The notes beneath the pieces were generated by a model that was not told where the DNA came from, did not search any database, and saw nothing but the letters and a program-made list of their open reading frames with translations. A stretch of DNA of 64,000 nucleotides from an uncultured Actinomycetota bacterium (GTDB lineage: Bacteria > Actinomycetota > Actinomycetes > JAHEKZ01): contig CAVQYR010000001.1 of NCBI GenBank assembly GCA_963718235.1, forward strand, positions 96,001 through 160,000, written 5' to 3'. Numbering within the stretch: the stretch's first letter is position 1; each line of letters opens with the position of its first letter. Shown piece after piece: positions 1 through 64,000 of this stretch. The translations under genes and the position numbers were made by a program.

Positions 1-215
1 AGATCGACCCGGGCGTGCCTGAAGCTCTGCGACGTGAGACCCAGGTCGACGCCGTTCATCAACGCCGTCCGCCGGACGTCGGCGTCGTCCACGCCTCCGC
101 TGTCGAGCCGACGGGCCATCAAGCGACCCACGGCCACAGCAGCCACCTGAACAGCAACGACGATCAGGACCCCACGCAGGACCCGCTGGGCTGGCCTCTT
201 CCCTGTTCTGCTCAT
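1..215 (-). CDS. Partial membrane-anchored protein, possibly LiaF-like (runs off the left edge)
   Basis: ATG at 215-213 preceded by TAGCCT + 7 nt (leaderless-type -10). Open frame MSRTGKRPAQRVLRGVLIVVAVQVAAVAVGRLMARRLDSGG...ALMNGVDLGLTSQSFRHARVD: one TM helix then a beta-rich pattern. Not in the ORF track. Confidence 0.45.
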   Translation of the reverse strand, partial: MSRTGKRPAQRVLRGVLIVVAVQVAAVAVGRLMARRLDSGGVDDADVRRTALMNGVDLGLTSQSFRHARVD

Positions 216-284
216 GGTCCCAGGCTAGACGCCGGCGGCGGGTTCCCCCAGGTCCCCCTCGCGCCGGGTTCCGGAGCTGTGCGG

Positions 285-1736
285 CTACAGGGTGCCGGCA
301 AACGTGCGCAGCATCGTTGCCTGAGGGTGCGTCAGCCAGCCAGCGCTGGCCAGGGCCCCGGTGACTGACTTGTACGCGGTGATCAGGGACCTCTTCTGGC
401 TGGGCGACTGCGTCGAGCTGGCCACACGAAGCAGTGCACAGGCGCGGGTAGTGAGCGCATCAGCCGTAGTTCGCTGCGCCTGGTCGTCGGTCCGGTACTT
501 GGTCGAGTTCCGGACGAGTCGTTTCGTCAGGCTGCACATGCTCGGGGCAGTCGCCGAGACCACGAAACTCGCCGTGGTCCTCGCACTGTTGCCGGCCTTG
601 TCGACGGCCGTGGCCGAGACCGTCCGTGAGCCGAGGCCGAACGAGTAGGCGGGACGTGTGATGTTGGCGCAGGTCGACGTGACCAGGCCCGACAACGAGT
701 CCTCGGCTGCACATGTCATGACGACTCGCTGATCGACGGTGTAGCTGCCGACGTTTCCTGCGTACACCACGCTGGGAGGTGTCCTGTCGATGCTGATGCC
801 GGACACCACCGTCGACGCCGAGTTGCCGGCGACGTCGACGCAGGAGCCGGAGGCCTCTTGGTCCGCGCCCTCGGAGGCCAACGTGACCGGAGCACTCACC
901 GTGGCGACGCCCGTTCCGCCGGGGTCATCCGTGCACGAGAAGTCGACCGTGACGTCTGTGCGGTTCCAACCGTAACCGTTCGCAAGCGGGTCTCGATGCG
1001 CGGTGATCGATGGCGAAGTGATGTCAGAGGAGGCAACGGTGACGGTGAGGACGTGGGAAGTGGCGTCGAAGGTGAACGCTACGGTCGCGCCGTCGACCGG
1101 GACCACGAACGGGATGTTTGCGCCTCCCACAGCACCACCGGCTCCATAGCTCACCGCCCAGTCCTCGTCGACGGCCGCCTTTGTCTCGTAGCTCCCGGCC
1201 GGGAGCGTGGCCGTCTCGAAGGCGTAGATGCCGTCGCCGTCTGGGTCCTGCAGCCAGGACCGCAGGCAGTCCGGCTGCCAGTCACCCGGGCAGCCCAGCT
1301 CGGACTGGAAGTCGCCTGGTGCGACCACGATGAGTGAGCTCTCGTTGTCGGTGACCCAGTGCGTCTTGTGGTCGTAGTAGAACTTGACGCTGCCTGCGTC
1401 AGTGGAGAGCGGGATACTCATCCCACCTGGGGAGGCGTTCAGCCCGTAGTTCTCGTCCCACGCGTCGTTGAGGGCCGCCTTGTAGCTGTAGACGCCACTG
1501 GGAACGGAGAACGTCCGTTGCCATACGTCGTCGATCGCGTCATACGCCAGGTGCGTGGCCGCACAACCGGGATCCCAGTCCCCGGCGCAGCCGACTTCGG
1601 ACTGGAGGTCGCCGGCGATCGTCACGCTGCCCGGGCTCGGTGTACTCGCGGCGGCCGGTGGCGTGATGACGACGGCCAGCACCGCCAAGGTGACCACGGC
1701 GGCATGAGCCGTCCGTCGCGCGTTCACAGCAACCAT
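285..1736 (-). CDS. Secreted protein with two pullulanase-type X25-like carbohydrate-binding modules, Ig-like repeats and a C-terminal helical domain; no catalytic domain seen
   Basis: Signal peptide (PPAAA). Two repeats, AGDLQSEVGCAGDWDPGC...YKAALNDAWDENYG and PGDFQSELGCPGDWQPDC...TKAAVDEDWAVSYG. Ig-like D(V/K)AGN strands. Confidence 0.75.
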   Translation of the reverse strand: MVAVNARRTAHAAVVTLAVLAVVITPPAAASTPSPGSVTIAGDLQSEVGCAGDWDPGCAATHLAYDAIDDVWQRTFSVPSGVYSYKAALNDAWDENYGLNASPGGMSIPLSTDAGSVKFYYDHKTHWVTDNESSLIVVAPGDFQSELGCPGDWQPDCLRSWLQDPDGDGIYAFETATLPAGSYETKAAVDEDWAVSYGAGGAVGGANIPFVVPVDGATVAFTFDATSHVLTVTVASSDITSPSITAHRDPLANGYGWNRTDVTVDFSCTDDPGGTGVATVSAPVTLASEGADQEASGSCVDVAGNSASTVVSGISIDRTPPSVVYAGNVGSYTVDQRVVMTCAAEDSLSGLVTSTCANITRPAYSFGLGSRTVSATAVDKAGNSARTTASFVVSATAPSMCSLTKRLVRNSTKYRTDDQAQRTTADALTTRACALLRVASSTQSPSQKRSLITAYKSVTGALASAGWLTHPQATMLRTFAGTL

Positions 1737-1862
1737 GGTCGCCTCCTTGTCGCAACGGAGCGCAGCGTCGGCCCCACCGCAGCCACCACCCGACCCCCGG
1801 CCAGTCGGTCACGGGGGCGCGTGCACCAGGCAGGCTGTCACGTCCGGAGACGCAGCGGAAGG

Positions 1863-2996
1863 CTAGGACTGCCGCTCGGGCCTCACGGTCACGGTGGACG
1901 ACGTTCCGGCATGCTCGAAGGTGATCTCAACAGGGGCGCCGGCCTTGGCGCCGATCTCGGCCACTGTCACCTGCTCCGCGCTGACGGCCGGCTGCCCGTT
2001 GACCTGGGTCACGACATCTCCAACCACGATCCCGGCCTGCTCGGCTGGCCCGCCGGGGGAGACCGCGAGCACGAACAGACCCTGGGGCAGCCCGGCCGCA
2101 GAGGCCGCTTCGGGCATCATCCGCTGCACCTGCATCCCCAGGGTGTAGTGCGTGACCGAGCCCGTCGCGATCAGCTCGTCCGCGATCGGCTGGGCCAGGT
2201 CGACCGGGATGGCGAAGCCAAGGCCTACGCTGCCACCTCCCGCTTGGCCAGCCGAGTTCGGCACCGTGGCGATGGCGGTGTTCACGCCGACGAGGTGGCC
2301 CGCGCAGTCGACGAGCGCGCCACCGCTGTTTCCAGGGTTGATCGCGGCGTCGGTCTGGATCGCCCCCACGAGATGCGCGGTCTTCCCCTCTCCTGGCACT
2401 GGGACGTGCCGATCCAACGCGCTCACGATTCCGCTGGTGACCGTGCTTGACAGCCCGAGCGGCGCACCCAGGGCAACGACCGGCTGGCCCACCACGAGCG
2501 ACCGGGAGGACCCGAGCGGAATCACCGGTCGACCGGTCGAGGCGTCCGTTGCCTGGATGACGGCCAGATCAGTCAAGGGGTCGCGGCCCACGATCACCGC
2601 AGCGCTGGTCCGGCCGTCGCTGTAGCGGACCGTCAGTGAGCCGCCGTCGGCCGCAACGGAGATGACGTGATCGTTGGTGAGGACGTAGCCGCCGTCGGCG
2701 ATGATCGCCCCGGAGCCGGTGCCGCTCGACTGACCGTTGTTCGCTGCGATCGTCACGACCGACGGCAGACCGTTGGCGGCGACCGCGCTTGCCTGACACG
2801 CAGCCGCCGACCCGGCGCCCGAGCCCGACCCTGGCTCACTGCCGTCACTCGTCGCATTGACGACCAGGCCCCCGATCACGCCCCCCACGAGCGCCGCAGC
2901 CACGACCGCGACCAGCAGCCGACCGGAGCCCGTCGGCCGTCCCGGCGCCTCTGGCTCCACGGTCGCGCCAGGGCTGTCCACATGTTCGTCACTCAC
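1863..2996 (-). CDS. HtrA/DegP-family serine protease with PDZ domain
   Basis: N-terminal TM helix; LTNDHV, DLAVI and QTDAAINPGNSGG catalytic motifs; PDZ GPAEQAGIVVGDVVTQVNG. Confidence 0.93.
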   Translation of the reverse strand: MSDEHVDSPGATVEPEAPGRPTGSGRLLVAVVAAALVGGVIGGLVVNATSDGSEPGSGSGAGSAAACQASAVAANGLPSVVTIAANNGQSSGTGSGAIIADGGYVLTNDHVISVAADGGSLTVRYSDGRTSAAVIVGRDPLTDLAVIQATDASTGRPVIPLGSSRSLVVGQPVVALGAPLGLSSTVTSGIVSALDRHVPVPGEGKTAHLVGAIQTDAAINPGNSGGALVDCAGHLVGVNTAIATVPNSAGQAGGGSVGLGFAIPVDLAQPIADELIATGSVTHYTLGMQVQRMMPEAASAAGLPQGLFVLAVSPGGPAEQAGIVVGDVVTQVNGQPAVSAEQVTVAEIGAKAGAPVEITFEHAGTSSTVTVRPERQS

Positions 2997-3169
2997 CGCG
3001 CACCACCTGCCTCGGCGTTGTCATCCACGATCACCAGGACCCGCGCGGTGACCGCGCGCAGCACCACCGCTGGACCTCCCTCACGGACCTCTGGACCCTA
3101 CGTCCGGACCTGCCGCGAACGTATGCTGACCAGGCAGAACCGACCTCTCCGAGGGCCCGGGGGCAGACA

Positions 3170-3889
3170 ATGGAAGGACCGGCTGACCTCGCACCGGTTA
3201 CCGGATGGCGCGCTGCGCTGATCGCACCTCCTGGGCGTCGCACGGGCGTCGTCTGGTCCACCTTGGCGCTCGTCGAGGTCGGTCTCTGCACGCTCGTCGT
3301 GATCCGCGACATCTTAGTCCCCACCCTCGTCATCCTGCCGCTCGTTGCGCTGTCTCTGGCTGCGCGCCGAGAGTCGTGGACGACCCTCGGTTTCCGTCGT
3401 ACGCCCCATCCGTGGGGCCTGGCGGCGAGAGTTCTCGGGCTGACGGTCGGGTGGACCCTCGTTCAGCTCGCGGTGTTCATCCCCGCCCTGAACCATGCCA
3501 CGGGTGACCGACAGGATCTCAGCGACTTCAGCCGACTGCAGGGAGACGTGGGCCAGCTGCTGTTCCTGCTGCTTCTCTCGTGGACGCTTGCGGCGTTCGG
3601 CGAAGAGACCGTGTACCGCGGATTCCTGCCGACCCGGATCACCGACGTGTTCGGCACGGGAGTATGGGGCGCCACGCTGGCCATCGGGTTGTCCTCGGCC
3701 CTTTTCGCCCTCGCGCACACCGAACAAGGTGCCATCGGGGTCGCCGTCACGTTTCTCGATGCGCTGTTCTTCAGCGTACTGCGACTGCGCTACCGCAACC
3801 TGCTCGCACCGGTCCTCGCCCACGGGTTCAACAACACGATCGGCCTCGTCGCTTTCTTCCTCATCGGCCCGGTCTACGGCTTCTGGTAG
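3170..3889 (+). CDS. CPBP/Abi (CAAX-like) intramembrane glutamic endopeptidase
   Basis: EETVYRG, FALAH and VLAHGFNN motifs; multiple TM helices. Confidence 0.88.
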   Translation: MEGPADLAPVTGWRAALIAPPGRRTGVVWSTLALVEVGLCTLVVIRDILVPTLVILPLVALSLAARRESWTTLGFRRTPHPWGLAARVLGLTVGWTLVQLAVFIPALNHATGDRQDLSDFSRLQGDVGQLLFLLLLSWTLAAFGEETVYRGFLPTRITDVFGTGVWGATLAIGLSSALFALAHTEQGAIGVAVTFLDALFFSVLRLRYRNLLAPVLAHGFNNTIGLVAFFLIGPVYGFW

Positions 3890-3978
3890 TCCATGCCCCG
3901 TCAGATCCCGTCATGGTTGGGCCAGTGACCGAGGGGGCCCAGGGTCTCTGCGCGCCGACCCTCTGACAGTTCGAGGGG

Positions 3979-4051
3979 TGGGTCGCCGGGGGATCGAACC
4001 CCGAACCCGCGGATTAAAAGTCCGCTGCTCTGCCAGTTGAGCTAGCGACCC
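3979..4051 (-). tRNA. tRNA-Lys(TTT)
   Basis: Reverse complement GGGTCGCTAGCTCAACTGGCAGAGCAGCGGACTTTTAATCCGCGGGTTCGGGGTTCGATCCCCCGGCGACCCA; cloverleaf with anticodon loop CTTTTAA; CCA not encoded. Confidence 0.96.
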
Positions 4052-4127
4052 GAACGCCGCACATCCTCCCAGACGACGGGTCTCCATGGTCGAGGGACCA
4101 GGTCCCGTCCTGTCAGGAAGGACGCGC

Positions 4128-5600
4128 TCACACCGACCAGGTGTGGACCGGCTCGTTGGTGTGCATGTTCTCGACGTAGCGCAAGGTCATGGCGCGCAGT
4201 GCCTCGATCCGAGACATGCCGTTGGCCTCACCCCGCTTCACCACCGCCGTCTGCCAGGTCGAGCCGTTGCGCCCGGTGATGCACCGCTGCTCGATGATCC
4301 CCAGAAGCCGCTCGCTGACATGCCGGTCGACGCCCCAACGGGCGAGCCCCTCGTGCGCCATCGGCAGCAGATGGCGAAGGACGAGCTCGCTGACGGGAAC
4401 GTCGCCATGGCCGGGCCAGAACAGCTCGGTGTCCAGTCCCGTGGTCGCGGATCGGGTGAAGTTCTCCTCAGCCGTGGCGAACGACTGCCTGGTCCAGACC
4501 GGCCGGTCCTGCTCGGCCAGCATCCGCAGGGTCCCGTAGTAGAAGGCTCCGTTGGCCAGGACGTCGACCACAGTGGGACCAGCGGGCAGCACCCGGTTCT
4601 CGACCCGAAGGTGCGGGACGTCGTCGACGACGTCGTAGACCGGGCGGTTCCAGCGCCACACGGTGCCGTTGTGCAGCCGAAGCTCCTGCAGCCGGGGCGT
4701 TCCGCCGTTGTCGAGCACCTCCACCGGGTCCTCGTCGTCGACCACCGGCAGCAGTGACGGGAAGTAGCGCAGGTTCTCCTCGTAGAGGTCGAAAACACTG
4801 GTGATCCAGCGCTCGCCGAACCACACACGTGGCCGCACACCCTGAGCCTTGAGCTCCGCCGACCGGGTGTCCGTCGCCTGGGTGAACAGGGCGATCCGGG
4901 TCTCGCTCCACAGCTCCTTGGCCATGAAGTAGGGCGAGTTCGCCCCCAACGCCACCTGGACCGAGGCGAGGCACTGTGCCGCGTTCCAGTACTCAGCGAA
5001 CGCATCGGGCCCGACCTGCAGGTGGAACTGCACACTCGTGCAGGCGGCCTCGGGAGCGATCGTGTCGGCCCAGGTCTCCAGCGACTCCACGCCCTCGATG
5101 TCGATGTGCAGGTCCTCGCCACGCGCGGTGAGCAGCTGCTCGTCGAGCAGGCGGTACCGGGGGTTCGCACTGATCGACTCGTGCGTCATGTGCTCGGGCA
5201 TGAGCGTCGGCAGGATCCCGATCATCACCAAGCCGGCGTGGCGCTCCTGGGCGCTCTCGTTCGCCTCGTTCAGCTGGAACCGGACATCGGCCTCCAGGGC
5301 ATCGACCCCGGTGCCCGCCAGCGGTCGCGGCGGCACGTTGATCTCGAGGTTGAACCGACCCAGCTCGGTCTGGAAGTCCGGGTCGTCGATCTCCTCCAGC
5401 ACCTCGTCGTTGCGCATGGCGGGGTTGCCCATGGCGTCGATCAGGTTGAGCTCGATCTCCATCCCGGTGAGAGGTCGCTCGAAGTCGAACCGACTCTCCG
5501 AGAGCATCCGCGCCAGGACGTCGAGGCAGCGGTGCACCTTCTCGCGGTACTCCTGGCGGTCCCGTCTGGTGAACTCTTGGCTGTCGACCTCGTCGCCCAT
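4128..5600 (-). CDS. Glutamate--cysteine ligase (GCS2) family protein
   Basis: GMEIELNL, FQTELGRFNLEIN, HNGTVWRWNRPVY, HLRVENRVLPAGPT; start MGDEVDSQEF. Confidence 0.88.
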   Translation of the reverse strand: MGDEVDSQEFTRRDRQEYREKVHRCLDVLARMLSESRFDFERPLTGMEIELNLIDAMGNPAMRNDEVLEEIDDPDFQTELGRFNLEINVPPRPLAGTGVDALEADVRFQLNEANESAQERHAGLVMIGILPTLMPEHMTHESISANPRYRLLDEQLLTARGEDLHIDIEGVESLETWADTIAPEAACTSVQFHLQVGPDAFAEYWNAAQCLASVQVALGANSPYFMAKELWSETRIALFTQATDTRSAELKAQGVRPRVWFGERWITSVFDLYEENLRYFPSLLPVVDDEDPVEVLDNGGTPRLQELRLHNGTVWRWNRPVYDVVDDVPHLRVENRVLPAGPTVVDVLANGAFYYGTLRMLAEQDRPVWTRQSFATAEENFTRSATTGLDTELFWPGHGDVPVSELVLRHLLPMAHEGLARWGVDRHVSERLLGIIEQRCITGRNGSTWQTAVVKRGEANGMSRIEALRAMTLRYVENMHTNEPVHTWSV

Positions 5601-5649
5601 GCGCCCAGCCTGCCGTACCGGGCCGGCGGCGTACACCGGACGCGGTAGA

Positions 5650-6987
5650 TCAGCCTGCGGTGAGATCCCCCACGAGCTCGCCGAGGGCGACCAGGTAGGC
5701 GTCGACGTCGGCGTCCACTACCGCGACCCCGAGGGCCGGTCCCGCCCCCTCGATCGCCTCCCAGACGCCGCGGTTGGCCATGTACACCCGGAGCAGTGCC
5801 CACAACGGGCGGTCGAGATCCGCCTGTCCCTCGCTGGCATCGCGGGGCGCGGTGCCGGAGAAGCAGTACCCGGAGCGGGCGAACAACCGATGGGCCTTCC
5901 ACGGCAGTCCGGCGGACGCTGCGATGGCGTCGATGCCGTCGGCCAGCCGAGCCCCGAGACGCGCGGTGCGGACGTAGGCGTCGTCGGTGAGCACCTCGGT
6001 GAGCGCGGCCCTGGCCGCGGCCATCGACAGTGCGTTGCCGAACAGCGTGCCGCCGGTGGCTCCCCACCCCGGGGTGGCGAAGCGCTCCGCCAGCTCGTCG
6101 GTCATGCCATAGGCGCCGATCGGGACACCACCGGCAATCGACTTGCCGATCGTGACGATGTCTGGGTTCAGCGACCATTGACCGATGAGGCCGCCGGGGC
6201 CACAGATCTGGGTGTGTGTCTCGTCGAGGACGAGCAGCGTCCCGGCCTCCTGCGTGAGGCGGCGCAAGGCGTCGTGGTATCCCGGCTGGGGCATGATGAC
6301 GCCCTGGTTGTTGGTCATCGCCGGCTCGGCGAGCACACAGGCGACCCGTCGGTCGAACAGCGTTCGCTCCAGTGCCTGCTCGTCGTTGAAGGGCACCAGC
6401 CGGACGTCGCGCTCGGCGCCACTGAGTCCCGGGAACTCCGCTTTCACGACGCCGTCGGCAAGCGCGGTCTGCATCTCGTCGGAGTGCCCGTGGTACTTGC
6501 CGTCGAACATGACGACGGCGTCACGTCCCGTGGCGAACCGGGCCAGTCGCATCGCCTCCACGTTGGCCGTGGTTGCCGAGAGCGTGAACTGCCACTGCGG
6601 CACGCCGTACCGTCGGGCTAGCTCTTCGGCGACAACGATCGCGTCCTCGCCGGGAAGCAGGAACTGCGTGCCACGGACGACGGCGTCGGACACCGCTCGC
6701 ACCACCGATGCCGGTGCATACCCGCAGAAGGTGCTCGTGTCCGCCAGATTCACGTCGAGGTAGCGGTGGCCGTCGACGTCGTCGAAAAACGCACCCGAAC
6801 CGTGCGTGACGAAGACTGGACCATCGGCGTTGAGGTCATCCATCCAACGCATCGGAACGCCGCGCGGCATCGAGAGACGCGAACGCTCGCGAAGCTCGAG
6901 ACTGCGTGGCCGTTGCTGGAGAAAGTGAGCGCGCTCGGCCTCGTGCAGTCGAGCCACCACGGTCGGATTGATGCCGGAAGTGTTCAC
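5650..6987 (-). CDS. Class-III PLP aminotransferase (GSA-aminomutase-like)
   Basis: DVDGHRYLD, FDGKYHG, LVLDETHT, GKSIAGGVPIG, GGTLFGNALS; GTG start with GGAGG RBS. Confidence 0.88.
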   Translation of the reverse strand: MNTSGINPTVVARLHEAERAHFLQQRPRSLELRERSRLSMPRGVPMRWMDDLNADGPVFVTHGSGAFFDDVDGHRYLDVNLADTSTFCGYAPASVVRAVSDAVVRGTQFLLPGEDAIVVAEELARRYGVPQWQFTLSATTANVEAMRLARFATGRDAVVMFDGKYHGHSDEMQTALADGVVKAEFPGLSGAERDVRLVPFNDEQALERTLFDRRVACVLAEPAMTNNQGVIMPQPGYHDALRRLTQEAGTLLVLDETHTQICGPGGLIGQWSLNPDIVTIGKSIAGGVPIGAYGMTDELAERFATPGWGATGGTLFGNALSMAAARAALTEVLTDDAYVRTARLGARLADGIDAIAASAGLPWKAHRLFARSGYCFSGTAPRDASEGQADLDRPLWALLRVYMANRGVWEAIEGAGPALGVAVVDADVDAYLVALGELVGDLTAG

Positions 6988-7205
6988 GGTGAGCCTCCAG
7001 TCGTCGTCCCCACATCTTGGTTGATCGCCGGCTTCGTGGAACCGCTGCACCTGCCCCCGTTTGGTTCGCGGGCCCCGCTGCCGTAGTCTGCAGGAGCGCG
7101 GCCCGCTCAGTTCTGCCTCGGGCTGCCTCACATGTCGACCCCCATGCGCTGCAACCGCATTGGTTGCGCCGGGCAGGACGACCCTTCCACGTTCGGAGTT
7201 TCTTC

Positions 7206-8534
7206 ATGGCGGCTCACCGCCCCAGCACTGGCACGACCACGTTCACCGACCTCGGCGTCCACGACGCCCTCACCACGCTGCTCGCGCAGCGAGGCATCAG
7301 CGAGCCGTTCCCCATCCAGGCCGCGACCATCCCCGACGCCATCGCCGGACGTGACCTGCTCGGGCGCGGCCGAACCGGCTCGGGCAAGACCCTGGCCTTC
7401 CTCCTGCCGTTGCTCACCCAGCTCGCCACGAGCGGCAAGCACCGGCAGCGCAGCAGCCCCCGTGCGCTGATCCTGGCACCGACCCGCGAGCTGGCGAGCC
7501 AGATCGAGGCCGAGGCGGCTCCGCTCGCGAAGGCGCTGTCGCTCCGAACGATGACGGTCTTCGGTGGGGTCGGGCACAAGCCCCAGATCTCCCGACTCGA
7601 CGCCGGCGTCGACGTCCTCGTCGCGACCCCAGGCCGGCTCGAGGACCTGATCAAGGGCGGGCACGCCCGGCTCGACGCGGTCGAGATCACCGTCCTGGAC
7701 GAGGCGGACCACATGGCCGACCTCGGATTCCTGCCTGCGGTGAAGCGACTGCTCGACCAGACACCGAAGGTGGGCCAGCGGCTGCTCTTCTCCGCCACCC
7801 TCGACGGTGACGTGAACATCCTCGTGCGGCGCTACATGAAGCAGCCGGTCACCCATCATGTCGACCCGGTCGAGTCACGCGTCGCTGACGTGGAGCACCA
7901 CGTGCTGCACATCGCCAGCGAGGACCGCTTGGCCGTGCTGGTCGACCTCGCCGCGGCGCCAGGGCGCACGGTGGTGTTCACCCGGACAAAGCACGGGGCC
8001 AAGACCCTGGCGCGCAAGCTGACGGCGTCTGGCGTTCCGGCGGTCGAGCTGCACGGGAACCTCGCGCAGAACGCCCGGGCCCGAAACCTCAAGGCGTTCA
8101 CCGACGGCTCGGCCATGACCCTCGTGGCCACCGACATCGCCGCCCGGGGGATCCACGTCGACGACGTCAACCTGGTCATCCACGCCGACCCGCCCGCCGA
8201 GCACAAGGCGTACCTGCACCGCTCCGGGCGTACGGCTCGGGCGGGAGCGGCCGGGACCGTGGTCACCCTGATGACGCACGCCCAGGTCGGAGACGTTCGC
8301 GATCTCACCCGTAGGGCAGGGATCCGCCCGACGACCACGCGACTCGCCCCAGGTCACCCGCTCCTTGCCGAGCTGGCTCCCGGGAACCGGGAGTTCACGG
8401 CACCGTCGGCCCAGCCGGCCACGACCTCGACTCCGTCTCGGCAGCCCCGCTCCCGCAACGGCCACGGCCGCCCGTCGAACGGCGGGACGTCGAACCGAAG
8501 CGGACGATCGAACCGCAGCCGCCGCTCCCGCTGA
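7206..8534 (+). CDS. DEAD-box RNA helicase
   Basis: Q motif PFPIQ, GRTGSGKT, PTRELA, DEAD, SAT, HRSGRTAR. Confidence 0.95.
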   Translation: MAAHRPSTGTTTFTDLGVHDALTTLLAQRGISEPFPIQAATIPDAIAGRDLLGRGRTGSGKTLAFLLPLLTQLATSGKHRQRSSPRALILAPTRELASQIEAEAAPLAKALSLRTMTVFGGVGHKPQISRLDAGVDVLVATPGRLEDLIKGGHARLDAVEITVLDEADHMADLGFLPAVKRLLDQTPKVGQRLLFSATLDGDVNILVRRYMKQPVTHHVDPVESRVADVEHHVLHIASEDRLAVLVDLAAAPGRTVVFTRTKHGAKTLARKLTASGVPAVELHGNLAQNARARNLKAFTDGSAMTLVATDIAARGIHVDDVNLVIHADPPAEHKAYLHRSGRTARAGAAGTVVTLMTHAQVGDVRDLTRRAGIRPTTTRLAPGHPLLAELAPGNREFTAPSAQPATTSTPSRQPRSRNGHGRPSNGGTSNRSGRSNRSRRSR

Positions 8535-8549
8535 TCGCGTGGCGCAGGG

Positions 8550-9548
<999 letters not shown>

Positions 9549-9646
9549 AGGTAGGCCCTTCTGTGTGCGAGGCCTCGGCCTCCGGTCGGTTCATTGTGTC
9601 GTACGGTCGACACCGGACTCTCGACGTCGACCAGGAGCGCACAGCC

Positions 9647-10573
9647 ATGCTGGCACTGCTCACCACGGGTGACCCCACAAACCCACTCACGATCAGCGAG
9701 GTCCCAGAGCCCGCAGCAGGCTCGAGCGAGGCCCTGGTCTCGGTCGAAGCCACCTCGCTGAACCCAGGCGAGGTCCGCACCATCGAGACGGCGCCACCAG
9801 GAACCAACCTCGGCTGGGACGTGGCCGGAACCGTTGTCGAGGTCGCGGCCGACGGCAGCGGACCCCCGGTGGGAACGAGGGTCTGCGGACTCGTCGGTCG
9901 CGGCGCGTGGGCCCAGCGGGTTGCCGTACCGACCCACGTGCTGGCACCGATCCCCGATGGGGTCACGCACGCGCAGGCCGCGACCCTGCCCATCGCCGGG
10001 CTGACCGCGTGGCGGGCCCTCGAGCACGGCGGCCTGCTGCTCGCACGAGAGGTCCTCGTCACCGGTGGCGCAGGTGGCGTCGGTCGGTTGGCCATTCAGC
10101 TCGCGCACCGGGCAGGTGCAGCGGTCACCGCAGTCGTGGGTCGACCCTCGCGCGCCACAGGGCTCGCTGCGATCGGTGCTGACGAGATCGTCATCGGGAT
10201 GGACGCCGCGCAGGGAAGCTACGACCTCGTCCTGGACTCGGTCGGCGGCGAGTCACTGACCCATGGCCTGAATCACCTTGCTCCGCAAGGGATTCTGGTC
10301 AGCTACGGCCGCTCCTCCTTCGACGACGCGCGCATCGATCCCTCGTGGTTCATGACGCACTCGGGCGCGTCGATGGTCGGGCTGCTCGTCTTCACCGAAG
10401 TTGTGGAACGACGTCTCGGTGCAGACCAGCTGCGTCGACTGATGCAGCTGGTTGCCGAAGGCACGCTCGACCCGCAGGTCGGGCTCGAGTGCTCATGGCG
10501 CAACGCCACGGCCGCGACGCAGGCGCTCCTGGCGCGTGAAGTGGCGGGAAAGGCCGTCCTGCACCTCGACTGA
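9647..10573 (+). CDS. Zinc-independent MDR / quinone oxidoreductase-like dehydrogenase
   Basis: SLNPGE, LGWDVAG, AATLPIAGLTAW, VTGGAGGVG, GKAVL; AGGAG RBS. Confidence 0.85.
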   Translation: MLALLTTGDPTNPLTISEVPEPAAGSSEALVSVEATSLNPGEVRTIETAPPGTNLGWDVAGTVVEVAADGSGPPVGTRVCGLVGRGAWAQRVAVPTHVLAPIPDGVTHAQAATLPIAGLTAWRALEHGGLLLAREVLVTGGAGGVGRLAIQLAHRAGAAVTAVVGRPSRATGLAAIGADEIVIGMDAAQGSYDLVLDSVGGESLTHGLNHLAPQGILVSYGRSSFDDARIDPSWFMTHSGASMVGLLVFTEVVERRLGADQLRRLMQLVAEGTLDPQVGLECSWRNATAATQALLAREVAGKAVLHLD

Positions 10574-10638
10574 CGACGCGTTCGGTTCCCGGGAGACCCA
10601 CGTCACGTAGTCGGACGACCACGGTGAGTATCGCTCGG

Positions 10639-10691
10639 TGTGACGCACGCCACGATGCTCAGTTCAGACTGGCCACGTGCCTCAGGTCACA
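10639..10691. promoter_or_regulatory. Two CRP-like palindromes (GTG-N8-CAC) upstream of the rpf gene
   Basis: TGTGAcgcacgCCACG (10639-10654) and CGTGCctcaggTCACA (10676-10691). Confidence 0.35.
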
Positions 10692-10818
10692 GAGGTTGAC
10701 GTTTTCGCACGTCAACGGCTTGCCTGTCCACGCTTCTGTCCGTTTCGACCCGGTACGTCCGACCGTCGTCCTCCACCGTCGAACTGACGGATACCGCCGA
10801 ACCCGGTAGCGTTCCTGC

Positions 10819-10956
10819 TCAGTGATGCGCCCCTGAAGGGGTGCCCCCGTATCGGGGATCGGCGCCATGAGCGCCTGACAGCCGGGGTGGAGCCCCAGAC
10901 CGCAGCGTGCTCGTGCGCCGCATGCTCCTGCCCGGGCCGACGAGGTCTGGAGTTCC
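10819..10956 (+). promoter_or_regulatory. Candidate structured 5' leader (cis-regulatory RNA) of the rpf gene
   Basis: Putative -10 TAGCGT at 10807-10812, then three short hairpins and a long stem (10889-10901 with 10944-10956) that sequesters the GGAG RBS. Confidence 0.4.
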
Positions 10957-11949
10957 ATGTCTGTTCGACGCACTGCAATGAACCCTGCTCTTCGCAACGG
11001 TCTTCTCTCCGGTGGAGCCATGCTTCTGGTCGGAGCGGTGGTGACCACCGGAACCGGTGTCGATGCATCAGCTGCCGAGCTGCCCACCGTCACGCTCACC
11101 GTCGACGGCTCGACGTCATCGGTCACGACGAGCGCCTCAACCGTCGACGAGCTGCTCGCCGACGAGAGAGTCGCAACCGACGCGAACGACGCAGTGTCAC
11201 CGGGGCCGTCGAGCCGAGTTTCCAACGGAATGAAGGTCGACGTCGTCACGCGGGTCGCCGTCAGGGTCAAGCGACAGGACAGCGTGGAACCACACCTCGT
11301 CAGCGCAGATACCGCGGGCCAGCTCATGAGCGAGCTGTCGCTTCCCACACGCAGCGCGACCGCTGCAGATGGCACCGCAGCCAGCTCTGCTGACGCAGTG
11401 GTCTGGTCCCGCACCGTCGTCCAGAGTCCCCGAGGACGACGGCTCACGCGCGACGACCGCCTCTCCGACGGAAGCATCGCCCATGTGCAGCGCGTGCGAG
11501 TCGTCACCGACAGCCGCCGCGAGCTGGTGAAGGCCCGAACGGTGCGTAAGCACACGCCCCTGCTGCACTCGGGCACCAAGAAGGTGCTGCAGTCCGGACG
11601 CGACGGACGTCGCTACGTCACGGTGCGCATGACCAGGATCGACGGAACGCTCGTCCGCCGCACCATTCTCCACAAGAAGGTGCTGCGCGACACCCGTCGT
11701 CACGTCATCGCCGTGGGCACCGGTCCCAACTGGCCGGCGCTTGCCCGCTGCGAGTCCGGGAACAACCCACGCGCGGTCAATCCGTCCGGCTTCTACGGCC
11801 TCTACCAGTTCAGCATCTCGACCTGGCAGGGCGTTGGTGGCTCGGGCAACCCGACCGACGCATCGCGGTGGGAGCAGACCAAGCGCGCCTGGATCCTGTA
11901 CCGACGCGCGGGAAGCAGCCCCTGGCCGGTCTGTGGGGCGAACCTGTAG
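10957..11949 (+). CDS. Resuscitation-promoting factor, RpfB-like (DUF348 / G5 / lytic transglycosylase)
   Basis: Signal or anchor sequence; DUF348-like VTLTVDG..TVDELL; G5-like GRDG..VIAVGT; Rpf domain WPALARCESGNN..GLYQF..TW..PWPVCG. Confidence 0.92.
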   Translation: MSVRRTAMNPALRNGLLSGGAMLLVGAVVTTGTGVDASAAELPTVTLTVDGSTSSVTTSASTVDELLADERVATDANDAVSPGPSSRVSNGMKVDVVTRVAVRVKRQDSVEPHLVSADTAGQLMSELSLPTRSATAADGTAASSADAVVWSRTVVQSPRGRRLTRDDRLSDGSIAHVQRVRVVTDSRRELVKARTVRKHTPLLHSGTKKVLQSGRDGRRYVTVRMTRIDGTLVRRTILHKKVLRDTRRHVIAVGTGPNWPALARCESGNNPRAVNPSGFYGLYQFSISTWQGVGGSGNPTDASRWEQTKRAWILYRRAGSSPWPVCGANL

Positions 11950-12008
11950 CAGGTGCGGGTCGCAAGACCCTCTGCTCCGGAGGCGGACACAGGGACAATG
12001 GCCACGCC

Positions 12009-12785
12009 ATGAGCTCCGCGGTCACGCCAACCGGTCGCCGGTGGACCCGAACGTACCTCCCGCCTCAGCACGGCGCGTGGGCGATGCTCGTCGTCCCCTA
12101 CGTCCTCGGGAGCGCTGCGTCGTCGTTCGGCTGGTGGTCGCTGCCGCTCCTGACCGGGTGGCTCTCCGCGTACCTCGTCAGCTACTACGCGTTCCAGGGT
12201 CTCAAGGCCCGGCGCTGGGGCCGATACCGAGCGCCGCTGCGGCTGTACGGCGCCGGGCTCGCCCTCTCGGCGGTACCCCTCGCCGTCTACCGACCGTGGG
12301 TGGTGACCTCGGTGGTGTTGTTCCTGCCCTTCACCGCAGTCAACGCCTGGTACGCCGAGCACCGACGGGACCGGTTCTGGCTCAACGGCGTGGCCTCGGT
12401 CACCCAGGCCTGCCTGATGGTGCCCGTGGCGTACGCCCTCGGTCTCGGTCTTCGCCTGGTCGACCTGGAGGGGGGCTCGGTCGACTGGTCGACACCCGCG
12501 CAGCTGTACGCCGTCGCATGGCTGTACTTCACCGGGACCGTGCTCTTCGTCAAGACGATGATTCGCGAGGCAGGTGATCCCACCTACTACCGGGGGTCAG
12601 TCGTCTTCCACCTGGTCGCACTCGTCCTGGCCGGCCTGATCGACGTCTGGCTCGTTGTGCCCTTCGCGCTCTACCTGCTGCGCGCGGTCGCCTTGCCGTA
12701 CCGGTCGCTCAGGCCGGCACAGGTCGGTGCGGTCGAGGTCGTGAACGCGACGCTGCTGGTCGTCGTCTCTCTCCTGGTCGTATGA
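12009..12785 (+). CDS. YwiC-like membrane protein
   Basis: LPPQHGAWAML N-terminal motif, FVKTMIRE, VGAVE; multiple TM helices. Confidence 0.85.
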   Translation: MSSAVTPTGRRWTRTYLPPQHGAWAMLVVPYVLGSAASSFGWWSLPLLTGWLSAYLVSYYAFQGLKARRWGRYRAPLRLYGAGLALSAVPLAVYRPWVVTSVVLFLPFTAVNAWYAEHRRDRFWLNGVASVTQACLMVPVAYALGLGLRLVDLEGGSVDWSTPAQLYAVAWLYFTGTVLFVKTMIREAGDPTYYRGSVVFHLVALVLAGLIDVWLVVPFALYLLRAVALPYRSLRPAQVGAVEVVNATLLVVVSLLVV

Positions 12786-12792
12786 GCCAGGA

Positions 12793-13143
12793 TCAGCCGT
12801 AGCCCAGCTCGTGGAGGCGGTCCTCCTCGATCCCGAAGTAGTGCGCGATCTCGTGCACGACGGTGATCCGCACCTCCTCGACCACCTGCTCCGGTGAGGA
12901 GCACATGCGCAGCACCGGTCCACGGAAGATCGTGATCCGGTCGGGCAGCACACCGGAGTAGTTCGTGTCCCGTTCGGTCAGGGGGATCCCTTCGTAGAGC
13001 CCCAGGAGCACACCTTGTGACGGGTGCGGCTCGTCCTCGACCAGGACGACCACGTTGTCGATCAGGTCGGCGAGCTGGGTCGGAATCCCGTCCAAGGCCT
13101 CGCCGACCAGCTCGTCGAAAGACTCGGGGGGCAAGGACAGCAC
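12793..13143 (-). CDS. Zincin-like metallopeptidase (DUF1025 family)
   Basis: LLGLYEGIPLTER, PDRITIFRGP, VVHEIAHYFG. Confidence 0.9.
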   Translation of the reverse strand: MLSLPPESFDELVGEALDGIPTQLADLIDNVVVLVEDEPHPSQGVLLGLYEGIPLTERDTNYSGVLPDRITIFRGPVLRMCSSPEQVVEEVRITVVHEIAHYFGIEEDRLHELGYG

Positions 13144-13225
13144 CCACCCATCCTGGGCCCTGCCTGGGCGCTTTGGAGGATCGTTTGGGCATCCCCTATG
13201 CTGAGCGGGCTTCCCGACGGAGCTA

Positions 13226-13298
13226 GCCCTCATCGTCTAGCGGCCCAGGACGCCGCCCTTTCAAGGCGGTAGCACGGGTTCGAATCCCGTTGGGGGCA
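13226..13298 (+). tRNA. tRNA-Glu(TTC)
   Basis: GCCCTCATCGTCTAGCGGCCCAGGACGCCGCCCTTTCAAGGCGGTAGCACGGGTTCGAATCCCGTTGGGGGCA. Confidence 0.96.
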
Positions 13299-13320
13299 CC
13301 TTTCGGAGGCAACTTCGCGA

Positions 13321-13395
13321 GGTCCCGTGGAGCAGTTTGGAGTGCTCGCCACCCTGTCAAGGTGGAGGCCGCGGGTTCAAATCCCGTCGGGACCG
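13321..13395 (+). tRNA. tRNA-Asp(GTC)
   Basis: GGTCCCGTGGAGCAGTTTGGAGTGCTCGCCACCCTGTCAAGGTGGAGGCCGCGGGTTCAAATCCCGTCGGGACCG. Confidence 0.96.
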
Positions 13396-13417
13396 CTCGA
13401 CCGGTTCGTCCGGTCAG

Positions 13418-13491
13418 GGGCAGGTAGCTCAGTTGGTACGAGCGTCCGGCTGAAAACCGGAAGGTCGGCGGTTCGACCCCGCCCCTGCCCA
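13418..13491 (+). tRNA. tRNA-Phe(GAA)
   Basis: GGGCAGGTAGCTCAGTTGGTACGAGCGTCCGGCTGAAAACCGGAAGGTCGGCGGTTCGACCCCGCCCCTGCCCA. Confidence 0.96.
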
Positions 13492-13494
13492 CCG

Positions 13495-13868
13495 TCACGA
13501 ACGTGCCGAGTCCTCTTCCTGGTACTGCTTCAGCAGCACCAGCTCGTCACCAGCCCTAGGGACCCTCGAGAACACCAACGCCGCCCCGAGGAGCACCGCC
13601 ACGATGCCGGCGGTGTAGGCCCACTGGTCGCCGGCCAGGAACGACTCCTTGGCCGCCTGGGCGATCTGGGCGGAGTACCGCGGGAACTGCTGCGTCGTGG
13701 CCTCTGCGCTCGCCAAGGACTTGGTCAGGGCGGCCTCGGTCGCCGAGGACACCTTGTCGGCGTCCGGTGAGGCGGCGATGGTGGCGCTGAACGCCGAGGC
13801 GTAGCCCGCGGCGAGCAGCGCGCCGAAGATCGACTGCATGATCGCCCGCCCAGGTCGCGCTGGAGGTC
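13495..13868 (-). pseudogene. Truncated C-terminal remnant of an MFS (DHA2-like) transporter with a frameshift
   Basis: DLQRDLGG in one frame, then AIMQSIFGALLAAGY...AKESFLAGDQWAYTAGIVAVLLGAALVF in another; the N-terminal TM helices are absent. Confidence 0.65.
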
Positions 13869-14081
13869 GCCCTCGGCTGGGCTGTCTTCGAGGCCACCGT
13901 TGCCTCCCGTCCGCGCTACCGATCGGAGTCGACACTCTTAGGACGGCAAAGATCCCGGCTCCCGACGGAGATGGTCCTGCTGGGAGGTAGGCAACCTGGC
14001 CGTTGTGTGGTTGCCTGTCGGCCGTCCCTTGGAACGACTCACGCTCACCGAACATGGCCCCTGTCGCGCCGAGGAGTACCG

Positions 14082-15761
14082 ATGAAGTTCATGCCGGAGT
14101 CGCTGCGCGGGTACCAGAAGTCTTGGCTGCGTGGTGACGTGGTGGCCGGAGTCACGTTGGCTGCGGTCGCCATCCCGGAGACCATGGGCTACGCGAGCAT
14201 CGCGCAGATGCCAGTCGTGACCGGTCTCTACACGGTCATCTTCCCCACGCTGGTCTTCGCCCTCCTGGGCGCGTCGAAGCTCCTCGTCGTCGGCGCCGAC
14301 TCGGCGACCGCAGCGCTGATGGCCGCGGGCCTGGCCGGGCTCGGCGTCGCCGGCCTCACCCCCGAGAGCTCGGAGTGGGTGGCATGGGCCGGGCTCGTAG
14401 CACTGGTTACCGGCGCCCTGCTCGTGCTGGCTCGGCTGCTCAAGCTCGGCTTCATCGGCGACTTCCTCAGTGCATCCGTGCTGATCGGCTTCCTCACCGG
14501 CGTCGGGGTCCAGGTACTGAGCGGGCAGATCCCGGGCATGCTCGGGGTCACCAAGGGCACCGGCAACTGGTTCGAGCAGCAGTGGACCTGGATCACCGAG
14601 ATCCCTGACGCCAACGGCTACACCGTCGGTTTCACCCTGCTGACTCTCGCCTGCATCTACGGCTTCAAGCGTTGGGTCCCGAAGATCCCCGGAGCCCTGG
14701 TGGCGATCATCTTGTCGATCATCATCTCCTCTGCCATCGACGCCAAGTCCGAAGGCGTGTCGGTGATCGGTGCGATCACCGGGGGGTTCCCCCCGATCGG
14801 GCTTCCCTCCGGTGTCACCCTGAGCGATGCAGCCAAGGTGCTGGCCCTCGCGATGTCCTGCTTGGTGCTGATCATCGCCCAGAGCGCAGCGACGTCGCGC
14901 AGCTTCGCCATGAAGCACGGCGAGAAGGTCGACGTGAACCGCGACATCATCGGCCTCAGCGGCGCCAACCTGGCTGCCGGACTGACCGGGACGTTCGTCG
15001 TCAACGGCAGCCCGACAAAGACCCAGATCCTCGACGAGGACCACGGGCGCACCCAGCTCGCCAACATCACGATGTCGGCGGTCGTTCTGCTGTTCGTACT
15101 GTTCTTCACGGGACTGCTGAAGAACATGCCCAGCGCCGTGCTCGCCGCGATCGTCTTCACGATCGGGGTCAGCCTGATCGATGCGTTGGGTCTGAAGGTG
15201 GTCCTGCGCGAGCGGCGCAGCGAGTTCGTGGTGGCCCTGATCACCGCGATCGTGGTGTGCGCGGTCGGCGTCGAGCAGGGGATCGTGCTTGCGATCATCT
15301 TGTCGATCATCGACCTGCTGCGCCGCCAATACAGCCCGAAGCGCTTCGTCGTCGGTGTGGAGAAGGACGGCATGCGCAACTACGAGGCAGCGGAGGCTGG
15401 TGCCCAGAGTGCCCCCGGCCTTCTGATCTTCCGGTACGACGCCGACCTGTTCTACGCCAACGCCAACCGGATGAGCGACGACGTCCAGCGGCTGATCCTC
15501 GCGGCACCGGACCCGGTCCGATGGCTGGTGCTTGACTGCTCGGTCACCAGCGACGCGGACTACTCGGCCGGTGTGGCTCTCAACGGCCTGGTGGACTTCG
15601 TCCACGAGCACGGCGCCGTCTTCTCGCTGGCCGCGGCCGACACGGATCTGGTCCACTCGCTGGAGGCCTACGGGGTGATCCAGCGGCTCGACCCGCAGCA
15701 TGTGTACCCGACCATGTCCGATGCCATCGAGGCGTTCCGCGCGACCACCCCGGCGGGCTGA
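14082..15761 (+). CDS. SulP-family anion transporter with STAS domain
   Basis: DVVAGVTLAAVAIPETMGYA, GFLTGVG, NRDIIGLSGANL; C-terminal STAS LFYANA..WLVLD. Confidence 0.93.
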   Translation: MKFMPESLRGYQKSWLRGDVVAGVTLAAVAIPETMGYASIAQMPVVTGLYTVIFPTLVFALLGASKLLVVGADSATAALMAAGLAGLGVAGLTPESSEWVAWAGLVALVTGALLVLARLLKLGFIGDFLSASVLIGFLTGVGVQVLSGQIPGMLGVTKGTGNWFEQQWTWITEIPDANGYTVGFTLLTLACIYGFKRWVPKIPGALVAIILSIIISSAIDAKSEGVSVIGAITGGFPPIGLPSGVTLSDAAKVLALAMSCLVLIIAQSAATSRSFAMKHGEKVDVNRDIIGLSGANLAAGLTGTFVVNGSPTKTQILDEDHGRTQLANITMSAVVLLFVLFFTGLLKNMPSAVLAAIVFTIGVSLIDALGLKVVLRERRSEFVVALITAIVVCAVGVEQGIVLAIILSIIDLLRRQYSPKRFVVGVEKDGMRNYEAAEAGAQSAPGLLIFRYDADLFYANANRMSDDVQRLILAAPDPVRWLVLDCSVTSDADYSAGVALNGLVDFVHEHGAVFSLAAADTDLVHSLEAYGVIQRLDPQHVYPTMSDAIEAFRATTPAG

Positions 15762-15814
15762 GCCGGTCCAGCACGAGCGTCCGAGCCGGTCCGACGCGAC
15801 CCTAGGATCGTCGG

Positions 15815-18073
15815 GTGCCGCAACCGCAGGTCCGAGCCGCCCTCCAGCCAGGGTCGCTGACCGAGGCGGCCCTGGGCCCCCGGCTCCGGGTCCCCCCGTT
15901 GCGGTCGGGTCACGTTCCACGCTCCGCACTCGTCGAACGGCTCCGCAGCGCGCCCGAGCGGATCGTCACCTTGTCGGCGCCGGCAGGCTACGGAAAGACC
16001 ACCCTCGCCAGCGAGTGGTCGGAGGCCGACCACCGGCCGTTCGTCTGGGTCACCGTCGACCAGTCCGACTCCGACCCCGCCCGGCTCGTCGCCGCGGTGC
16101 TCACCGGGCTGCGGCTCCTGGCCCCCTTCGACCCCGAGCTGCTGCCGCCGCCGCACAGCGGCGAGCCCCAGTTCTCGACGTCGGTGCTGCCCCGCCTCGC
16201 TGCGATCGTCGCCTCCATGCCGGTCCCTTTCGTGCTCGTCCTCGACGACGCCCACGAGCTGACCGGACCCGGGGCCGAGCGGGTCCTCCAGGTCATCTGT
16301 GCTGCAGGTGCCGCGGACTGCCGGCTGGCGCTGCTCACCCGCGGACCGGTGCCGATTCGCCGCTCGCGGGCCCGGGTGCACGGCGACCTGCTGGAGCTCG
16401 GTGCGGACCAGCTCGCCATGGACGCCCACGAGGCTGACCTGCTGCTTCGCGCGGCCGGCGTACAGGTGTCGGCAGCCGAGGTGGCACAGGTCGTCGACGT
16501 CACGGAGGGTTGGCCGGTCGGGATCTACCTGGCCGCCCGCTCCCGCACCGAGGTCGGACTCACTGCTCGACCACGTGGCGCGTTCGGGGGCGCCGACCGA
16601 CTCGTGGCCGAGTACCTGCACGACGAGGTGCTGGACGGCGCCGATCCAGCCACCCTGGCCTTCATGCGCGAGACGGCCGTGCTCGACGAGATGTGCGGCC
16701 CCCTGTGCGACGCCGTCACCGAGCGCCCGGGTGGCGGAGCGGTGCTGCAGCGACTGGAGCGGTCGAACCTGCTGGTGGTCCCGCTGGACCGCGAGGAGCG
16801 GTGGTACCGGTACCACCACCTGCTTCGGGAGCAGCTGCGCAGCGAGCTCGGGCGGCAGGCCCCCCAGCAGGTGGCCCAGCTGCACGCGCGGGCCAGTGTC
16901 TGGTTCGAAACGGTCGGCAACACCGACGCGGCCGTGGCCCACGCCCTGGCGGCCGACGACGTCGACCGGGCCGGGGAGCTGCTGTGGGGCGGCGCGGGGC
17001 TCGCCCTGGGCAGCGGACGCTCCGACCTGCTCCGCCGCTGGCGCGCCCACCTGAGTGACCAGCAGATCGGCCGGAGCGCTCGCCTGTGCGTCGTCGTGTC
17101 CTGGCTGTGCGCCTACGACGGCGACATCGATGCCCTGCAGCGATGGACGGCCATGGCCGAGCTGCGGGCCCGTCAGACCCGCGACCAGGCCCAGGTGCCG
17201 TCGCTCCTGCTGCTGCGTTCGCTGTCCGGCGCGCACGGGCTGGAGCAGATGCGACTCGACGCGGCGAAAGCCGCGCGCCTGCTACCCCCGGACGACGAGT
17301 GGCAGACCCTGGCCTTGTACCTGGAGGGCGCGGCTCTGTTCATGCAAGGAGACGCCGACTCGGGGAAGCGCGAGCTCCGGCGGTGCGTCTCGCTGGCCCG
17401 GGCCCTCGGAGTCCACCAGCTCGAGGCCCTGGCGCTCACCGAGCTGGGACTGCCGGCGGTGCTCGGTGGCGACGCGGCCACCGGACGCCCGTTCATCGAA
17501 CAGGCCCGCCAGCTCGTCGACGACCACCAGCTGGCCGAGATCGCCACGTCAGCACCGATCGTGGCTGCGTCAGCGCTGACCTGGGCCGAGAGCGGAAACG
17601 CGTCGCGGGCCACCCGGGAGCTGGCGCACGCCAGCCGGCTGACGGCCCTGATCACGGGCATCGCACCGTGGTTCGCCGTGCAGGGCCGGGTCGTCCTCGC
17701 CCGGACCAACCTGCTGCTCGGTCAGGTGCAGGAAGCCAACCAGTGGCTCGACGAGGCCGAGGACCTCGCCTCCGGGGTCGCCGACTCACCTGCGCTGACC
17801 GCCCTCCTCGACCGCGCCAGGAGTCTGGTGCGGTCCGCGGAGCCCTCGGGAGCCACCCAGCCGCTGACCACAGCGGAGCTGCGGGTGCTGCAGTTCCTCC
17901 CGACCCACCTGACCTTCCCGGAGATCGGTGAGCAGCTGCACCTGTCCCGTCACACGGTCAAGAGCCAGGCCCTGTCGGCCTACCGCAAGCTCGGGGTGAC
18001 CTCTCGTGGTGACGCTGTGGCAACGGCCACCGAGCACGGACTACTGCCCCGCGGGGCAGTCGCGACGGTCTGA
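15815..18073 (+). CDS. MalT-like LuxR-family transcriptional regulator (AAA + TPR + HTH)
   Basis: APAGYGKTT, LVLDDAH, TEGWPVG, WYRYHHL; C-terminal LTTAELRVL..EIGEQLHLSRHTVKSQ..YRKLGV. TAGGAT -10 lies 6 nt before the GTG. Confidence 0.92.
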   Translation: MPQPQVRAALQPGSLTEAALGPRLRVPPLRSGHVPRSALVERLRSAPERIVTLSAPAGYGKTTLASEWSEADHRPFVWVTVDQSDSDPARLVAAVLTGLRLLAPFDPELLPPPHSGEPQFSTSVLPRLAAIVASMPVPFVLVLDDAHELTGPGAERVLQVICAAGAADCRLALLTRGPVPIRRSRARVHGDLLELGADQLAMDAHEADLLLRAAGVQVSAAEVAQVVDVTEGWPVGIYLAARSRTEVGLTARPRGAFGGADRLVAEYLHDEVLDGADPATLAFMRETAVLDEMCGPLCDAVTERPGGGAVLQRLERSNLLVVPLDREERWYRYHHLLREQLRSELGRQAPQQVAQLHARASVWFETVGNTDAAVAHALAADDVDRAGELLWGGAGLALGSGRSDLLRRWRAHLSDQQIGRSARLCVVVSWLCAYDGDIDALQRWTAMAELRARQTRDQAQVPSLLLLRSLSGAHGLEQMRLDAAKAARLLPPDDEWQTLALYLEGAALFMQGDADSGKRELRRCVSLARALGVHQLEALALTELGLPAVLGGDAATGRPFIEQARQLVDDHQLAEIATSAPIVAASALTWAESGNASRATRELAHASRLTALITGIAPWFAVQGRVVLARTNLLLGQVQEANQWLDEAEDLASGVADSPALTALLDRARSLVRSAEPSGATQPLTTAELRVLQFLPTHLTFPEIGEQLHLSRHTVKSQALSAYRKLGVTSRGDAVATATEHGLLPRGAVATV

Positions 18074-18097
18074 CCCCACGCCCGAGGGCGAGGGGTC
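18072..18097. terminator. Hairpin between convergent genes (possible bidirectional terminator)
   Basis: GACCCC-A-CGCCC-GA-GGGCG-A-GGGGTC; no U-tract. Confidence 0.4.
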
Positions 18098-18118
18098 GAC
18101 TACCAGCCCGAGCCGGCC

Positions 18119-18826
18119 TCAGCGTCGGGGCAGGAGCCTTGCGTAGTAGACGCTCGACGTCCAGATCGGGTCGCGTCCGACAACGGTTCCGGGACGGGAG
18201 ACGTGGTAGACGTCGCCGTGACCGGCGTAGATGGCCGCGTGGTAGATGTCACCGCCGCTGTGGAAGAAGACCAGGTCGCCCGGGCGCGCCTGGCGCTTGC
18301 TGATCCGGTCGCCCTTGCGGTACTGGGACGTCGCCCGGTGCGGCAGTGACTTGCCCGTGGCCTTCTTGTACACGTACAGCGTGAGACCACTGCAGTCGAA
18401 GGCTCCGGGCCCAGCAGCGCCGTAGACGTAGGGGTCGCCGAACTGGCTGCGCGCCACCTTGATGATCCGGTGGTACTTGGCGTTCAGCGCCTTGCGCTGC
18501 TTGACCTGCAGCGCCTGCACCCGGTTCCACCGCTGCTGCAGGCCCTGCCACGTGCGCAGGTTGACCACGCCGGTGGTCGCGAGGCCGCGCTGGTGCTGGA
18601 ACCCCTTGACCGCCTTGCGGGTCCGTACGTCGTACGTGCCGGTGCGGGGCAGGTCGAGCACCCGCTGCACGAACGTCACGCGGGGCCCACTCTGGTGCAG
18701 GCCCAGGTTTGCGAACGCCTCGGCACCACTGGCCGACGCGGGTACCAGGCCGAGGATCAGCGGAAGGGTGATCAGGACGGTGACGATGGACGCCAGCGAG
18801 CGCCGGCGCGCGTGGGAACGCGACAT
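18119..18826 (-). CDS. Secreted NlpC/P60 peptidoglycan endopeptidase with PG-binding domain
   Basis: Signal peptide; AVKGFQHQRGLATTGVV (PG_binding_1); PYVYGAAGPGAFDCSGL, PGDLVFF, HAAIY. Confidence 0.93.
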   Translation of the reverse strand: MSRSHARRRSLASIVTVLITLPLILGLVPASASGAEAFANLGLHQSGPRVTFVQRVLDLPRTGTYDVRTRKAVKGFQHQRGLATTGVVNLRTWQGLQQRWNRVQALQVKQRKALNAKYHRIIKVARSQFGDPYVYGAAGPGAFDCSGLTLYVYKKATGKSLPHRATSQYRKGDRISKRQARPGDLVFFHSGGDIYHAAIYAGHGDVYHVSRPGTVVGRDPIWTSSVYYARLLPRR

Positions 18827-18837
18827 GTTTCCTCTCC

Positions 18838-19003
18838 GACGCCTGTGAGGTGAGCTGTCGGGTTCGGGCCAGAGAGTGCCCGGTGGCCATCGCGGTGATG
18901 GCTACTTCACCCCAAGGGCCGCGCCTTCGCGCGGCCCGATGTGGTTCCCCCACTCCTGCTCGTGACAGATAACGACCCAGGCCGCGGAGCAGGACTCGGC
19001 GTC
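18838..19003 (-). ncRNA. c-di-AMP (ydaO/yuaA) riboswitch
   Basis: Minus strand reads GCCGAGTCCTG...CAGGAGTGGGGGAACCA...TTGGGGTGAAG...CCGAACCCGACAGCTCACCTCACAGGCG, directly upstream of the NlpC/P60 RBS; this is the canonical context. Confidence 0.92.
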
Positions 19004-19100
19004 ACGACCTGGAACCTCCCCGGTTGGGAAGATCACGGAACAGTAACCGAAGGCCGGCCGCTTGGGAAATAGGCCGATCGGTGGTTCGACTACCGGTCGG

Positions 19101-19427
19101 TCACGGCGCGGTGACCGGAGGAGCGCCCGGCTCGACGCCCGGTGCCCCTCGGTAGGTGCGCCCAGCCCTGCCGGGCGCCGCCTCGGGTCGGGAGCCCTTC
19201 CCCTTGGGCGGGCCCGCGGGGGGAACCCGGCCCTCGCCCTCGAGCAGAGCCAGCACCTCCGACTCACGGAACCGCCGGTGCCCGCCCAAGGTCCGCACGG
19301 CCGAGAGCTTTCCGGCCTTCGCCCACCGGGTGACCGTCTTGGGGTCGACCCGGAACATCGCGGCGACTTCGGAGGGCGTGAGCAGCGGTTCGGGGACCGG
19401 CGGCGGCGTCGAGCCGAGGGTCCCCAT
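19101..19427 (-). CDS. bldC: BldC-family MerR-like DNA-binding protein
   Basis: [48 protein letters not shown]; usual synteny with Leu/Val dehydrogenase, DUF3073 and purM. Confidence 0.9.
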
Positions 19428-19437
19428 GGGGACAGGC

Positions 19438-19467
19438 TGTCCGATGTCCTAGATGTCCGAAATAGCC
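19438..19467. promoter_or_regulatory. Short direct repeats upstream of bldC (candidate autoregulatory site)
   Basis: TGTCC at 19438, 19445 and 19454 and TAGCC at 19463; the last three are 9 nt apart. Confidence 0.35.
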
Positions 19468-19532
19468 CATCCGAACCATTCCTCCGCCCATCGGGCCGGT
19501 CGAGCGGGCCGTCGGCCGGTAGGTTTCCGGCC

Positions 19533-20591
19533 ATGGCCGTCTTCGGGCAGGGGCACGAACAGGTCGTCTTCTGCTCCGACCCCACCTCGGGACTGCGCGC
19601 CATCGTCGCCCTCCACTCCACCGCGCTGGGGCCGGCTCTGGGCGGCACCCGCTGTCGGGACTACCCCGACGAGGCTGCCGCGCTGGACGACGTCCTGGCC
19701 CTGTCCAAGGCGATGACCTACAAGAACGCCCTGGCCGGGCTCGACCACGGCGGCGGCAAGGCAGTGATCCTCGGTGCACCCGGCCGGGCCAAGACCGAGG
19801 CCAGCCTGCGGGCCTACGGCCGGTTCGTCGAGGCCCTGTCCGGCCGCTACATCACCGCCTGCGACGTCGGCACCAGCGTGGCGGACATGGACGTCGTCGC
19901 CCGGGAGACCCGCTACGCCACCGGGAGGTCGCCCGCCCACGGCGGGGCCGGTGACTCCGGGATCCTGACCGCCTACGGGGTGTTCCACGGCATGCGAGCG
20001 TGCGCGACGCACCGCTGGGGCACCGACCTGCTCGAGGGCCGGCGGGTGGGCGTGCTGGGCATCGGCAAGGTCGGGCGTCGACTCGTCGGACACCTGGTCG
20101 ACGCGGGGGCCGACGTGGTGGTCGTCGACCCCGACGCCGAGGCGGTGGAGCGGCTGCGCGCGCGGCACCCGACGATCACCGTGGCCGCGGTCGCCGCCGA
20201 CCTGGTGACCGCCGACCTCGACATCTACTCACCGAACGCCCTGGGCGGGGCGGTGGACCCGCACGTGGCCGAACGCCTGGTCGCGCCGGTCGTGTGCGGA
20301 GGCGCGAACAACCAGCTGACCGATCCGGGCGTGGCCGAGACCCTGGCCGCCCGAGGCGTGCTGTACGCCCCTGACTACCTGGTCAACGCCGGCGGCGTGA
20401 TCCAGGTGGCCGACGAGCTCGAGGGGTACTCAGAGCCGCGGGCCCGCGCCCGGGTCGAGCAGATCTACTACACCGTGCTCGCCGTGCTCGAACGGGCGGC
20501 CGTCGAAGGGGTGACCCCCGAGGCGGCCGCGGGCCGCCGGGCCGAGGAGCGGATCGCCGCCGTCGGGAGGTTCCGGGGCGCGCTGGGCTGA
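19533..20591 (+). CDS. Glu/Leu/Phe/Val dehydrogenase (valine/leucine dehydrogenase)
   Basis: [54 protein letters not shown]. Confidence 0.92.
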
Positions 20592-20736
20592 CCCGCGGGA
20601 CCGAGTCCTCGCGACTGACTGCACGATCAGGGCCTTCATCGTCTACGCTGGGGGTCGACTGTCGCCGGTCCCCACCGTGCGTCAGTCGTACCGAGCATCC
20701 GAACCCGGGGCCACCGCCCCGTCGAGGGGGTCCGCC

Positions 20737-20946
20737 ATGGGTCGCGGCCGGGCGAAGGCCAAGCAGACCAAGGTCGCACGCGAGCTGAAGTACTCCAGCG
20801 GCGCGCTCGACATCAACGCGCTCACCGCCGAGCTGAGCAGCTCAGGACACGAGCCTGGCCCCGACCACGGGTCCCGGCCCTCCGGTGCGAACGACGTCGA
20901 CTACGCCGACGACGAGACGTACGACACCGACCAACCCCGGCACTGA
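20737..20946 (+). CDS. DUF3073 family protein
   Basis: MGRGRAKAKQTKVARELKYS signature. Confidence 0.92.
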   Translation: MGRGRAKAKQTKVARELKYSSGALDINALTAELSSSGHEPGPDHGSRPSGANDVDYADDETYDTDQPRH

Positions 20947-20972
20947 CCGACGCCGGTCGCCCCCGGCCGGGC

Positions 20973-22112
20973 TCACCCGGCGGGATGGTCTCCGACGAGC
21001 ACGACCTGCTGCGTCGGCTCCGGCACCCCGTCCACCGGGTGCGCACTCACCTCACCGCACACCCACGCGTCCATGCCCTGTTCGGCCAGGGTCGAGAGTG
21101 TCTCGGCGACGCCGTCCGCCCCGACGACGGCCACCATGCCGACCCCGTCGTTGAACGTGCGCTCCCGCTCGTCCCGCTCGACCCCACCCAGGGCGGCGAT
21201 CAGGCCGAACACCGGCGCAGGAGTCCAGGTACTGCGGTCGACGACGGCGGACAGGTGGCTCGGCAGCACCCGGGCGAGGTTGGCCGCCAGCCCGCCCCCG
21301 GTGACATGGGAGAACGCATGCACCTGGCAGGCCGGGCGGCGCGCCAGGGCCAGGCAGTCCAGCGCGTAGACCCTGGTCGGCTCGAGGAGCTCCTCACCGA
21401 GTGTGCGGCCGAGCTCGTCGACGTGGCGGTCGACGTCCCAGCCACTGATCGTGAAGAGCACGTGACGGGCCAGGGAGTAGCCGTTGGAGTGCAGGCCTGA
21501 GCTGCGCAGGGCGATGAGCACGTCGCCGGCGGCAACCCGTTGCGGTCCGAGCAACGCGTCGGCCTCGACCACGCCGGTACCCGCCCCAGCGACGTCGTAC
21601 TCGTCGACGTCCAGCAGTCCCGGGTGCTCGGCGGTCTCACCTCCGACCAGCGCCGCGCCGGCCAGCCGGCACCCCGCCGCGATGCCGGAGACGATCGCCG
21701 CGATGCGCTCGGGCACCACCGAGCCGCACGCGATGTAGTCAGTCATGAACAGAGGCTCGGCGCCGCACACGACCAGGTCGTCGAGCACCATCGCTACGAG
21801 GTCGATCCCGATCGTGTCGTGGACGTCCATCCGCCGGGCGATGTCGACCTTGGTTCCGACCCCATCGGTGGCGGTGGCCAGCAGCGGACGGCGGAACCGG
21901 GTCAGGGCGCTGGCGTCGAACAGCCCGGCGAACCCGCCCAGCCCCCCGACGACCTCCGGACGGGTGGCCTTGGCCACCGACTCCTTCATCAGCTCGACCG
22001 CCCGGTCGCCCGCCTCGATCGAGACCCCCGCCGCCGCGTAGCTGGCCCGCGGACGCCCGGCAGAGTCGAGCACCACGTGCGTGCGACCGGGCTCGGGGAT
22101 GGAAGTGCTCAC
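20973..22112 (-). CDS. purM: Phosphoribosylformylglycinamidine cyclo-ligase
   Basis: YAAAGVSI, TDGVGTK, GGETAEHPG, SSGLHSNGYSL, HVTGGG. Confidence 0.97.
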   Translation of the reverse strand: MSTSIPEPGRTHVVLDSAGRPRASYAAAGVSIEAGDRAVELMKESVAKATRPEVVGGLGGFAGLFDASALTRFRRPLLATATDGVGTKVDIARRMDVHDTIGIDLVAMVLDDLVVCGAEPLFMTDYIACGSVVPERIAAIVSGIAAGCRLAGAALVGGETAEHPGLLDVDEYDVAGAGTGVVEADALLGPQRVAAGDVLIALRSSGLHSNGYSLARHVLFTISGWDVDRHVDELGRTLGEELLEPTRVYALDCLALARRPACQVHAFSHVTGGGLAANLARVLPSHLSAVVDRSTWTPAPVFGLIAALGGVERDERERTFNDGVGMVAVVGADGVAETLSTLAEQGMDAWVCGEVSAHPVDGVPEPTQQVVLVGDHPAG

Positions 22113-23701
22113 GGGCGGCTCAGCGCATCGCGCGCCCCGCCACCACCGACGAGCGTGGCCAGGCCGTCGACGTCGACGCCGGTCGCAGTGGTCGGCCCGG
22201 CGGTGACGGCTCGGTCCGCCGCCGCCGACCCGGGCTCGAGCAGGTGCTTGCCCAGCTGGTCGGCATCGGGAAGAGCGAGCGGGTACTCACCGGAGAAGCA
22301 GGCGGTGCACAACCGGTCGGCCGGCAGGGTGGTCGACTCGACCAGCTCGTCGAGGGAGATGAACGACAACGAGTCGGCCCCGATCGACTGGCAGATCTCG
22401 TCGACCGCCAGCCCGTTGGCGATCAGCTCGGCCCTGGTCGCGAAGTCGATCCCGTAGAAGCACGGCCACTTGACCGGGGGGCTGCTGATCCGTACGTGCA
22501 CCTCGGCCGCCCCGGCCTCGCGCAGCATGCGGACCAGGGCCCGCTGGGTGTTGCCGCGCACGATCGAGTCGTCGACGACGACCAGCCGCTGGCCGTGGAT
22601 CACGTCGCGCAGTGGGTTCAGCTTCAGCCGGATGCCGAGCTGCCGGATCGTCTGGGACGGCTGGATGAAGGTGCGCCCGACGTAGGCGTTCTTGACGAGT
22701 CCCTGGGCGTAGGCGATGCCAGACTCCTGCGCGTAGCCGATCGCCGCCGGGGTTCCGGACTCCGGAACCGGGATCACCAGGTCGGCCTCGACCGGCGCCT
22801 CGCGGGCCAGCCGTCGTCCGACCTCGACCCTGGTCTCATGGACGCCACGCCCGGCGATCGTCGTGTCGGGTCGGGCCAGGTAGACGTACTCGAAGATGCA
22901 GCCCTTCGGGTCGGCCGGGGCGAAGCGCACGCTGCGCAGCCCCTCCTCGTCGACGACGAGCATCTCCCCCGGCTCGACCTCGCGGACGAAGGCCGCCCCC
23001 ACGATGTCCAGGGCTGCGGTCTCCGAGGCCACGACCCATCCGCGCTCGAGCCGGCCGAGGACCAGGGGACGGATGCCCTGCGGATCGCGCGCGGCATAAA
23101 GGGTCCGCTCGTCCATGAACACCAGGCAGAAGGCCCCGCGCAGCTGGGGCAGCAGCTCGAGCGCCGCCTGCTCGAGGGTGGGGGCCTCGTGGTGGGCGAG
23201 CAGCAATGTGAGGAGGTCGGTGTCGCTCGTGGCCCCCGACGTCGGCGTGCCAGGCAGCAGCAGCTCGCCGTGGGAGACCGCCTGCTCGTCAGCCAGGCGG
23301 GCGAGGTCGCCGGTGTTGATCAGGTTGCCGTTGTGGCCCAGGGCGACCCCGCCGGAGGCGGTCGACCGGAAGGTGGGCTGGGCGTTCTCCCAGACGCTCG
23401 ACCCGGTCGTGGAGTAGCGGGTGTGGCCGATGGCCAGGTAGCCCTGCAGCGCGTTCAGGTGGGTCTCGTCGAACACCTGGGCCACCAGGCCCATGTCCTT
23501 GTAGACGACGATCTGGTTGCCGTCGCTGACCGCGATCCCGGCCGACTCCTGGCCGCGGTGCTGCAGCGCGTACAGGCCGAAGTAGGTCAGCTTCGCGACC
23601 TCTTCGCCGGGGGCCCACACGCCGAAGACCCCGCAGGCGTCCTGCGGGCCCTTGTCGTCGGGGAGCAGATCATGGGTGAGTCGACCATCGCCGCGCGTCA
23701 C
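22109..23701 (-). CDS. purF: Amidophosphoribosyltransferase
   Basis: DACGVFG, LQHRGQESAG, HNGNL, VDDSIVRGNT; GTG start 7 nt after TAGGAT. Confidence 0.97.
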   Translation of the reverse strand: MTRGDGRLTHDLLPDDKGPQDACGVFGVWAPGEEVAKLTYFGLYALQHRGQESAGIAVSDGNQIVVYKDMGLVAQVFDETHLNALQGYLAIGHTRYSTTGSSVWENAQPTFRSTASGGVALGHNGNLINTGDLARLADEQAVSHGELLLPGTPTSGATSDTDLLTLLLAHHEAPTLEQAALELLPQLRGAFCLVFMDERTLYAARDPQGIRPLVLGRLERGWVVASETAALDIVGAAFVREVEPGEMLVVDEEGLRSVRFAPADPKGCIFEYVYLARPDTTIAGRGVHETRVEVGRRLAREAPVEADLVIPVPESGTPAAIGYAQESGIAYAQGLVKNAYVGRTFIQPSQTIRQLGIRLKLNPLRDVIHGQRLVVVDDSIVRGNTQRALVRMLREAGAAEVHVRISSPPVKWPCFYGIDFATRAELIANGLAVDEICQSIGADSLSFISLDELVESTTLPADRLCTACFSGEYPLALPDADQLGKHLLEPGSAAADRAVTAGPTTATGVDVDGLATLVGGGGARDALSRP

Positions 23702-23761
23702 CTGCCTCATCCTACCCACCGCCCAGGCCCGACCCCCGCGCCCGCCCCGCACCACCATCCT

Positions 23762-23829
23762 CAAGTTGATCTTGGACTTGATGTGCCCTCTCGACCTATC
23801 TGGACCGCAACTTCTCCATGATCAACGTG
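23762..23829. repeat. 68-bp palindromic dispersed repeat, copy 1
   Basis: CAAGTTGATCTTGG...CCATGATCAACGTG; 57/68 identical to 34795-34862 by manual alignment. Confidence 0.85.
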
Positions 23830-24649
23830 AAGGTCGGGGTGGACGACGGGTCGATCAGCTCGAAGTGGCCGCAGTCAACCTCGACGAGCTCGACCGCGCC
23901 GGTGCCGCCAGCCGCCCGCCCGTGCCCCACCGGGCCGGTGCTGCCAGCCGCCGGCCCGCGGCCGGGTGTGACCGCGTCGACGTAGCGCCGGGAGACCTCC
24001 AGGGGCACCACGTCGTCGGCGCGGCCGTGGACCACGGTGGTCGGCACCCCCGGCGCGGGCAGCACCGCGGGGTCGGCGGCGGCGTACCGCTGCGGCCACT
24101 CGTCCGGTGGGCCACCCAGCAAGGCCTCGACCGCGGCGTCGCTGAGGCCGAGCCGCCAGGCCGTGGCCAGGTCGGAGACCGGCGCCAGAGCCACCACTGC
24201 GTCGAGCCCGCGCGGCGGGCACCTCGTCGCTGCCCACAGGGCGAGATGGCCGCCTGCCGAGTGGCCCACCAGGACCACGCGCGGCGTGCCGTCGTCGCGC
24301 GAGGCAACCGCGACGGGTGCGAGGTCGGCGACCGAGGTCGGCAGCTGCGCGCACGCGGCCGCGACGTCGTCGAAGGTGGCCGGCCACCCACCGCCACCGC
24401 CCACCCGTCGGTACTCGACGGACACCACCACGTGACCGGCCGCCGCCACTGCAACCGTGCGAACGGGGCCAGGTGTGTGCGGTCGTAGGCCTCGCGCCAG
24501 AACCCGCCGTGCAAGGCGAGCACCACGGGTGCGGGCTCGGCCACCGGCGGGGGCAGGTACACGTCGGCCACCTGGTCCGGGTGGCTGCCGTAGCGGACCA
24601 GGGCGTCAGGCGGGCGGGTCGGGTCCGAGGGAGCAACCTCGTCCCTCAC
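23796..24649 (-). pseudogene. Alpha/beta hydrolase (probable kynurenine formamidase-type) with a frameshift near 24457
   Basis: N-half YGSHPDQVADVY..LHGGFW in one frame; VEYRRVG..GHSAGG..HGRADDVVP..GHFELID in another. GTG start overlaps the kynU stop (GTGA). Confidence 0.75.
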
Positions 24650-25899
24650 GTGACCCGCCTGACGGCGGTACCCCGATAGCCCCCCGACGAGACCAGGGCC
24701 TCGATCCGGTCGACGCCGTCCCACACCTCCACGAACGAGGACGACGACGGGGCCGGCGACAGACGGATCAGGTCAGGTGGCCGCACATCGGGAACGACGT
24801 TGGCCTTCTCCACCAGCGCAGCACCGATCGGCGCAGCATCAGGATGGGAGAGCACGATGTGTCCACCCCGGCGCTCCGGGTCGGTTGGGCTACGCAGGGT
24901 GAACCCCAACGGCACCAGCCGAATCGTGACCAGCTCGACGAGGTAGCTCACGAGCTGCTGGGAACGACGCCGCAGAGCGTCGATCCCCACCTCGACCAGC
25001 ATCGCCGCGCTCTCATCGACGGCGGACATGCCCAGCACCGACTGGGTACCGGTGAGGAACCTGGACAGGTCAGGCGCGGGGGCGAACGGTGCATCCATGT
25101 CGAACGGCTCAGGCTGGGCCCACCAGCCGCGGATGGGATTGCCCAGCTGGCCCTGCAGTCCCCTCCGGACGAACAGGAAACCCGGGGCACCGGGCCCGGC
25201 GTTCAGGTACTTGTACGTGCAGCCCACGGCCAGGTCGACGTCCCCTGCGTCGAGCTCGACCGGGACCGCGCCGGCGCTGTGCGCGAGGTCCCACAGGGCC
25301 AGCGCTCCCGCCGCATGCACCACCTCGTTGATCCCGCGGACGTCGGCGATGACACCACTGCGGTAGTCGACGTGCTGCAGCGCCACCACCGCGACGTCGC
25401 TGCCGAGTGCTGACCGCACCTGGTCGACCGAGACCCCGTCGACGGGGTCCGACTCGATCCAGCGCACCGATGCCCCTGTCATGGCAGCGATGCCCTCGAC
25501 GACGTAGCGGTCCGTGGGGAACGACCGCGCGTCGCTGACCACCACCGTGCGCGACGCGTCCCGGTCCAGAGCCGCCGCCACGAGCTTGAAGAGGTTGACC
25601 GTGATCGAGTCGGTGACGAGCACCTGACCTGGAGCGGCACCGAGCAGGCCGGATCCGAGCCGGTCGCCGACCAGCGTCGGCAGGTCGAACCAGTGGTGCC
25701 ACCCGCGCACGCCCTCACCACCCCATTCGCGGGTCACGACGTCGGCCAGCCGGTCGCGAGTGCGACGAGGGAGCATGCCCAGGCTGTTGCCGTCGAGGTA
25801 CACCAGGTCGGGGTCGTCACGCACGAACAGGCTCGGAAGGTGACCCAGGGGGTCCGCGGCGTCACGGGCGACCGCATCGTCTCGCGAGAGCTCCGTCAT
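24646..25899 (-). CDS. kynU: Kynureninase
   Basis: YLDGNSLG, FPTDRY, WDLAHSAGAVP, GCTYKYLNAGPG. Confidence 0.93.
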   Translation of the reverse strand: MTELSRDDAVARDAADPLGHLPSLFVRDDPDLVYLDGNSLGMLPRRTRDRLADVVTREWGGEGVRGWHHWFDLPTLVGDRLGSGLLGAAPGQVLVTDSITVNLFKLVAAALDRDASRTVVVSDARSFPTDRYVVEGIAAMTGASVRWIESDPVDGVSVDQVRSALGSDVAVVALQHVDYRSGVIADVRGINEVVHAAGALALWDLAHSAGAVPVELDAGDVDLAVGCTYKYLNAGPGAPGFLFVRRGLQGQLGNPIRGWWAQPEPFDMDAPFAPAPDLSRFLTGTQSVLGMSAVDESAAMLVEVGIDALRRRSQQLVSYLVELVTIRLVPLGFTLRSPTDPERRGGHIVLSHPDAAPIGAALVEKANVVPDVRPPDLIRLSPAPSSSSFVEVWDGVDRIEALVSSGGYRGTAVRRVT

Positions 25900-25932
25900 C
25901 GGCTCAGTATCGAGCCCCTCGGCTGAGCGGGG

Positions 25933-26760
25933 CTACATCAGGCCGCCGCCACGGCCGGCGTCCTCTTCCTTGGACAGCTTCTGGGACGCCCAGATCGGCA
26001 GGATCGACACGATGATCACGACGGTGGCCACCACGTTGACCACCGGTCCGGCCGTGGGCCGGAACAGGCTGTTGAAGATCCACAGCGGCAGGGTCTCGAT
26101 GCCAGGCCCGGCGACGAACCGGGTGACGATGATCTCGTCGAACGACAGCCCGAAGGCCAGCAGGGCGCCGGCGACCAGCGCCCCCCTCACCGCGGGGAAG
26201 GTCACGAACCGAAAGGTCTGGAACGAGTCCGCACCGAGGTCCATCGACGCCTGCTCGACCGAGCCGGACATCCGCCGGAGCCGGGCCAGCGCGTTGTTGT
26301 AGATGACGACGATCGTGAACGTCACGTGGCCCAGGATCAAGGTCACCCAGCCGAACGAGATCCCGAGGTAAGGGTCCAGCACCGTGCGCACCGAAGCGGC
26401 CAGGGCGATCCCTGTGACGATGCCGGGAAGGGCGATGGGCAGCACGACGAGGAAGGACACCGACTCGCGCCCGAACCACCGGTAGCGCTGGATCGAGAAG
26501 GCGAGCATCGTGCCGAGCACGATCGACACCACCGTGGCGACCGAGGCAAGGGCGATCGACCGGCCGAACGCCGCGATGGCCTCGGAGTCCTGGGCTGCCT
26601 TGCCCCACCACTCCAGGGTCAGGCCCTTGGGGGGAAACGTGAACGACTGGCTCACGTTGAACGAGTTGATGACCACGATCGCCAGCGGCAGGTACAGGAA
26701 GAGCAGGCCGAGCACCAGTAGTCCGAGGAGCACCGCGCGGGAGCTGCGTGACAAGGTCAT
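25933..26760 (-). CDS. Polyamine-type ABC transporter permease (PotC-like)
   Basis: FLYLPL, EQASMDLGA (EAA loop), SFDEIIVT, TLPLWI. Confidence 0.9.
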   Translation of the reverse strand: MTLSRSSRAVLLGLLVLGLLFLYLPLAIVVINSFNVSQSFTFPPKGLTLEWWGKAAQDSEAIAAFGRSIALASVATVVSIVLGTMLAFSIQRYRWFGRESVSFLVVLPIALPGIVTGIALAASVRTVLDPYLGISFGWVTLILGHVTFTIVVIYNNALARLRRMSGSVEQASMDLGADSFQTFRFVTFPAVRGALVAGALLAFGLSFDEIIVTRFVAGPGIETLPLWIFNSLFRPTAGPVVNVVATVVIIVSILPIWASQKLSKEEDAGRGGGLM

Positions 26761-26764
26761 GGCG

Positions 26765-27667
26765 TCAGAGCTCGCTCAGTGCGCCGGTGCGCCGCACGAG
26801 GAACAGGTAGAGGAGAACGATCACCACGGGGACGAGTGACAACGCCGCTGCGATCGGCAGGTTGTACACCTGCTGGGCGTACACGAGGTTGCCGAGGAAC
26901 TGCACCTTGCCACCCACGAGCTCGACGGCGATGTAGTCACCCAGGGTCAGCGAGAACGTGAAGATCGAGCCGGCGATCACACTCGGGACAATGATCGGCA
27001 GGATCACCGATCGGAAGGTGCGGCCTGACTTGGCCCCGAGATCGGCGGATGCGTCGAGCAGGGAGTTGGGCAGGCGCTCGAGCCCGGCGTAGATCGGCAG
27101 GATCATGTAGGGCAACCACAGGTAGCCCAGCGTCAGCACCGTGAACCAGTAGTTCCCGTTGGGCGCGTCGATGCCGAACGGCTTGAGCAGCCAGTCGGCG
27201 GGGCCGTCGTTGGAGAAGATCGCCCGCCACGCGTAGGCCTTGACCAGGTAGGAGGCCCACAGAGGGGCGAGCACGGCGATGACGAGCAGCCGTTGGGCCC
27301 GGACCGACGCGACCTTCGCCATGTAGAAGGCCATCGGAAGCGCGATCAGTGCATCGGCGACCGTGACGACGATCGCGGCCAGCAGGGTACGTCCGGTGAC
27401 GACCCGGTAGACCTCGGTGGTGAGGATCGTCTGGAAGTTGTCCAGGCTCCAGGTGTGGATCACGTTCCCAGTGAACGAGTCTGTGGTCCACAGCGAGTTG
27501 AGCAGGAGCAGGAACAGCGAGCCCAGGTAGACGACGACCAAGAACCCCAGCGGCAGCGCCACGAGCAGCAGCAGTCGGGTCAGCGGATGACGGTGCAGGA
27601 ACGCCGACAGCCTGCGCCCCGGCCCACGGCTGGGGGCCGCGACCGCAGGAGCAGTCGTCGTCATCAC
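26765..27667 (-). CDS. Polyamine-type ABC transporter permease (PotB-like)
   Basis: PLWASYLVKAYAW, LPYMILPIY, LDASADLGA. Confidence 0.9.
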   Translation of the reverse strand: MMTTTAPAVAAPSRGPGRRLSAFLHRHPLTRLLLLVALPLGFLVVVYLGSLFLLLLNSLWTTDSFTGNVIHTWSLDNFQTILTTEVYRVVTGRTLLAAIVVTVADALIALPMAFYMAKVASVRAQRLLVIAVLAPLWASYLVKAYAWRAIFSNDGPADWLLKPFGIDAPNGNYWFTVLTLGYLWLPYMILPIYAGLERLPNSLLDASADLGAKSGRTFRSVILPIIVPSVIAGSIFTFSLTLGDYIAVELVGGKVQFLGNLVYAQQVYNLPIAAALSLVPVVIVLLYLFLVRRTGALSEL

Positions 27668-27682
27668 ACCGAGCCCTTCTGC

Positions 27683-27730
27683 CGCTGACGGGGGTGCGGT
27701 GACCGTCTGGTCACCGCACCCCCGTCAGCG
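27683..27730. terminator. Perfect 22-bp intercistronic hairpin after the substrate-binding protein gene
   Basis: CGCTGACGGGGGTGCGGTGACC-GTCT-GGTCACCGCACCCCCGTCAGCG. Confidence 0.8.
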
Positions 27731-27766
27731 ATCAACAGTGCTGCTTCAGATCAACGCGCGGTCAGG

Positions 27767-28951
27767 TCACGCACCACGCAGGTTGGTCCACGCAGTGACC
27801 CACTCCGAGTAGTCCTTGCAGACGACGTCGGTACGACCGTCCAAGCACTCCTTACGCGGAGTGTTCCAGTAGTAGACGTTCGTCCAGTAGTCCTCCTCGG
27901 TCGCGTGGAACACGTCGCAGTGGTCCTTGTCGGCCGTGAGCTCACAGGACTTCTCGTTCGCCGGCGCCTCGCCGAAGAACTCCGCCACGTCGGCGTTGGC
28001 CTGCGGCGAGACGATGTGGTCCATCCACAGGTAGGCACAGTTCGGGTGCTCGGCCTGCGAGGAGATCATCCACGTGTCGGACCAGCCCGTCGCGCCATCG
28101 GCGGGCTTGACGGTCTTGATCGGCGCATCCAGCGCGGCGTAGTTGGCGTTGACCTGCCAGGACCAGCCGAGCACGACATCGCCCTTGACGAAGTCCTGGA
28201 TCTGCTGGTTGTAGTCCGACCAGTAGTTGGCCAGGATCGGCTCCTGTGCCTCGAGCGCGGCGATCGCCGCGTCGAACTGGGTCTGGTCCAGCGAGTACGG
28301 GTCGGTGATCCCCAGGTCTGGCTGGGTCTCCATCAGGTACACCGCCGCGTCGGCGATGTAGATCGGCGAGTCGTAGCCGGTGATCTTCCCGGCATAGGGG
28401 CTGTTCGGGTCGAAGATGTCCGACCAGGCGGTCGGTGCCGGCTTGACGATGTCGCTGCGCCACTGGACCAGGTTGGCCCCACGACCGTGGGGGATGCCGT
28501 AGTTCACACCGTTGACGGTGTTCCACGACTGGTCCTTGAGGCCGTCGAAGATATCGGCGTAGTTGGGCACGAGGTCGGTGTTCACCGGGGCCACATCGCC
28601 GCCGTAGATCAGACGCAGCGACGCGTCGCCTGAAGCGGAGACGACGTCGTACTGACCGGTCTTCATCAACGTGACTGCTTCGTCGGACGTCGGGAAGTAG
28701 GTCACCTTGGCCTTGCAGCCGGTCTCCTCCTCGAAGGGCTTGACCCACGACTTCTCGGCATATCCCGGCCACGCCAGGATGTTGACGGCACCCTCGCCGT
28801 CACCGACGGCCGTAGCTGCGGGGATGTCCGGCGGGTTTCCGGCGGCAGCGGTCGAGCCGCCATCGGTCTCATCGCCGCCCCCACACGCCGTGGCGACGAG
28901 CGCGACTGCACCAAGGGTGGCAGCCAGTCTGAGCAGACGCTTACGCGGCAT
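27767..28951 (-). CDS. Polyamine-type ABC transporter substrate-binding lipoprotein (PotD-like)
   Basis: Lipobox VATAC, AWPGYAE, YDVVSASGDA, GWSDTWMI; GGAGG RBS before MPRKR. Confidence 0.9.
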   Translation of the reverse strand: MPRKRLLRLAATLGAVALVATACGGGDETDGGSTAAAGNPPDIPAATAVGDGEGAVNILAWPGYAEKSWVKPFEEETGCKAKVTYFPTSDEAVTLMKTGQYDVVSASGDASLRLIYGGDVAPVNTDLVPNYADIFDGLKDQSWNTVNGVNYGIPHGRGANLVQWRSDIVKPAPTAWSDIFDPNSPYAGKITGYDSPIYIADAAVYLMETQPDLGITDPYSLDQTQFDAAIAALEAQEPILANYWSDYNQQIQDFVKGDVVLGWSWQVNANYAALDAPIKTVKPADGATGWSDTWMISSQAEHPNCAYLWMDHIVSPQANADVAEFFGEAPANEKSCELTADKDHCDVFHATEEDYWTNVYYWNTPRKECLDGRTDVVCKDYSEWVTAWTNLRGA

Positions 28952-28977
28952 CTGCGGCCTCCGTTCCTGTTGTTCGG

Positions 28978-30087
28978 TCACGTGGCATCAGCCACGCGAA
29001 ACTCGTGTGTCTTGTTCCAGATCAGACGCACACGGGTGTTGCGGTATCCCGAGACGTCAGAGGACGACGACTCCAGGTTCTGTTGCACGGCGACCAGACG
29101 GCCGCCTGCCTCGAGGTCGACGATGAAGCGGGTGAAGGCGCCGACGTACTCGACCTCGTGCACCGACCCCAGGGCCGAGTCCTCGTCGGACGCAGGTCGG
29201 GTCTCGACGCCGGACACGCGGATCTTCTCCGGCCTGATCGAGAAGGTGCCGTCTTCGCCCACGATCTGTCGGGCGGCGTCGCCGGCCACCAGGTTCGACG
29301 TGCCGACGAAGCCGGCGACGAACGGGCTCGCCGGCTGCTCGTAGATCTCCGCGGGTGTCCCGAGCTGCTGGATCCGGCCGGCGTCGAAGACCGCGATCCG
29401 GTCCGACATGGTGAGCGCCTCTTCCTGGTCGTGCGTGACGAACACGAACGTGATCCCGACCTCGCGCTGCAGCTCCTTCAGCTCGACCTGCATCTCCTGG
29501 CGCAGCTTGAGGTCCAGGGCCCCCAGAGGCTCGTCGAGCAGAAGCACCCGCGGGCGGTTGACCAAGGCTCGGGCCAGCGCAACCCGCTGGCGCTGACCTC
29601 CCGACAGCTGGCTGGGCTTGCGGGCCCCGTAGTCGGCGAGCCGGACGGCGGCCAGTGCGCTAGAGGCCCGCTCCCGGCGATCGGCCTTGGGCACCTTCTT
29701 GACCCGCAGGCCGTACTCGATGTTCTGCAGCACCGTCATGTGCGGGAACAGCGCGTAGTCCTGGAACACCGTGTTGACATCTCGGTCGAAGGGCGCCTTC
29801 TGCGAGACGTCCTCCCCGGACAACAGAATGGTTCCCGACGTGGGCAGCTCGAACCCGGCGATCATCCGGAGCACCGTGGTCTTGCCCGAGCCCGACGGGC
29901 CGAGCAGCGTGAGGAACTCGCCGTCGACGATGTCGAGGTCGACGTCGTCGACGGCGACGACGTCACCGAAGGTCTTGCGCAGTCCACGCAGCGACACCGC
30001 TGTGCGTCCCGACGACCCCACGGATGGGCCGGAGGAGACCGCGGCTGACTGCGGCATCGCTATCGCACTCCCCATCGCTTCGATCAT
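28978..30087 (-). CDS. Polyamine-type ABC transporter ATP-binding protein (PotA-like); start uncertain
   Basis: [30 protein letters not shown]; C-terminal TOBE. Confidence 0.93.
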
Positions 30088-30243
30088 GGGCGCTCGGACC
30101 GTACGCGGTTCGCCCAGGGATACCGTCTCCGGTGAACGCAGTAAACCCCGCAGGTGGGGGCCGCACCTAGTGCTCGGCCAGGCTGCGCAGCAATCGTTAC
30201 CCGGTCGTCATGCGCCGCCGTCGACCGCTCACGGGAGCGCGCC

Positions 30244-31026
30244 TCAGCCGAGCAGCGGGAGCAGGTCTGAGAGGTCGGCCCGCTGCCCACTGGCCCGGAC
30301 CTGCCCCGCGGCCACCGCCTGCCCCCACGTCTGGCGACCCGCGGCGAGGCGCAGCCAGGTGACGGCGTCGGTCTCGACCACCGCAGGTGGCGTGCCCCGG
30401 GTGTGGGCCGGCCCAGCCACGCACTGGACGGCGCCGAACGGCGGGATGCGCAGCTCCACGCTCTGCCCGGGTGCGCGCGTCGCCGCCACCCCGGTCAGAC
30501 ATCGGACGGCGTGCTGCAGCGCAGCCCGGGTCATGGGTGGCCCGGAGGGGAGCGAGCGACCCAGATCGTCGCCGTGCACGGTGAGCTCGACCAGTCGGGT
30601 GAGCAAGAAGTCATCGATCCGCACCGGCCCCCGCCGAGCAGCCACCACCCGCGCCCCGTCGCCACCTGCGGCGACGAAGGCGGACATGGCCTGGGTGACG
30701 GCGAGTGCCCGGTCATCGAGTGTCTGCAGGACCGGGCTCGTCGCCATGTCGCGCGTGCGGGTGGAGATCATGACTGCACCACCTGCGTAGCTCGCCAGGT
30801 AGTCCGACAGCGACAGGGGCCGTTTCGTCGTCGGAGACCCGGCAGCCAGCGCCAGCGAGTCGGCCACCAGCGCGAAGTGGGCAACGAGCTCACGAACGGT
30901 CCAGCCGGCCACCGCGCTGGGCTGCGCGAAGTCGGAATCGCGAAGCGTTCCAACCCACGTGCGAAAGGCCCGCCACTGCTCGTCGTAGGCGGCCTGCAGC
31001 TTGTCGAGGGAAGCGCGCCTGGGCAT
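30244..31026 (-). CDS. MDMPI/DinB-like N-domain plus sterol-carrier-like C-domain protein
   Basis: GWTVRELVAH, TRLVELTVHGDDL, PGQSVELRIPPFGAVQC..GPAHTRGTPP; typical purL neighbour. Confidence 0.82.
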   Translation of the reverse strand: MPRRASLDKLQAAYDEQWRAFRTWVGTLRDSDFAQPSAVAGWTVRELVAHFALVADSLALAAGSPTTKRPLSLSDYLASYAGGAVMISTRTRDMATSPVLQTLDDRALAVTQAMSAFVAAGGDGARVVAARRGPVRIDDFLLTRLVELTVHGDDLGRSLPSGPPMTRAALQHAVRCLTGVAATRAPGQSVELRIPPFGAVQCVAGPAHTRGTPPAVVETDAVTWLRLAAGRQTWGQAVAAGQVRASGQRADLSDLLPLLG

Positions 31027-31046
31027 GCGTGGCTGCGCCCTTCGTG

Positions 31047-33338
31047 CTACTGCGCGGTGGGTGAGTCGTGGTCGAACAGGCGGGGGAACGTGGCCTCGCT
31101 CACCGCTCGAAGCTCAGCCAGCGGCAGGTCGAACAGCGACTGCACGTCGAGGGAGTCCCCGTCGACGACACCGATCCGGCGCAGCGGCACATGACGAGCG
31201 AGACACATGTCGCTGAACCGCACCTCCTCCGCGCGAGGCACCGTGACGACCACCCGACCCGACGACTCGCTGAACAGCGCAACGAACGGGTCGAGGTGGT
31301 CCGGCAGGAAGATCCGAGCTCCTCGACCGGAGCGCAGAGCCATCTCCACCAAGGTCTGCGCAAGCCCACCGACCGACACGTCGTGCGCCGCGCTGAGCAT
31401 CCCGTCGCGCGACCCCCCGACCAGGATCTCAGCCAGCTGTCGCTCGCGTGCGAAGTCGACGGCCGGCGGGCGACCCCCGAGATGACGGTGGACGACGTGC
31501 GCCCACTCGCTGCCGCCGAGCTCGTCACGCGTGTCGCCGACCAGCAGGACCACGTCGCCCTCATTCGCGAAGGCCATCGGTATGCGGCGCTCGACGTCGT
31601 CGATCACGCCGAGGACACCCACCACCGGTGTCGGCAGGATCGGAGAACCACCGGTCTGGTTGTAGAAGCTCACGTTGCCGCCGGTGACCGGGGTGCCGAG
31701 CTGCTGACACCCGTCGGCCAGCCCACGCACGGCCTCGGCGAACTGCCACATGACGGCGGGATCCTCCGGGGACCCGAAGTTCAGGCAGTCGGTGACCGCC
31801 AGCGGCCTGGCCCCGGTGGTGGCGACGTTGCGGTAGGCCTCGGCGAGCACGAGCTGGGCACCCAGGTAGGGGTCGAGCCGGCACCAGCGACCGTTCCCGT
31901 CGGTGGCGACGGCCACCCCGAGCCCGGACTCCTCGTCGATGCGGACCATGCCGGCGTCCTCGGGCTGGGCCAAGACCGTGTTCCCGATCACGTAGCGGTC
32001 GTACTGGTCGGTGACCCAGCACTTGGAGGCGAGGTTCGGTGAGGCGGCCATCGTCAGCACGGTCTCGCGCAGCTCGTCGGGTGTGGAGGGGCGGTGGCAC
32101 CGCTCCGCGGTGGGCTCGTCGGCCTGTCGGGCGTCCTGGTCGGCAGGGCGGGCGAGGGGTCGCTCGTAGACCGGCCCCTCGTGTGCGACGGTCCGCGGCG
32201 GGACGTCGACGATGCGCTCGCCGTGCCAGTCGATGGTCAACCGGCCCCCCTCGACGACCTCGCCGATGACGGTGGCCTCGACGTCCCACTTCTCGCAGAC
32301 GTCAAGGAACCCGGCGAGCTGCGCGGGTTGGACGACCGCGCACATGCGCTCCTGCGACTCGCTCATCAGGATCTCCTCGGGCGCGAGCGTGTGGTCACGC
32401 AGCGGTACCCGGTCGAGCCACACGTGCATGCCGCCGTCGCCGTTGCTCGCGAGCTCTGACGTCGCGCAGGAGATACCCGCACCACCGAGGTCCTGGATCC
32501 CGACGACGAGCTCGCCGGCGAACAGCTCCTGGCAGGCCTCGATCAGCACCTTCTCCGCAAACGGATCGCCGACCTGCACACTCGGGCGCTTGCTCGGGCC
32601 ACCCTCGTCGAACGTCTCGGAGGCAAGCACGCTCACCCCACCGATGCCGTCACCTCCCGTGCGGGCGCCGAAGAGAATGACGAGGTTGCCCCGCCCCGAC
32701 GCGTGTGCGGTCTGGATCCGCTCGTGCGGCACGACACCGACGCACAGGGCGTTGACCAGCGGGTTGCCCAGGTAGCTGTCGTCGAAGACGACCTCCCCAC
32801 CGATGTTCGGCAGACCCAGGCAGTTGCCGTAGCCGCCGATGCCGGCGACGACACCGGGGAGCACCCGAGCGGTGTCGGGCGCGTCGGCCGCACCGAACCG
32901 CAACGGGTCCATCACCGCGACCGGTCGGGCGCCCATTGACAGGATGTCGCGCACGATGCCACCCACGCCGGTGGCTGCGCCCTGGTAGGGCTCGACGTAG
33001 GACGGGTGGTTGTGGCTCTCGATCTTGAAGGTCACGGCCAGGCCTTGACCGACGTCGACCACGCCGGCGTTCTCCCCGATCCCGACGAGCAGGATGTCGG
33101 CTGCCTCGGCCGGAGCCTTGTCGCCGAACTGGCGCAGGTGCACCTTGCTCGACTTGTAGGAGCAGTGCTCGCTCCACATGACCGAGTACATCGCGAGCTC
33201 GGCCGACGTCGGCCGCCGACCGAGGATCTCCTTGATCCGGGCGTACTCGTCGCTCTTGAGCCCGAGCTCGGCGTAGGGCTGGACGACGTCGGGTGTCGAC
33301 TCCGCGTGCTTGACCGTGTCGGTGCCATGCAGCGTCAT
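31047..33338 (-). CDS. purL: FGAM synthase subunit PurL
   Basis: [40 protein letters not shown]. Confidence 0.97.
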
Positions 33339-34012
33339 GCGCTCACCAGCCCGTGCAGGATCGACGTGAAGAAGCCCAACCCGTCGGTGGTCGGGCCGGT
33401 GAGCGACTCGACCGCATGCTCAGGATGTGGCATCAACCCGACCACGTTGCCCCTGGCGTTGGTGATGCCCGCGATGTCGCGGTACGAGCCGTTCGGGTTG
33501 TCGTGCAGGTAGCGCGCCACCACCCGGCCCTCACCCTCGAGCCGGTCGAGCGTCGCTTCGTCGGCGACGTAGCCACCCTCACCGTTCTTCAGCGGGACCA
33601 GGATCTCCTGGCCCCTGTCGTACTGGGTGGTCCACGCGGTGTCCGCGTTCTCGATCCGCAGCCACTGGTCGCGGCAGACGAAACGGCGGACGTCGTTGCG
33701 GATGAGCGCGCCGGGCAGCAGGTGCGACTCGCACAGGATCTGGAACCCGTTGCAGATCCCGAGCACCGGCAGCCCTTCGGCAGCAGCATCGATGACGTTC
33801 TGCATCACGGGCGCGAAACGCGCGATGGCCCCACACCTGAGGTAGTCGCCGTAGGAGAAGCCACCGGGCAGAACAACGGCGTCGACGCCGTGCAGGTCGG
33901 CGTCGCCGTGCCACAGCGCCACCGGCTCGGCGCCGGCCACGCGAACCGCACGCTGGGCGTCTCGGTCGTCGAGCGACCCGGGAAAGGTGACGACACCGAT
34001 CCGTGCCGTCAT
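33335..34012 (-). CDS. purQ: FGAM synthase glutaminase subunit PurQ
   Basis: [27 protein letters not shown]. Confidence 0.97.
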
Positions 34013-34251
34013 CCGGCGTCCTCGATCCGCACCTCGTAGTCCTCGATCACGGTGTTCGCCAGCAAGGTGGCGGCGATCTCCTGCACCGTGGACGCGTCAG
34101 CAGGCCCGTCGAAGTCGATCTCGAAGCGCTTGCCCTGCCGAACGCTGGTGACGCCGCTGACCCCCAGCCGGGCCAGAGCCCCTTGGACGGCCTGACCCTG
34201 GGGGTCGAGGATCTCGGGCTTGAGCATGACGTCGACGACGACGCGAGCCAC
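34009..34251 (-). CDS. purS: FGAM synthase subunit PurS
   Basis: [24 protein letters not shown]. Confidence 0.96.
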
Positions 34252-34331
34252 GAAGGTCTCCCTGGTCGAGGGGCTGGATCGTTCGGCGGGAAGGCGCCAC
34301 CAGTCTACTGACGCCTGGCACGATGCCGAGC

Positions 34332-34802
34332 ATGGGCAGCGCGGCGTACGACCGGGTCATGGGCCTGGTCCTCAGCACCACGACCCAGGTCCATCGGGTG
34401 GTCCATGCGGTGTCCGGGGGACGCTGGGCCCGGCGGTTCCCCGGCGGTGCCGTGGTGGTGTGGCTGACCCTTCCCGGACGCCGCTCGGGCCAGCCGAGGA
34501 CCACCCCACTGCTGTCGACCAGGGACGACGCGAGCGGGGCCTGGGTCGTGGCCGGATCCAACGCCGGCCAAGCCAGTGTTCCGGCCTGGGTGCTCAACGC
34601 GCGGGCGACGACGACCGGCCGGCTCGAGGTGGACGGCCAGTCCTTCGCCGTCACGGTGACCGAGGTGACCGACCCGGCGGACCGGGCTGGCTGCTACGCC
34701 CAGCTGGTCGAGGTCTGGCGGTGGTTCGACGGCTACGCGCGCCGGACGGCCGACGTCCGGCAGATCCCGGTCTTCCGCCTCACCCCGAACCCCCCAAGTT
34801 GA
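34332..34802 (+). CDS. F420H2-dependent nitroreductase (Ddn-like)
   Basis: GRRSGQPRTTPL, GSNAG..PAWVLN, YARRT..RQIPVFRL; the stop codon lies inside repeat copy 2. Confidence 0.85.
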   Translation: MGSAAYDRVMGLVLSTTTQVHRVVHAVSGGRWARRFPGGAVVVWLTLPGRRSGQPRTTPLLSTRDDASGAWVVAGSNAGQASVPAWVLNARATTTGRLEVDGQSFAVTVTEVTDPADRAGCYAQLVEVWRWFDGYARRTADVRQIPVFRLTPNPPS

Positions 34803-34862
34803 TCTTGGACTTGATGTGCAGGCTCGACGGCTGTGGACCCCATCTTCTGCATGATCAACTTG
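34795..34862. repeat. 68-bp palindromic dispersed repeat, copy 2
   Basis: CAAGTTGATCTTG...CATGATCAACTTG terminal inverted repeat (12/13 pairs). Confidence 0.85.
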
Positions 34863-34885
34863 GAGGAGGTGCCGGGGGGACGGGA

Positions 34886-35863
34886 TCAGCTGGGTGGGTG
34901 GGCCTGCCAGGCGGTCCAGGCGCTGCTCACCATGTCGGCCAGGTCGAACCGGGCCGACCAGCCCAGCTCGGCGGTGATCTTGTCGGCGGAGGCCACCAGC
35001 TCGGCCGGGTCTCCCGCCCGCCGACCCACCACGTCGACGTCGAACTCCTGTCCGGTCACCTCGCGCACGGCGTCGATGACCTCCTTGACCGACACTCCCT
35101 CGCCGCGCCCGACGTTGAAGACAGCACCGACGTTCGTACCAGCCGGCTTCCGCTCGACCAGGTCGACCGCTGCGACGTGCGCGTCGGCCAGGTCGGTGAC
35201 GTGGATGTAGTCGCGCACGCACGAGCCGTCAGGCGTCGGGTAGTCGTCGCCGAACACCTGCGGGTTCTTGCCCTGGGACAGTGCGCGGAACACCATCGGG
35301 ATCAAGTTGAAGACGCCGGAGTCGCCGAGCTCGGGAGTGGCTGCCCCGGCCACGTTGAAGTACCGCAGCGACACCCAGTCGAGGCCCTGCGCAGCTGCGA
35401 CGTCGTTGAGCAACCACTCACCGACCAGCTTGGTCTCGCCGTACGGGTTCACCGGACGGCAGTGGTACTCCTCGGTCAGCCGATCGACATCGGGCATGCC
35501 GAACGTCGCGGCGGACGACGAGTAGACCATCGTCTTGACCCCTGCGTCGTCCATGGCCTCGAGCAGCGACAGCATCCCGTCGACGTTCTCGCGAAAGTAG
35601 TACAGGGGGCGCTCGACCGACTCGCCAACCGCTTTCTTAGCCGCCGTGTGCACCACCCCGGTGACCGAATGCTCGCGCAGTGCCTTCTCGACCGCCGCCC
35701 GGTCGAGCACCGAGGCCTCGACCAACGGCACGCCCTGCGGGACCTTGCGGGCCTCACCCGTCGACAGGTCGTCGAGGACGACGACCCGGTGCCCCTGCTG
35801 CTGAAGGGACTGCACGATGTGCGCCCCGATGTACCCGGCGCCGCCGGTCACCATCCATGTCAT
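34886..35863 (-). CDS. galE: UDP-glucose 4-epimerase
   Basis: VTGGAGYIG, YSSSAA, PYGETK, LRYFNVAG, RDYIHV. Confidence 0.92.
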   Translation of the reverse strand: MTWMVTGGAGYIGAHIVQSLQQQGHRVVVLDDLSTGEARKVPQGVPLVEASVLDRAAVEKALREHSVTGVVHTAAKKAVGESVERPLYYFRENVDGMLSLLEAMDDAGVKTMVYSSSAATFGMPDVDRLTEEYHCRPVNPYGETKLVGEWLLNDVAAAQGLDWVSLRYFNVAGAATPELGDSGVFNLIPMVFRALSQGKNPQVFGDDYPTPDGSCVRDYIHVTDLADAHVAAVDLVERKPAGTNVGAVFNVGRGEGVSVKEVIDAVREVTGQEFDVDVVGRRAGDPAELVASADKITAELGWSARFDLADMVSSAWTAWQAHPPS

Positions 35864-35891
35864 GGACCCAAAGTACCGCCCGGGCAAGGGC

Positions 35892-36317
35892 TCAGACGAC
35901 CAGGGCGTGGTAGTCGTAGCCGGTCAGCCGAAGGGGCACGATACGGAACACGGCGCCCTCGAACGGCGTCTGGGGGTCGCGCCCTTCGTAACGCTGGAGG
36001 ATCCGTCGGTGCAGGGCCTCGACGTCGACTCCTTCGGCCACGGGATCGACCAGCTCGACGGCCTCGCCGCGTACCGACACGTACCTCTCGTGGTCGTTCT
36101 CGGCCATCACGACGGCCGCGACCTGGGGACGGGCGCGCATGTCCTGGGCCTTGGCCGCTGTGCCGTCCGTGGTGAAGAGCAATCCACCCTCGTCGGTCAC
36201 GAACCACACGGGTGCAACCACCGGGCCGCTGTCGCCGCGCAGGGTGGCCAGCACCAGGAAGGCCCGGGTCGAGTCGTCGAACAGGTCCTCGAAACCCTCG
36301 GGCACCTGCACGCTCAT
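35892..36317 (-). CDS. PPOX-class (F420-dependent / pyridoxamine 5'-phosphate oxidase-like) protein
   Basis: [36 protein letters not shown]; ATGA overlap with purC. Confidence 0.82.
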
Positions 36318-37210
36318 CGCACCTGGTCGAAGCGCTCGCCGGTCAGACGCTCGTACGCCTCCACGTACTTGGCCCGAGTCTGCTCGACCACGTCGTCGGG
36401 CAGCGGCGGGGGCGGGTCTCCGGAGTCCCTCGACCAGCCGGACGCCGGCGACGTCAGCCAGTCGCGCACGAACTGCTTGTCGAACGACGGCTGTGTGCGT
36501 CCCGGCTGCCACTCGGCCGCGGGCCAGAACCGTGAGGAGTCCGGCGTCAGCACCTCATCGGCCAGGACCATGGCCCCGGACGCCGGGTCACGCCCGAACT
36601 CCAGCTTCGTGTCCGCCACGATGATCCCGCGCTCGCGCGCCAGCTCGTCGCCACGGGCATAGACCCGAAGGGTGAGCTCGCGCAGCAGCTCGGCGTCGTC
36701 GGCGCCGACAGTCGCCGCCACCGTCTCGTACGAGACGTTCTCGTCGTGCTCTCCGAGCTCGGCCTTGGTGGCGGGAGTGAAGATCGGCTGCGGCAGGCGG
36801 GAGCCGTCCTGCAGGCCCTGAGGCAGCTCGATGCCGCACACGGAACCCACCGCGCGGTAGTCGACCAGCCCCGAGCCGGCCAGGTACCCGCGAGCCACGC
36901 ACTCGACAGGAAGCATCGTGAGCGGTCGCGTAACCATCGCGCGGCCGGCCACCTCCTCCGGCACGTCGGTGGAGACCAGGTGGTTCTCGACGACGTCGGC
37001 GAGCTGGTCGAACCACCAAAGGGAAAGCGCAGTCAGGATACGGCCCTTGTCCGGAATCGTGGTTGGAAGCACCCAGTCGTAGGCGGACATCCGATCGCTG
37101 GCCACGAACAGCAGTCGCCCGTCGGGATAGCGGTAAAGGTCGCGCACCTTGCCCGAGTAGGCGTGGGTCAGCCCTTCGATCACCGGTGCGACCGGGACGT
37201 TGGGGATCAC
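36314..37210 (-). CDS. purC: SAICAR synthase
   Basis: [43 protein letters not shown]. Confidence 0.97.
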
Positions 37211-38637
37211 AGGATCGAGCCAGGCACGTAGGTAGCCGCCTCCGGATGACGCTGCACCACCTCGTCGACCTGCTTCGCGATCGCGGCAACCTGTGCCGTC
37301 GCGGCACCGGTGAAGCTCAGCGGCTCAGCCAAGAGACCGTCGAGCTGGTCTCGCGTGAGACCGAGCCGCTGGTCGGCCGCCAGGCGGTCGAGCAGGTCGT
37401 TGCGCTCGCTCCCCTGCTCGCGCATCTCCAGTGCTACGGCCACGGCGTGCTCCTTGATCACCTCGTGCGCCGTCTCTCGTCCGACTCCGTTGCGCACCGC
37501 AGCCATCAGCACCTTGGTCGTCGCCAGGAACGGTAGGTACCGGTCGAGCTCGCGCCGCACGACCGCCGGGAACACCCCGAACTCGTCGAGCACGGTCAGG
37601 AACGTCTCGAACAGTCCGTCAACCGTGAAGAACGCGTCGGGCAGAGCCACCCGGCGGACGACTGAGCAGGCGACGTCACCCTCGTTCCACTGGTTTCCGG
37701 CGAGCTCTCCGACCATCGACGCATAGCCGCGCAGAAGCACGGTGAAGCCATTCACCCGCTCGCAGGAGCGGGTGTTCATCTTGTGCGGCATCGCGCTGGA
37801 GCCGACCTGACCGGGTGTGAAGCCCTCGGTGACGAGCTCGTTGCCGGCCATCAGCCGAATCGTCGTCGCCAGGGATGACGGTCCGGCCGCAACCTGCACC
37901 AACGCCGTCAGCACGTCGTAGTCGAGCGAACGTGGGTACACCTGCCCGACGCTGGTGAGCACGTGGGCGAACCCGAGGTGAGCGGCGATCCGCTGCTCGA
38001 GCTGGGCCAGCCGCTCTTCGTCTCCGTCGAGCAGGTCGAGCATGTCCTGTCCGGTGCCAACCGGACCCTTGATGCCCCGCGAGGGGTACCGGGCGATCAG
38101 CTCCTCCAGACGCTCGTAGGCAACCAGCAGCTCGTCAGCGGCGCTGGCGAACCGCTTGCCGAGGGTGGTGGCCTGGGCCGCGACGTTGTGCGAGCGCCCG
38201 GCCATGACCAGGTCTGAGTGCCCGACGGCCAGGCTCGCGAGGCGGGCCAGGGTAGCGACCACCTTGTCGCGCGTCATCCGCAGCGAGTGCAGCACCTGCA
38301 GCTGCTCGACGTTCTCGGTCAGGTCGCGGCTCGTCATCCCCTTGTGCACGTGCTCGTGGCCGGCAAGCTCGGAGAACTCCTCGATCCGCGCCTTCACGTC
38401 GTGCCGAGTGACGGCCTCCCGGCGGGCGACGGACTCCAGGTTGACGTCGTCGACAACGACCTCGTAGTCCTCGATCACCCCGTCCGGGATCGGAACGCCG
38501 AGGTCGCGCTGTGCCCGCAGCACCGCCAGCCAGAGCTGTCGCTCCAGAACCACCTTGCGTGCCGGCGACCACAGCGCTGTCATGGCGGCCGAGGCGTAGC
38601 GATGGGCCAGGACGTCGGGGATCAAGGGCTTGCTCAC
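37207..38637 (-). CDS. purB: Adenylosuccinate lyase
   Basis: [24 protein letters not shown]. Confidence 0.97.
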
Positions 38638-38668
38638 CGTGGCATTCTCCCCTATCGCCAGGCGGCCG

Positions 38669-40084
38669 TCAGGTGCGGGCGAGAACCTCGCGAGCTGCGT
38701 GCCACCCACCCATGCCGTGCACACCGCCTCCCGGTGGGGTCGAGGACGAGCACAAGTACAGGCCGGGAACCGGGGTCACCCACGGCGACCGGGTCAGCAC
38801 CGGCCGAGCGATGAACTGCCGCCAGTCGGACGCGCCCCCGGCGATGTCCCCTCCGACCTCGTTGGCGTTGTGCGCCTCCAGGGCCGCGGTGTCCATGGTG
38901 TGGCGGGCCAGGATCCGGTCGCGGAAGCCAGGCGCGAACCGCTCGATCTGCGCCTCGATCCGGTCGGTCATGTCGACTCTCGAACCGTGCGGCACATGGC
39001 AGTACGCCCAGCCGGTGTGCTTGCCCTCGGGCGCCCGCGTCGGGTCCGCCCCCGTCGCCTGGACGAACAGCACGAACGGCCGTTCCGCATGCTTGCCCGC
39101 TGCCGCCAGCCGCTCGCTGGAGGCCACCTCGGCGGCCGTCCCGCAGACGTGGACGGTGCCAGCATCAGCCAGCCGCGAGTCGGTCCAGGGCACGGGGGCG
39201 TCGAGCGCCCAGTCGACCTTGAACACCCCGGGGCCGTAGCGGAAGCCGGCCAGCCGGTCGCGGTAGCGCGTCGGAAGAACGTCACCGGCGACGTCGACGA
39301 CCTGCCTGGGGGTCAGGTCCAAGACGATGCTGGACGACGGCGGCAGCTCACTCAGGGAGGCGACGCGACGGTCGGTCTCGATCTCACCGCCCAGGGAACG
39401 AAGTCTCGCGACGAGCGCATCGGCGATGCTCTGGGAGCCGCCGACAGCGACCGGCCAGCCGACCACGTGCGCCAGGGCGCCGAGAAGCAACCCGAACCCA
39501 GCCGTGGTGAGCGAGGTGAGCGACAGCATCGAGTGCGCGGCGAGGCCCGAGAACAGCGCGCGCGCCGGCGGCTCGCGAAACGCCACCTTGTCGACCCAAC
39601 CCGACGGCCAGGCACCCACCGCACCGTAGGCGGCAAGAGCCAGTGGAGCCTTGGGTGGGAACTCCAGCGGTGAGAGCAGCCCGTCGACCAGCGGTTCGCC
39701 GAGCCCGGCCACACCCCCGACGATGCGTCGCCACGCGGCGCCGTCGCGGCCAAGACCGGCTGCGGTCTCGGCTACATCGCGCCACAGGAGTGCGGTGGTC
39801 TGCTGGTCGACCGGGTGTCCGAGCGGAACACCCGGCTGGGCGAAGGCCAGGCCCTCGCGGGACAGGTCGAGCGTGCGAAACGCCGGAGAGGCCATAGCCA
39901 ACGGGTGCACCGAGGAACAGACGTCGTGGCGAAAGCCGGGGAGGGTCAGCTCCTCGGTACGGACCCCACCGCCGACCTGCGAGGCGGCCTCGAGCACCAG
40001 CACCCTCTGACCGGCCTCGGCCAGCCGGACGGCGGCCACCAGCCCGTTGGGACCGGAGCCGACCACGATGGTGTCCGGGTTCAT
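38669..40084 (-). CDS. Phytoene-desaturase-like FAD-dependent oxidoreductase
   Basis: VGSGPNGL, HDVCSSVHP, FKVDWAL, STPPGGGVHGMGG. Confidence 0.88.
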   Translation of the reverse strand: MNPDTIVVGSGPNGLVAAVRLAEAGQRVLVLEAASQVGGGVRTEELTLPGFRHDVCSSVHPLAMASPAFRTLDLSREGLAFAQPGVPLGHPVDQQTTALLWRDVAETAAGLGRDGAAWRRIVGGVAGLGEPLVDGLLSPLEFPPKAPLALAAYGAVGAWPSGWVDKVAFREPPARALFSGLAAHSMLSLTSLTTAGFGLLLGALAHVVGWPVAVGGSQSIADALVARLRSLGGEIETDRRVASLSELPPSSSIVLDLTPRQVVDVAGDVLPTRYRDRLAGFRYGPGVFKVDWALDAPVPWTDSRLADAGTVHVCGTAAEVASSERLAAAGKHAERPFVLFVQATGADPTRAPEGKHTGWAYCHVPHGSRVDMTDRIEAQIERFAPGFRDRILARHTMDTAALEAHNANEVGGDIAGGASDWRQFIARPVLTRSPWVTPVPGLYLCSSSTPPGGGVHGMGGWHAAREVLART

Positions 40085-40133
40085 GCGCCCAGCCTGCCGG
40101 TCGGTCGCCCCCGCCTCGGCGCTGGGGGGTCAC

Positions 40134-41306
40134 TCATCGGGCACGCAGCCACAAGGAGGTGTGCTCGGGCACCACCGTCGTCTCGACCACCTGCAGCAAG
40201 TCCTTGGTCACGACGTCGGGATCGACCTCGTCGCGCAGCCGGCTCGCGAACGCGTCCACGGTGTGCTCGGCGTCGTAGCGGGCCCGGTTGAACCGGTGGT
40301 CGACGGCGGACCGCACCCGCGAGAGCAGCGGCCGGAAGAGCGCCGCTGCGCACAGTGTGGCTGCGGCAACCGCCAGGGCACCGGACTCAGGCAGCAGCTG
40401 CGGAACAGTCCAGACGACAACCACGTAGACCAGCAGAAGAATCCCCGTCACGAGCACGTAGGAGGTCGTACGACTGATGATCCGGTCGATCTCGTAGAGG
40501 CGGAAGCGCAGGATCGCCACACCGACCGCCGCAGGAAGCAGCGACAGCGCCACCGCCCAGCCCAACGTCCCCAGCAACGTCGTGTCGGCCAACCAAGGAA
40601 GGGTAAGCAGAACGAGCATGATGGCCAGGAGGGCCACCGCAAAGGCCACCCAGCGGAACTGCACCTTCTCCACTCCGCGTGCGCGGCGGGCCCTGACTAC
40701 CACCGACGTAGCGGCAAGGACGGCAGTGACCGCAACTCCCAGCAGTGCGAGGTTCCGCAGCAGCCAGTCATCGGACGGACCGGCATCGGCCAGGAATCCC
40801 GGCGCGAGCGGGTTGGCGACCGTCATCGCTGGGGTCTGGAACTGCAGCACCGGCGACACGATCCCGCAGAGGGCGGCGAAGCCGGCGAAGACCACAGTCG
40901 CCACTCCCACCCATCGCCAGCGAACGGAAGCGAAGCCAGAGGGGAACACCAGAAGCGGCAAGGTCGTGCTCATCACGAGCAGCAGCGGCCAGATCCAGTT
41001 GGTCATCCAGGCCCCCGTCCAGCCCCACCACGACGTCAGGTTGCCGGTCTCCACCGCCCGCGCGACGGCGAAGTCAGCGAGCCCGAACAGTCCGAACAGA
41101 CCCCAGGAGCCCAGGAAGAGCCAGCCCTCGGCGTTCTCCGGACGGCGAGTCGTGAGCAGCCACCCAACCGTCGCGAACGTCAGGTACGGCAACAGGTAGA
41201 GGAGCTGAGCACTCCACGGCTTGGCCAGTCCGAGGGCCACACCGAGCAACCCCACCACGATCAACACCCACCGCAGCGCGGTCAGCCAACGTTCGCTCAG
41301 CTTCAC
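40134..41306 (-). CDS. Multi-TM sensor-like protein, array copy R8 (ends in an N-terminal GAF fragment)
   Basis: RRPENAEGW, FPSG..RWR, ILRFRLYEIDRIISRT, DHRFNRARYDA..RLRDEVD..TTVVPEHTSLWLRAR*; GTGA overlap with R7. Confidence 0.88.
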   Translation of the reverse strand: MKLSERWLTALRWVLIVVGLLGVALGLAKPWSAQLLYLLPYLTFATVGWLLTTRRPENAEGWLFLGSWGLFGLFGLADFAVARAVETGNLTSWWGWTGAWMTNWIWPLLLVMSTTLPLLVFPSGFASVRWRWVGVATVVFAGFAALCGIVSPVLQFQTPAMTVANPLAPGFLADAGPSDDWLLRNLALLGVAVTAVLAATSVVVRARRARGVEKVQFRWVAFAVALLAIMLVLLTLPWLADTTLLGTLGWAVALSLLPAAVGVAILRFRLYEIDRIISRTTSYVLVTGILLLVYVVVVWTVPQLLPESGALAVAAATLCAAALFRPLLSRVRSAVDHRFNRARYDAEHTVDAFASRLRDEVDPDVVTKDLLQVVETTVVPEHTSLWLRAR

Positions 41307-42487
41307 GAAGGTCCCCCCAACCACAGGTAGGTCCGGTTCGGCGCGACTGTCCGATCGACGACCTGCAGCAACTCCGTGGACACCCGCTCCGGATCGACTT
41401 CGTCGCGCAGCCGGTTGGCGAACGTCTCCACCGCCCGGTCGGCGTCATAGCGCGACCGGTTGAACCGATGATCGACGGCAGACCTGACCCGGGAGAGCAG
41501 TGGTCGGAACGCCGCGGCCGCTGCCAGGGTGGCAGCCGCCACTGCGAGTCCGTCGCTGGCCGCAGGCAGTGCCTGACTCACGGCGGCCACCACGACCACG
41601 TACACGACCACGACCAGACCGGTCACGACCGCGTAGGACGTCGTGCGGCTGATGATCCGGTCGATCTCGTACAGCCGGTACCGAAGGATCGCGATGCCGC
41701 ACGAGACCGGAACCAGGGTGACTACGACCGCGAACGCCACGTCGCCGAGCCGCGAGTCGCTGAACGCCGGGAACAACGCCTCCAGCACAAGCTCTGCGGG
41801 CAGCAGCGAGACGGCGAAGGCGAACCAGCGCATCTGCTGACGCTCGATGCCGACGGCACGTCGGCTCCTCACGAAGGCCGAGACCACCGCCGCGAGCCCG
41901 CACAACAGGAACACCAGTCCGACCAGAGCGAACGCCGTCGAGCTCTCGACGTCGCCCGCGTCGGCCATGAAGCCTGGCGACCACGGGTTGGCTACCGTTC
42001 GCTCGGGGGTGCAGTCACCAGAGGTGTCCCCGAGGCACAGGGTGGGCTGGAGGATCGACATCACCACCACGCCGACGGTCGAGGCAACGGCCAGCCACAG
42101 CACCGGACGCCAGCGTGGAGAAGGAAGTCCGGACGGGTACAGCAGCACGGTGAACGTTGTCATGAGAGCGAGCAGCGGGTACCAGTACCAGGAAGCGACG
42201 CCCGCGCCGGCGATCGCCCACCCGGACGGCGACGAGTCGTCAACGCCGGTCGACGCTGCCACCTCTGCCATGGAGCCGAGGCCCGTGAGGCCGCCCACGC
42301 CGAGGAACACCCAGCCGATCGGGTTCTCCGGGCGACGGGATGCCACCACAGCTCCGACCACCGTGTACGCGAGAACGGGCAGGAGGACCGCCTGGTTGTT
42401 GGCCTCCAGGCCGGAGGCGAGTCTGAGACCCGTGCCCACAGCGAAACTGGCGAGGAGCGTCCACCACAGGATCCGGTGACGGTTCAT
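41303..42487 (-). CDS. Multi-TM sensor-like protein, array copy R7
   Basis: RRPENPIGW, LRYRLYEIDRIISRT, RLRDEVDP..RTVAPNRTYLWL; ATGA overlap with R6. Confidence 0.88.
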   Translation of the reverse strand: MNRHRILWWTLLASFAVGTGLRLASGLEANNQAVLLPVLAYTVVGAVVASRRPENPIGWVFLGVGGLTGLGSMAEVAASTGVDDSSPSGWAIAGAGVASWYWYPLLALMTTFTVLLYPSGLPSPRWRPVLWLAVASTVGVVVMSILQPTLCLGDTSGDCTPERTVANPWSPGFMADAGDVESSTAFALVGLVFLLCGLAAVVSAFVRSRRAVGIERQQMRWFAFAVSLLPAELVLEALFPAFSDSRLGDVAFAVVVTLVPVSCGIAILRYRLYEIDRIISRTTSYAVVTGLVVVVYVVVVAAVSQALPAASDGLAVAAATLAAAAAFRPLLSRVRSAVDHRFNRSRYDADRAVETFANRLRDEVDPERVSTELLQVVDRTVAPNRTYLWLGGPS

Positions 42488-43620
42488 GACCCGTCCCCTG
42501 GAAGCCACAGCCCGAGAACTGAGGGAGCAACCGTACGACGGATGACAGCGTGGAGGTCGACGTACACCTGGTCGGAGTCGACCTCGTCGCGCAGCCGGAC
42601 CGCGAACTCCTCGACCGCCCGCTCGGCGTCGTAGCGCGACCGGTCGAACCTGCGGTCCACCACCGACCGCACCCGAGACAACAACGGACGGAACAGCGCA
42701 GCCGCCGCCAACGTCGCCGCCGCTACCGCAAGATCGTTGGCCTCCGGCAGCAGCTGAGGTACTGCCCAGACCACCGAGACGTACACCACCAGAAGCAGCC
42801 CGGTCACCAACGCGTACGACGTCGTCCGACTGATGATCCGGTCGATCTCGTACAGGCGGTACCTGAGGACAGCGAATCCGATGGCCAGCGGTACCAGCGC
42901 GTAGGCCCCGATCGTCAGGGCCTGCAGGCCAACGGTCAGGGGCGAGTCACCAAAGGCGAGTGAGGTGACAAGGGTCACCCCCCACGTCGACACGAAGACC
43001 GCACCAGCCCACGCGATCCAGCGGATCTGCACCCGCTCTGACGAGCCGGCATGGCGGTAGCGGACGAACACCGAGTAGGCGCTGACCCCGAAGGCGACCG
43101 GGAGAGTCAACAGCACCAGGGGCGCGACTCGGGTCAGCAGAACCGAGTACGTCGGGTTGTTCACCCCCGAGGCCAGCGTCGGCTCCGACCCGGCCACCAC
43201 GAGCGAGGCAACAGCGATCAGCGCGAGGCTGCCCCACGAGAACCACCGCCACCCAGGTGACGGCAACCGACCGTCGGGGAAACGCAGCAGCACCTGGGTG
43301 CCCATGATGCCGAGTGGGGGCACCCAGAACGGCCACCACAGCAACCACCCGACGAGGGCGCCTGTCTCGCCACGGTCGACGAGGAACTGCCCCAAGGCGT
43401 AGGGGACGGCGGGGATGGACCAGAGCATGGCCACGGACAGCAGGATCCAGCCCATGACGTTGTCGGGGCGCCGTAGCGCAAGTACGCCACCAACGGCGGT
43501 GAAGCTGCCGAGCACCGCAATCGAGAACAGGACGTCCGAAGGCCCCGTGGCAAGGAGCATTCCCAGGAGCATCACCGATCCGCCGATCGTGATCATCACC
43601 CAGACTGCGACTCGCCTCAT
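42484..43620 (-). CDS. Multi-TM sensor-like protein, array copy R6
   Basis: RRPDNVMGW, LRYRLYEIDRIISRT, RLRDEVDS..RTVAPSVLGLWL; ATGA overlap with R5. Confidence 0.88.
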   Translation of the reverse strand: MRRVAVWVMITIGGSVMLLGMLLATGPSDVLFSIAVLGSFTAVGGVLALRRPDNVMGWILLSVAMLWSIPAVPYALGQFLVDRGETGALVGWLLWWPFWVPPLGIMGTQVLLRFPDGRLPSPGWRWFSWGSLALIAVASLVVAGSEPTLASGVNNPTYSVLLTRVAPLVLLTLPVAFGVSAYSVFVRYRHAGSSERVQIRWIAWAGAVFVSTWGVTLVTSLAFGDSPLTVGLQALTIGAYALVPLAIGFAVLRYRLYEIDRIISRTTSYALVTGLLLVVYVSVVWAVPQLLPEANDLAVAAATLAAAALFRPLLSRVRSVVDRRFDRSRYDAERAVEEFAVRLRDEVDSDQVYVDLHAVIRRTVAPSVLGLWLPGDGS

Positions 43621-44771
43621 GGGGACCGCGCAATCAGTGAGACACCGGCCACCGTCGGCTGCACCGTGCGGTCGAGCAGAGACAGGAGGTCCTCGCTGAT
43701 CTCACCGCTGTCGACCTCGTCGCGCAGCCGGACCGCGAACTCCTCGACCGCCCGGTCGGCGTCGTAGCGCGACCGGTCGAACCGACGGTCCACCACCCCT
43801 TGCACCCGAGACAGCAACGGACGGAACAAGGCGGCCGCAGCCAACGTCGCTGCAGCCACGGCAAGGTCGTTAGCCTGCGGCAGCAGCTGAGGCACCGCCC
43901 AGACCACCGACACATAGACGACCAGGAGCAGCCCGGTCACCAACGCGTAGGACGTCGTCCGACTGAGGATCCGGTCGATGTCATACAGGTGGAACCGGGT
44001 GATAGCCACCCCTGCGGCGAGCGGAACCGCCGCGAGCGCCGTCCCGTAGAGAAGGTTGGAGACGGCAGCGAGGTCGGTGTACTCGGCGGTCAGGCCGCCA
44101 AGTACCCATCCGAGCACCAGCGCGGGAGCGGCTAGGATCATCCACTTCAGCTGCTGGCGCACCACCCCCTCCGAGCGGCGGAACCTGGCGACGAAGGCAG
44201 CGAGCGCGGTGAGCCCGGCCGCGAGGAGGAACAGCAGGATCGGGCTCTCGCCAGAGCCAGTGGTCAGTCCAAGTGCGGCCACGCCGATGGGGTTTCTCAC
44301 CACGAGTCCCTCGTTCCCGGCCTGGACCTCCGACGCCAGGGCGATCCGACTCGTTGCGGCAACCAGGCCGACCACGACCAGGAACAGCGCCGGTCGCCAT
44401 CCGGGTGACGGCGCACGCCCGGTGGGGAAGATCATCAAGATGACGATGGGGAGCCCGATCGCGGGCACGAAGTACCAGTCGGAGTACCACGACATCAGAC
44501 CCAGCCACGGAGTGGTGGGATCGACGATCTGCTCGGCGTGGTCGCTGATCACCGTGCCTGACGTCCAAAGCAGTCCAACCGCCGAGAACAACCAGCCCAT
44601 GACGTTGCCGGGGCGACGCAGGACCAAGAAGGCACCGACGAGGTACCACGGAGTCACACTGACGAACACGATGTCGGTTCCCGCACCGTTCAGGATGACG
44701 AGCAGGGTCATCGCGAGTCCGAAGACAGCGATGGCTGCACCGCCGACACGCCCGACGAGCCTCGACGTCAT
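43617..44771 (-). CDS. Multi-TM sensor-like protein, array copy R5
   Basis: RRPGNVMGW, TRFHLYDIDRILSRT, RLRDEVDS..RTVQPTVAGVSL; ATGA overlap with R4. Confidence 0.88.
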   Translation of the reverse strand: MTSRLVGRVGGAAIAVFGLAMTLLVILNGAGTDIVFVSVTPWYLVGAFLVLRRPGNVMGWLFSAVGLLWTSGTVISDHAEQIVDPTTPWLGLMSWYSDWYFVPAIGLPIVILMIFPTGRAPSPGWRPALFLVVVGLVAATSRIALASEVQAGNEGLVVRNPIGVAALGLTTGSGESPILLFLLAAGLTALAAFVARFRRSEGVVRQQLKWMILAAPALVLGWVLGGLTAEYTDLAAVSNLLYGTALAAVPLAAGVAITRFHLYDIDRILSRTTSYALVTGLLLVVYVSVVWAVPQLLPQANDLAVAAATLAAAALFRPLLSRVQGVVDRRFDRSRYDADRAVEEFAVRLRDEVDSGEISEDLLSLLDRTVQPTVAGVSLIARSP

Positions 44772-45970
44772 GATCTGCCCCCTCCGGCCAGCCACAGCCC
44801 GGAGCGGGCAGGCTGAACCGTCCGGTGCAACACGTCGAGCAGGTCGTCGCTCACCTCGCTGGGGTCCACCTCGTGAAGCAGCCGGGCTGCGAACCCCTCG
44901 ACCGCCCGGCTGGCGTCGAACTGCTCGCGGTTGAACCGACGGTTGACCAGCCGCTGCGCCCAACCCAGGACGGGTCGGAACACGGTAGCCGCGGCCAGGG
45001 TCGCTGCTGCAACCTGCAAGGCGTTGGACCTCGGCAGCGGGATCGACACCGCGTACACGACCGCGAGGTACACCGCGACAAGGGCCACGGTCACCAGCAG
45101 GTACGCAGTGGTGCGACCGATGATCCGGTCGATGTCGTACAGGTGGTACCGCAGGATCGCCACACCGCAGGAGATGGGGATCAGCAACATGATCAGGATG
45201 AACGTGAAGTCACCCAGAACCGAGTCGACCCACCCGGTGACGAGACCCCCCAGCATGATGTGCAGGGGAACCAGGAGGATCACGAAGGCGAACAGCCGCA
45301 TCTGCAGGCGCTCCACACCGGTGGACCGCCACGTGCGCAGCACGACTGACCAGACCCCCGCAAGTCCGCAGAAGAGCAACAGCAGAACGCCCGCAGGCGC
45401 GGCCCACGACTGGGAGGCGGCTATCGCATCGGATACGACGGGTGGTGAAAGCGGGTTGGCCACGGTCCACGCGTTCGGGTCCTCACCCGGAAGCCCGATG
45501 TCGAGCGTGGGATAGAGCGCGACCAGGACCGTCGCCCCCACCGTGGCGCCGGCAGACAGCCGCAGTACCCACCGCCACCGGTTCGAGGCAACCCCCGTCG
45601 GGTAGAGCAGGAAGGTGAACGTGGTCGCCAGCATCAGGAGTGGGAGCCAGGCCCAGCTGTAGATCCAGGCGCTTGCCACCCCCCACCAGGGCGCAGGGGG
45701 ACCGGCCTCCAGAACCCTCTCCAGGACAGCGCCTGTGGCACCCACAAGCGCGAGCAGCGCCGCGATCTGCATGAAGACCCAGCCGATCGCATTCTCCGGA
45801 CGTCGCCGGGTCACGACCGCCCCGACCGCGGCGTACACGAGGACAGTGACCGGCTCCAGGACGTCGTCGGCGGTGTACTGCTGGTGGGCGAACAGGCTGA
45901 CGGCGCACCCGAGGATCGCCACGAGCACCATCGGCCACCAGCTCAGGCGCAGAGCAGATTGGCGCCTCAT
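44768..45970 (-). CDS. Multi-TM sensor-like protein, array copy R4
   Basis: RRPENAIGW, LRYHLYDIDRIIGRT, HEVDP..RTVQPARSGLWL; ATGA overlap with R3. Confidence 0.88.
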   Translation of the reverse strand: MRRQSALRLSWWPMVLVAILGCAVSLFAHQQYTADDVLEPVTVLVYAAVGAVVTRRRPENAIGWVFMQIAALLALVGATGAVLERVLEAGPPAPWWGVASAWIYSWAWLPLLMLATTFTFLLYPTGVASNRWRWVLRLSAGATVGATVLVALYPTLDIGLPGEDPNAWTVANPLSPPVVSDAIAASQSWAAPAGVLLLLFCGLAGVWSVVLRTWRSTGVERLQMRLFAFVILLVPLHIMLGGLVTGWVDSVLGDFTFILIMLLIPISCGVAILRYHLYDIDRIIGRTTAYLLVTVALVAVYLAVVYAVSIPLPRSNALQVAAATLAAATVFRPVLGWAQRLVNRRFNREQFDASRAVEGFAARLLHEVDPSEVSDDLLDVLHRTVQPARSGLWLAGGGRS

Positions 45971-47166
45971 CGCTTCGGCTCGTTCAGCCAGAGGCCAGCC
46001 GCCGAGGGTTGGACCGTTCGAGCCAGCACGCCCAGCAGGTCACTGGACACGGCACTCGAGTCGACCTCGTCGCGCAGTCGGGACGCGAACTGCTCCAGCG
46101 CGACCTCGGCGTCGAAGCGTTCCCGGTTGAACCGGCGGTCCACCACCCGTCGGGCCCAGTGCAGCACCGGGCGGAAGGCTGCGGCCGCGACCAGGGTCGC
46201 GACCGCCACCTGCAGGGCGTTGGACCGCGGCAGCGGGATCGACACCGCAGCGACCACGAGGAGGTACAGGCCGACCAAGGCACCGGAGACCAGCAGGTAC
46301 GCGGTGGTGCGCCCGATGATCCGATCGATGTCATAGAGGTGATAGCGAAGAACCGCGACGCCGCAGGCGACCGGAATGCACGTCAGTGCAATCGTGAAAG
46401 TGAGGTTGCCGAGCTGGGAGTTGCCGAAACCGGAGAACGTCTCCGAGACCAGGATCTGTAGCGGAACCAGCACGATCGCCGCCGCGAAGAGCCGCATCTG
46501 CAGTCGCTCCACGCCCCGCGCTCGCCAGGTGCGCCAGACCACGGATCCAACAGCGGCGACACCACAGAGCAGCCCCACGAGAACCGGGGCGAGAAACCAG
46601 CCCGACTCGTTGTCCCCATCGCTTATGCCGGCGAGGAACCACGAAGACAGCGGGTTGGCGATCGTGATGGGCGTCTCGGAGTCCGTGATCCATTGCAGGT
46701 CGAGCGTGGGGTCCAGCATTCCGAACAGGGTGGCTGTCACCGTTCCTGCGACCGAGAGCCACAGCACGGGACGCCAACGCGGTGAGGGAAGCCCGTTCGG
46801 GAACAGCAAGAAGGTGAAGGTGGTGGAGAGCATGAACAGCGGGTACCAGAACCAGTTGCCATACCAGGCTGCCAGCACGCCCCACCACGGAACCGGTGGT
46901 CCGGCCTCCAGCACCGCCTGGGTCCCCACATCGCTGAGACCAGTGAGACTGGCCAGCAGACCGACGAGCAGGAACAGCCATCCGATGGGGTTCGTGGGGC
47001 GTTGCCTCGCGACTACGGCTCCGACCAGCGCGTAGCCAAGAAAGGCCACCATCACGAGGTCGTCGACCTGGTAGTCCCGGATGAACGGCAGGCTCACCAC
47101 CAGACTCCCGACCGTCGCGACCACGAGAGCCCACCACCAGCCGCGCTGGACGCTTCGGGTGCTCAT
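45967..47166 (-). CDS. Multi-TM sensor-like protein, array copy R3
   Basis: RQRPTNPIGW, LRYHLYDIDRIIGRT, RLRDEVDS..RTVQPSAAGLWL; ATGA overlap with R2. Confidence 0.88.
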   Translation of the reverse strand: MSTRSVQRGWWWALVVATVGSLVVSLPFIRDYQVDDLVMVAFLGYALVGAVVARQRPTNPIGWLFLLVGLLASLTGLSDVGTQAVLEAGPPVPWWGVLAAWYGNWFWYPLFMLSTTFTFLLFPNGLPSPRWRPVLWLSVAGTVTATLFGMLDPTLDLQWITDSETPITIANPLSSWFLAGISDGDNESGWFLAPVLVGLLCGVAAVGSVVWRTWRARGVERLQMRLFAAAIVLVPLQILVSETFSGFGNSQLGNLTFTIALTCIPVACGVAVLRYHLYDIDRIIGRTTAYLLVSGALVGLYLLVVAAVSIPLPRSNALQVAVATLVAAAAFRPVLHWARRVVDRRFNRERFDAEVALEQFASRLRDEVDSSAVSSDLLGVLARTVQPSAAGLWLNEPKR

Positions 47167-48344
47167 GACCGGCTCTCCCGGAGCCACAGGCCCGCCACCG
47201 CGGGCTGGACGGTGCGATCGAGCACGGTGAGCAGGTCACCGCGGATCTCGTCACTGTCGACCTCGTCCCTGAGCCGACCGGCGAACCTCTCCACCGAACG
47301 CTCCGCGTCGTACTGCTCGCGGTTGAACCGACGGTTCACCAGGCGCTGCGCCCAGCCCAGCACCGGCCGGAACAGCGCCGCCGCCGCCAACGTCGCCGCT
47401 GCAACGGCCAGGTCGTTGGACTGCGGGAGCAGCTGGGTCACCGCGGTCACCACCACGGCGTAGACGGCGAGCAGCACCCCTGAGACCAACCCGTACGCAG
47501 TGGTCCGGCCGATGACCCGATCGATGTCGTACAGGTTGTGCCGCAAGATGGCGACCGCGCAGGCGAGCGGGACACACAGGAACGCCGCGGCGAGAACGAC
47601 GTACCGCAGCGTCGAGTACCCATGCTCGGCGAGCCACTGCGCCGGCACGATCGAGAGGATGAGCATCAGGATCGCGAAAGCGAACAGGCGCATCTGCAAC
47701 CGCTCCACGCCCTTCGAGCGCCAAGCACGCTGCAAGGACGAGAAGGCCGACAGCAGCATCAGGACGAAGAGCAGACCCACCCAGAACAGGAAGGAGTTGT
47801 CCAACCCGGCGAAGGTAGGGGATACACCCAGCGGGTTCTGCACGTCGAAAGCGTTCGCACTCCCCTCCTCACCTATCGGGAGTGTTGGGCTCAACGCCGA
47901 GAAGAGCGGACTCAGTGCAATGAGCCCAGCCCCCAGGTACAGCACTGGCCGCCAGCGTGGGGAAGAGAGCCCCGACGGGTAGAGGAGGAACGTGAAGGCG
48001 GTCGAGAGAATGATCAGCGGAAAGGCGACCCCGGCAAGGACCCAGGCCGCGAGATACCCCCACCACTGGAGGGGCGGGCCCTCGACCAGGGCGGCCTGCT
48101 CGCCCACTCGCGCGAGCGCCGTCAGACTCGCGGCCAGCCCTACCCAGAGGAAGAGCCAGCCGATCGGGTTGTCCGGCCGGCGGCGGGCGATCACGGCTCC
48201 GACGGGGGCGTAGGCGATCCACACCGCGAACAGCAGGTCCTCCCCGAAGTAGCCCCGCTTCAGGACCAGCGTGAGCACGACACTCGCACCGATCAGGGTG
48301 ACGAACACCCACCAGCAGGCCGTCTGGAGCTCTCGAAGACTCAC
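47163..48344 (-). CDS. Multi-TM sensor-like protein, array copy R2
   Basis: RRPDNPIGW, LRHNLYDIDRVIGRT, RLRDEVDS..RTVQPAVAGLWL; GTGA overlap with R1. Confidence 0.88.
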   Translation of the reverse strand: MSLRELQTACWWVFVTLIGASVVLTLVLKRGYFGEDLLFAVWIAYAPVGAVIARRRPDNPIGWLFLWVGLAASLTALARVGEQAALVEGPPLQWWGYLAAWVLAGVAFPLIILSTAFTFLLYPSGLSSPRWRPVLYLGAGLIALSPLFSALSPTLPIGEEGSANAFDVQNPLGVSPTFAGLDNSFLFWVGLLFVLMLLSAFSSLQRAWRSKGVERLQMRLFAFAILMLILSIVPAQWLAEHGYSTLRYVVLAAAFLCVPLACAVAILRHNLYDIDRVIGRTTAYGLVSGVLLAVYAVVVTAVTQLLPQSNDLAVAAATLAAAALFRPVLGWAQRLVNRRFNREQYDAERSVERFAGRLRDEVDSDEIRGDLLTVLDRTVQPAVAGLWLRESRS

Positions 48345-49474
48345 GGGGCCGGCTCCCGGAGCCACAGACCGGCCGACGCGGGCTGCACGGTGCGGGTCAG
48401 CGCACTCAGGAGCTCCCCCGACACCAGGCTGGGGTCGACCTCGTGCCGCAGTCGCCCGGCGAACTCGTCGACGGTCACCAACGCGTCGTACCGCTCACGG
48501 TTGAACCGTCGGTCGACCACGCGCTGCACGCGCCGCAGGACCGGCCGGAACAGCGCCGCCACCGCCAGCGTCGACGCTGCGACGGCGAGGTCGGAGGACT
48601 CCGGGAGCAGGCTCGAGGCGGCGGCCACCAGCACGGCGTAGACGGCCAGCAGCCCGACGGTCACCAGGCCGTAGGAGATGGTCCGGCTGACCACCCGGTC
48701 GAACTCGTACAGCCGGTAGCGGGTCACCGCGACGCCTATGGCCACCGGCACGGCGTTCAGACCGATCGCAGTCGCTATCGCGTAGACAAGCTCCGGCACG
48801 TCCAAGGCGTTGAACAGCGTGCTGGTGACCAGCAGCGCCACGATCGCAACGCCGACCGCAAGGGCGAACCACCGGTACTGCAGCCGCTCGCTGCCGCGGC
48901 TGCGGCGCCACCGCGCCACCAGGCTCGTCAGGGCGCCCAGCATCAGCAGCGGGACGATCACGAAGCCCTGGTCGTTGAACCACCCGACGACCCCACTCAA
49001 CGCAGGAACGCCGAGTGGGTTGGGCTGTTGGCTGATCTGCAGCGGGAGGGGGTCCACGAGCCCGGCGACGACGACACAGCCGGCTGCGACCGCGGTGGCC
49101 CCGATCAGCAGTCGGGTTCCTGGTGTCTCGGCCCTTCCGGTCGGGAAGAGCACGACGGTCGCGATCAGGGTGACGTAGCCGAGGCGACCCGCCAGCACCA
49201 CCACCAGCTCGAGCCAGACCGACATCTCGCCGACCAGCCCGTACCCCACGAGCAGGATCGCCCAGCACGCCCCGGTGGCCATGAGCAGCCAGCCGATCGC
49301 ATGACCCGGACGCTGCCAGAGGATCAGCGCGCCCACCAACGGGAACCCGATCCAGCTCAGCCCCCACGCGACCCAGAAGGCGTTGCTCGCTGCTGCCCCG
49401 ACCAACAGCCCGATGACAATCGACGCCGTGACGACGGCGAGCGCCGAGCGGCGCAGGACCTCTCGTGTCGGCAC
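48341..49474 (-). CDS. Multi-TM sensor-like protein, array copy R1 (first transcribed; start inferred)
   Basis: QRPGHAIGW, TRYRLYEFDRVVSRT, RLRHEVDP..RTVQPASAGLWL; GTG start 11 nt after the upstream stop. Confidence 0.85.
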   Translation of the reverse strand: MPTREVLRRSALAVVTASIVIGLLVGAAASNAFWVAWGLSWIGFPLVGALILWQRPGHAIGWLLMATGACWAILLVGYGLVGEMSVWLELVVVLAGRLGYVTLIATVVLFPTGRAETPGTRLLIGATAVAAGCVVVAGLVDPLPLQISQQPNPLGVPALSGVVGWFNDQGFVIVPLLMLGALTSLVARWRRSRGSERLQYRWFALAVGVAIVALLVTSTLFNALDVPELVYAIATAIGLNAVPVAIGVAVTRYRLYEFDRVVSRTISYGLVTVGLLAVYAVLVAAASSLLPESSDLAVAASTLAVAALFRPVLRRVQRVVDRRFNRERYDALVTVDEFAGRLRHEVDPSLVSGELLSALTRTVQPASAGLWLREPAP

Positions 49475-49485
49475 GGGGGAGCGAA

Positions 49486-50253
49486 CTACCGAGCAGCCCG
49501 ATGAGGTCGCAGCATCCGCAGGGGAGCGGTGAGGATGTGCAGCCCCGAGCGGATCCCGGAGTTGTGCCAGATGTTGCGCCAGTTCGACCACAGCCGCTTG
49601 TGGTCGACGCAGACCGTCTCCTCGGCGACCTCGACGTCCGGGATGCCGTAGTGCGCCGCGAGGTTGTGCAACGTGCCCATCCAGAAGACGTCTTCCTTGC
49701 GCTTGGCCACCGGCCAGGCCATCTCCCACAGCGGGTCGTTGGGACGGATCAGGATCTTGATCTCGACCCGGGTGCGTTCGTCACGCTCCTCGGCAGAGAA
49801 CGTGATCATGCCCGCGAACATGTGGCCCTCAGGGGTCATGAAGGTGAACGACTCGTCGTCGGCGTAGAGGACCAGGATCCCCGTAGCCAGCTTGGGGCCA
49901 TGACTTGCTATGCCGACTTCGATGGGCGCGACGTCGCCCGGTTCGATTCCGGTGAGCGTGTTGTGGAACACACTGCCCGGCGGCCAGTAGTCGCCGAAGT
50001 TGACCTTCCAGTCACTCACGAGTGCACGCGCGCCCACGACATTCCCGAGATCGGCCGAGTAGGTGCGCTGCCACAGGCGACCGAACCCCTGCTGGGGACC
50101 TGTCACCTTCTTGCCCGTGATGTTGTAGCCGACCGAAGCCTTCTCGTCCGGTGCGGCCAACCGGTCGACCTTGGTCGCCCAGTTGCCGGCGTCGCGCGGG
50201 ACGACGGGTTCGCTGCTGGGGGCTGGAGTGGTCATGTCGGTCTCCTCGCTCAC
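49486..50253 (-). CDS. Soluble hypothetical protein, possibly DUF1990/SRPBCC-like
   Basis: GPQQGFGRLWQRTY, VLYADDESFTFMTPEGHMFAGMITFS and a C-terminal helix FWMGTLHNLA; GTGA overlap with the STAS gene. The fold is inferred. Confidence 0.7.
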   Translation of the reverse strand: MSEETDMTTPAPSSEPVVPRDAGNWATKVDRLAAPDEKASVGYNITGKKVTGPQQGFGRLWQRTYSADLGNVVGARALVSDWKVNFGDYWPPGSVFHNTLTGIEPGDVAPIEVGIASHGPKLATGILVLYADDESFTFMTPEGHMFAGMITFSAEERDERTRVEIKILIRPNDPLWEMAWPVAKRKEDVFWMGTLHNLAAHYGIPDVEVAEETVCVDHKRLWSNWRNIWHNSGIRSGLHILTAPLRMLRPHRAAR

Positions 50254-50600
50254 GCCGATGCCAAGGCTGCAGCGGCATCAGGATGAAGGGCGATCGCCTC
50301 ATCGAGGCGGGTCAGCTCGAAGATCTGCCGGTAGTGGTCGGTGAGCCCGACAGCGGCCAGCTTCTGCTGCTGCCGGTTGGCCCGTACGAGCAGCGTGACG
50401 AGCATGCCGATGCCACCACTGTTCATGTAGGTCAGGCCGGTGAAGTCCAGCACGATGAACCTCGTGCCGGGGGCGCATGCCTCCTCGTAGGCCGACATCA
50501 GCACCGGCTCACAGGCTGCGGTGACATCGCCCGCAATCTCGATGACTGCCGTCCCGTCGACCGGGTGGTGGACCGTCATGGTTACGTCCGGATCAGGCAT
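50250..50600 (-). CDS. STAS-domain anti-sigma-factor antagonist
   Basis: IEIAGDV, IVLDFTGLTYMNSGGIG, YRQIFELTRLD. Confidence 0.92.
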   Translation of the reverse strand: MPDPDVTMTVHHPVDGTAVIEIAGDVTAACEPVLMSAYEEACAPGTRFIVLDFTGLTYMNSGGIGMLVTLLVRANRQQQKLAAVGLTDHYRQIFELTRLDEAIALHPDAAAALASA

Positions 50601-50618
50601 GGTGTTCCCTTTCGCCGA

Positions 50619-50969
50619 TCATGCGGTCGCGGAGCCGACAGCGGCGTCCACGTCGGAGAAAACCTGGATGAAGTCCGACAGTCGGGTGATGTCGAAGACG
50701 TGTCGGTAGTGCTCGGTGAGACCGGCGGCATGCACCGCGCGACGGTCGGCGCGGGCTCGCCCCAGCAGACTCACGATCAGGGCGATTCCGGTTGAGTTGA
50801 TGTAGTCGACGGCGTTGAAGTCGAGGACGACCGTGGTCGGATCGCTCGCGACGGCAGCGTCATAGGAGCTCGCCAGAGCGGTTGCGGCTTCACGGTCGAC
50901 CTGTCCGGTCAACACGATCACGACCGTCGACGATGCTGGGTAGGCCGCTACCTCGTAGCCGGTGATCAT
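50619..50969 (-). CDS. STAS-domain anti-sigma-factor antagonist
   Basis: LTGQVD, VVLDFNAVDYINSTGIA, YRHVFDITRL; ATGA overlap with the phosphatase gene. Confidence 0.92.
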   Translation of the reverse strand: MITGYEVAAYPASSTVVIVLTGQVDREAATALASSYDAAVASDPTTVVLDFNAVDYINSTGIALIVSLLGRARADRRAVHAAGLTEHYRHVFDITRLSDFIQVFSDVDAAVGSATA

Positions 50970-52750
50970 GACGTGCCTCCGTCTGTCTGTGCGGGATCGA
51001 CCTCAGTGGGATCGACCTGAGTGGGATCGACGTTCAGGACGAGCCGGACGGTGTGTCGCTCGTCCTTGGTGTGCTCCTCGAGCACGTCGACCATGTTCTC
51101 GATCAGGAACAGCCCCCACCCGCGCGGCGTCTGCAGGCCGGCCAGCTTCAGCTCGAGGTCGGGCAGGTCGGCGACGGCGTCCTCGCGCCGCCCCCCGAGG
51201 TCACTGATCTCGACCGCGACGCCGGTCTGGGTGCGCATCACGGCAACATCGACCGGCAGCTCGGGACGGTTGTGGTTGCCGTGCTCGATCGCATTCATCG
51301 CCGCCTCGGCCGAGGCCGTCTTGATCCGCTCCAGGGCGTCTGCGTCGAGTCCGCACCCGGCCACCGCCTCTGCGACCTGGGCCAGCACCTGACGCTCGTT
51401 GCCGGGCTCGCTGGGGACCGAGAACGTCGCCAGGATCTCCTCACCCGGGGGTGCCTTGGGCCGGGCTGCGGAGCTTCGCTCCAAGGTGACGATCGTGACG
51501 TCGTCCTCTTGCTCGTTCTTGCCGGAGAACTGCTCCAGCGCGGTCACACACGCGTCGACGAGCTGCGAGCCGCTCGTGGCCGACGCAACCAGGTCGCGCG
51601 TGCGATGGAAGCCGAACATCTCGCCCTCGTCGTCGTGCTGCTCGGTGATGCCGTCGCTGTAGAGGAGCAGCACCTCACCCGGGTCGATCACGTCCTCCAG
51701 CTCGTCATAGCGGCTCTCGGGCATCAGCCCGAGCGGCATGCCGGTGGCTCGCAGCTCACGGACCTCACCGGAGCCGCGCAGGAAGGGAAGGTTGTGACCG
51801 GCGTTGGCGAACACGACGGCGCCGGTCTCGAGGTCGACGACGAGCACGAGGCAGGTGACGAACATGTGGGCCGGGATGTCGGTGCACAGCAGCTCGTTCA
51901 CCCGCTCGAGCACGGCAGCCGGCGAGACCAGCCGTGGCCCCGCCTCACGGAGCAGGGCGTGGGTGCTCGCCATCACCAGTGCGGCGGGGACTCCCTTGTC
52001 GGTGACATCGCCGGTGACCACCATGATCCGGCCGTCGGGAAGCTCCATCACGTCGTAGAAGTCGCCACCGACCGTCCGGGCGGGCAGGTAGAAGGCGGAC
52101 AGGTCCCACCCGGCCAGGTTGGGCAGCGAGCTGGGCAGGAACTGCTGCTGGATCAGCTGAGCGACCTTGAGCTCCTGCTCGATCCGCTCCCTGCTGCGCG
52201 CCTCGGCCTCCTGCTGGCGGACCAGCTGACCCAGGCGCAGCGCTGGGGCGGCGTACCGGGCCAGGGTGTCGAGCAGCCGCCGGTCGTCGTGGGAGTAGCC
52301 GCGTTCGGACAGTCGCGCACCCAGCGCCAGCAGCCCGACCATCTCACCCGATGCCACGAGCGGGACCACGAGCTCGACGCCGGCCTCGCGCATCTCGATG
52401 ACTGCGGGTGAGTCTGCGGGAAGGGTGTCGACGTCGACCGGCCCGGTGGCACCCTGCAGGAAGGCGAGCACGGGGTCGTTGGGTGCGATGTCGAGCTCGA
52501 CCCGGGAGGTGCCCGAGGGTGCAGGGTCGCCTTGCGAGCCGCCCTCGGGCGGGCGCCCCTTGCGACGCCACGACCGTCGCGAGCCGGCAGACCCCCGTAC
52601 CGCCGGCTCACTCGTCGTCGGGGCGACCGCACGGTCCGGCCCAGACGCTGGTTCGGTCGCAGCGGGGGCTTCGAGCTCGATCGGACGGACCACAACGCCT
52701 CCCGGTGCTGCAGGCCCCGGAGTGTCCGGGGGCTTTCTGGGATCCAGCAT
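50966..52750 (-). CDS. Soluble partial-GAF + SpoIIE/PP2C phosphatase + RsbW-like HATPase kinase
   Basis: VPLVASGEMVGLLALG..YSHDDRRLLDTLA (GAF C-part); ELKVAQLIQQQFLP, VGGDFYD, GDVTDKG, NAGH, YSDGITE, EDDVT (PP2C); EAAMNAIEHGN, ISDLG, RGWGLFLI (HATPase_c_2). No TM helix. Confidence 0.93.
   Translation of the reverse strand: MLDPRKPPDTPGPAAPGGVVVRPIELEAPAATEPASGPDRAVAPTTSEPAVRGSAGSRRSWRRKGRPPEGGSQGDPAPSGTSRVELDIAPNDPVLAFLQGATGPVDVDTLPADSPAVIEMREAGVELVVPLVASGEMVGLLALGARLSERGYSHDDRRLLDTLARYAAPALRLGQLVRQQEAEARSRERIEQELKVAQLIQQQFLPSSLPNLAGWDLSAFYLPARTVGGDFYDVMELPDGRIMVVTGDVTDKGVPAALVMASTHALLREAGPRLVSPAAVLERVNELLCTDIPAHMFVTCLVLVVDLETGAVVFANAGHNLPFLRGSGEVRELRATGMPLGLMPESRYDELEDVIDPGEVLLLYSDGITEQHDDEGEMFGFHRTRDLVASATSGSQLVDACVTALEQFSGKNEQEDDVTIVTLERSSAARPKAPPGEEILATFSVPSEPGNERQVLAQVAEAVAGCGLDADALERIKTASAEAAMNAIEHGNHNRPELPVDVAVMRTQTGVAVEISDLGGRREDAVADLPDLELKLAGLQTPRGWGLFLIENMVDVLEEHTKDERHTVRLVLNVDPTQVDPTEVDPAQTDGGTS
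50993..51031 (-). repeat. 15-bp tandem repeat (x~2.6) encoding VDPTQ-VDPTE-VDPAQ at the phosphatase C-terminus
   Basis: GGGATCGACCTCAGT GGGATCGACCTGAGT GGGATCGAC on the plus strand. Confidence 0.7.
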
Positions 52751-52840
52751 CTCGGGCTCCGCGTTCCGGGAACGTTACGAGGACGGCGTATTGCCGATGA
52801 TCTGGGACGTTAGCGGCCGGAAGGGCGTTACGGTGCCGAC

Positions 52841-55603
52841 GTGGAAGAACTCGTGGTGCAGCTCTTCGGTGCACCCCAGGTGACCAGGGACGGCGTGCAG
52901 GTCACCTTCGACACCCGCAAGGCCGTGGCTCTCCTGGCCTACCTCGCGGTGACCGGACGGCCCCAGCGACGAGAGAGCCTGGCTGCGCTGCTGTGGCCGG
53001 AGTCCGACCAGACCCGGGCCCGGGCCGCGTTGCGACGCACCCTCTCGGTCTCGGGGGCGGTGGGTCCAGCCCTGGTCGTGGGTCGGGGCGACATCGCCCT
53101 CGACCCGTCGCTGACCCGCAGTGACGTCTCGGAGTTCCTCCGACTGGCTGCCAGTGACGACCCCCTCGACTGGCAACGCGCCGTCGACCTGGCCCCCGAG
53201 TCGCTCCTGGCCGGGTTCACCCTGCGCGACAGTCCTGCCTTCGACGACTGGCTGGCCACGACATCGGACCTCATGCGGGACCGGCTCACCGGGCTGCTCG
53301 CCCGCCTGGTGGCCGCCCACACCGACGTCAGGCGCTTCGACGATGCTCTGGCGGCGGCCCACCAGTGGGCCACCCTCGACCCGCTCAGCGAGCCGGCCCA
53401 GCGTGAGGTCATGCGCCTGCTCGTGTGGAACGGACAGCGTCCAGCCGCGCTGCGGCAGTACCGGACCTGCGTTCGGAACCTGGACCGGGAGCTCGGCGTC
53501 GCGCCGTTGCCGGAGACCACCGAGCTCTACGACGACATCCGGGCCAACCGCCTGCCGGCACCCGACGTCGTCGGGTCGGTGACTGAAGCGGATGGACCGA
53601 ACCGGGGCACGGGCGCGACCACCGCGGCTGACCAGCGCTCCGGGTCGTTGACCACTGCAGGCGCAGGACCGCCGGTACCCCCGCTGGTCGGCCGCGCCGC
53701 CGAGCTCGCCGAGCTCGACCGACGGTGGCGCTCGTCAGCCCAGGTGCCGACCGCGTGCGCCGTCGTGGGTGCACCCGGCCTCGGGCGCACCGCCCTGGTC
53801 GCGTCCCTCGAGGCCTCGGTCTCGTCGGCTGGAGGCGGCGTCGTCTCCATCCGGGGGCATGCCGGTGAGGCGGACCTCGCGTTTGCCGCCGTGGTCGATC
53901 TCGTCCGTGCTCTCGCGGCTCGCAACCCGGCAGTGGCCGAGCCACTGGCAGCGGTCGGGCAGCCGGTTGAGACACCGGGAGCACTCGTCCGGCTGTTCGA
54001 GCAGGTCCGGGACGCCGTCACGGTCGCGCTGGCCGGCCCGGTGCCCGGCCTGCTCGTCGTCGACGATGCGCACTGGCTGGACCCGACGTCGGCCGATCTG
54101 CTCGCATACCTGGTGCGTCGTCCCCCGCCGGGGGTGCTCACCGTGGTCACGTGGCGAAGCGACGTACCGGCTCCGGTCTCGTCGATCGACGCGGCCGGCC
54201 TGGTCGCCCTGAAACCCTGGACCGTCGACGAGGTGGCCGAGGTCCTCGCTCACCTCGAACTGGCGAACCTGGACGCCTCGGTGGCCCACCACCGAACGCT
54301 CGGTGTCCCCAGGCTGGTCGTCGAGTACGCCCTGGCGGCCGACGGCGGGGTCCCGGGCCACGAGGCACAGCTGCGCGAGCTCGTGGTCTCGCGCCTCGAT
54401 GCCGCGCCGGCAGCCACCCGTCAGCTGCTGGGTACTGCGGCCGTCCTCGGCTCGGTGAGCGATCCTGAGCTGCTGAGGCAGACCAGCGGACGCGACGAGA
54501 GCGAGGTCGTGGACGCCATCGAGGACGCGGTCGAGCGACGGCTCCTCGTCGAAGACGGGCAGCGGGGGGGGTACGACGTTCCCTATGACGCCTTGCGCGA
54601 CCTGGTCCTGGAGCGGGTGAGCCTGGCTCGTCGACGACTGCTGCACAGCAGAGCGGCCGATGTCCTGGCGCGTCGACACAGCACCGAGAGCCGAGGCGCG
54701 TCCGCAGCGATGGTGGCCCGCCACCTGGCAGCGGCGGGACGTGACGACGAGGCAGCCCGTTGGTACTGGACGGCGGCCGTCGACTCAGGGACCCTCTACG
54801 CCTACCAGGAGATGCTCGAACATCTACGAGCCGCCCTCGCACTCGGGTACGACCCCGCGACCACACACGCTGCGACCGGTGATGCACTCATCCGTCTCGG
54901 GCGTTACCACGACGCGCTCGTCGCGTACGAGCAAGCAGCCGCGGCCGTCGATCCCTCGGACGCCCGGTCCCTCGCGGTGCTCGAGCACAAGCTGGCGGAG
55001 GTGCATGACCGACTGGGTGACTGGGCGGTGGCGCAGGCTCACCTGGAGAGTGCCAGTGAGCTGCTGGCCGGTGACGACGACCTCCCGAGGAGGGCCCAGG
55101 TCTGCGCAGACCTGGCACTGGTCGAGTACCGGCAAGGCGACGCAGCGGCAGCTGAGTCCGACGCGGCGCGGGCCCTCGAGCTGGCCGAGCGAAGTGACGA
55201 CAGCTCAGCCCTGGCACAGGCGCACAACGTGCTCGGGGTGCTCGCTGCGGCCAAGGGTGAGCTGACCGCCGCGCAGGCCCATCTCACGAGCAGTCGCAAC
55301 CACGCGCAGAGCGCGGCCGACGTCGGGCTGACCGTCGCGGCCATGAACAACCAGGCCCGGGTCCTCGAGGAGTCCGGGAACATCGACGAGGCGCTGGTCG
55401 AGGCGCAGGCTGCGCTGGCGCTGGGGGTCCAGCACGGGGACCGCCACCGTGAGGCGGCGCTGCACGACCACGTGGCCGACCTGCTCCATCGCGCCGGGCG
55501 CGACTCCGAGGCCATGGAGCACCTCAAGGCGGCAGCGGCCGCCTTCGCCGACGTCGATGACTCCAGCGTGCGTCCCGACGTCTGGAAGCTCGTCGCCTGG
55601 TGA
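52841..55603 (+). CDS. SARP/BTAD-AAA-TPR (STAND-type) transcriptional regulator
   Basis: LFGAPQV, KAVALLAYLAV, RESLAALLWP, FDDWL, DPLSE, ELGVAPLPET; LVGRAAEL, GAPGLGRT, LLVVDDAHWLD; TPR-like C-half. TACGGT -10 lies 6 nt before the GTG. Confidence 0.92.
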   Translation: MEELVVQLFGAPQVTRDGVQVTFDTRKAVALLAYLAVTGRPQRRESLAALLWPESDQTRARAALRRTLSVSGAVGPALVVGRGDIALDPSLTRSDVSEFLRLAASDDPLDWQRAVDLAPESLLAGFTLRDSPAFDDWLATTSDLMRDRLTGLLARLVAAHTDVRRFDDALAAAHQWATLDPLSEPAQREVMRLLVWNGQRPAALRQYRTCVRNLDRELGVAPLPETTELYDDIRANRLPAPDVVGSVTEADGPNRGTGATTAADQRSGSLTTAGAGPPVPPLVGRAAELAELDRRWRSSAQVPTACAVVGAPGLGRTALVASLEASVSSAGGGVVSIRGHAGEADLAFAAVVDLVRALAARNPAVAEPLAAVGQPVETPGALVRLFEQVRDAVTVALAGPVPGLLVVDDAHWLDPTSADLLAYLVRRPPPGVLTVVTWRSDVPAPVSSIDAAGLVALKPWTVDEVAEVLAHLELANLDASVAHHRTLGVPRLVVEYALAADGGVPGHEAQLRELVVSRLDAAPAATRQLLGTAAVLGSVSDPELLRQTSGRDESEVVDAIEDAVERRLLVEDGQRGGYDVPYDALRDLVLERVSLARRRLLHSRAADVLARRHSTESRGASAAMVARHLAAAGRDDEAARWYWTAAVDSGTLYAYQEMLEHLRAALALGYDPATTHAATGDALIRLGRYHDALVAYEQAAAAVDPSDARSLAVLEHKLAEVHDRLGDWAVAQAHLESASELLAGDDDLPRRAQVCADLALVEYRQGDAAAAESDAARALELAERSDDSSALAQAHNVLGVLAAAKGELTAAQAHLTSSRNHAQSAADVGLTVAAMNNQARVLEESGNIDEALVEAQAALALGVQHGDRHREAALHDHVADLLHRAGRDSEAMEHLKAAAAAFADVDDSSVRPDVWKLVAW

Positions 55604-55619
55604 CGCCGCCTCGTCTGAC

Positions 55620-56123
55620 CTAGTCGCGCTCGACCCAGCGGTCGACCGCCCACAGCACAGCCAGGGCAAGACCTGGGTCGACCCCGTCTGCGACATCGAT
55701 CGTGTACGAGTCGCGGACCGTCACCCACTTCTGGGTGATACGCACGATCGGGCTCCCACCCGCGGCGATGTTGTACTCCTTCTCGATGAAGCTCCCCTCG
55801 AGCTGCCAGTCATCGCCAGTGTCCATCGTGAGAGACATCTTCGACTTGATGGGCGAGAACATCTTCGCCTTGAGCGAAGCCAGCTCGGTGTCGTGGGCAT
55901 CCAGGATCGCCATCTTCTTCGGAACGCCGAGCAGCTGCCCTCGCACCCGGTAGGCGACCTCGTCGGTCGCGTTCTTGATGTCGGCCTTCGGCCGGGTGCC
56001 CATCTTCCCGTCGATGAAGTACGCCTGCTCACCCTGGAGGTCGGTGACCGCGAAGTCCCGACCTGCGCCGAACTTGCTCTTGACGACGTACCGGGACCAA
56101 CCGGCAGGAGCGGCGTCCACCAC
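55620..56123 (-). CDS. LURP-one/scramblase-like protein
   Basis: YVVKSKFGAGRDFAVTD..AYFIDGK, LEGSFIEKEY, KWVTVRDSYTIDV..DPGLALA; GAGGAG RBS. Confidence 0.82.
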   Translation of the reverse strand: MVDAAPAGWSRYVVKSKFGAGRDFAVTDLQGEQAYFIDGKMGTRPKADIKNATDEVAYRVRGQLLGVPKKMAILDAHDTELASLKAKMFSPIKSKMSLTMDTGDDWQLEGSFIEKEYNIAAGGSPIVRITQKWVTVRDSYTIDVADGVDPGLALAVLWAVDRWVERD

Positions 56124-56158
56124 ATTCTCCTCGCTCTCGGGGGTCAACCCGCTCGACG

Positions 56159-57415
56159 CTACCGGTGCTCTCTCTGCTGCGCCGCCTCGAGGGCGATGTC
56201 ACGGCGGTACTGCGACCCGGCCAGCCCGATCGCGGAGACCGCCTCGTAGGCGCGCAGCCGCGCCTGACCCAACGACTCCCCTCGAGCCGTGACTGCGAGG
56301 ACCCGCCCCCCGGCACTCACGACGTCGTCGCCGTCACGCCGGGTCCCGGCGTGCAGGACGTCGACGTGCTCGAGCGCCGCAGCCGTCTCGAGCCCGGTGA
56401 CCGGGTCGCCGTTGCGCGGCGCCTGCGGGTAGCCCTTGGCCGCGACCACGACCGTGCATGCGAAGCCGGCGCTCCACCGAAGGGCAGGCAACTCCCCCAG
56501 CCGACCGCGGGCTGCGGCGTCCAGCACCGACCCGAGGGGTGTCTCGAGCAGGGCCAGCACGGCCTCGGTCTCCGGGTCGCCGAACCGGGCGTTGAACTCC
56601 ACGACGCGCGGCCCAAATGACGTCATCGCCAGGCCGACGTACAGGAGCCCGGCGAAGGGGGTGCCTCGGCGGCGCATCTCCTCCAGCGTGGGACCCACGA
56701 CCGACTTCATGACGTCGTCGACCAGCGTGGGCGCCGCCCATGGCAACGGCGTGTAGGCGCCCATGCCACCGGTGTTGGGTCCGGTGTCCCCGTCGCCGAG
56801 CCGCTTGAAGTCCTGGGCCGGGAGCAGCGGGACACCGACCTCGCCATCGGTCACCACGAACAGCGACACCTCCGGGCCGTCGAGGAACTCCTCGATCACC
56901 ACCCGTCCGCACTCGGCCGCATGGGTCTCGGCCTCGCCGCGGGACGTCGTCACCACGACACCCTTGCCTGCCGCCAGCCCGTCGTCCTTCACGACGTACG
57001 GAGGTCCGAACGCGTCCAGGGCCGCGGCCACCTGCTCGGGTGACTGGCACACCCGCGCCGCAGCGGTCGGCACTCCCGCGGCGGTCATGACCTCCTTGGC
57101 GAACGCCTTGGAGCCCTCGAGCTGGGCGGCCGCCCTCGACGGGCCGAAGCACGCGATGCCGGCAGCCCGTACGGCGTCAGCCACTCCGGCCACCAGCGGC
57201 GCCTCGGGGCCGACGACCACGAGGTCGGCGCCCAACGACTCAGCCAGTGCCGCAACCGCCGTCGGGTCAGTGGCAACGACCTCGACGTTCGTGGCCAGCG
57301 GCGCGGTACCCGCGTTACCGGGTGCGCACCAGATCGCGGCAACCCCGGGGTCGCGCGACAGGGCCAGGCACAGCGCGTGCTCACGGGCACCCGAACCGAC
57401 GACCAGGACCTTCAC
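56159..57415 (-). CDS. purD: Phosphoribosylamine--glycine ligase
   Basis: GSGAREHA, VGPEAPL, LEGSKAFAK, GLAAGKGV, GPNTGGMGAY, EFNARFGDPE. Confidence 0.97.
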   Translation of the reverse strand: MKVLVVGSGAREHALCLALSRDPGVAAIWCAPGNAGTAPLATNVEVVATDPTAVAALAESLGADLVVVGPEAPLVAGVADAVRAAGIACFGPSRAAAQLEGSKAFAKEVMTAAGVPTAAARVCQSPEQVAAALDAFGPPYVVKDDGLAAGKGVVVTTSRGEAETHAAECGRVVIEEFLDGPEVSLFVVTDGEVGVPLLPAQDFKRLGDGDTGPNTGGMGAYTPLPWAAPTLVDDVMKSVVGPTLEEMRRRGTPFAGLLYVGLAMTSFGPRVVEFNARFGDPETEAVLALLETPLGSVLDAAARGRLGELPALRWSAGFACTVVVAAKGYPQAPRNGDPVTGLETAAALEHVDVLHAGTRRDGDDVVSAGGRVLAVTARGESLGQARLRAYEAVSAIGLAGSQYRRDIALEAAQQREHR

Positions 57416-57457
57416 GGTGGCGAGGCTACCGATCCGGACGCCGGGTCTGCAGCGACC

Positions 57458-58819
57458 TCAGCCGGTGTAGTACGGAGCAAGCACGGTGAAGGCGTCGTCG
57501 AGCAGGGACAACCCCTCCTTGGCCTCCGCCTCGCTGACCGTGCACGGCGGGACGACGTGCAGCCGGTTGTAGTTCACGAAGGGCATGAGACCCCGTTGCC
57601 GGCACGCAGCCACGAGGTCCGCCATCGGCTTGTTCGCCTCGCCCGCGGCGTTGTAGGGCACGAGCATCTCGCGCGTGGCCCGACTCCTGACCAGGTCGAG
57701 TGCCCAGAAGACACCCATGCCGCGGACCTCACCGATCACCGGATGCCGCTCCGCAAGATCGCGCAGCCCGGGCCCCAGCACGTCCTCTCCGATCTGCTTG
57801 GCGTTCTCGACGATGCCCTCGTCCTGCATGGCCGTGAGCGTGGCCACGATCGAGGCGGCGGCCAACGGGTGGCCGGAGTAGGTGAGTCCACCGGGGAAGA
57901 CCCGCTCGTCGAACGTGGCCGCGATCTCGTCGCTGATGATGACTCCGCCTACCGGCACGTAGCCGGAGTTCACGCCCTTGGCGAAGGTGATCAGGTCGGG
58001 CTCCACGCCGAAGTGGTCGAACGCGAACCAGTCGCCGGTGCGTCCGAACCCGCACATCACCTCGTCGGCGATGTAGACGATCCCGTACTTGGTGCACAGC
58101 TCCCGGACGCCGGCCAGGTAGTGCGCCGGGGGGATCAGCACACCCGCGGTGCCGACCACCGTCTCGAGCACGAGTGCGGCGATGGTCTGGGGGCCCTCGA
58201 ACTGGATGACCGCCTCGAGGTGCTGCAACGCGCGGTCGGCCTCCTGCACGTCGTCCTCGGACCAGAAAGGCGAGCGGTAGGGGTAGGGACCGAAGAAGTG
58301 CACGATCCCGGCGATGCCGGTCTCGTTCGGCCAGCGGCGAGGGTCACCGGTCAGTGTCACCGCCGTGGCCGTGTTGCCGTGGTAGCTGCGGTACGCCGAG
58401 AGCACCTTGTGCCGCCCGGTGTGGAGTCTTGCCATACGGACGGCGTTCTCGTTGGCGTCGGCGCCGCCGTTGGTGAAGAACACCTTGCCGTGACCAGCCG
58501 GTGCGAGCGACGTGACCAGACGAGCGGCCTCACTGCGCACGTCGTTGGCGTGCTGGGGCGCGATCGTGGCGATCCGGCCGGCCTGCTCCTGGATCGCGGC
58601 GACGACCTTGGGGTGCTGGTGGCCGATGTTGGTGTTGACCAGCTGCGAGGAGAAGTCGAGGTAGCGCTTGCCCTCGTAGTCCCAGAAGTAGCTGCCCTCG
58701 GCCGCAGCGATGGGCAACGGCTTGATCAGCCCCTGGGCCGACCAGGAGTGGAAGACGTGGGCGCGGTCGAGGTCGTAGACCTCCTGGCCACGCGCGGGGT
58801 CGGGAGCGGGAACGGTCAT
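57458..58819 (-). CDS. Class-III aminotransferase (omega-amino acid / beta-alanine or taurine type)
   Basis: HVFHSWSAQ, YLDFSSQL, YRSYHG, ADEVMCGFGRTG, FAKGVNSGY, GLTYSGHP. Confidence 0.9.
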   Translation of the reverse strand: MTVPAPDPARGQEVYDLDRAHVFHSWSAQGLIKPLPIAAAEGSYFWDYEGKRYLDFSSQLVNTNIGHQHPKVVAAIQEQAGRIATIAPQHANDVRSEAARLVTSLAPAGHGKVFFTNGGADANENAVRMARLHTGRHKVLSAYRSYHGNTATAVTLTGDPRRWPNETGIAGIVHFFGPYPYRSPFWSEDDVQEADRALQHLEAVIQFEGPQTIAALVLETVVGTAGVLIPPAHYLAGVRELCTKYGIVYIADEVMCGFGRTGDWFAFDHFGVEPDLITFAKGVNSGYVPVGGVIISDEIAATFDERVFPGGLTYSGHPLAAASIVATLTAMQDEGIVENAKQIGEDVLGPGLRDLAERHPVIGEVRGMGVFWALDLVRSRATREMLVPYNAAGEANKPMADLVAACRQRGLMPFVNYNRLHVVPPCTVSEAEAKEGLSLLDDAFTVLAPYYTG

Positions 58820-58893
58820 GGTCGGACTCCTCGAACGGGTCAGCAGTCAGCCCAGCCTACGGAGCCGGCGCCGAACCGGGTAGGGCCAGGGGC

Positions 58894-59508
58894 TCAGCCG
58901 CCGCCAGGACCGGCGTCGGCCAGTCGTTGCCGAAGCCGGGCCTGCACGGCTGGCCACTCTCCGGCCAGGAGGGAGAAGTACACGGAGTCCCGCCACGTGC
59001 CGTCGGCCCGGAGCACCCGGTGCCGCAGGGCTCCCTCCCGGACCGCCCCGAGGGCAGCGAGCGCACCCTGGGAGCGAGCGTTGAGATGGTCGGTCTTGAA
59101 GGCCACCCGCTCCATGCCCAGGTCGTCGAAGGCGTGCGCCAGCAGGAGCAGCTTCGCCTCCACGTTGAATCCGGACCGCCAGACCGACGACGACAGCACC
59201 GTCCACCCGATCTCGACGTTGCGGTTCTCCACGTCCAGGTCGAGGAACGACGTCGAACCCACGACCGCACCGGTGCTCCGGTCGACCTGCGCGAACGGAA
59301 CCCGGACCCCCTCGCTGGCGTCGTCCAGTGCCCGGTCGACGAACGACTCCATCGCGCGACGATCATCCATGCGGTAGGGCCAGACCCAGGCAAAGACCTC
59401 GCTGCTGCCGCAGGTGCGCCACAGCTCGTCGAGGTCGCTCGCGACGAGCGGCCGGAGCAGCACCCGGTCACCCGTCAGTGTCGTCGGCTCGGGACGGCGT
59501 GCGGCCAT
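58894..59508 (-). CDS. RimJ/RimL-type GNAT acetyltransferase
   Basis: VEIGWT, NVEAKLLLLAHAF, NARSQGALAALGAVREG, RDSVYFS. Confidence 0.9.
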   Translation of the reverse strand: MAARRPEPTTLTGDRVLLRPLVASDLDELWRTCGSSEVFAWVWPYRMDDRRAMESFVDRALDDASEGVRVPFAQVDRSTGAVVGSTSFLDLDVENRNVEIGWTVLSSSVWRSGFNVEAKLLLLAHAFDDLGMERVAFKTDHLNARSQGALAALGAVREGALRHRVLRADGTWRDSVYFSLLAGEWPAVQARLRQRLADAGPGGG

Positions 59509-59516
59509 GGTTGACC

Positions 59517-61848
<2,332 letters not shown>

Positions 61849-61852
61849 GCGA

Positions 61853-62269
61853 TCAGGCGCCGAGGACGTCGGCCGCCGTCGGGCTGCTCTCGCGCAGGAA
61901 CAACGTGCACCGGGTGACCTCGTCGTCCTCTCCGAGAGCCGCGGCTGCCCGACGCAGGGCGTTGACGCTGCGCAGGAAGCCCTGGTTGCCCTCGTGCTCC
62001 CACGGCACCGGCCCGTGGCCCTTCCAGCCGTTGCGCCGTAGCTGGTCGAGGCTGCGGTGGTAGCCCGTGCGCGCGTAGGCGTACGCCGCCACCTCGTCGC
62101 CGTCGTCGAGGGACTGCTCGGCGAGCATCGCCCAGGCCAACGGGTAGTCGGGGTAGGCCGCGGCCACTTGGCGCGGGCCGGCTCCGCCGTCCAGCAGGGC
62201 CTTGGCCTCGCGGTTCTCGGGCAGGTGGGTGGGCGGTGGTCCGCCGAGGAGGTTCTGATCGATGGTCAC
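61853..62269 (-). CDS. DUF3151 family protein
   Basis: AYAYARTGYHRSLDQLRRNGWKGHGPVPWEHEGNQGFLR. Confidence 0.92.
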   Translation of the reverse strand: MTIDQNLLGGPPPTHLPENREAKALLDGGAGPRQVAAAYPDYPLAWAMLAEQSLDDGDEVAAYAYARTGYHRSLDQLRRNGWKGHGPVPWEHEGNQGFLRSVNALRRAAAALGEDDEVTRCTLFLRESSPTAADVLGA

Positions 62270-62305
62270 GAGGGCATTCTGCGCCGTCGGGGTGCGCCGG
62301 GCACG

Positions 62306-64000
62306 TCAGGGGCGGGGCCACTGCCACGTGGCGAGGGTCTCACCAGTGCCGGGGGCTCGGACGGTGAACGTCACCGTGCCGGTCGCAGCGCGACGATCGT
62401 CGACGACGGTCCACCCGCCGAGCGCAGCGAGAGCGATGCTGTCCCGCCACGCTCGCTCGACCGGCGACCGGGGCATGACGTCGACGGTGACCCGAGCTGC
62501 GCGCACCAGATCCAGACCGCCCGAGAAGGTGAACACCGTGCCGGTTCCGGTGCGTCGTCCGAGGAGAACCGTTGTGGAGCAGGCAGAGGCGACGAAGGAG
62601 AGGCCGCTCGCTCCGCCGCTCGGCAGCTGAACCGAACCGGCGCACCGGTCGGCGCCCGGGCCCTGGGCCCGCTGCACCAGGACCGGGTCGATCCGACCAG
62701 GCCCGGCCAACTCCATCAGCACGACGAGCAGCGGCGAGGTGCCAGCCCCCCGTCGGGCCACGGAGGTGACCGTGTGGCCGAGAACCCTGACCTGCAGCGG
62801 GCCCGCCCGCCCGAGGTCGCGCCACGCGGCGGTGGCCAGGTCGTAGTCGCCGGGCGTCAGGTCGGCGGAGCGGTCTGCGGTCTGCGGATCCTTGAACTGC
62901 ACCTCGCCCCGCTCGAGGACAAGCGACTCGCTGCCGGGCTCGGGCAGCTGCAGGGTCGACGAGACCGCTGCGCCGCCCGCCCCGCGCCCACTCAGGACGA
63001 CCACCCCCTCGGCCCGGCTGGACAGCAGGGCGAGCCAGTTCGAGCCGGCCAGCAGGTCGAGGGGCTGCCACGTGCTCACGTCGGCGTCCAGGCTCGGTAG
63101 GGCGCTCGGGATCGGCGAGGGCGAGGTGCGCTGCCAGCCCACCTCCTGACCCGCTCGCTCGTCGTCGCCTCGCCACCGCGGGGCGAGGATCAGCCCGTCG
63201 TTCTGCACGTCGCCGAACACCCGCGGAATCCCCGCCACGAGGCTCGCCGGCAGTAACAACGCGTCCGTGGCAGAACCCGGAGTGAGGACGTCGCTGGCCG
63301 CGAGCGACGGTTCATACCCGACCAGGAGCGCCACCCGAGGGTCTCCCGCCTCATCGGTGGCCTCGAGGACCACCACGGGAATCCCCCGAATGGTGTCGGA
63401 GGCCAGGGCATAGATGGAACCGGCCGGCCGCTCACCACGCTTGGCCAGCTCGGTCCACGCGTCGGTCGCCTTGCCCAGCCGCAGCGCATCTGTGGCCTGT
63501 TCACCGGCCGTTGGCCAGCGCAGGAGGCCGGTCCCCGATGGCGGCAGCCCGCTGACCAGCTCGGCCGACGGCCGGCCGAGGTGAGGAACGACGACCGCAG
63601 CGGCGAGCACGACCAACACCAAGGCGGCCGACGCGACCAGCACCGCTCGACGCCGGTCGCCACCGACCCTTTGGTACACCCAGTCGACCGGGTCGGCCGG
63701 ACCGGCACCCTCGTCCTCGTGGGCGCGTAGCGCCGCCTCGATCCAGGGCCCAGCGGCTCCGCAGCCGACCTCGGCCACGGTCTGCGCCTTCACCCCGGTG
63801 CGGTCCGCGATCTCGTCGTCGTCCAGGCCGTGCACGTGACGCAGGACCAAGACCGCCCGACGGCGCGGGTCCAAAGCGTCGACCAGCTCGACCAGCTCGG
63901 CATGCCTGGACTCGGTCGACCCCTGCGGGTCGGGAGCCCAGCCCAGGAGCCGCTGGCCCGCGTCGGGGCCCGGGTCCTCCCGGTGGCCCCGCTGCCGCGC
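62306..64000 (-). CDS. Partial gene: ECF-sigma region-4-like domain fused to a TM helix and a large extracytoplasmic region (N-terminus beyond the window)
   Basis: The frame is open to 64000; LVDALDPRRRAVLVLRHVHGLDDDEIADRTG, then RRRAVLVASAALVLVVLAAAVVVP. Confidence 0.7.
   Translation of the reverse strand, partial: ARQRGHREDPGPDAGQRLLGWAPDPQGSTESRHAELVELVDALDPRRRAVLVLRHVHGLDDDEIADRTGVKAQTVAEVGCGAAGPWIEAALRAHEDEGAGPADPVDWVYQRVGGDRRRAVLVASAALVLVVLAAAVVVPHLGRPSAELVSGLPPSGTGLLRWPTAGEQATDALRLGKATDAWTELAKRGERPAGSIYALASDTIRGIPVVVLEATDEAGDPRVALLVGYEPSLAASDVLTPGSATDALLLPASLVAGIPRVFGDVQNDGLILAPRWRGDDERAGQEVGWQRTSPSPIPSALPSLDADVSTWQPLDLLAGSNWLALLSSRAEGVVVLSGRGAGGAAVSSTLQLPEPGSESLVLERGEVQFKDPQTADRSADLTPGDYDLATAAWRDLGRAGPLQVRVLGHTVTSVARRGAGTSPLLVVLMELAGPGRIDPVLVQRAQGPGADRCAGSVQLPSGGASGLSFVASACSTTVLLGRRTGTGTVFTFSGGLDLVRAARVTVDVMPRSPVERAWRDSIALAALGGWTVVDDRRAATGTVTFTVRAPGTGETLATWQWPRP

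What the first reader, a model, noticed from the sequence alone, without database searches (positions are those of the whole stretch)
40134..52750. Putative split-GAF 'plug-in receptor' system: eight output-less membrane sensors sharing one soluble phosphatase/kinase
Seen: eight ~10-TM paralogs all end at the same point. Their cytoplasmic tail (RRFNR.RYDA..VE.FA.RLRDEVD...DLL..L.RTVQP...GLWL) is followed within a few residues by a stop. The first gene of the same operon has no TM segment: after a ~85-aa disordered leader it reads ELDIAPNDPVLAFL...ELVVPLVASGEMVGLLALGARLSERGYSHDDRRLLDTLARYAAPAL, then PP2C and an RsbW-like kinase. Established: single-chain actinobacterial and chloroflexal multi-TM-GAF-kinase/phosphatase sensors contain both patterns in series. 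The receptor tail matches the GAF helices and first strand; the VPL..G..G.L.LG...(F/Y)S.DD..LL..LA pattern is the GAF C-terminal part. Inference: the GAF domain is split across genes and reassembles in trans, so any of eight receptors can dock onto one enzyme as a many-inputs, one-output partner switch. The enzyme gene lies upstream of the receptors, so neither readthrough nor a sequencing frameshift explains the split. I know of no characterised system of this design but cannot search to confirm novelty.
Basis: partly seen in the sequence, partly recalled or inferred. Interest (0 to 1): 0.92.

Follow-up and report, generated by a model that had tools for sequence, protein, structure and literature searches.

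The report
Split GAF sensor with plug-in receptors
A bacterial signalling enzyme carries only about three quarters of its sensor domain, and the missing first piece sits at the end of eight neighbouring membrane proteins, so many different membrane sensors may each plug into one enzyme to switch it.

Summary
On the minus strand, 52750-40134 is one tightly packed 12-gene operon.

Single-chain homologues carry a receptor tail, a 12-30-residue linker and the phosphatase N-region in one protein. There Pfam's GAF profile spans both pieces, and an AlphaFold2 model matches solved GAF domains at Z 11-12.

Folded alone, the window's phosphatase has a disordered 80-residue leader. It aligns only to GAF residues from about 40-50 onward (Z 5-6), so the first helix and strand are missing.

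Both halves are widespread and linked:
- 66 of 80 phosphatase loci from Actinomycetota and Chloroflexota have output-less receptors within 10 kb.
- In 301 genomes of the phylum, all 50 with the phosphatase have receptors.
- Only 3 genomes without the phosphatase have short-frame receptors.

The complex prediction gave weak support (0.59 against 0.01 for controls). The gene fission and the functional link are shown. Completion of the GAF in trans is inferred. My literature searches found no description of this design.

The parts
50966..52750 (-). Soluble enzyme, 594 aa: disordered leader, GAF lacking its first helix and strand, coiled-coil linker, PP2C (SpoIIE) phosphatase, RsbW-like HATPase_c_2 kinase
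   Evidence: Pfam. Alignment of 51 homologues (A3). AF2 of aa 1-237. It is the only copy in the genome.
52502..52750 (-). Leader, aa 1-83: low-complexity, Arg-rich, variable in length and sequence among homologues
   Evidence: AF2 pLDDT is about 50 with no secondary structure for aa 1-80. Conservation in A3 begins at the strand just before the conserved APNDP motif.
52226..52501 (-). Incomplete GAF, aa 84-175: strand 2 through the last helix; the first helix and strand are missing
   Evidence: Pfam GAF profiles match only positions 80-135. The model aligns to solved GAF chains only from about residue 44-50 onward, for example 3eea_B 50..162, Z 5.1. The fused homologue aligns to 3eea_B 9..162, Z 11.9.
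52040..52225 (-). Helical linker between the GAF and PP2C, aa 176-237 (continuous helix aa 154-204 in the model)
   Evidence: AF2. It is invariant or near-invariant in A3.
51476..52039 (-). PP2C/SpoIIE phosphatase domain, aa 238-425
   Evidence: PF07228, E 1.2e-49, profile 1-191 of 192. The Asp-containing motifs are invariant in 51 sequences.
51038..51418 (-). HATPase_c_2 (RsbW/SpoIIAB-like) kinase domain, aa 445-571
   Evidence: PF13581, E 1.3e-20. Weak NCBIfam hits to anti-sigma factor kinases lie below their cut-offs.
50619..50969 (-). STAS protein 1 (116 aa), presumed substrate
   Evidence: PF01740, E 1.3e-13. Overlaps the enzyme gene by 4 nt. A STAS gene is present in 79 of 80 related loci.
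50250..50600 (-). STAS protein 2 (116 aa), presumed substrate
   Evidence: PF01740, E 1.1e-13. Present in 79 of 80 related loci.
49486..50253 (-). DUF1990-like protein (255 aa), a conserved fourth member of the core module; function unknown
   Evidence: PF09348, E 0.0016, below the cut-off. Atlas clusters named DUF1990 score 0.97-0.98. Present in 76 of 80 related loci.
48341..49729 (-). Output-less receptor 1 (longest ORF 462 aa; the true start is probably later); tail at 48341-48580
   Evidence: A1. The tail aligns to the N-part of the fused GAF region (A4).
47163..48365 (-). Output-less receptor 2 (400 aa); tail at 47163-47402
   Evidence: Used as the query and as the partner in the complex job.
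45967..47187 (-). Output-less receptor 3 (406 aa); tail at 45967-46206
44768..45970 (-). Output-less receptor 4 (400 aa); tail at 44768-45007
43617..44963 (-). Output-less receptor 5 (longest ORF 448 aa; the true start is probably later); tail at 43617-43856; the final strand reads VSL rather than LWL
42484..43620 (-). Output-less receptor 6 (378 aa); tail at 42484-42723
   Evidence: 88.9% DNA identity with receptor 5 over 287 nt, covering the last TM helices and the start of the tail.
41303..42508 (-). Output-less receptor 7 (401 aa); tail at 41303-41542
40134..41324 (-). Output-less receptor 8 (396 aa); tail at 40134-40373

Best explanation
SHOWN: the locus is a partner-switching signalling operon whose sensor GAF domain has been split by gene fission at the loop between strand 1 and strand 2. 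The output half is one soluble enzyme: GAF strand 2 to the last helix, a helical linker, a PP2C phosphatase and an RsbW-like kinase. It is encoded with its presumed substrates (two STAS proteins) and a conserved DUF1990-like protein. The input half is a family of ~390-aa polytopic membrane proteins. Each ends in a cytoplasmic juxtamembrane helix followed by GAF helix 1 and strand 1, and then stops. Eight such genes follow in tandem and two more lie elsewhere in the genome.

INFERRED: a receptor tail inserts its helix and strand into the enzyme's incomplete GAF. That completes the fold and brings the enzyme to the membrane. By analogy with RsbT acting on RsbU, it also orders the GAF-to-PP2C helical linker, so that the phosphatase dimerises and its balance with the fused kinase shifts. 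This would change the phosphorylation state of the STAS proteins. The paralogues have divergent TM bodies (31% identity) but a conserved coupling module (58-67%). They would therefore bring different membrane signals to one enzyme, a many-inputs, one-output design.
For: - Fission: in the single-chain homologue P0012 (1067 aa) the receptor-tail motif, a ~30-residue linker and the phosphatase N-region follow each other. Pfam GAF profiles cover aa 508/514-646, which is both pieces.
- Alignment A4 places all 8 window tails (39-47% identity) on the first 68 residues of that region. It places the window phosphatase (57% identity) on residues ~87-217.
- AF2 of the fused region: mean pLDDT 87.5, with elements H39-54, E58-63, a low-confidence linker at 64-88, then the rest of the fold. 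It matches solved GAF domains at Z 11.9 (3eea_B, rmsd 3.5, 138 aligned, model 32..186, chain 9..162) and Z 11.6 (DosS GAF-A 2y79_B, 125 aligned).
- The window enzyme alone (aa 1-237): aa 1-80 are disordered and no equivalent of helix 1 or strand 1 appears. The same PDB chains now align only from residue ~44-50 on, at Z 5-6.4. Examples are 3eea_B 50..162, 3o5y_A 44..149, and 1mc0 272..400 against 232..400 for the fused model.
- Three further fused ORFs hit both profiles, with 12-27-residue linkers, in G095, G220 and G283. G283 is an unpublished genome.
- Linkage: 66 of 80 phosphatase loci (Actinomycetota and Chloroflexota) hold at least one output-less receptor within the held flanks, with median 3, maximum 9 and 223 in all. 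In 28 loci a receptor ends 63-219 nt before the half-GAF.
- Genome-level association: in 301 genomes of the phylum, 50 have the phosphatase and all 50 have receptor matches. Of the 41 genomes with receptor matches but no phosphatase, 38 show only long (fused) or contig-edge frames.
- The window's genome has 10 output-less receptors, no fused one, and a single half-GAF protein. Its other GAF proteins match the full profile.
- The output-less form is a large conserved family. 146 of the 150 best cluster representatives reach the end of the profile, and all 146 stop within 32 residues, median 5.
- Complex prediction: weak support. Score 0.59 (runs 0.59, 0.63, 0.59); best of 3 controls 0.01. That mark was reached by 58 of 80 solved complexes and 2 of 110 mismatched pairs. 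At 0.60 or under it was reached by only 7 of those 80 solved complexes and by both mismatches that passed. The runs agree in at least 93% of contacts and the partner's pLDDT is at least 63. My own alignments were used, so these counts hold only roughly.
[quoted passage not shown] They also report that GAF, PAS and receiver domains connect to PPM phosphatases through similar linkers.
Against: - The complex score is only 'weak support'. By the tool's own calibration such a pass is more often wrong than right unless the guess was likely beforehand. Halves of a split gene can also pass by likeness to solved single-chain GAF structures. No contacts were returned.
- AF2 gives the truncated GAF alone high confidence (pLDDT 85-98 for aa 84-204). 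It may therefore be stable without a receptor and act merely as a dimerisation module.
- Exceptions exist. 14 of 80 loci have no receptor in the held flanks. Of five such genomes searched whole, one (G043) showed only fused sensors.
- Three genomes without the phosphatase have short-frame receptors: G257, G188 and G118.
- Related genomes are not independent, so the co-occurrence counts overstate the support.
- Two of the ten receptors lie among housekeeping genes far from the enzyme.
- No binding, expression or phenotype data exist.
- No sigma factor or other target was identified.
Confidence: 0.6

Rival explanations
1. Functional partnership without GAF completion. The receptors and the enzyme work in one pathway, hence the fusions and the linkage. 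But the truncated GAF is a stable module of its own, for example a dimerisation or ligand-binding stub. On this reading the receptor tail contacts the enzyme in another way, such as helix-helix packing with the linker or the Arg-rich leader, or acts through the STAS or DUF1990 proteins.
For: The truncated GAF is predicted with pLDDT 85-98 on its own. The complex prediction is only weak. The most conserved tail motif (RRFxR..YDA) lies upstream of the GAF part, in the juxtamembrane helix. STAS and DUF1990-like genes are conserved in 79 and 76 of 80 loci.
Against: In fused homologues the tail helix and strand are modelled inside one GAF fold that matches solved GAFs over 120-138 residues. The split falls exactly in the low-confidence strand 1-strand 2 loop. 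From recalled knowledge of the GAF fold, a sheet lacking strand 1 would expose a hydrophobic face. All receptor copies keep the strand and stop right after it.
Confidence: 0.25
2. Vestigial tails. The membrane proteins are truncated relics of former sensor kinases or phosphatases. They now work independently, as transporters or scaffolds, or as heterodimer partners or decoys of full-length sensors, and are not partners of the soluble enzyme.
For: Three genomes without the phosphatase have short-frame copies, and in G188 and G118 they lie inside arrays of fused sensors. Two window-genome copies lie far from the operon. All database names are 'hypothetical protein'.
Against: The window's genome has no fused sensor of this family for them to pair with. 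The tail is the best-conserved part together with the last two TM helices. There are thousands of intact output-less members ending at the same point. All 50 phosphatase-bearing genomes have receptors, and 66 of 80 loci are linked.
Confidence: 0.08
3. Artefact or recoding. The split is a sequencing or assembly frameshift, or the cell makes a fused protein by read-through or frameshifting.
For: In 28 of 80 related loci a receptor ends only 63-219 nt before the half-GAF on the same strand. That arrangement is collinear with the fused form.
Against: In this window the enzyme gene lies upstream of the receptors, with three genes in between. Eight separate copies cannot be joined to one enzyme. The split form recurs in hundreds of independent assemblies: 574 candidate loci, and none of the 80 examined is fused. 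The enzyme has its own conserved leader.
Confidence: 0.02

Closest known systems
Single-chain multi-TM / GAF / PP2C / HATPase_c_2 sensors (P0012, P0021, P0023; fused ORFs in G095, G220, G283)
   Same: They have the same TM module and tail motif, the same GAF C-part (57% identity to the window enzyme over the aligned region), and the same linker, PP2C and kinase.
   Different: They are one polypeptide, with a 12-30-residue linker where the window has a stop codon and a separate gene. There is one input per enzyme rather than an array. P0012 has an extra N-terminal part with a weak cupredoxin-like match.
Multi-TM / GAF / HisKA_3 sensor histidine kinases (for example P0005, and the fused frames in families f41, f35 and f37)
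   Same: The TM body, juxtamembrane helix and GAF are homologous (E 1e-15 to 1e-32 to the window receptor; aligned in A4).
   Different: The GAF is continuous and minimal, and the output is a histidine kinase. In the sample they occur in genomes that lack the half-GAF phosphatase.
RsbT-RsbU activation of the general stress response (PMC12143880; passages read)
   Same: A separate partner protein binds the N-terminal regulatory module of a PPM/PP2C phosphatase. It activates the enzyme through a helical linker that dimerises the catalytic domains. STAS proteins are the substrates.
   Different: RsbT binds a complete N-terminal domain as a ligand-like partner. Here the partner would supply missing secondary-structure elements of the domain itself, and it is an integral membrane protein present in many paralogues.
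Bifunctional kinase/phosphatase regulators of STAS proteins: M. tuberculosis Rv1364c and S. coelicolor OsaC (named in PMC12143880 passages); Vibrio SypE-SypA (recalled, not checked here)
   Same: A PP2C phosphatase and an RsbW-like kinase sit in one protein and act on a STAS-domain substrate.
   Different: Those proteins carry complete PAS, GAF or receiver input domains in cis. None is described as relying on a separate membrane protein to complete the input domain.
Stressosome with several RsbR paralogues feeding one RsbT/RsbU output (recalled; listing of PMC9237128 seen)
   Same: It shares the many-sensor-paralogues, one-output logic in partner-switching signalling.
   Different: It is a soluble megadalton STAS complex with no membrane receptors and no split domain.
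Pfam HisKA_7TM (PF16927)
   Same: A few homologues of the receptors carry precomputed PF16927 hits. 1 of 61 A2 members matches at E 6.7e-5, and one atlas cluster scores 0.83.
   Different: None of the 8 window paralogues matches it, so the relation is at best distant. HisKA_7TM is defined as the N-terminal part of complete kinases, not of output-less proteins.

Membership tests
GAF domain (PF01590 / PF13185 / PF13492) | Sequence match over the whole profile within one polypeptide | tested here: not met
   The window enzyme matches only profile positions 80-135 of ~135 (aa 118-171; GAF_2 30.1 bits, GAF_3 29.9 bits, GAF 22.0 bits against a cut-off of 22.4). Receptor tails alone give no GAF hit. 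The fused homologue P0012 matches positions 6-130 and 2-132.
GAF domain (PF01590 / PF13185 / PF13492) | Complete GAF fold (N-terminal helix, full antiparallel sheet, C-terminal helix) in the enzyme alone | tested here: not met
   The AF2 model of aa 1-237 lacks helix 1 and strand 1. It aligns to solved GAF chains only from their residue ~44-50 on, best Z 6.4.
GAF domain (PF01590 / PF13185 / PF13492) | Complete GAF fold when the receptor-tail part and the enzyme part are in one chain | tested here: met
   Fused region of P0012: pLDDT 87.5. Z 11.9 to 3eea_B (138 of 151 aligned, rmsd 3.5) and Z 11.3-11.6 to DosS/DosT/DevS GAFs, with model ranges starting at residue 32-38.
PP2C / SpoIIE phosphatase (PF07228) | Full-length profile match and conserved metal-binding Asp motifs | tested here: met
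   E 1.2e-49, profile 1-191 of 192. The GDVxDKG, SDG and EDD motifs are invariant in 51 sequences. The reading of these motifs as metal ligands is recalled knowledge. Activity was not assayed.
RsbW/SpoIIAB-type kinase (HATPase_c_2, PF13581) | Profile match above the gathering score | tested here: met
   74.1 bits against a cut-off of 27.4, aa 445-571. NCBIfam equivalogs for RsbW and SpoIIAB are matched only far below their cut-offs, so it is not an orthologue of either.
Partner-switching module (PP2C + kinase + STAS antagonist + target) | STAS-domain substrate encoded with the enzymes | tested here: met
   Two STAS genes directly follow the enzyme gene. STAS genes lie in 79 of 80 related loci, directly downstream in 78. 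Both window proteins keep a Ser in the position I recall as the phospho-site motif (read; the motif is recalled).
Partner-switching module (PP2C + kinase + STAS antagonist + target) | Identified target (sigma factor or other effector) held by the kinase or by STAS | tested here: inconclusive
   No sigma factor lies among the neighbours scanned. The conserved DUF1990-like gene (76 of 80 loci) is a candidate without known function.
HisKA_7TM (PF16927) | Profile match of the TM body | tested here: inconclusive
   0 of 8 window paralogues match. 1 of 61 family members matches at E 6.7e-5, and a few homologues carry precomputed hits.
Natural split domain completed in trans (as proposed) | Physical association of the two gene products into one fold | not testable with these tools
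   Only a prediction is available: weak support, 0.59 against a best control of 0.01. A binding or structural experiment is needed.

The most novel reading that the evidence does not exclude
This would be a natural split-domain signalling architecture. A GAF sensor domain has been fissioned at its strand 1-strand 2 loop. Arrays of up to nine or more interchangeable membrane 'input halves' compete to complete the single 'output half' on a bifunctional PP2C phosphatase/kinase. Fold completion itself would be the switch that recruits and activates the enzyme. The design is widespread in Actinomycetota and Chloroflexota (574 candidate loci among species representatives). It would also give a function to a very large family of membrane proteins now annotated only as hypothetical.
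Probability: 0.55. Interest if true: 0.88.

Novelty: new variant of a known kind. Interest (0 to 1): 0.8.

Why it matters
Sensor domains are normally treated as indivisible units attached in cis to their outputs. A domain split between a membrane protein and a soluble enzyme would show how bacteria can wire many inputs to one output without building multi-domain receptors. In this design the fold would be completed only on docking, and there are many alternative donors of the missing piece. It would also show a way to evolve new inputs simply by duplicating the small input gene.

The finding would give a testable role to a family with 18,539 cluster representatives at E<=0.001 (this count includes fused sensors). 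No Pfam or NCBIfam model covers that family. It would also give a role to the conserved DUF1990-like protein.

Finally, it offers a natural template for fragment-complementation switches. The system occurs in culturable, harmless genera (Microbacterium, Kribbella), so it can be tested directly.

Tried and rejected
- Read-through or frameshift as the cause of the split. Rejected for this window because the enzyme gene precedes the receptors, with three genes in between.
- The N-terminal leader of the enzyme supplying the missing helix and strand. Rejected: the leader is disordered in the model and not conserved.
- Other half-GAF proteins in the same genome. None found. The weak hits are a GAF-GGDEF-EAL protein and a GAF-GAF-HisKA_3 kinase, both with full GAF profile matches.
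- A named family for the receptors. Pfam and NCBIfam give nothing for the window copies. The atlas gives only 'hypothetical protein' clusters and a 0.83 lead to HisKA_7TM.
- A solved relative of the DUF1990-like protein. Only chance-level antibody hits, E 0.23 or worse.
- Expression. No RNA holder was listed for window:47000-52800, and read laying was not used.
- Literature. 'split GAF domain' gave 0 papers. The query GAF domain / partner-switching / SpoIIE / Actinobacteria / transmembrane gave 1 unrelated paper. MASE / membrane-associated sensor and related terms gave 37 papers, of which I saw 12 listings, none on this design. DUF1990 + STAS gave 0. GAF domain / in trans / gene fission and related terms gave 6 unrelated listings. 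The library holds open-access papers and bioRxiv only, supplements were closed, and subscription journals are not covered. 'Not found in print' means in these searches.
- An E-value threshold (1e-40) as a proxy for output-less receptors. Rejected: fused sensors pass it too. I therefore classified by open-frame length. Frame length is stop-to-stop and can overestimate in this GC-rich DNA.
- Rows not examined. In one search only the best 150 of 371 matches were listed. Short frames for 11 phosphatase-bearing genomes not visible there were checked. I did not tabulate every one of the 50 genomes by hand.

Full report
**What is there.** The window is GC-rich (66-74%). Between 52750 and 40134 the minus strand carries twelve tightly packed genes. 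Neighbours overlap by 4-25 nt or lie 18 nt apart, using the longest ORFs.

- Gene 1 (50966-52750, 594 aa) has SpoIIE/PP2C at aa 238-425 (E 1.2e-49) and HATPase_c_2 at aa 445-571 (E 1.3e-20). Its GAF matches cover only the C-terminal third of the Pfam profiles (positions 80-135, aa 118-171).
- Two 116-aa STAS proteins follow (E about 1e-13), then a 255-aa protein with a sub-threshold DUF1990 match.
- Eight paralogous membrane proteins follow (A1). They are 35-40% identical to the first copy and share 57 invariant columns, 43 of them in the last ~135 residues. Each stops 4-7 residues after the same LWL strand.
- The TM body is 31% identical between pairs, the last two TM helices 67% and the tail 58%.
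- The genome (3.17 Mb, 2 contigs) has two more output-less copies elsewhere, among housekeeping genes. It has no fused copy and only one such enzyme.

**Is the GAF really split?** A search among longer proteins found 69 relatives of the receptor. Most are multi-TM/GAF/HisKA_3 kinases. Three (P0012, P0021, P0023; 1067 aa) carry GAF, SpoIIE and HATPase_c_2.

In P0012 three elements follow one another: the receptor-tail motif, a ~30-residue linker and a near-copy of the window enzyme's N-region. Pfam's GAF profiles run from aa 508/514 to 646, starting upstream of the LWL strand at 532-534.

Alignment A4 puts the eight window tails (39-47% identity) on the first 68 residues of this region. It puts the window enzyme (57% identity) on residues ~87-217.

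AlphaFold2 folds the fused region with mean pLDDT 87.5. The model has a long juxtamembrane helix, helix 39-54, strand 58-63, a low-confidence loop at 64-88, and then the rest of the domain with a long exit helix. It matches solved GAF domains at Z 11.9 (3eea_B, rmsd 3.5, 138 aligned, chain 9..162) and at Z 11.3-11.6 (DosS, DosT, DevS). The model ranges start at residue 32-38, so the tail helix and strand are included.

The window enzyme folded alone (aa 1-237, 51-row alignment) is disordered to residue 80. After that it shows only helices 93-100 and 115-122, strands 125-133 and 136-144, and helix 154-204. Against the same PDB chains it aligns only from their residue ~44-50 on, at Z 5-6.4:
- 3eea_B: 50..162, against 9..162 for the fused model.
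- 3o5y_A: 44..149, against 8..149.
- 1mc0: 272..400, against 232..400.

So the enzyme lacks the first ~40 residues of a GAF, and the receptors end with exactly that piece. The split sits in the loop that is disordered in the fused form.

**Are the two halves linked?**
- The output-less form is a large family. There are 18,539 cluster representatives at E<=0.001 and 2,771 at E<=1e-30. 137 of the best 150 are 365-443 aa long. 146 of 150 reach the end of the profile, and all 146 stop within 32 residues, median 5.
- The half-GAF enzyme family is also large: 2,447 hits among 7,499 candidates. In all 51 aligned members a variable Arg-rich leader precedes conservation that starts at GAF strand 2.
- A scan of species-representative genomes gave 574 candidate loci. 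The best 80 come from Actinomycetes, Thermoleophilia, Acidimicrobiia and several classes of Chloroflexota.
- In those 80 loci no enzyme ORF is fused, and 66 hold at least one output-less receptor within the held flanks (median 3, maximum 9, 223 in all). The receptors lie upstream on the same strand in 47 loci, downstream in 14, upstream plus opposite strand in 4, and on the opposite strand only in 1. In 28 loci a receptor ends 63-219 nt before the half-GAF, collinear with the fused proteins.
- STAS genes occur in 79 of the 80 loci and the DUF1990-like gene in 76. The core module is therefore enzyme, STAS, STAS and DUF1990-like.
- Of five genomes whose enzyme locus lacked neighbouring receptors, four have output-less copies elsewhere. 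One (G043) has only fused sensors.
- In the window's own family, 15 of 19 genomes have the enzyme and 18 of 19 have receptors, mostly in adjacent arrays. G010 (89% complete) has neither.
- In 301 genomes sampled across the phylum, 50 have the enzyme and all 50 have receptor matches. All 41 genomes with receptor matches but no enzyme were examined. 38 show only long frames (fused sensors) or contig-edge fragments. Three (G257, G188, G118) have short-frame copies.
- Fused and split versions coexist. ORFs in G095, G220 and G283 hit both profiles, with 12-27-residue linkers.

Kin are not independent, nine genomes of the sample are unpublished, and frame length is only a proxy for gene structure. 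Even so, the association is strong, and fusion events in several lineages are classical evidence of a functional link.

**Does it reassemble in trans?** This step is inferred. The single complex job paired enzyme aa 78-200 with receptor aa 328-400, both with alignments. The verdict was weak support:
- Score 0.59 (three runs: 0.59, 0.63, 0.59), against 0.01 for the best of three controls.
- At least 93% agreement of contacts between runs, and partner pLDDT of at least 63.
- The tool's calibration says 58 of 80 solved complexes and 2 of 110 mismatches reach the mark. At 0.60 or under, only 7 of the 80 solved complexes do, and both passing mismatches do.
- Such a pass may also reflect likeness to solved single-chain GAFs.

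It therefore adds little beyond the prior set by the fused homologues. Against the idea, the truncated domain is predicted confidently on its own.

**Most likely mechanism.**
- Shown: gene fission of a TM/GAF/PP2C/kinase sensor at the strand 1-strand 2 loop; amplification of the input half; and conserved association with two STAS proteins and a DUF1990-like protein.
- Inferred: a receptor tail donates helix 1 and strand 1 to the enzyme's open GAF. This tethers the enzyme to the membrane and orders the exit helix and linker, so that the PP2C domains dimerise and the phosphatase/kinase balance on the STAS proteins shifts.
- The published frame for this is the finding that RsbT activates RsbU by ordering flexible linkers into a dimerising coiled coil. 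GAF, PAS and receiver domains are reported to connect to PPM phosphatases in the same way (PMC12143880; abstract and passages of sections 3, 18 and 22 read).
- The positive-inside pattern of the conserved Arg-rich loops places the tail in the cytoplasm (my reading of A1).
- Divergent TM bodies with a conserved coupling module fit many inputs converging on one output. The signals and the downstream target are unknown. No sigma factor lies nearby. The neighbours are purine-synthesis genes and a divergent BTAD/AAA_16/TPR regulator.

**Comparison with what is known.** The components are ordinary members of known families: PP2C, RsbW-like kinase and STAS. Bifunctional kinase/phosphatase regulators of STAS proteins are known; Rv1364c and OsaC are named in the passages, and SypE is recalled. 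Many-paralogue, one-output logic is known from the stressosome (recalled).

Two features are not described in anything I could search. The first is a sensor domain divided between two genes. The second is arrays of membrane proteins that each carry only the missing N-terminal piece. The receptors have no Pfam or NCBIfam family, all source names are 'hypothetical protein', and the link to HisKA_7TM is only a weak lead.

I rate this a new variant of a known kind (partner-switching sensor phosphatases). The bolder reading is that fold completion is itself the switch.

**Verdict.**
- Observation: confirmed.
- Interpretation: supported for the split and the functional link; inferred for docking in trans.
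- Confidence in trans completion: 0.6.
- Interest: 0.8.

Noticed in passing
window 49486-50253 (-): A 255-aa DUF1990-like protein of unknown function sits between the STAS genes and the receptors. It is conserved in 76 of 80 related loci, which makes it a candidate target or effector of the partner switch. No solved sequence relative was found.
   Followed up: partly
window 42484-44963 (-), receptors 5 and 6: The two adjacent paralogues share 88.9% DNA identity over 287 nt covering the last TM helices and the start of the tail. That is far above the rest of the genes and suggests gene conversion or a recent partial duplication of the coupling module.
   Followed up: partly
G053:C13, G126:C196, G168:C213, G097:C1, G140:C89, G154:C11, G067:C75: In one family of the phylum sample, a half-size receptor (profile positions ~180-389, about five TM helices plus the tail) lies immediately upstream of the half-GAF enzyme. 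The fused ORFs of G095 and G220 also match only the later part of the receptor profile (from position ~100).
   Followed up: partly
P0001 (809 aa), P0002 (775 aa); L064 6861-9305 (+), L043 6943-9282 (+): Some relatives are tandem fusions of two receptor units in one open frame, each unit with its own tail.
   Followed up: no
G188:C73:13907-15046 (-), G118:C4:131417-132601 (-): Short-frame (output-less-like) copies lie inside arrays of fused TM/GAF/kinase sensors in genomes without the half-GAF phosphatase. They could pair with full-length sensors or be recent truncations.
   Followed up: no
window 52841-55603 (+): A divergently transcribed 920-aa BTAD / AAA_16 / TPR regulator (SARP/AfsR-like architecture) starts 90 nt from the enzyme gene. 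I did not test whether it belongs to the system.
   Followed up: no
window 31047-38724 and 56159-60914: The operon is inserted in a purine-nucleotide neighbourhood: FGAM synthase, SAICAR synthetase, adenylosuccinate lyase, GAR synthetase and adenylosuccinate synthetase.
   Followed up: no
P0012 aa 82-157: The fused 1067-aa homologue has an extra N-terminal part with a weak cupredoxin-like match (E 0.0014, below the cut-off). This hints at a periplasmic metal or redox input in that lineage.
   Followed up: no
window 52502-52750 (-), enzyme aa 1-83: The disordered leader of the enzyme carries a conserved basic patch (an Arg cluster, with R63 nearly invariant in 51 homologues). The fused homologues have a short basic linker at the same place. 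It may contact the membrane or the receptor.
   Followed up: no
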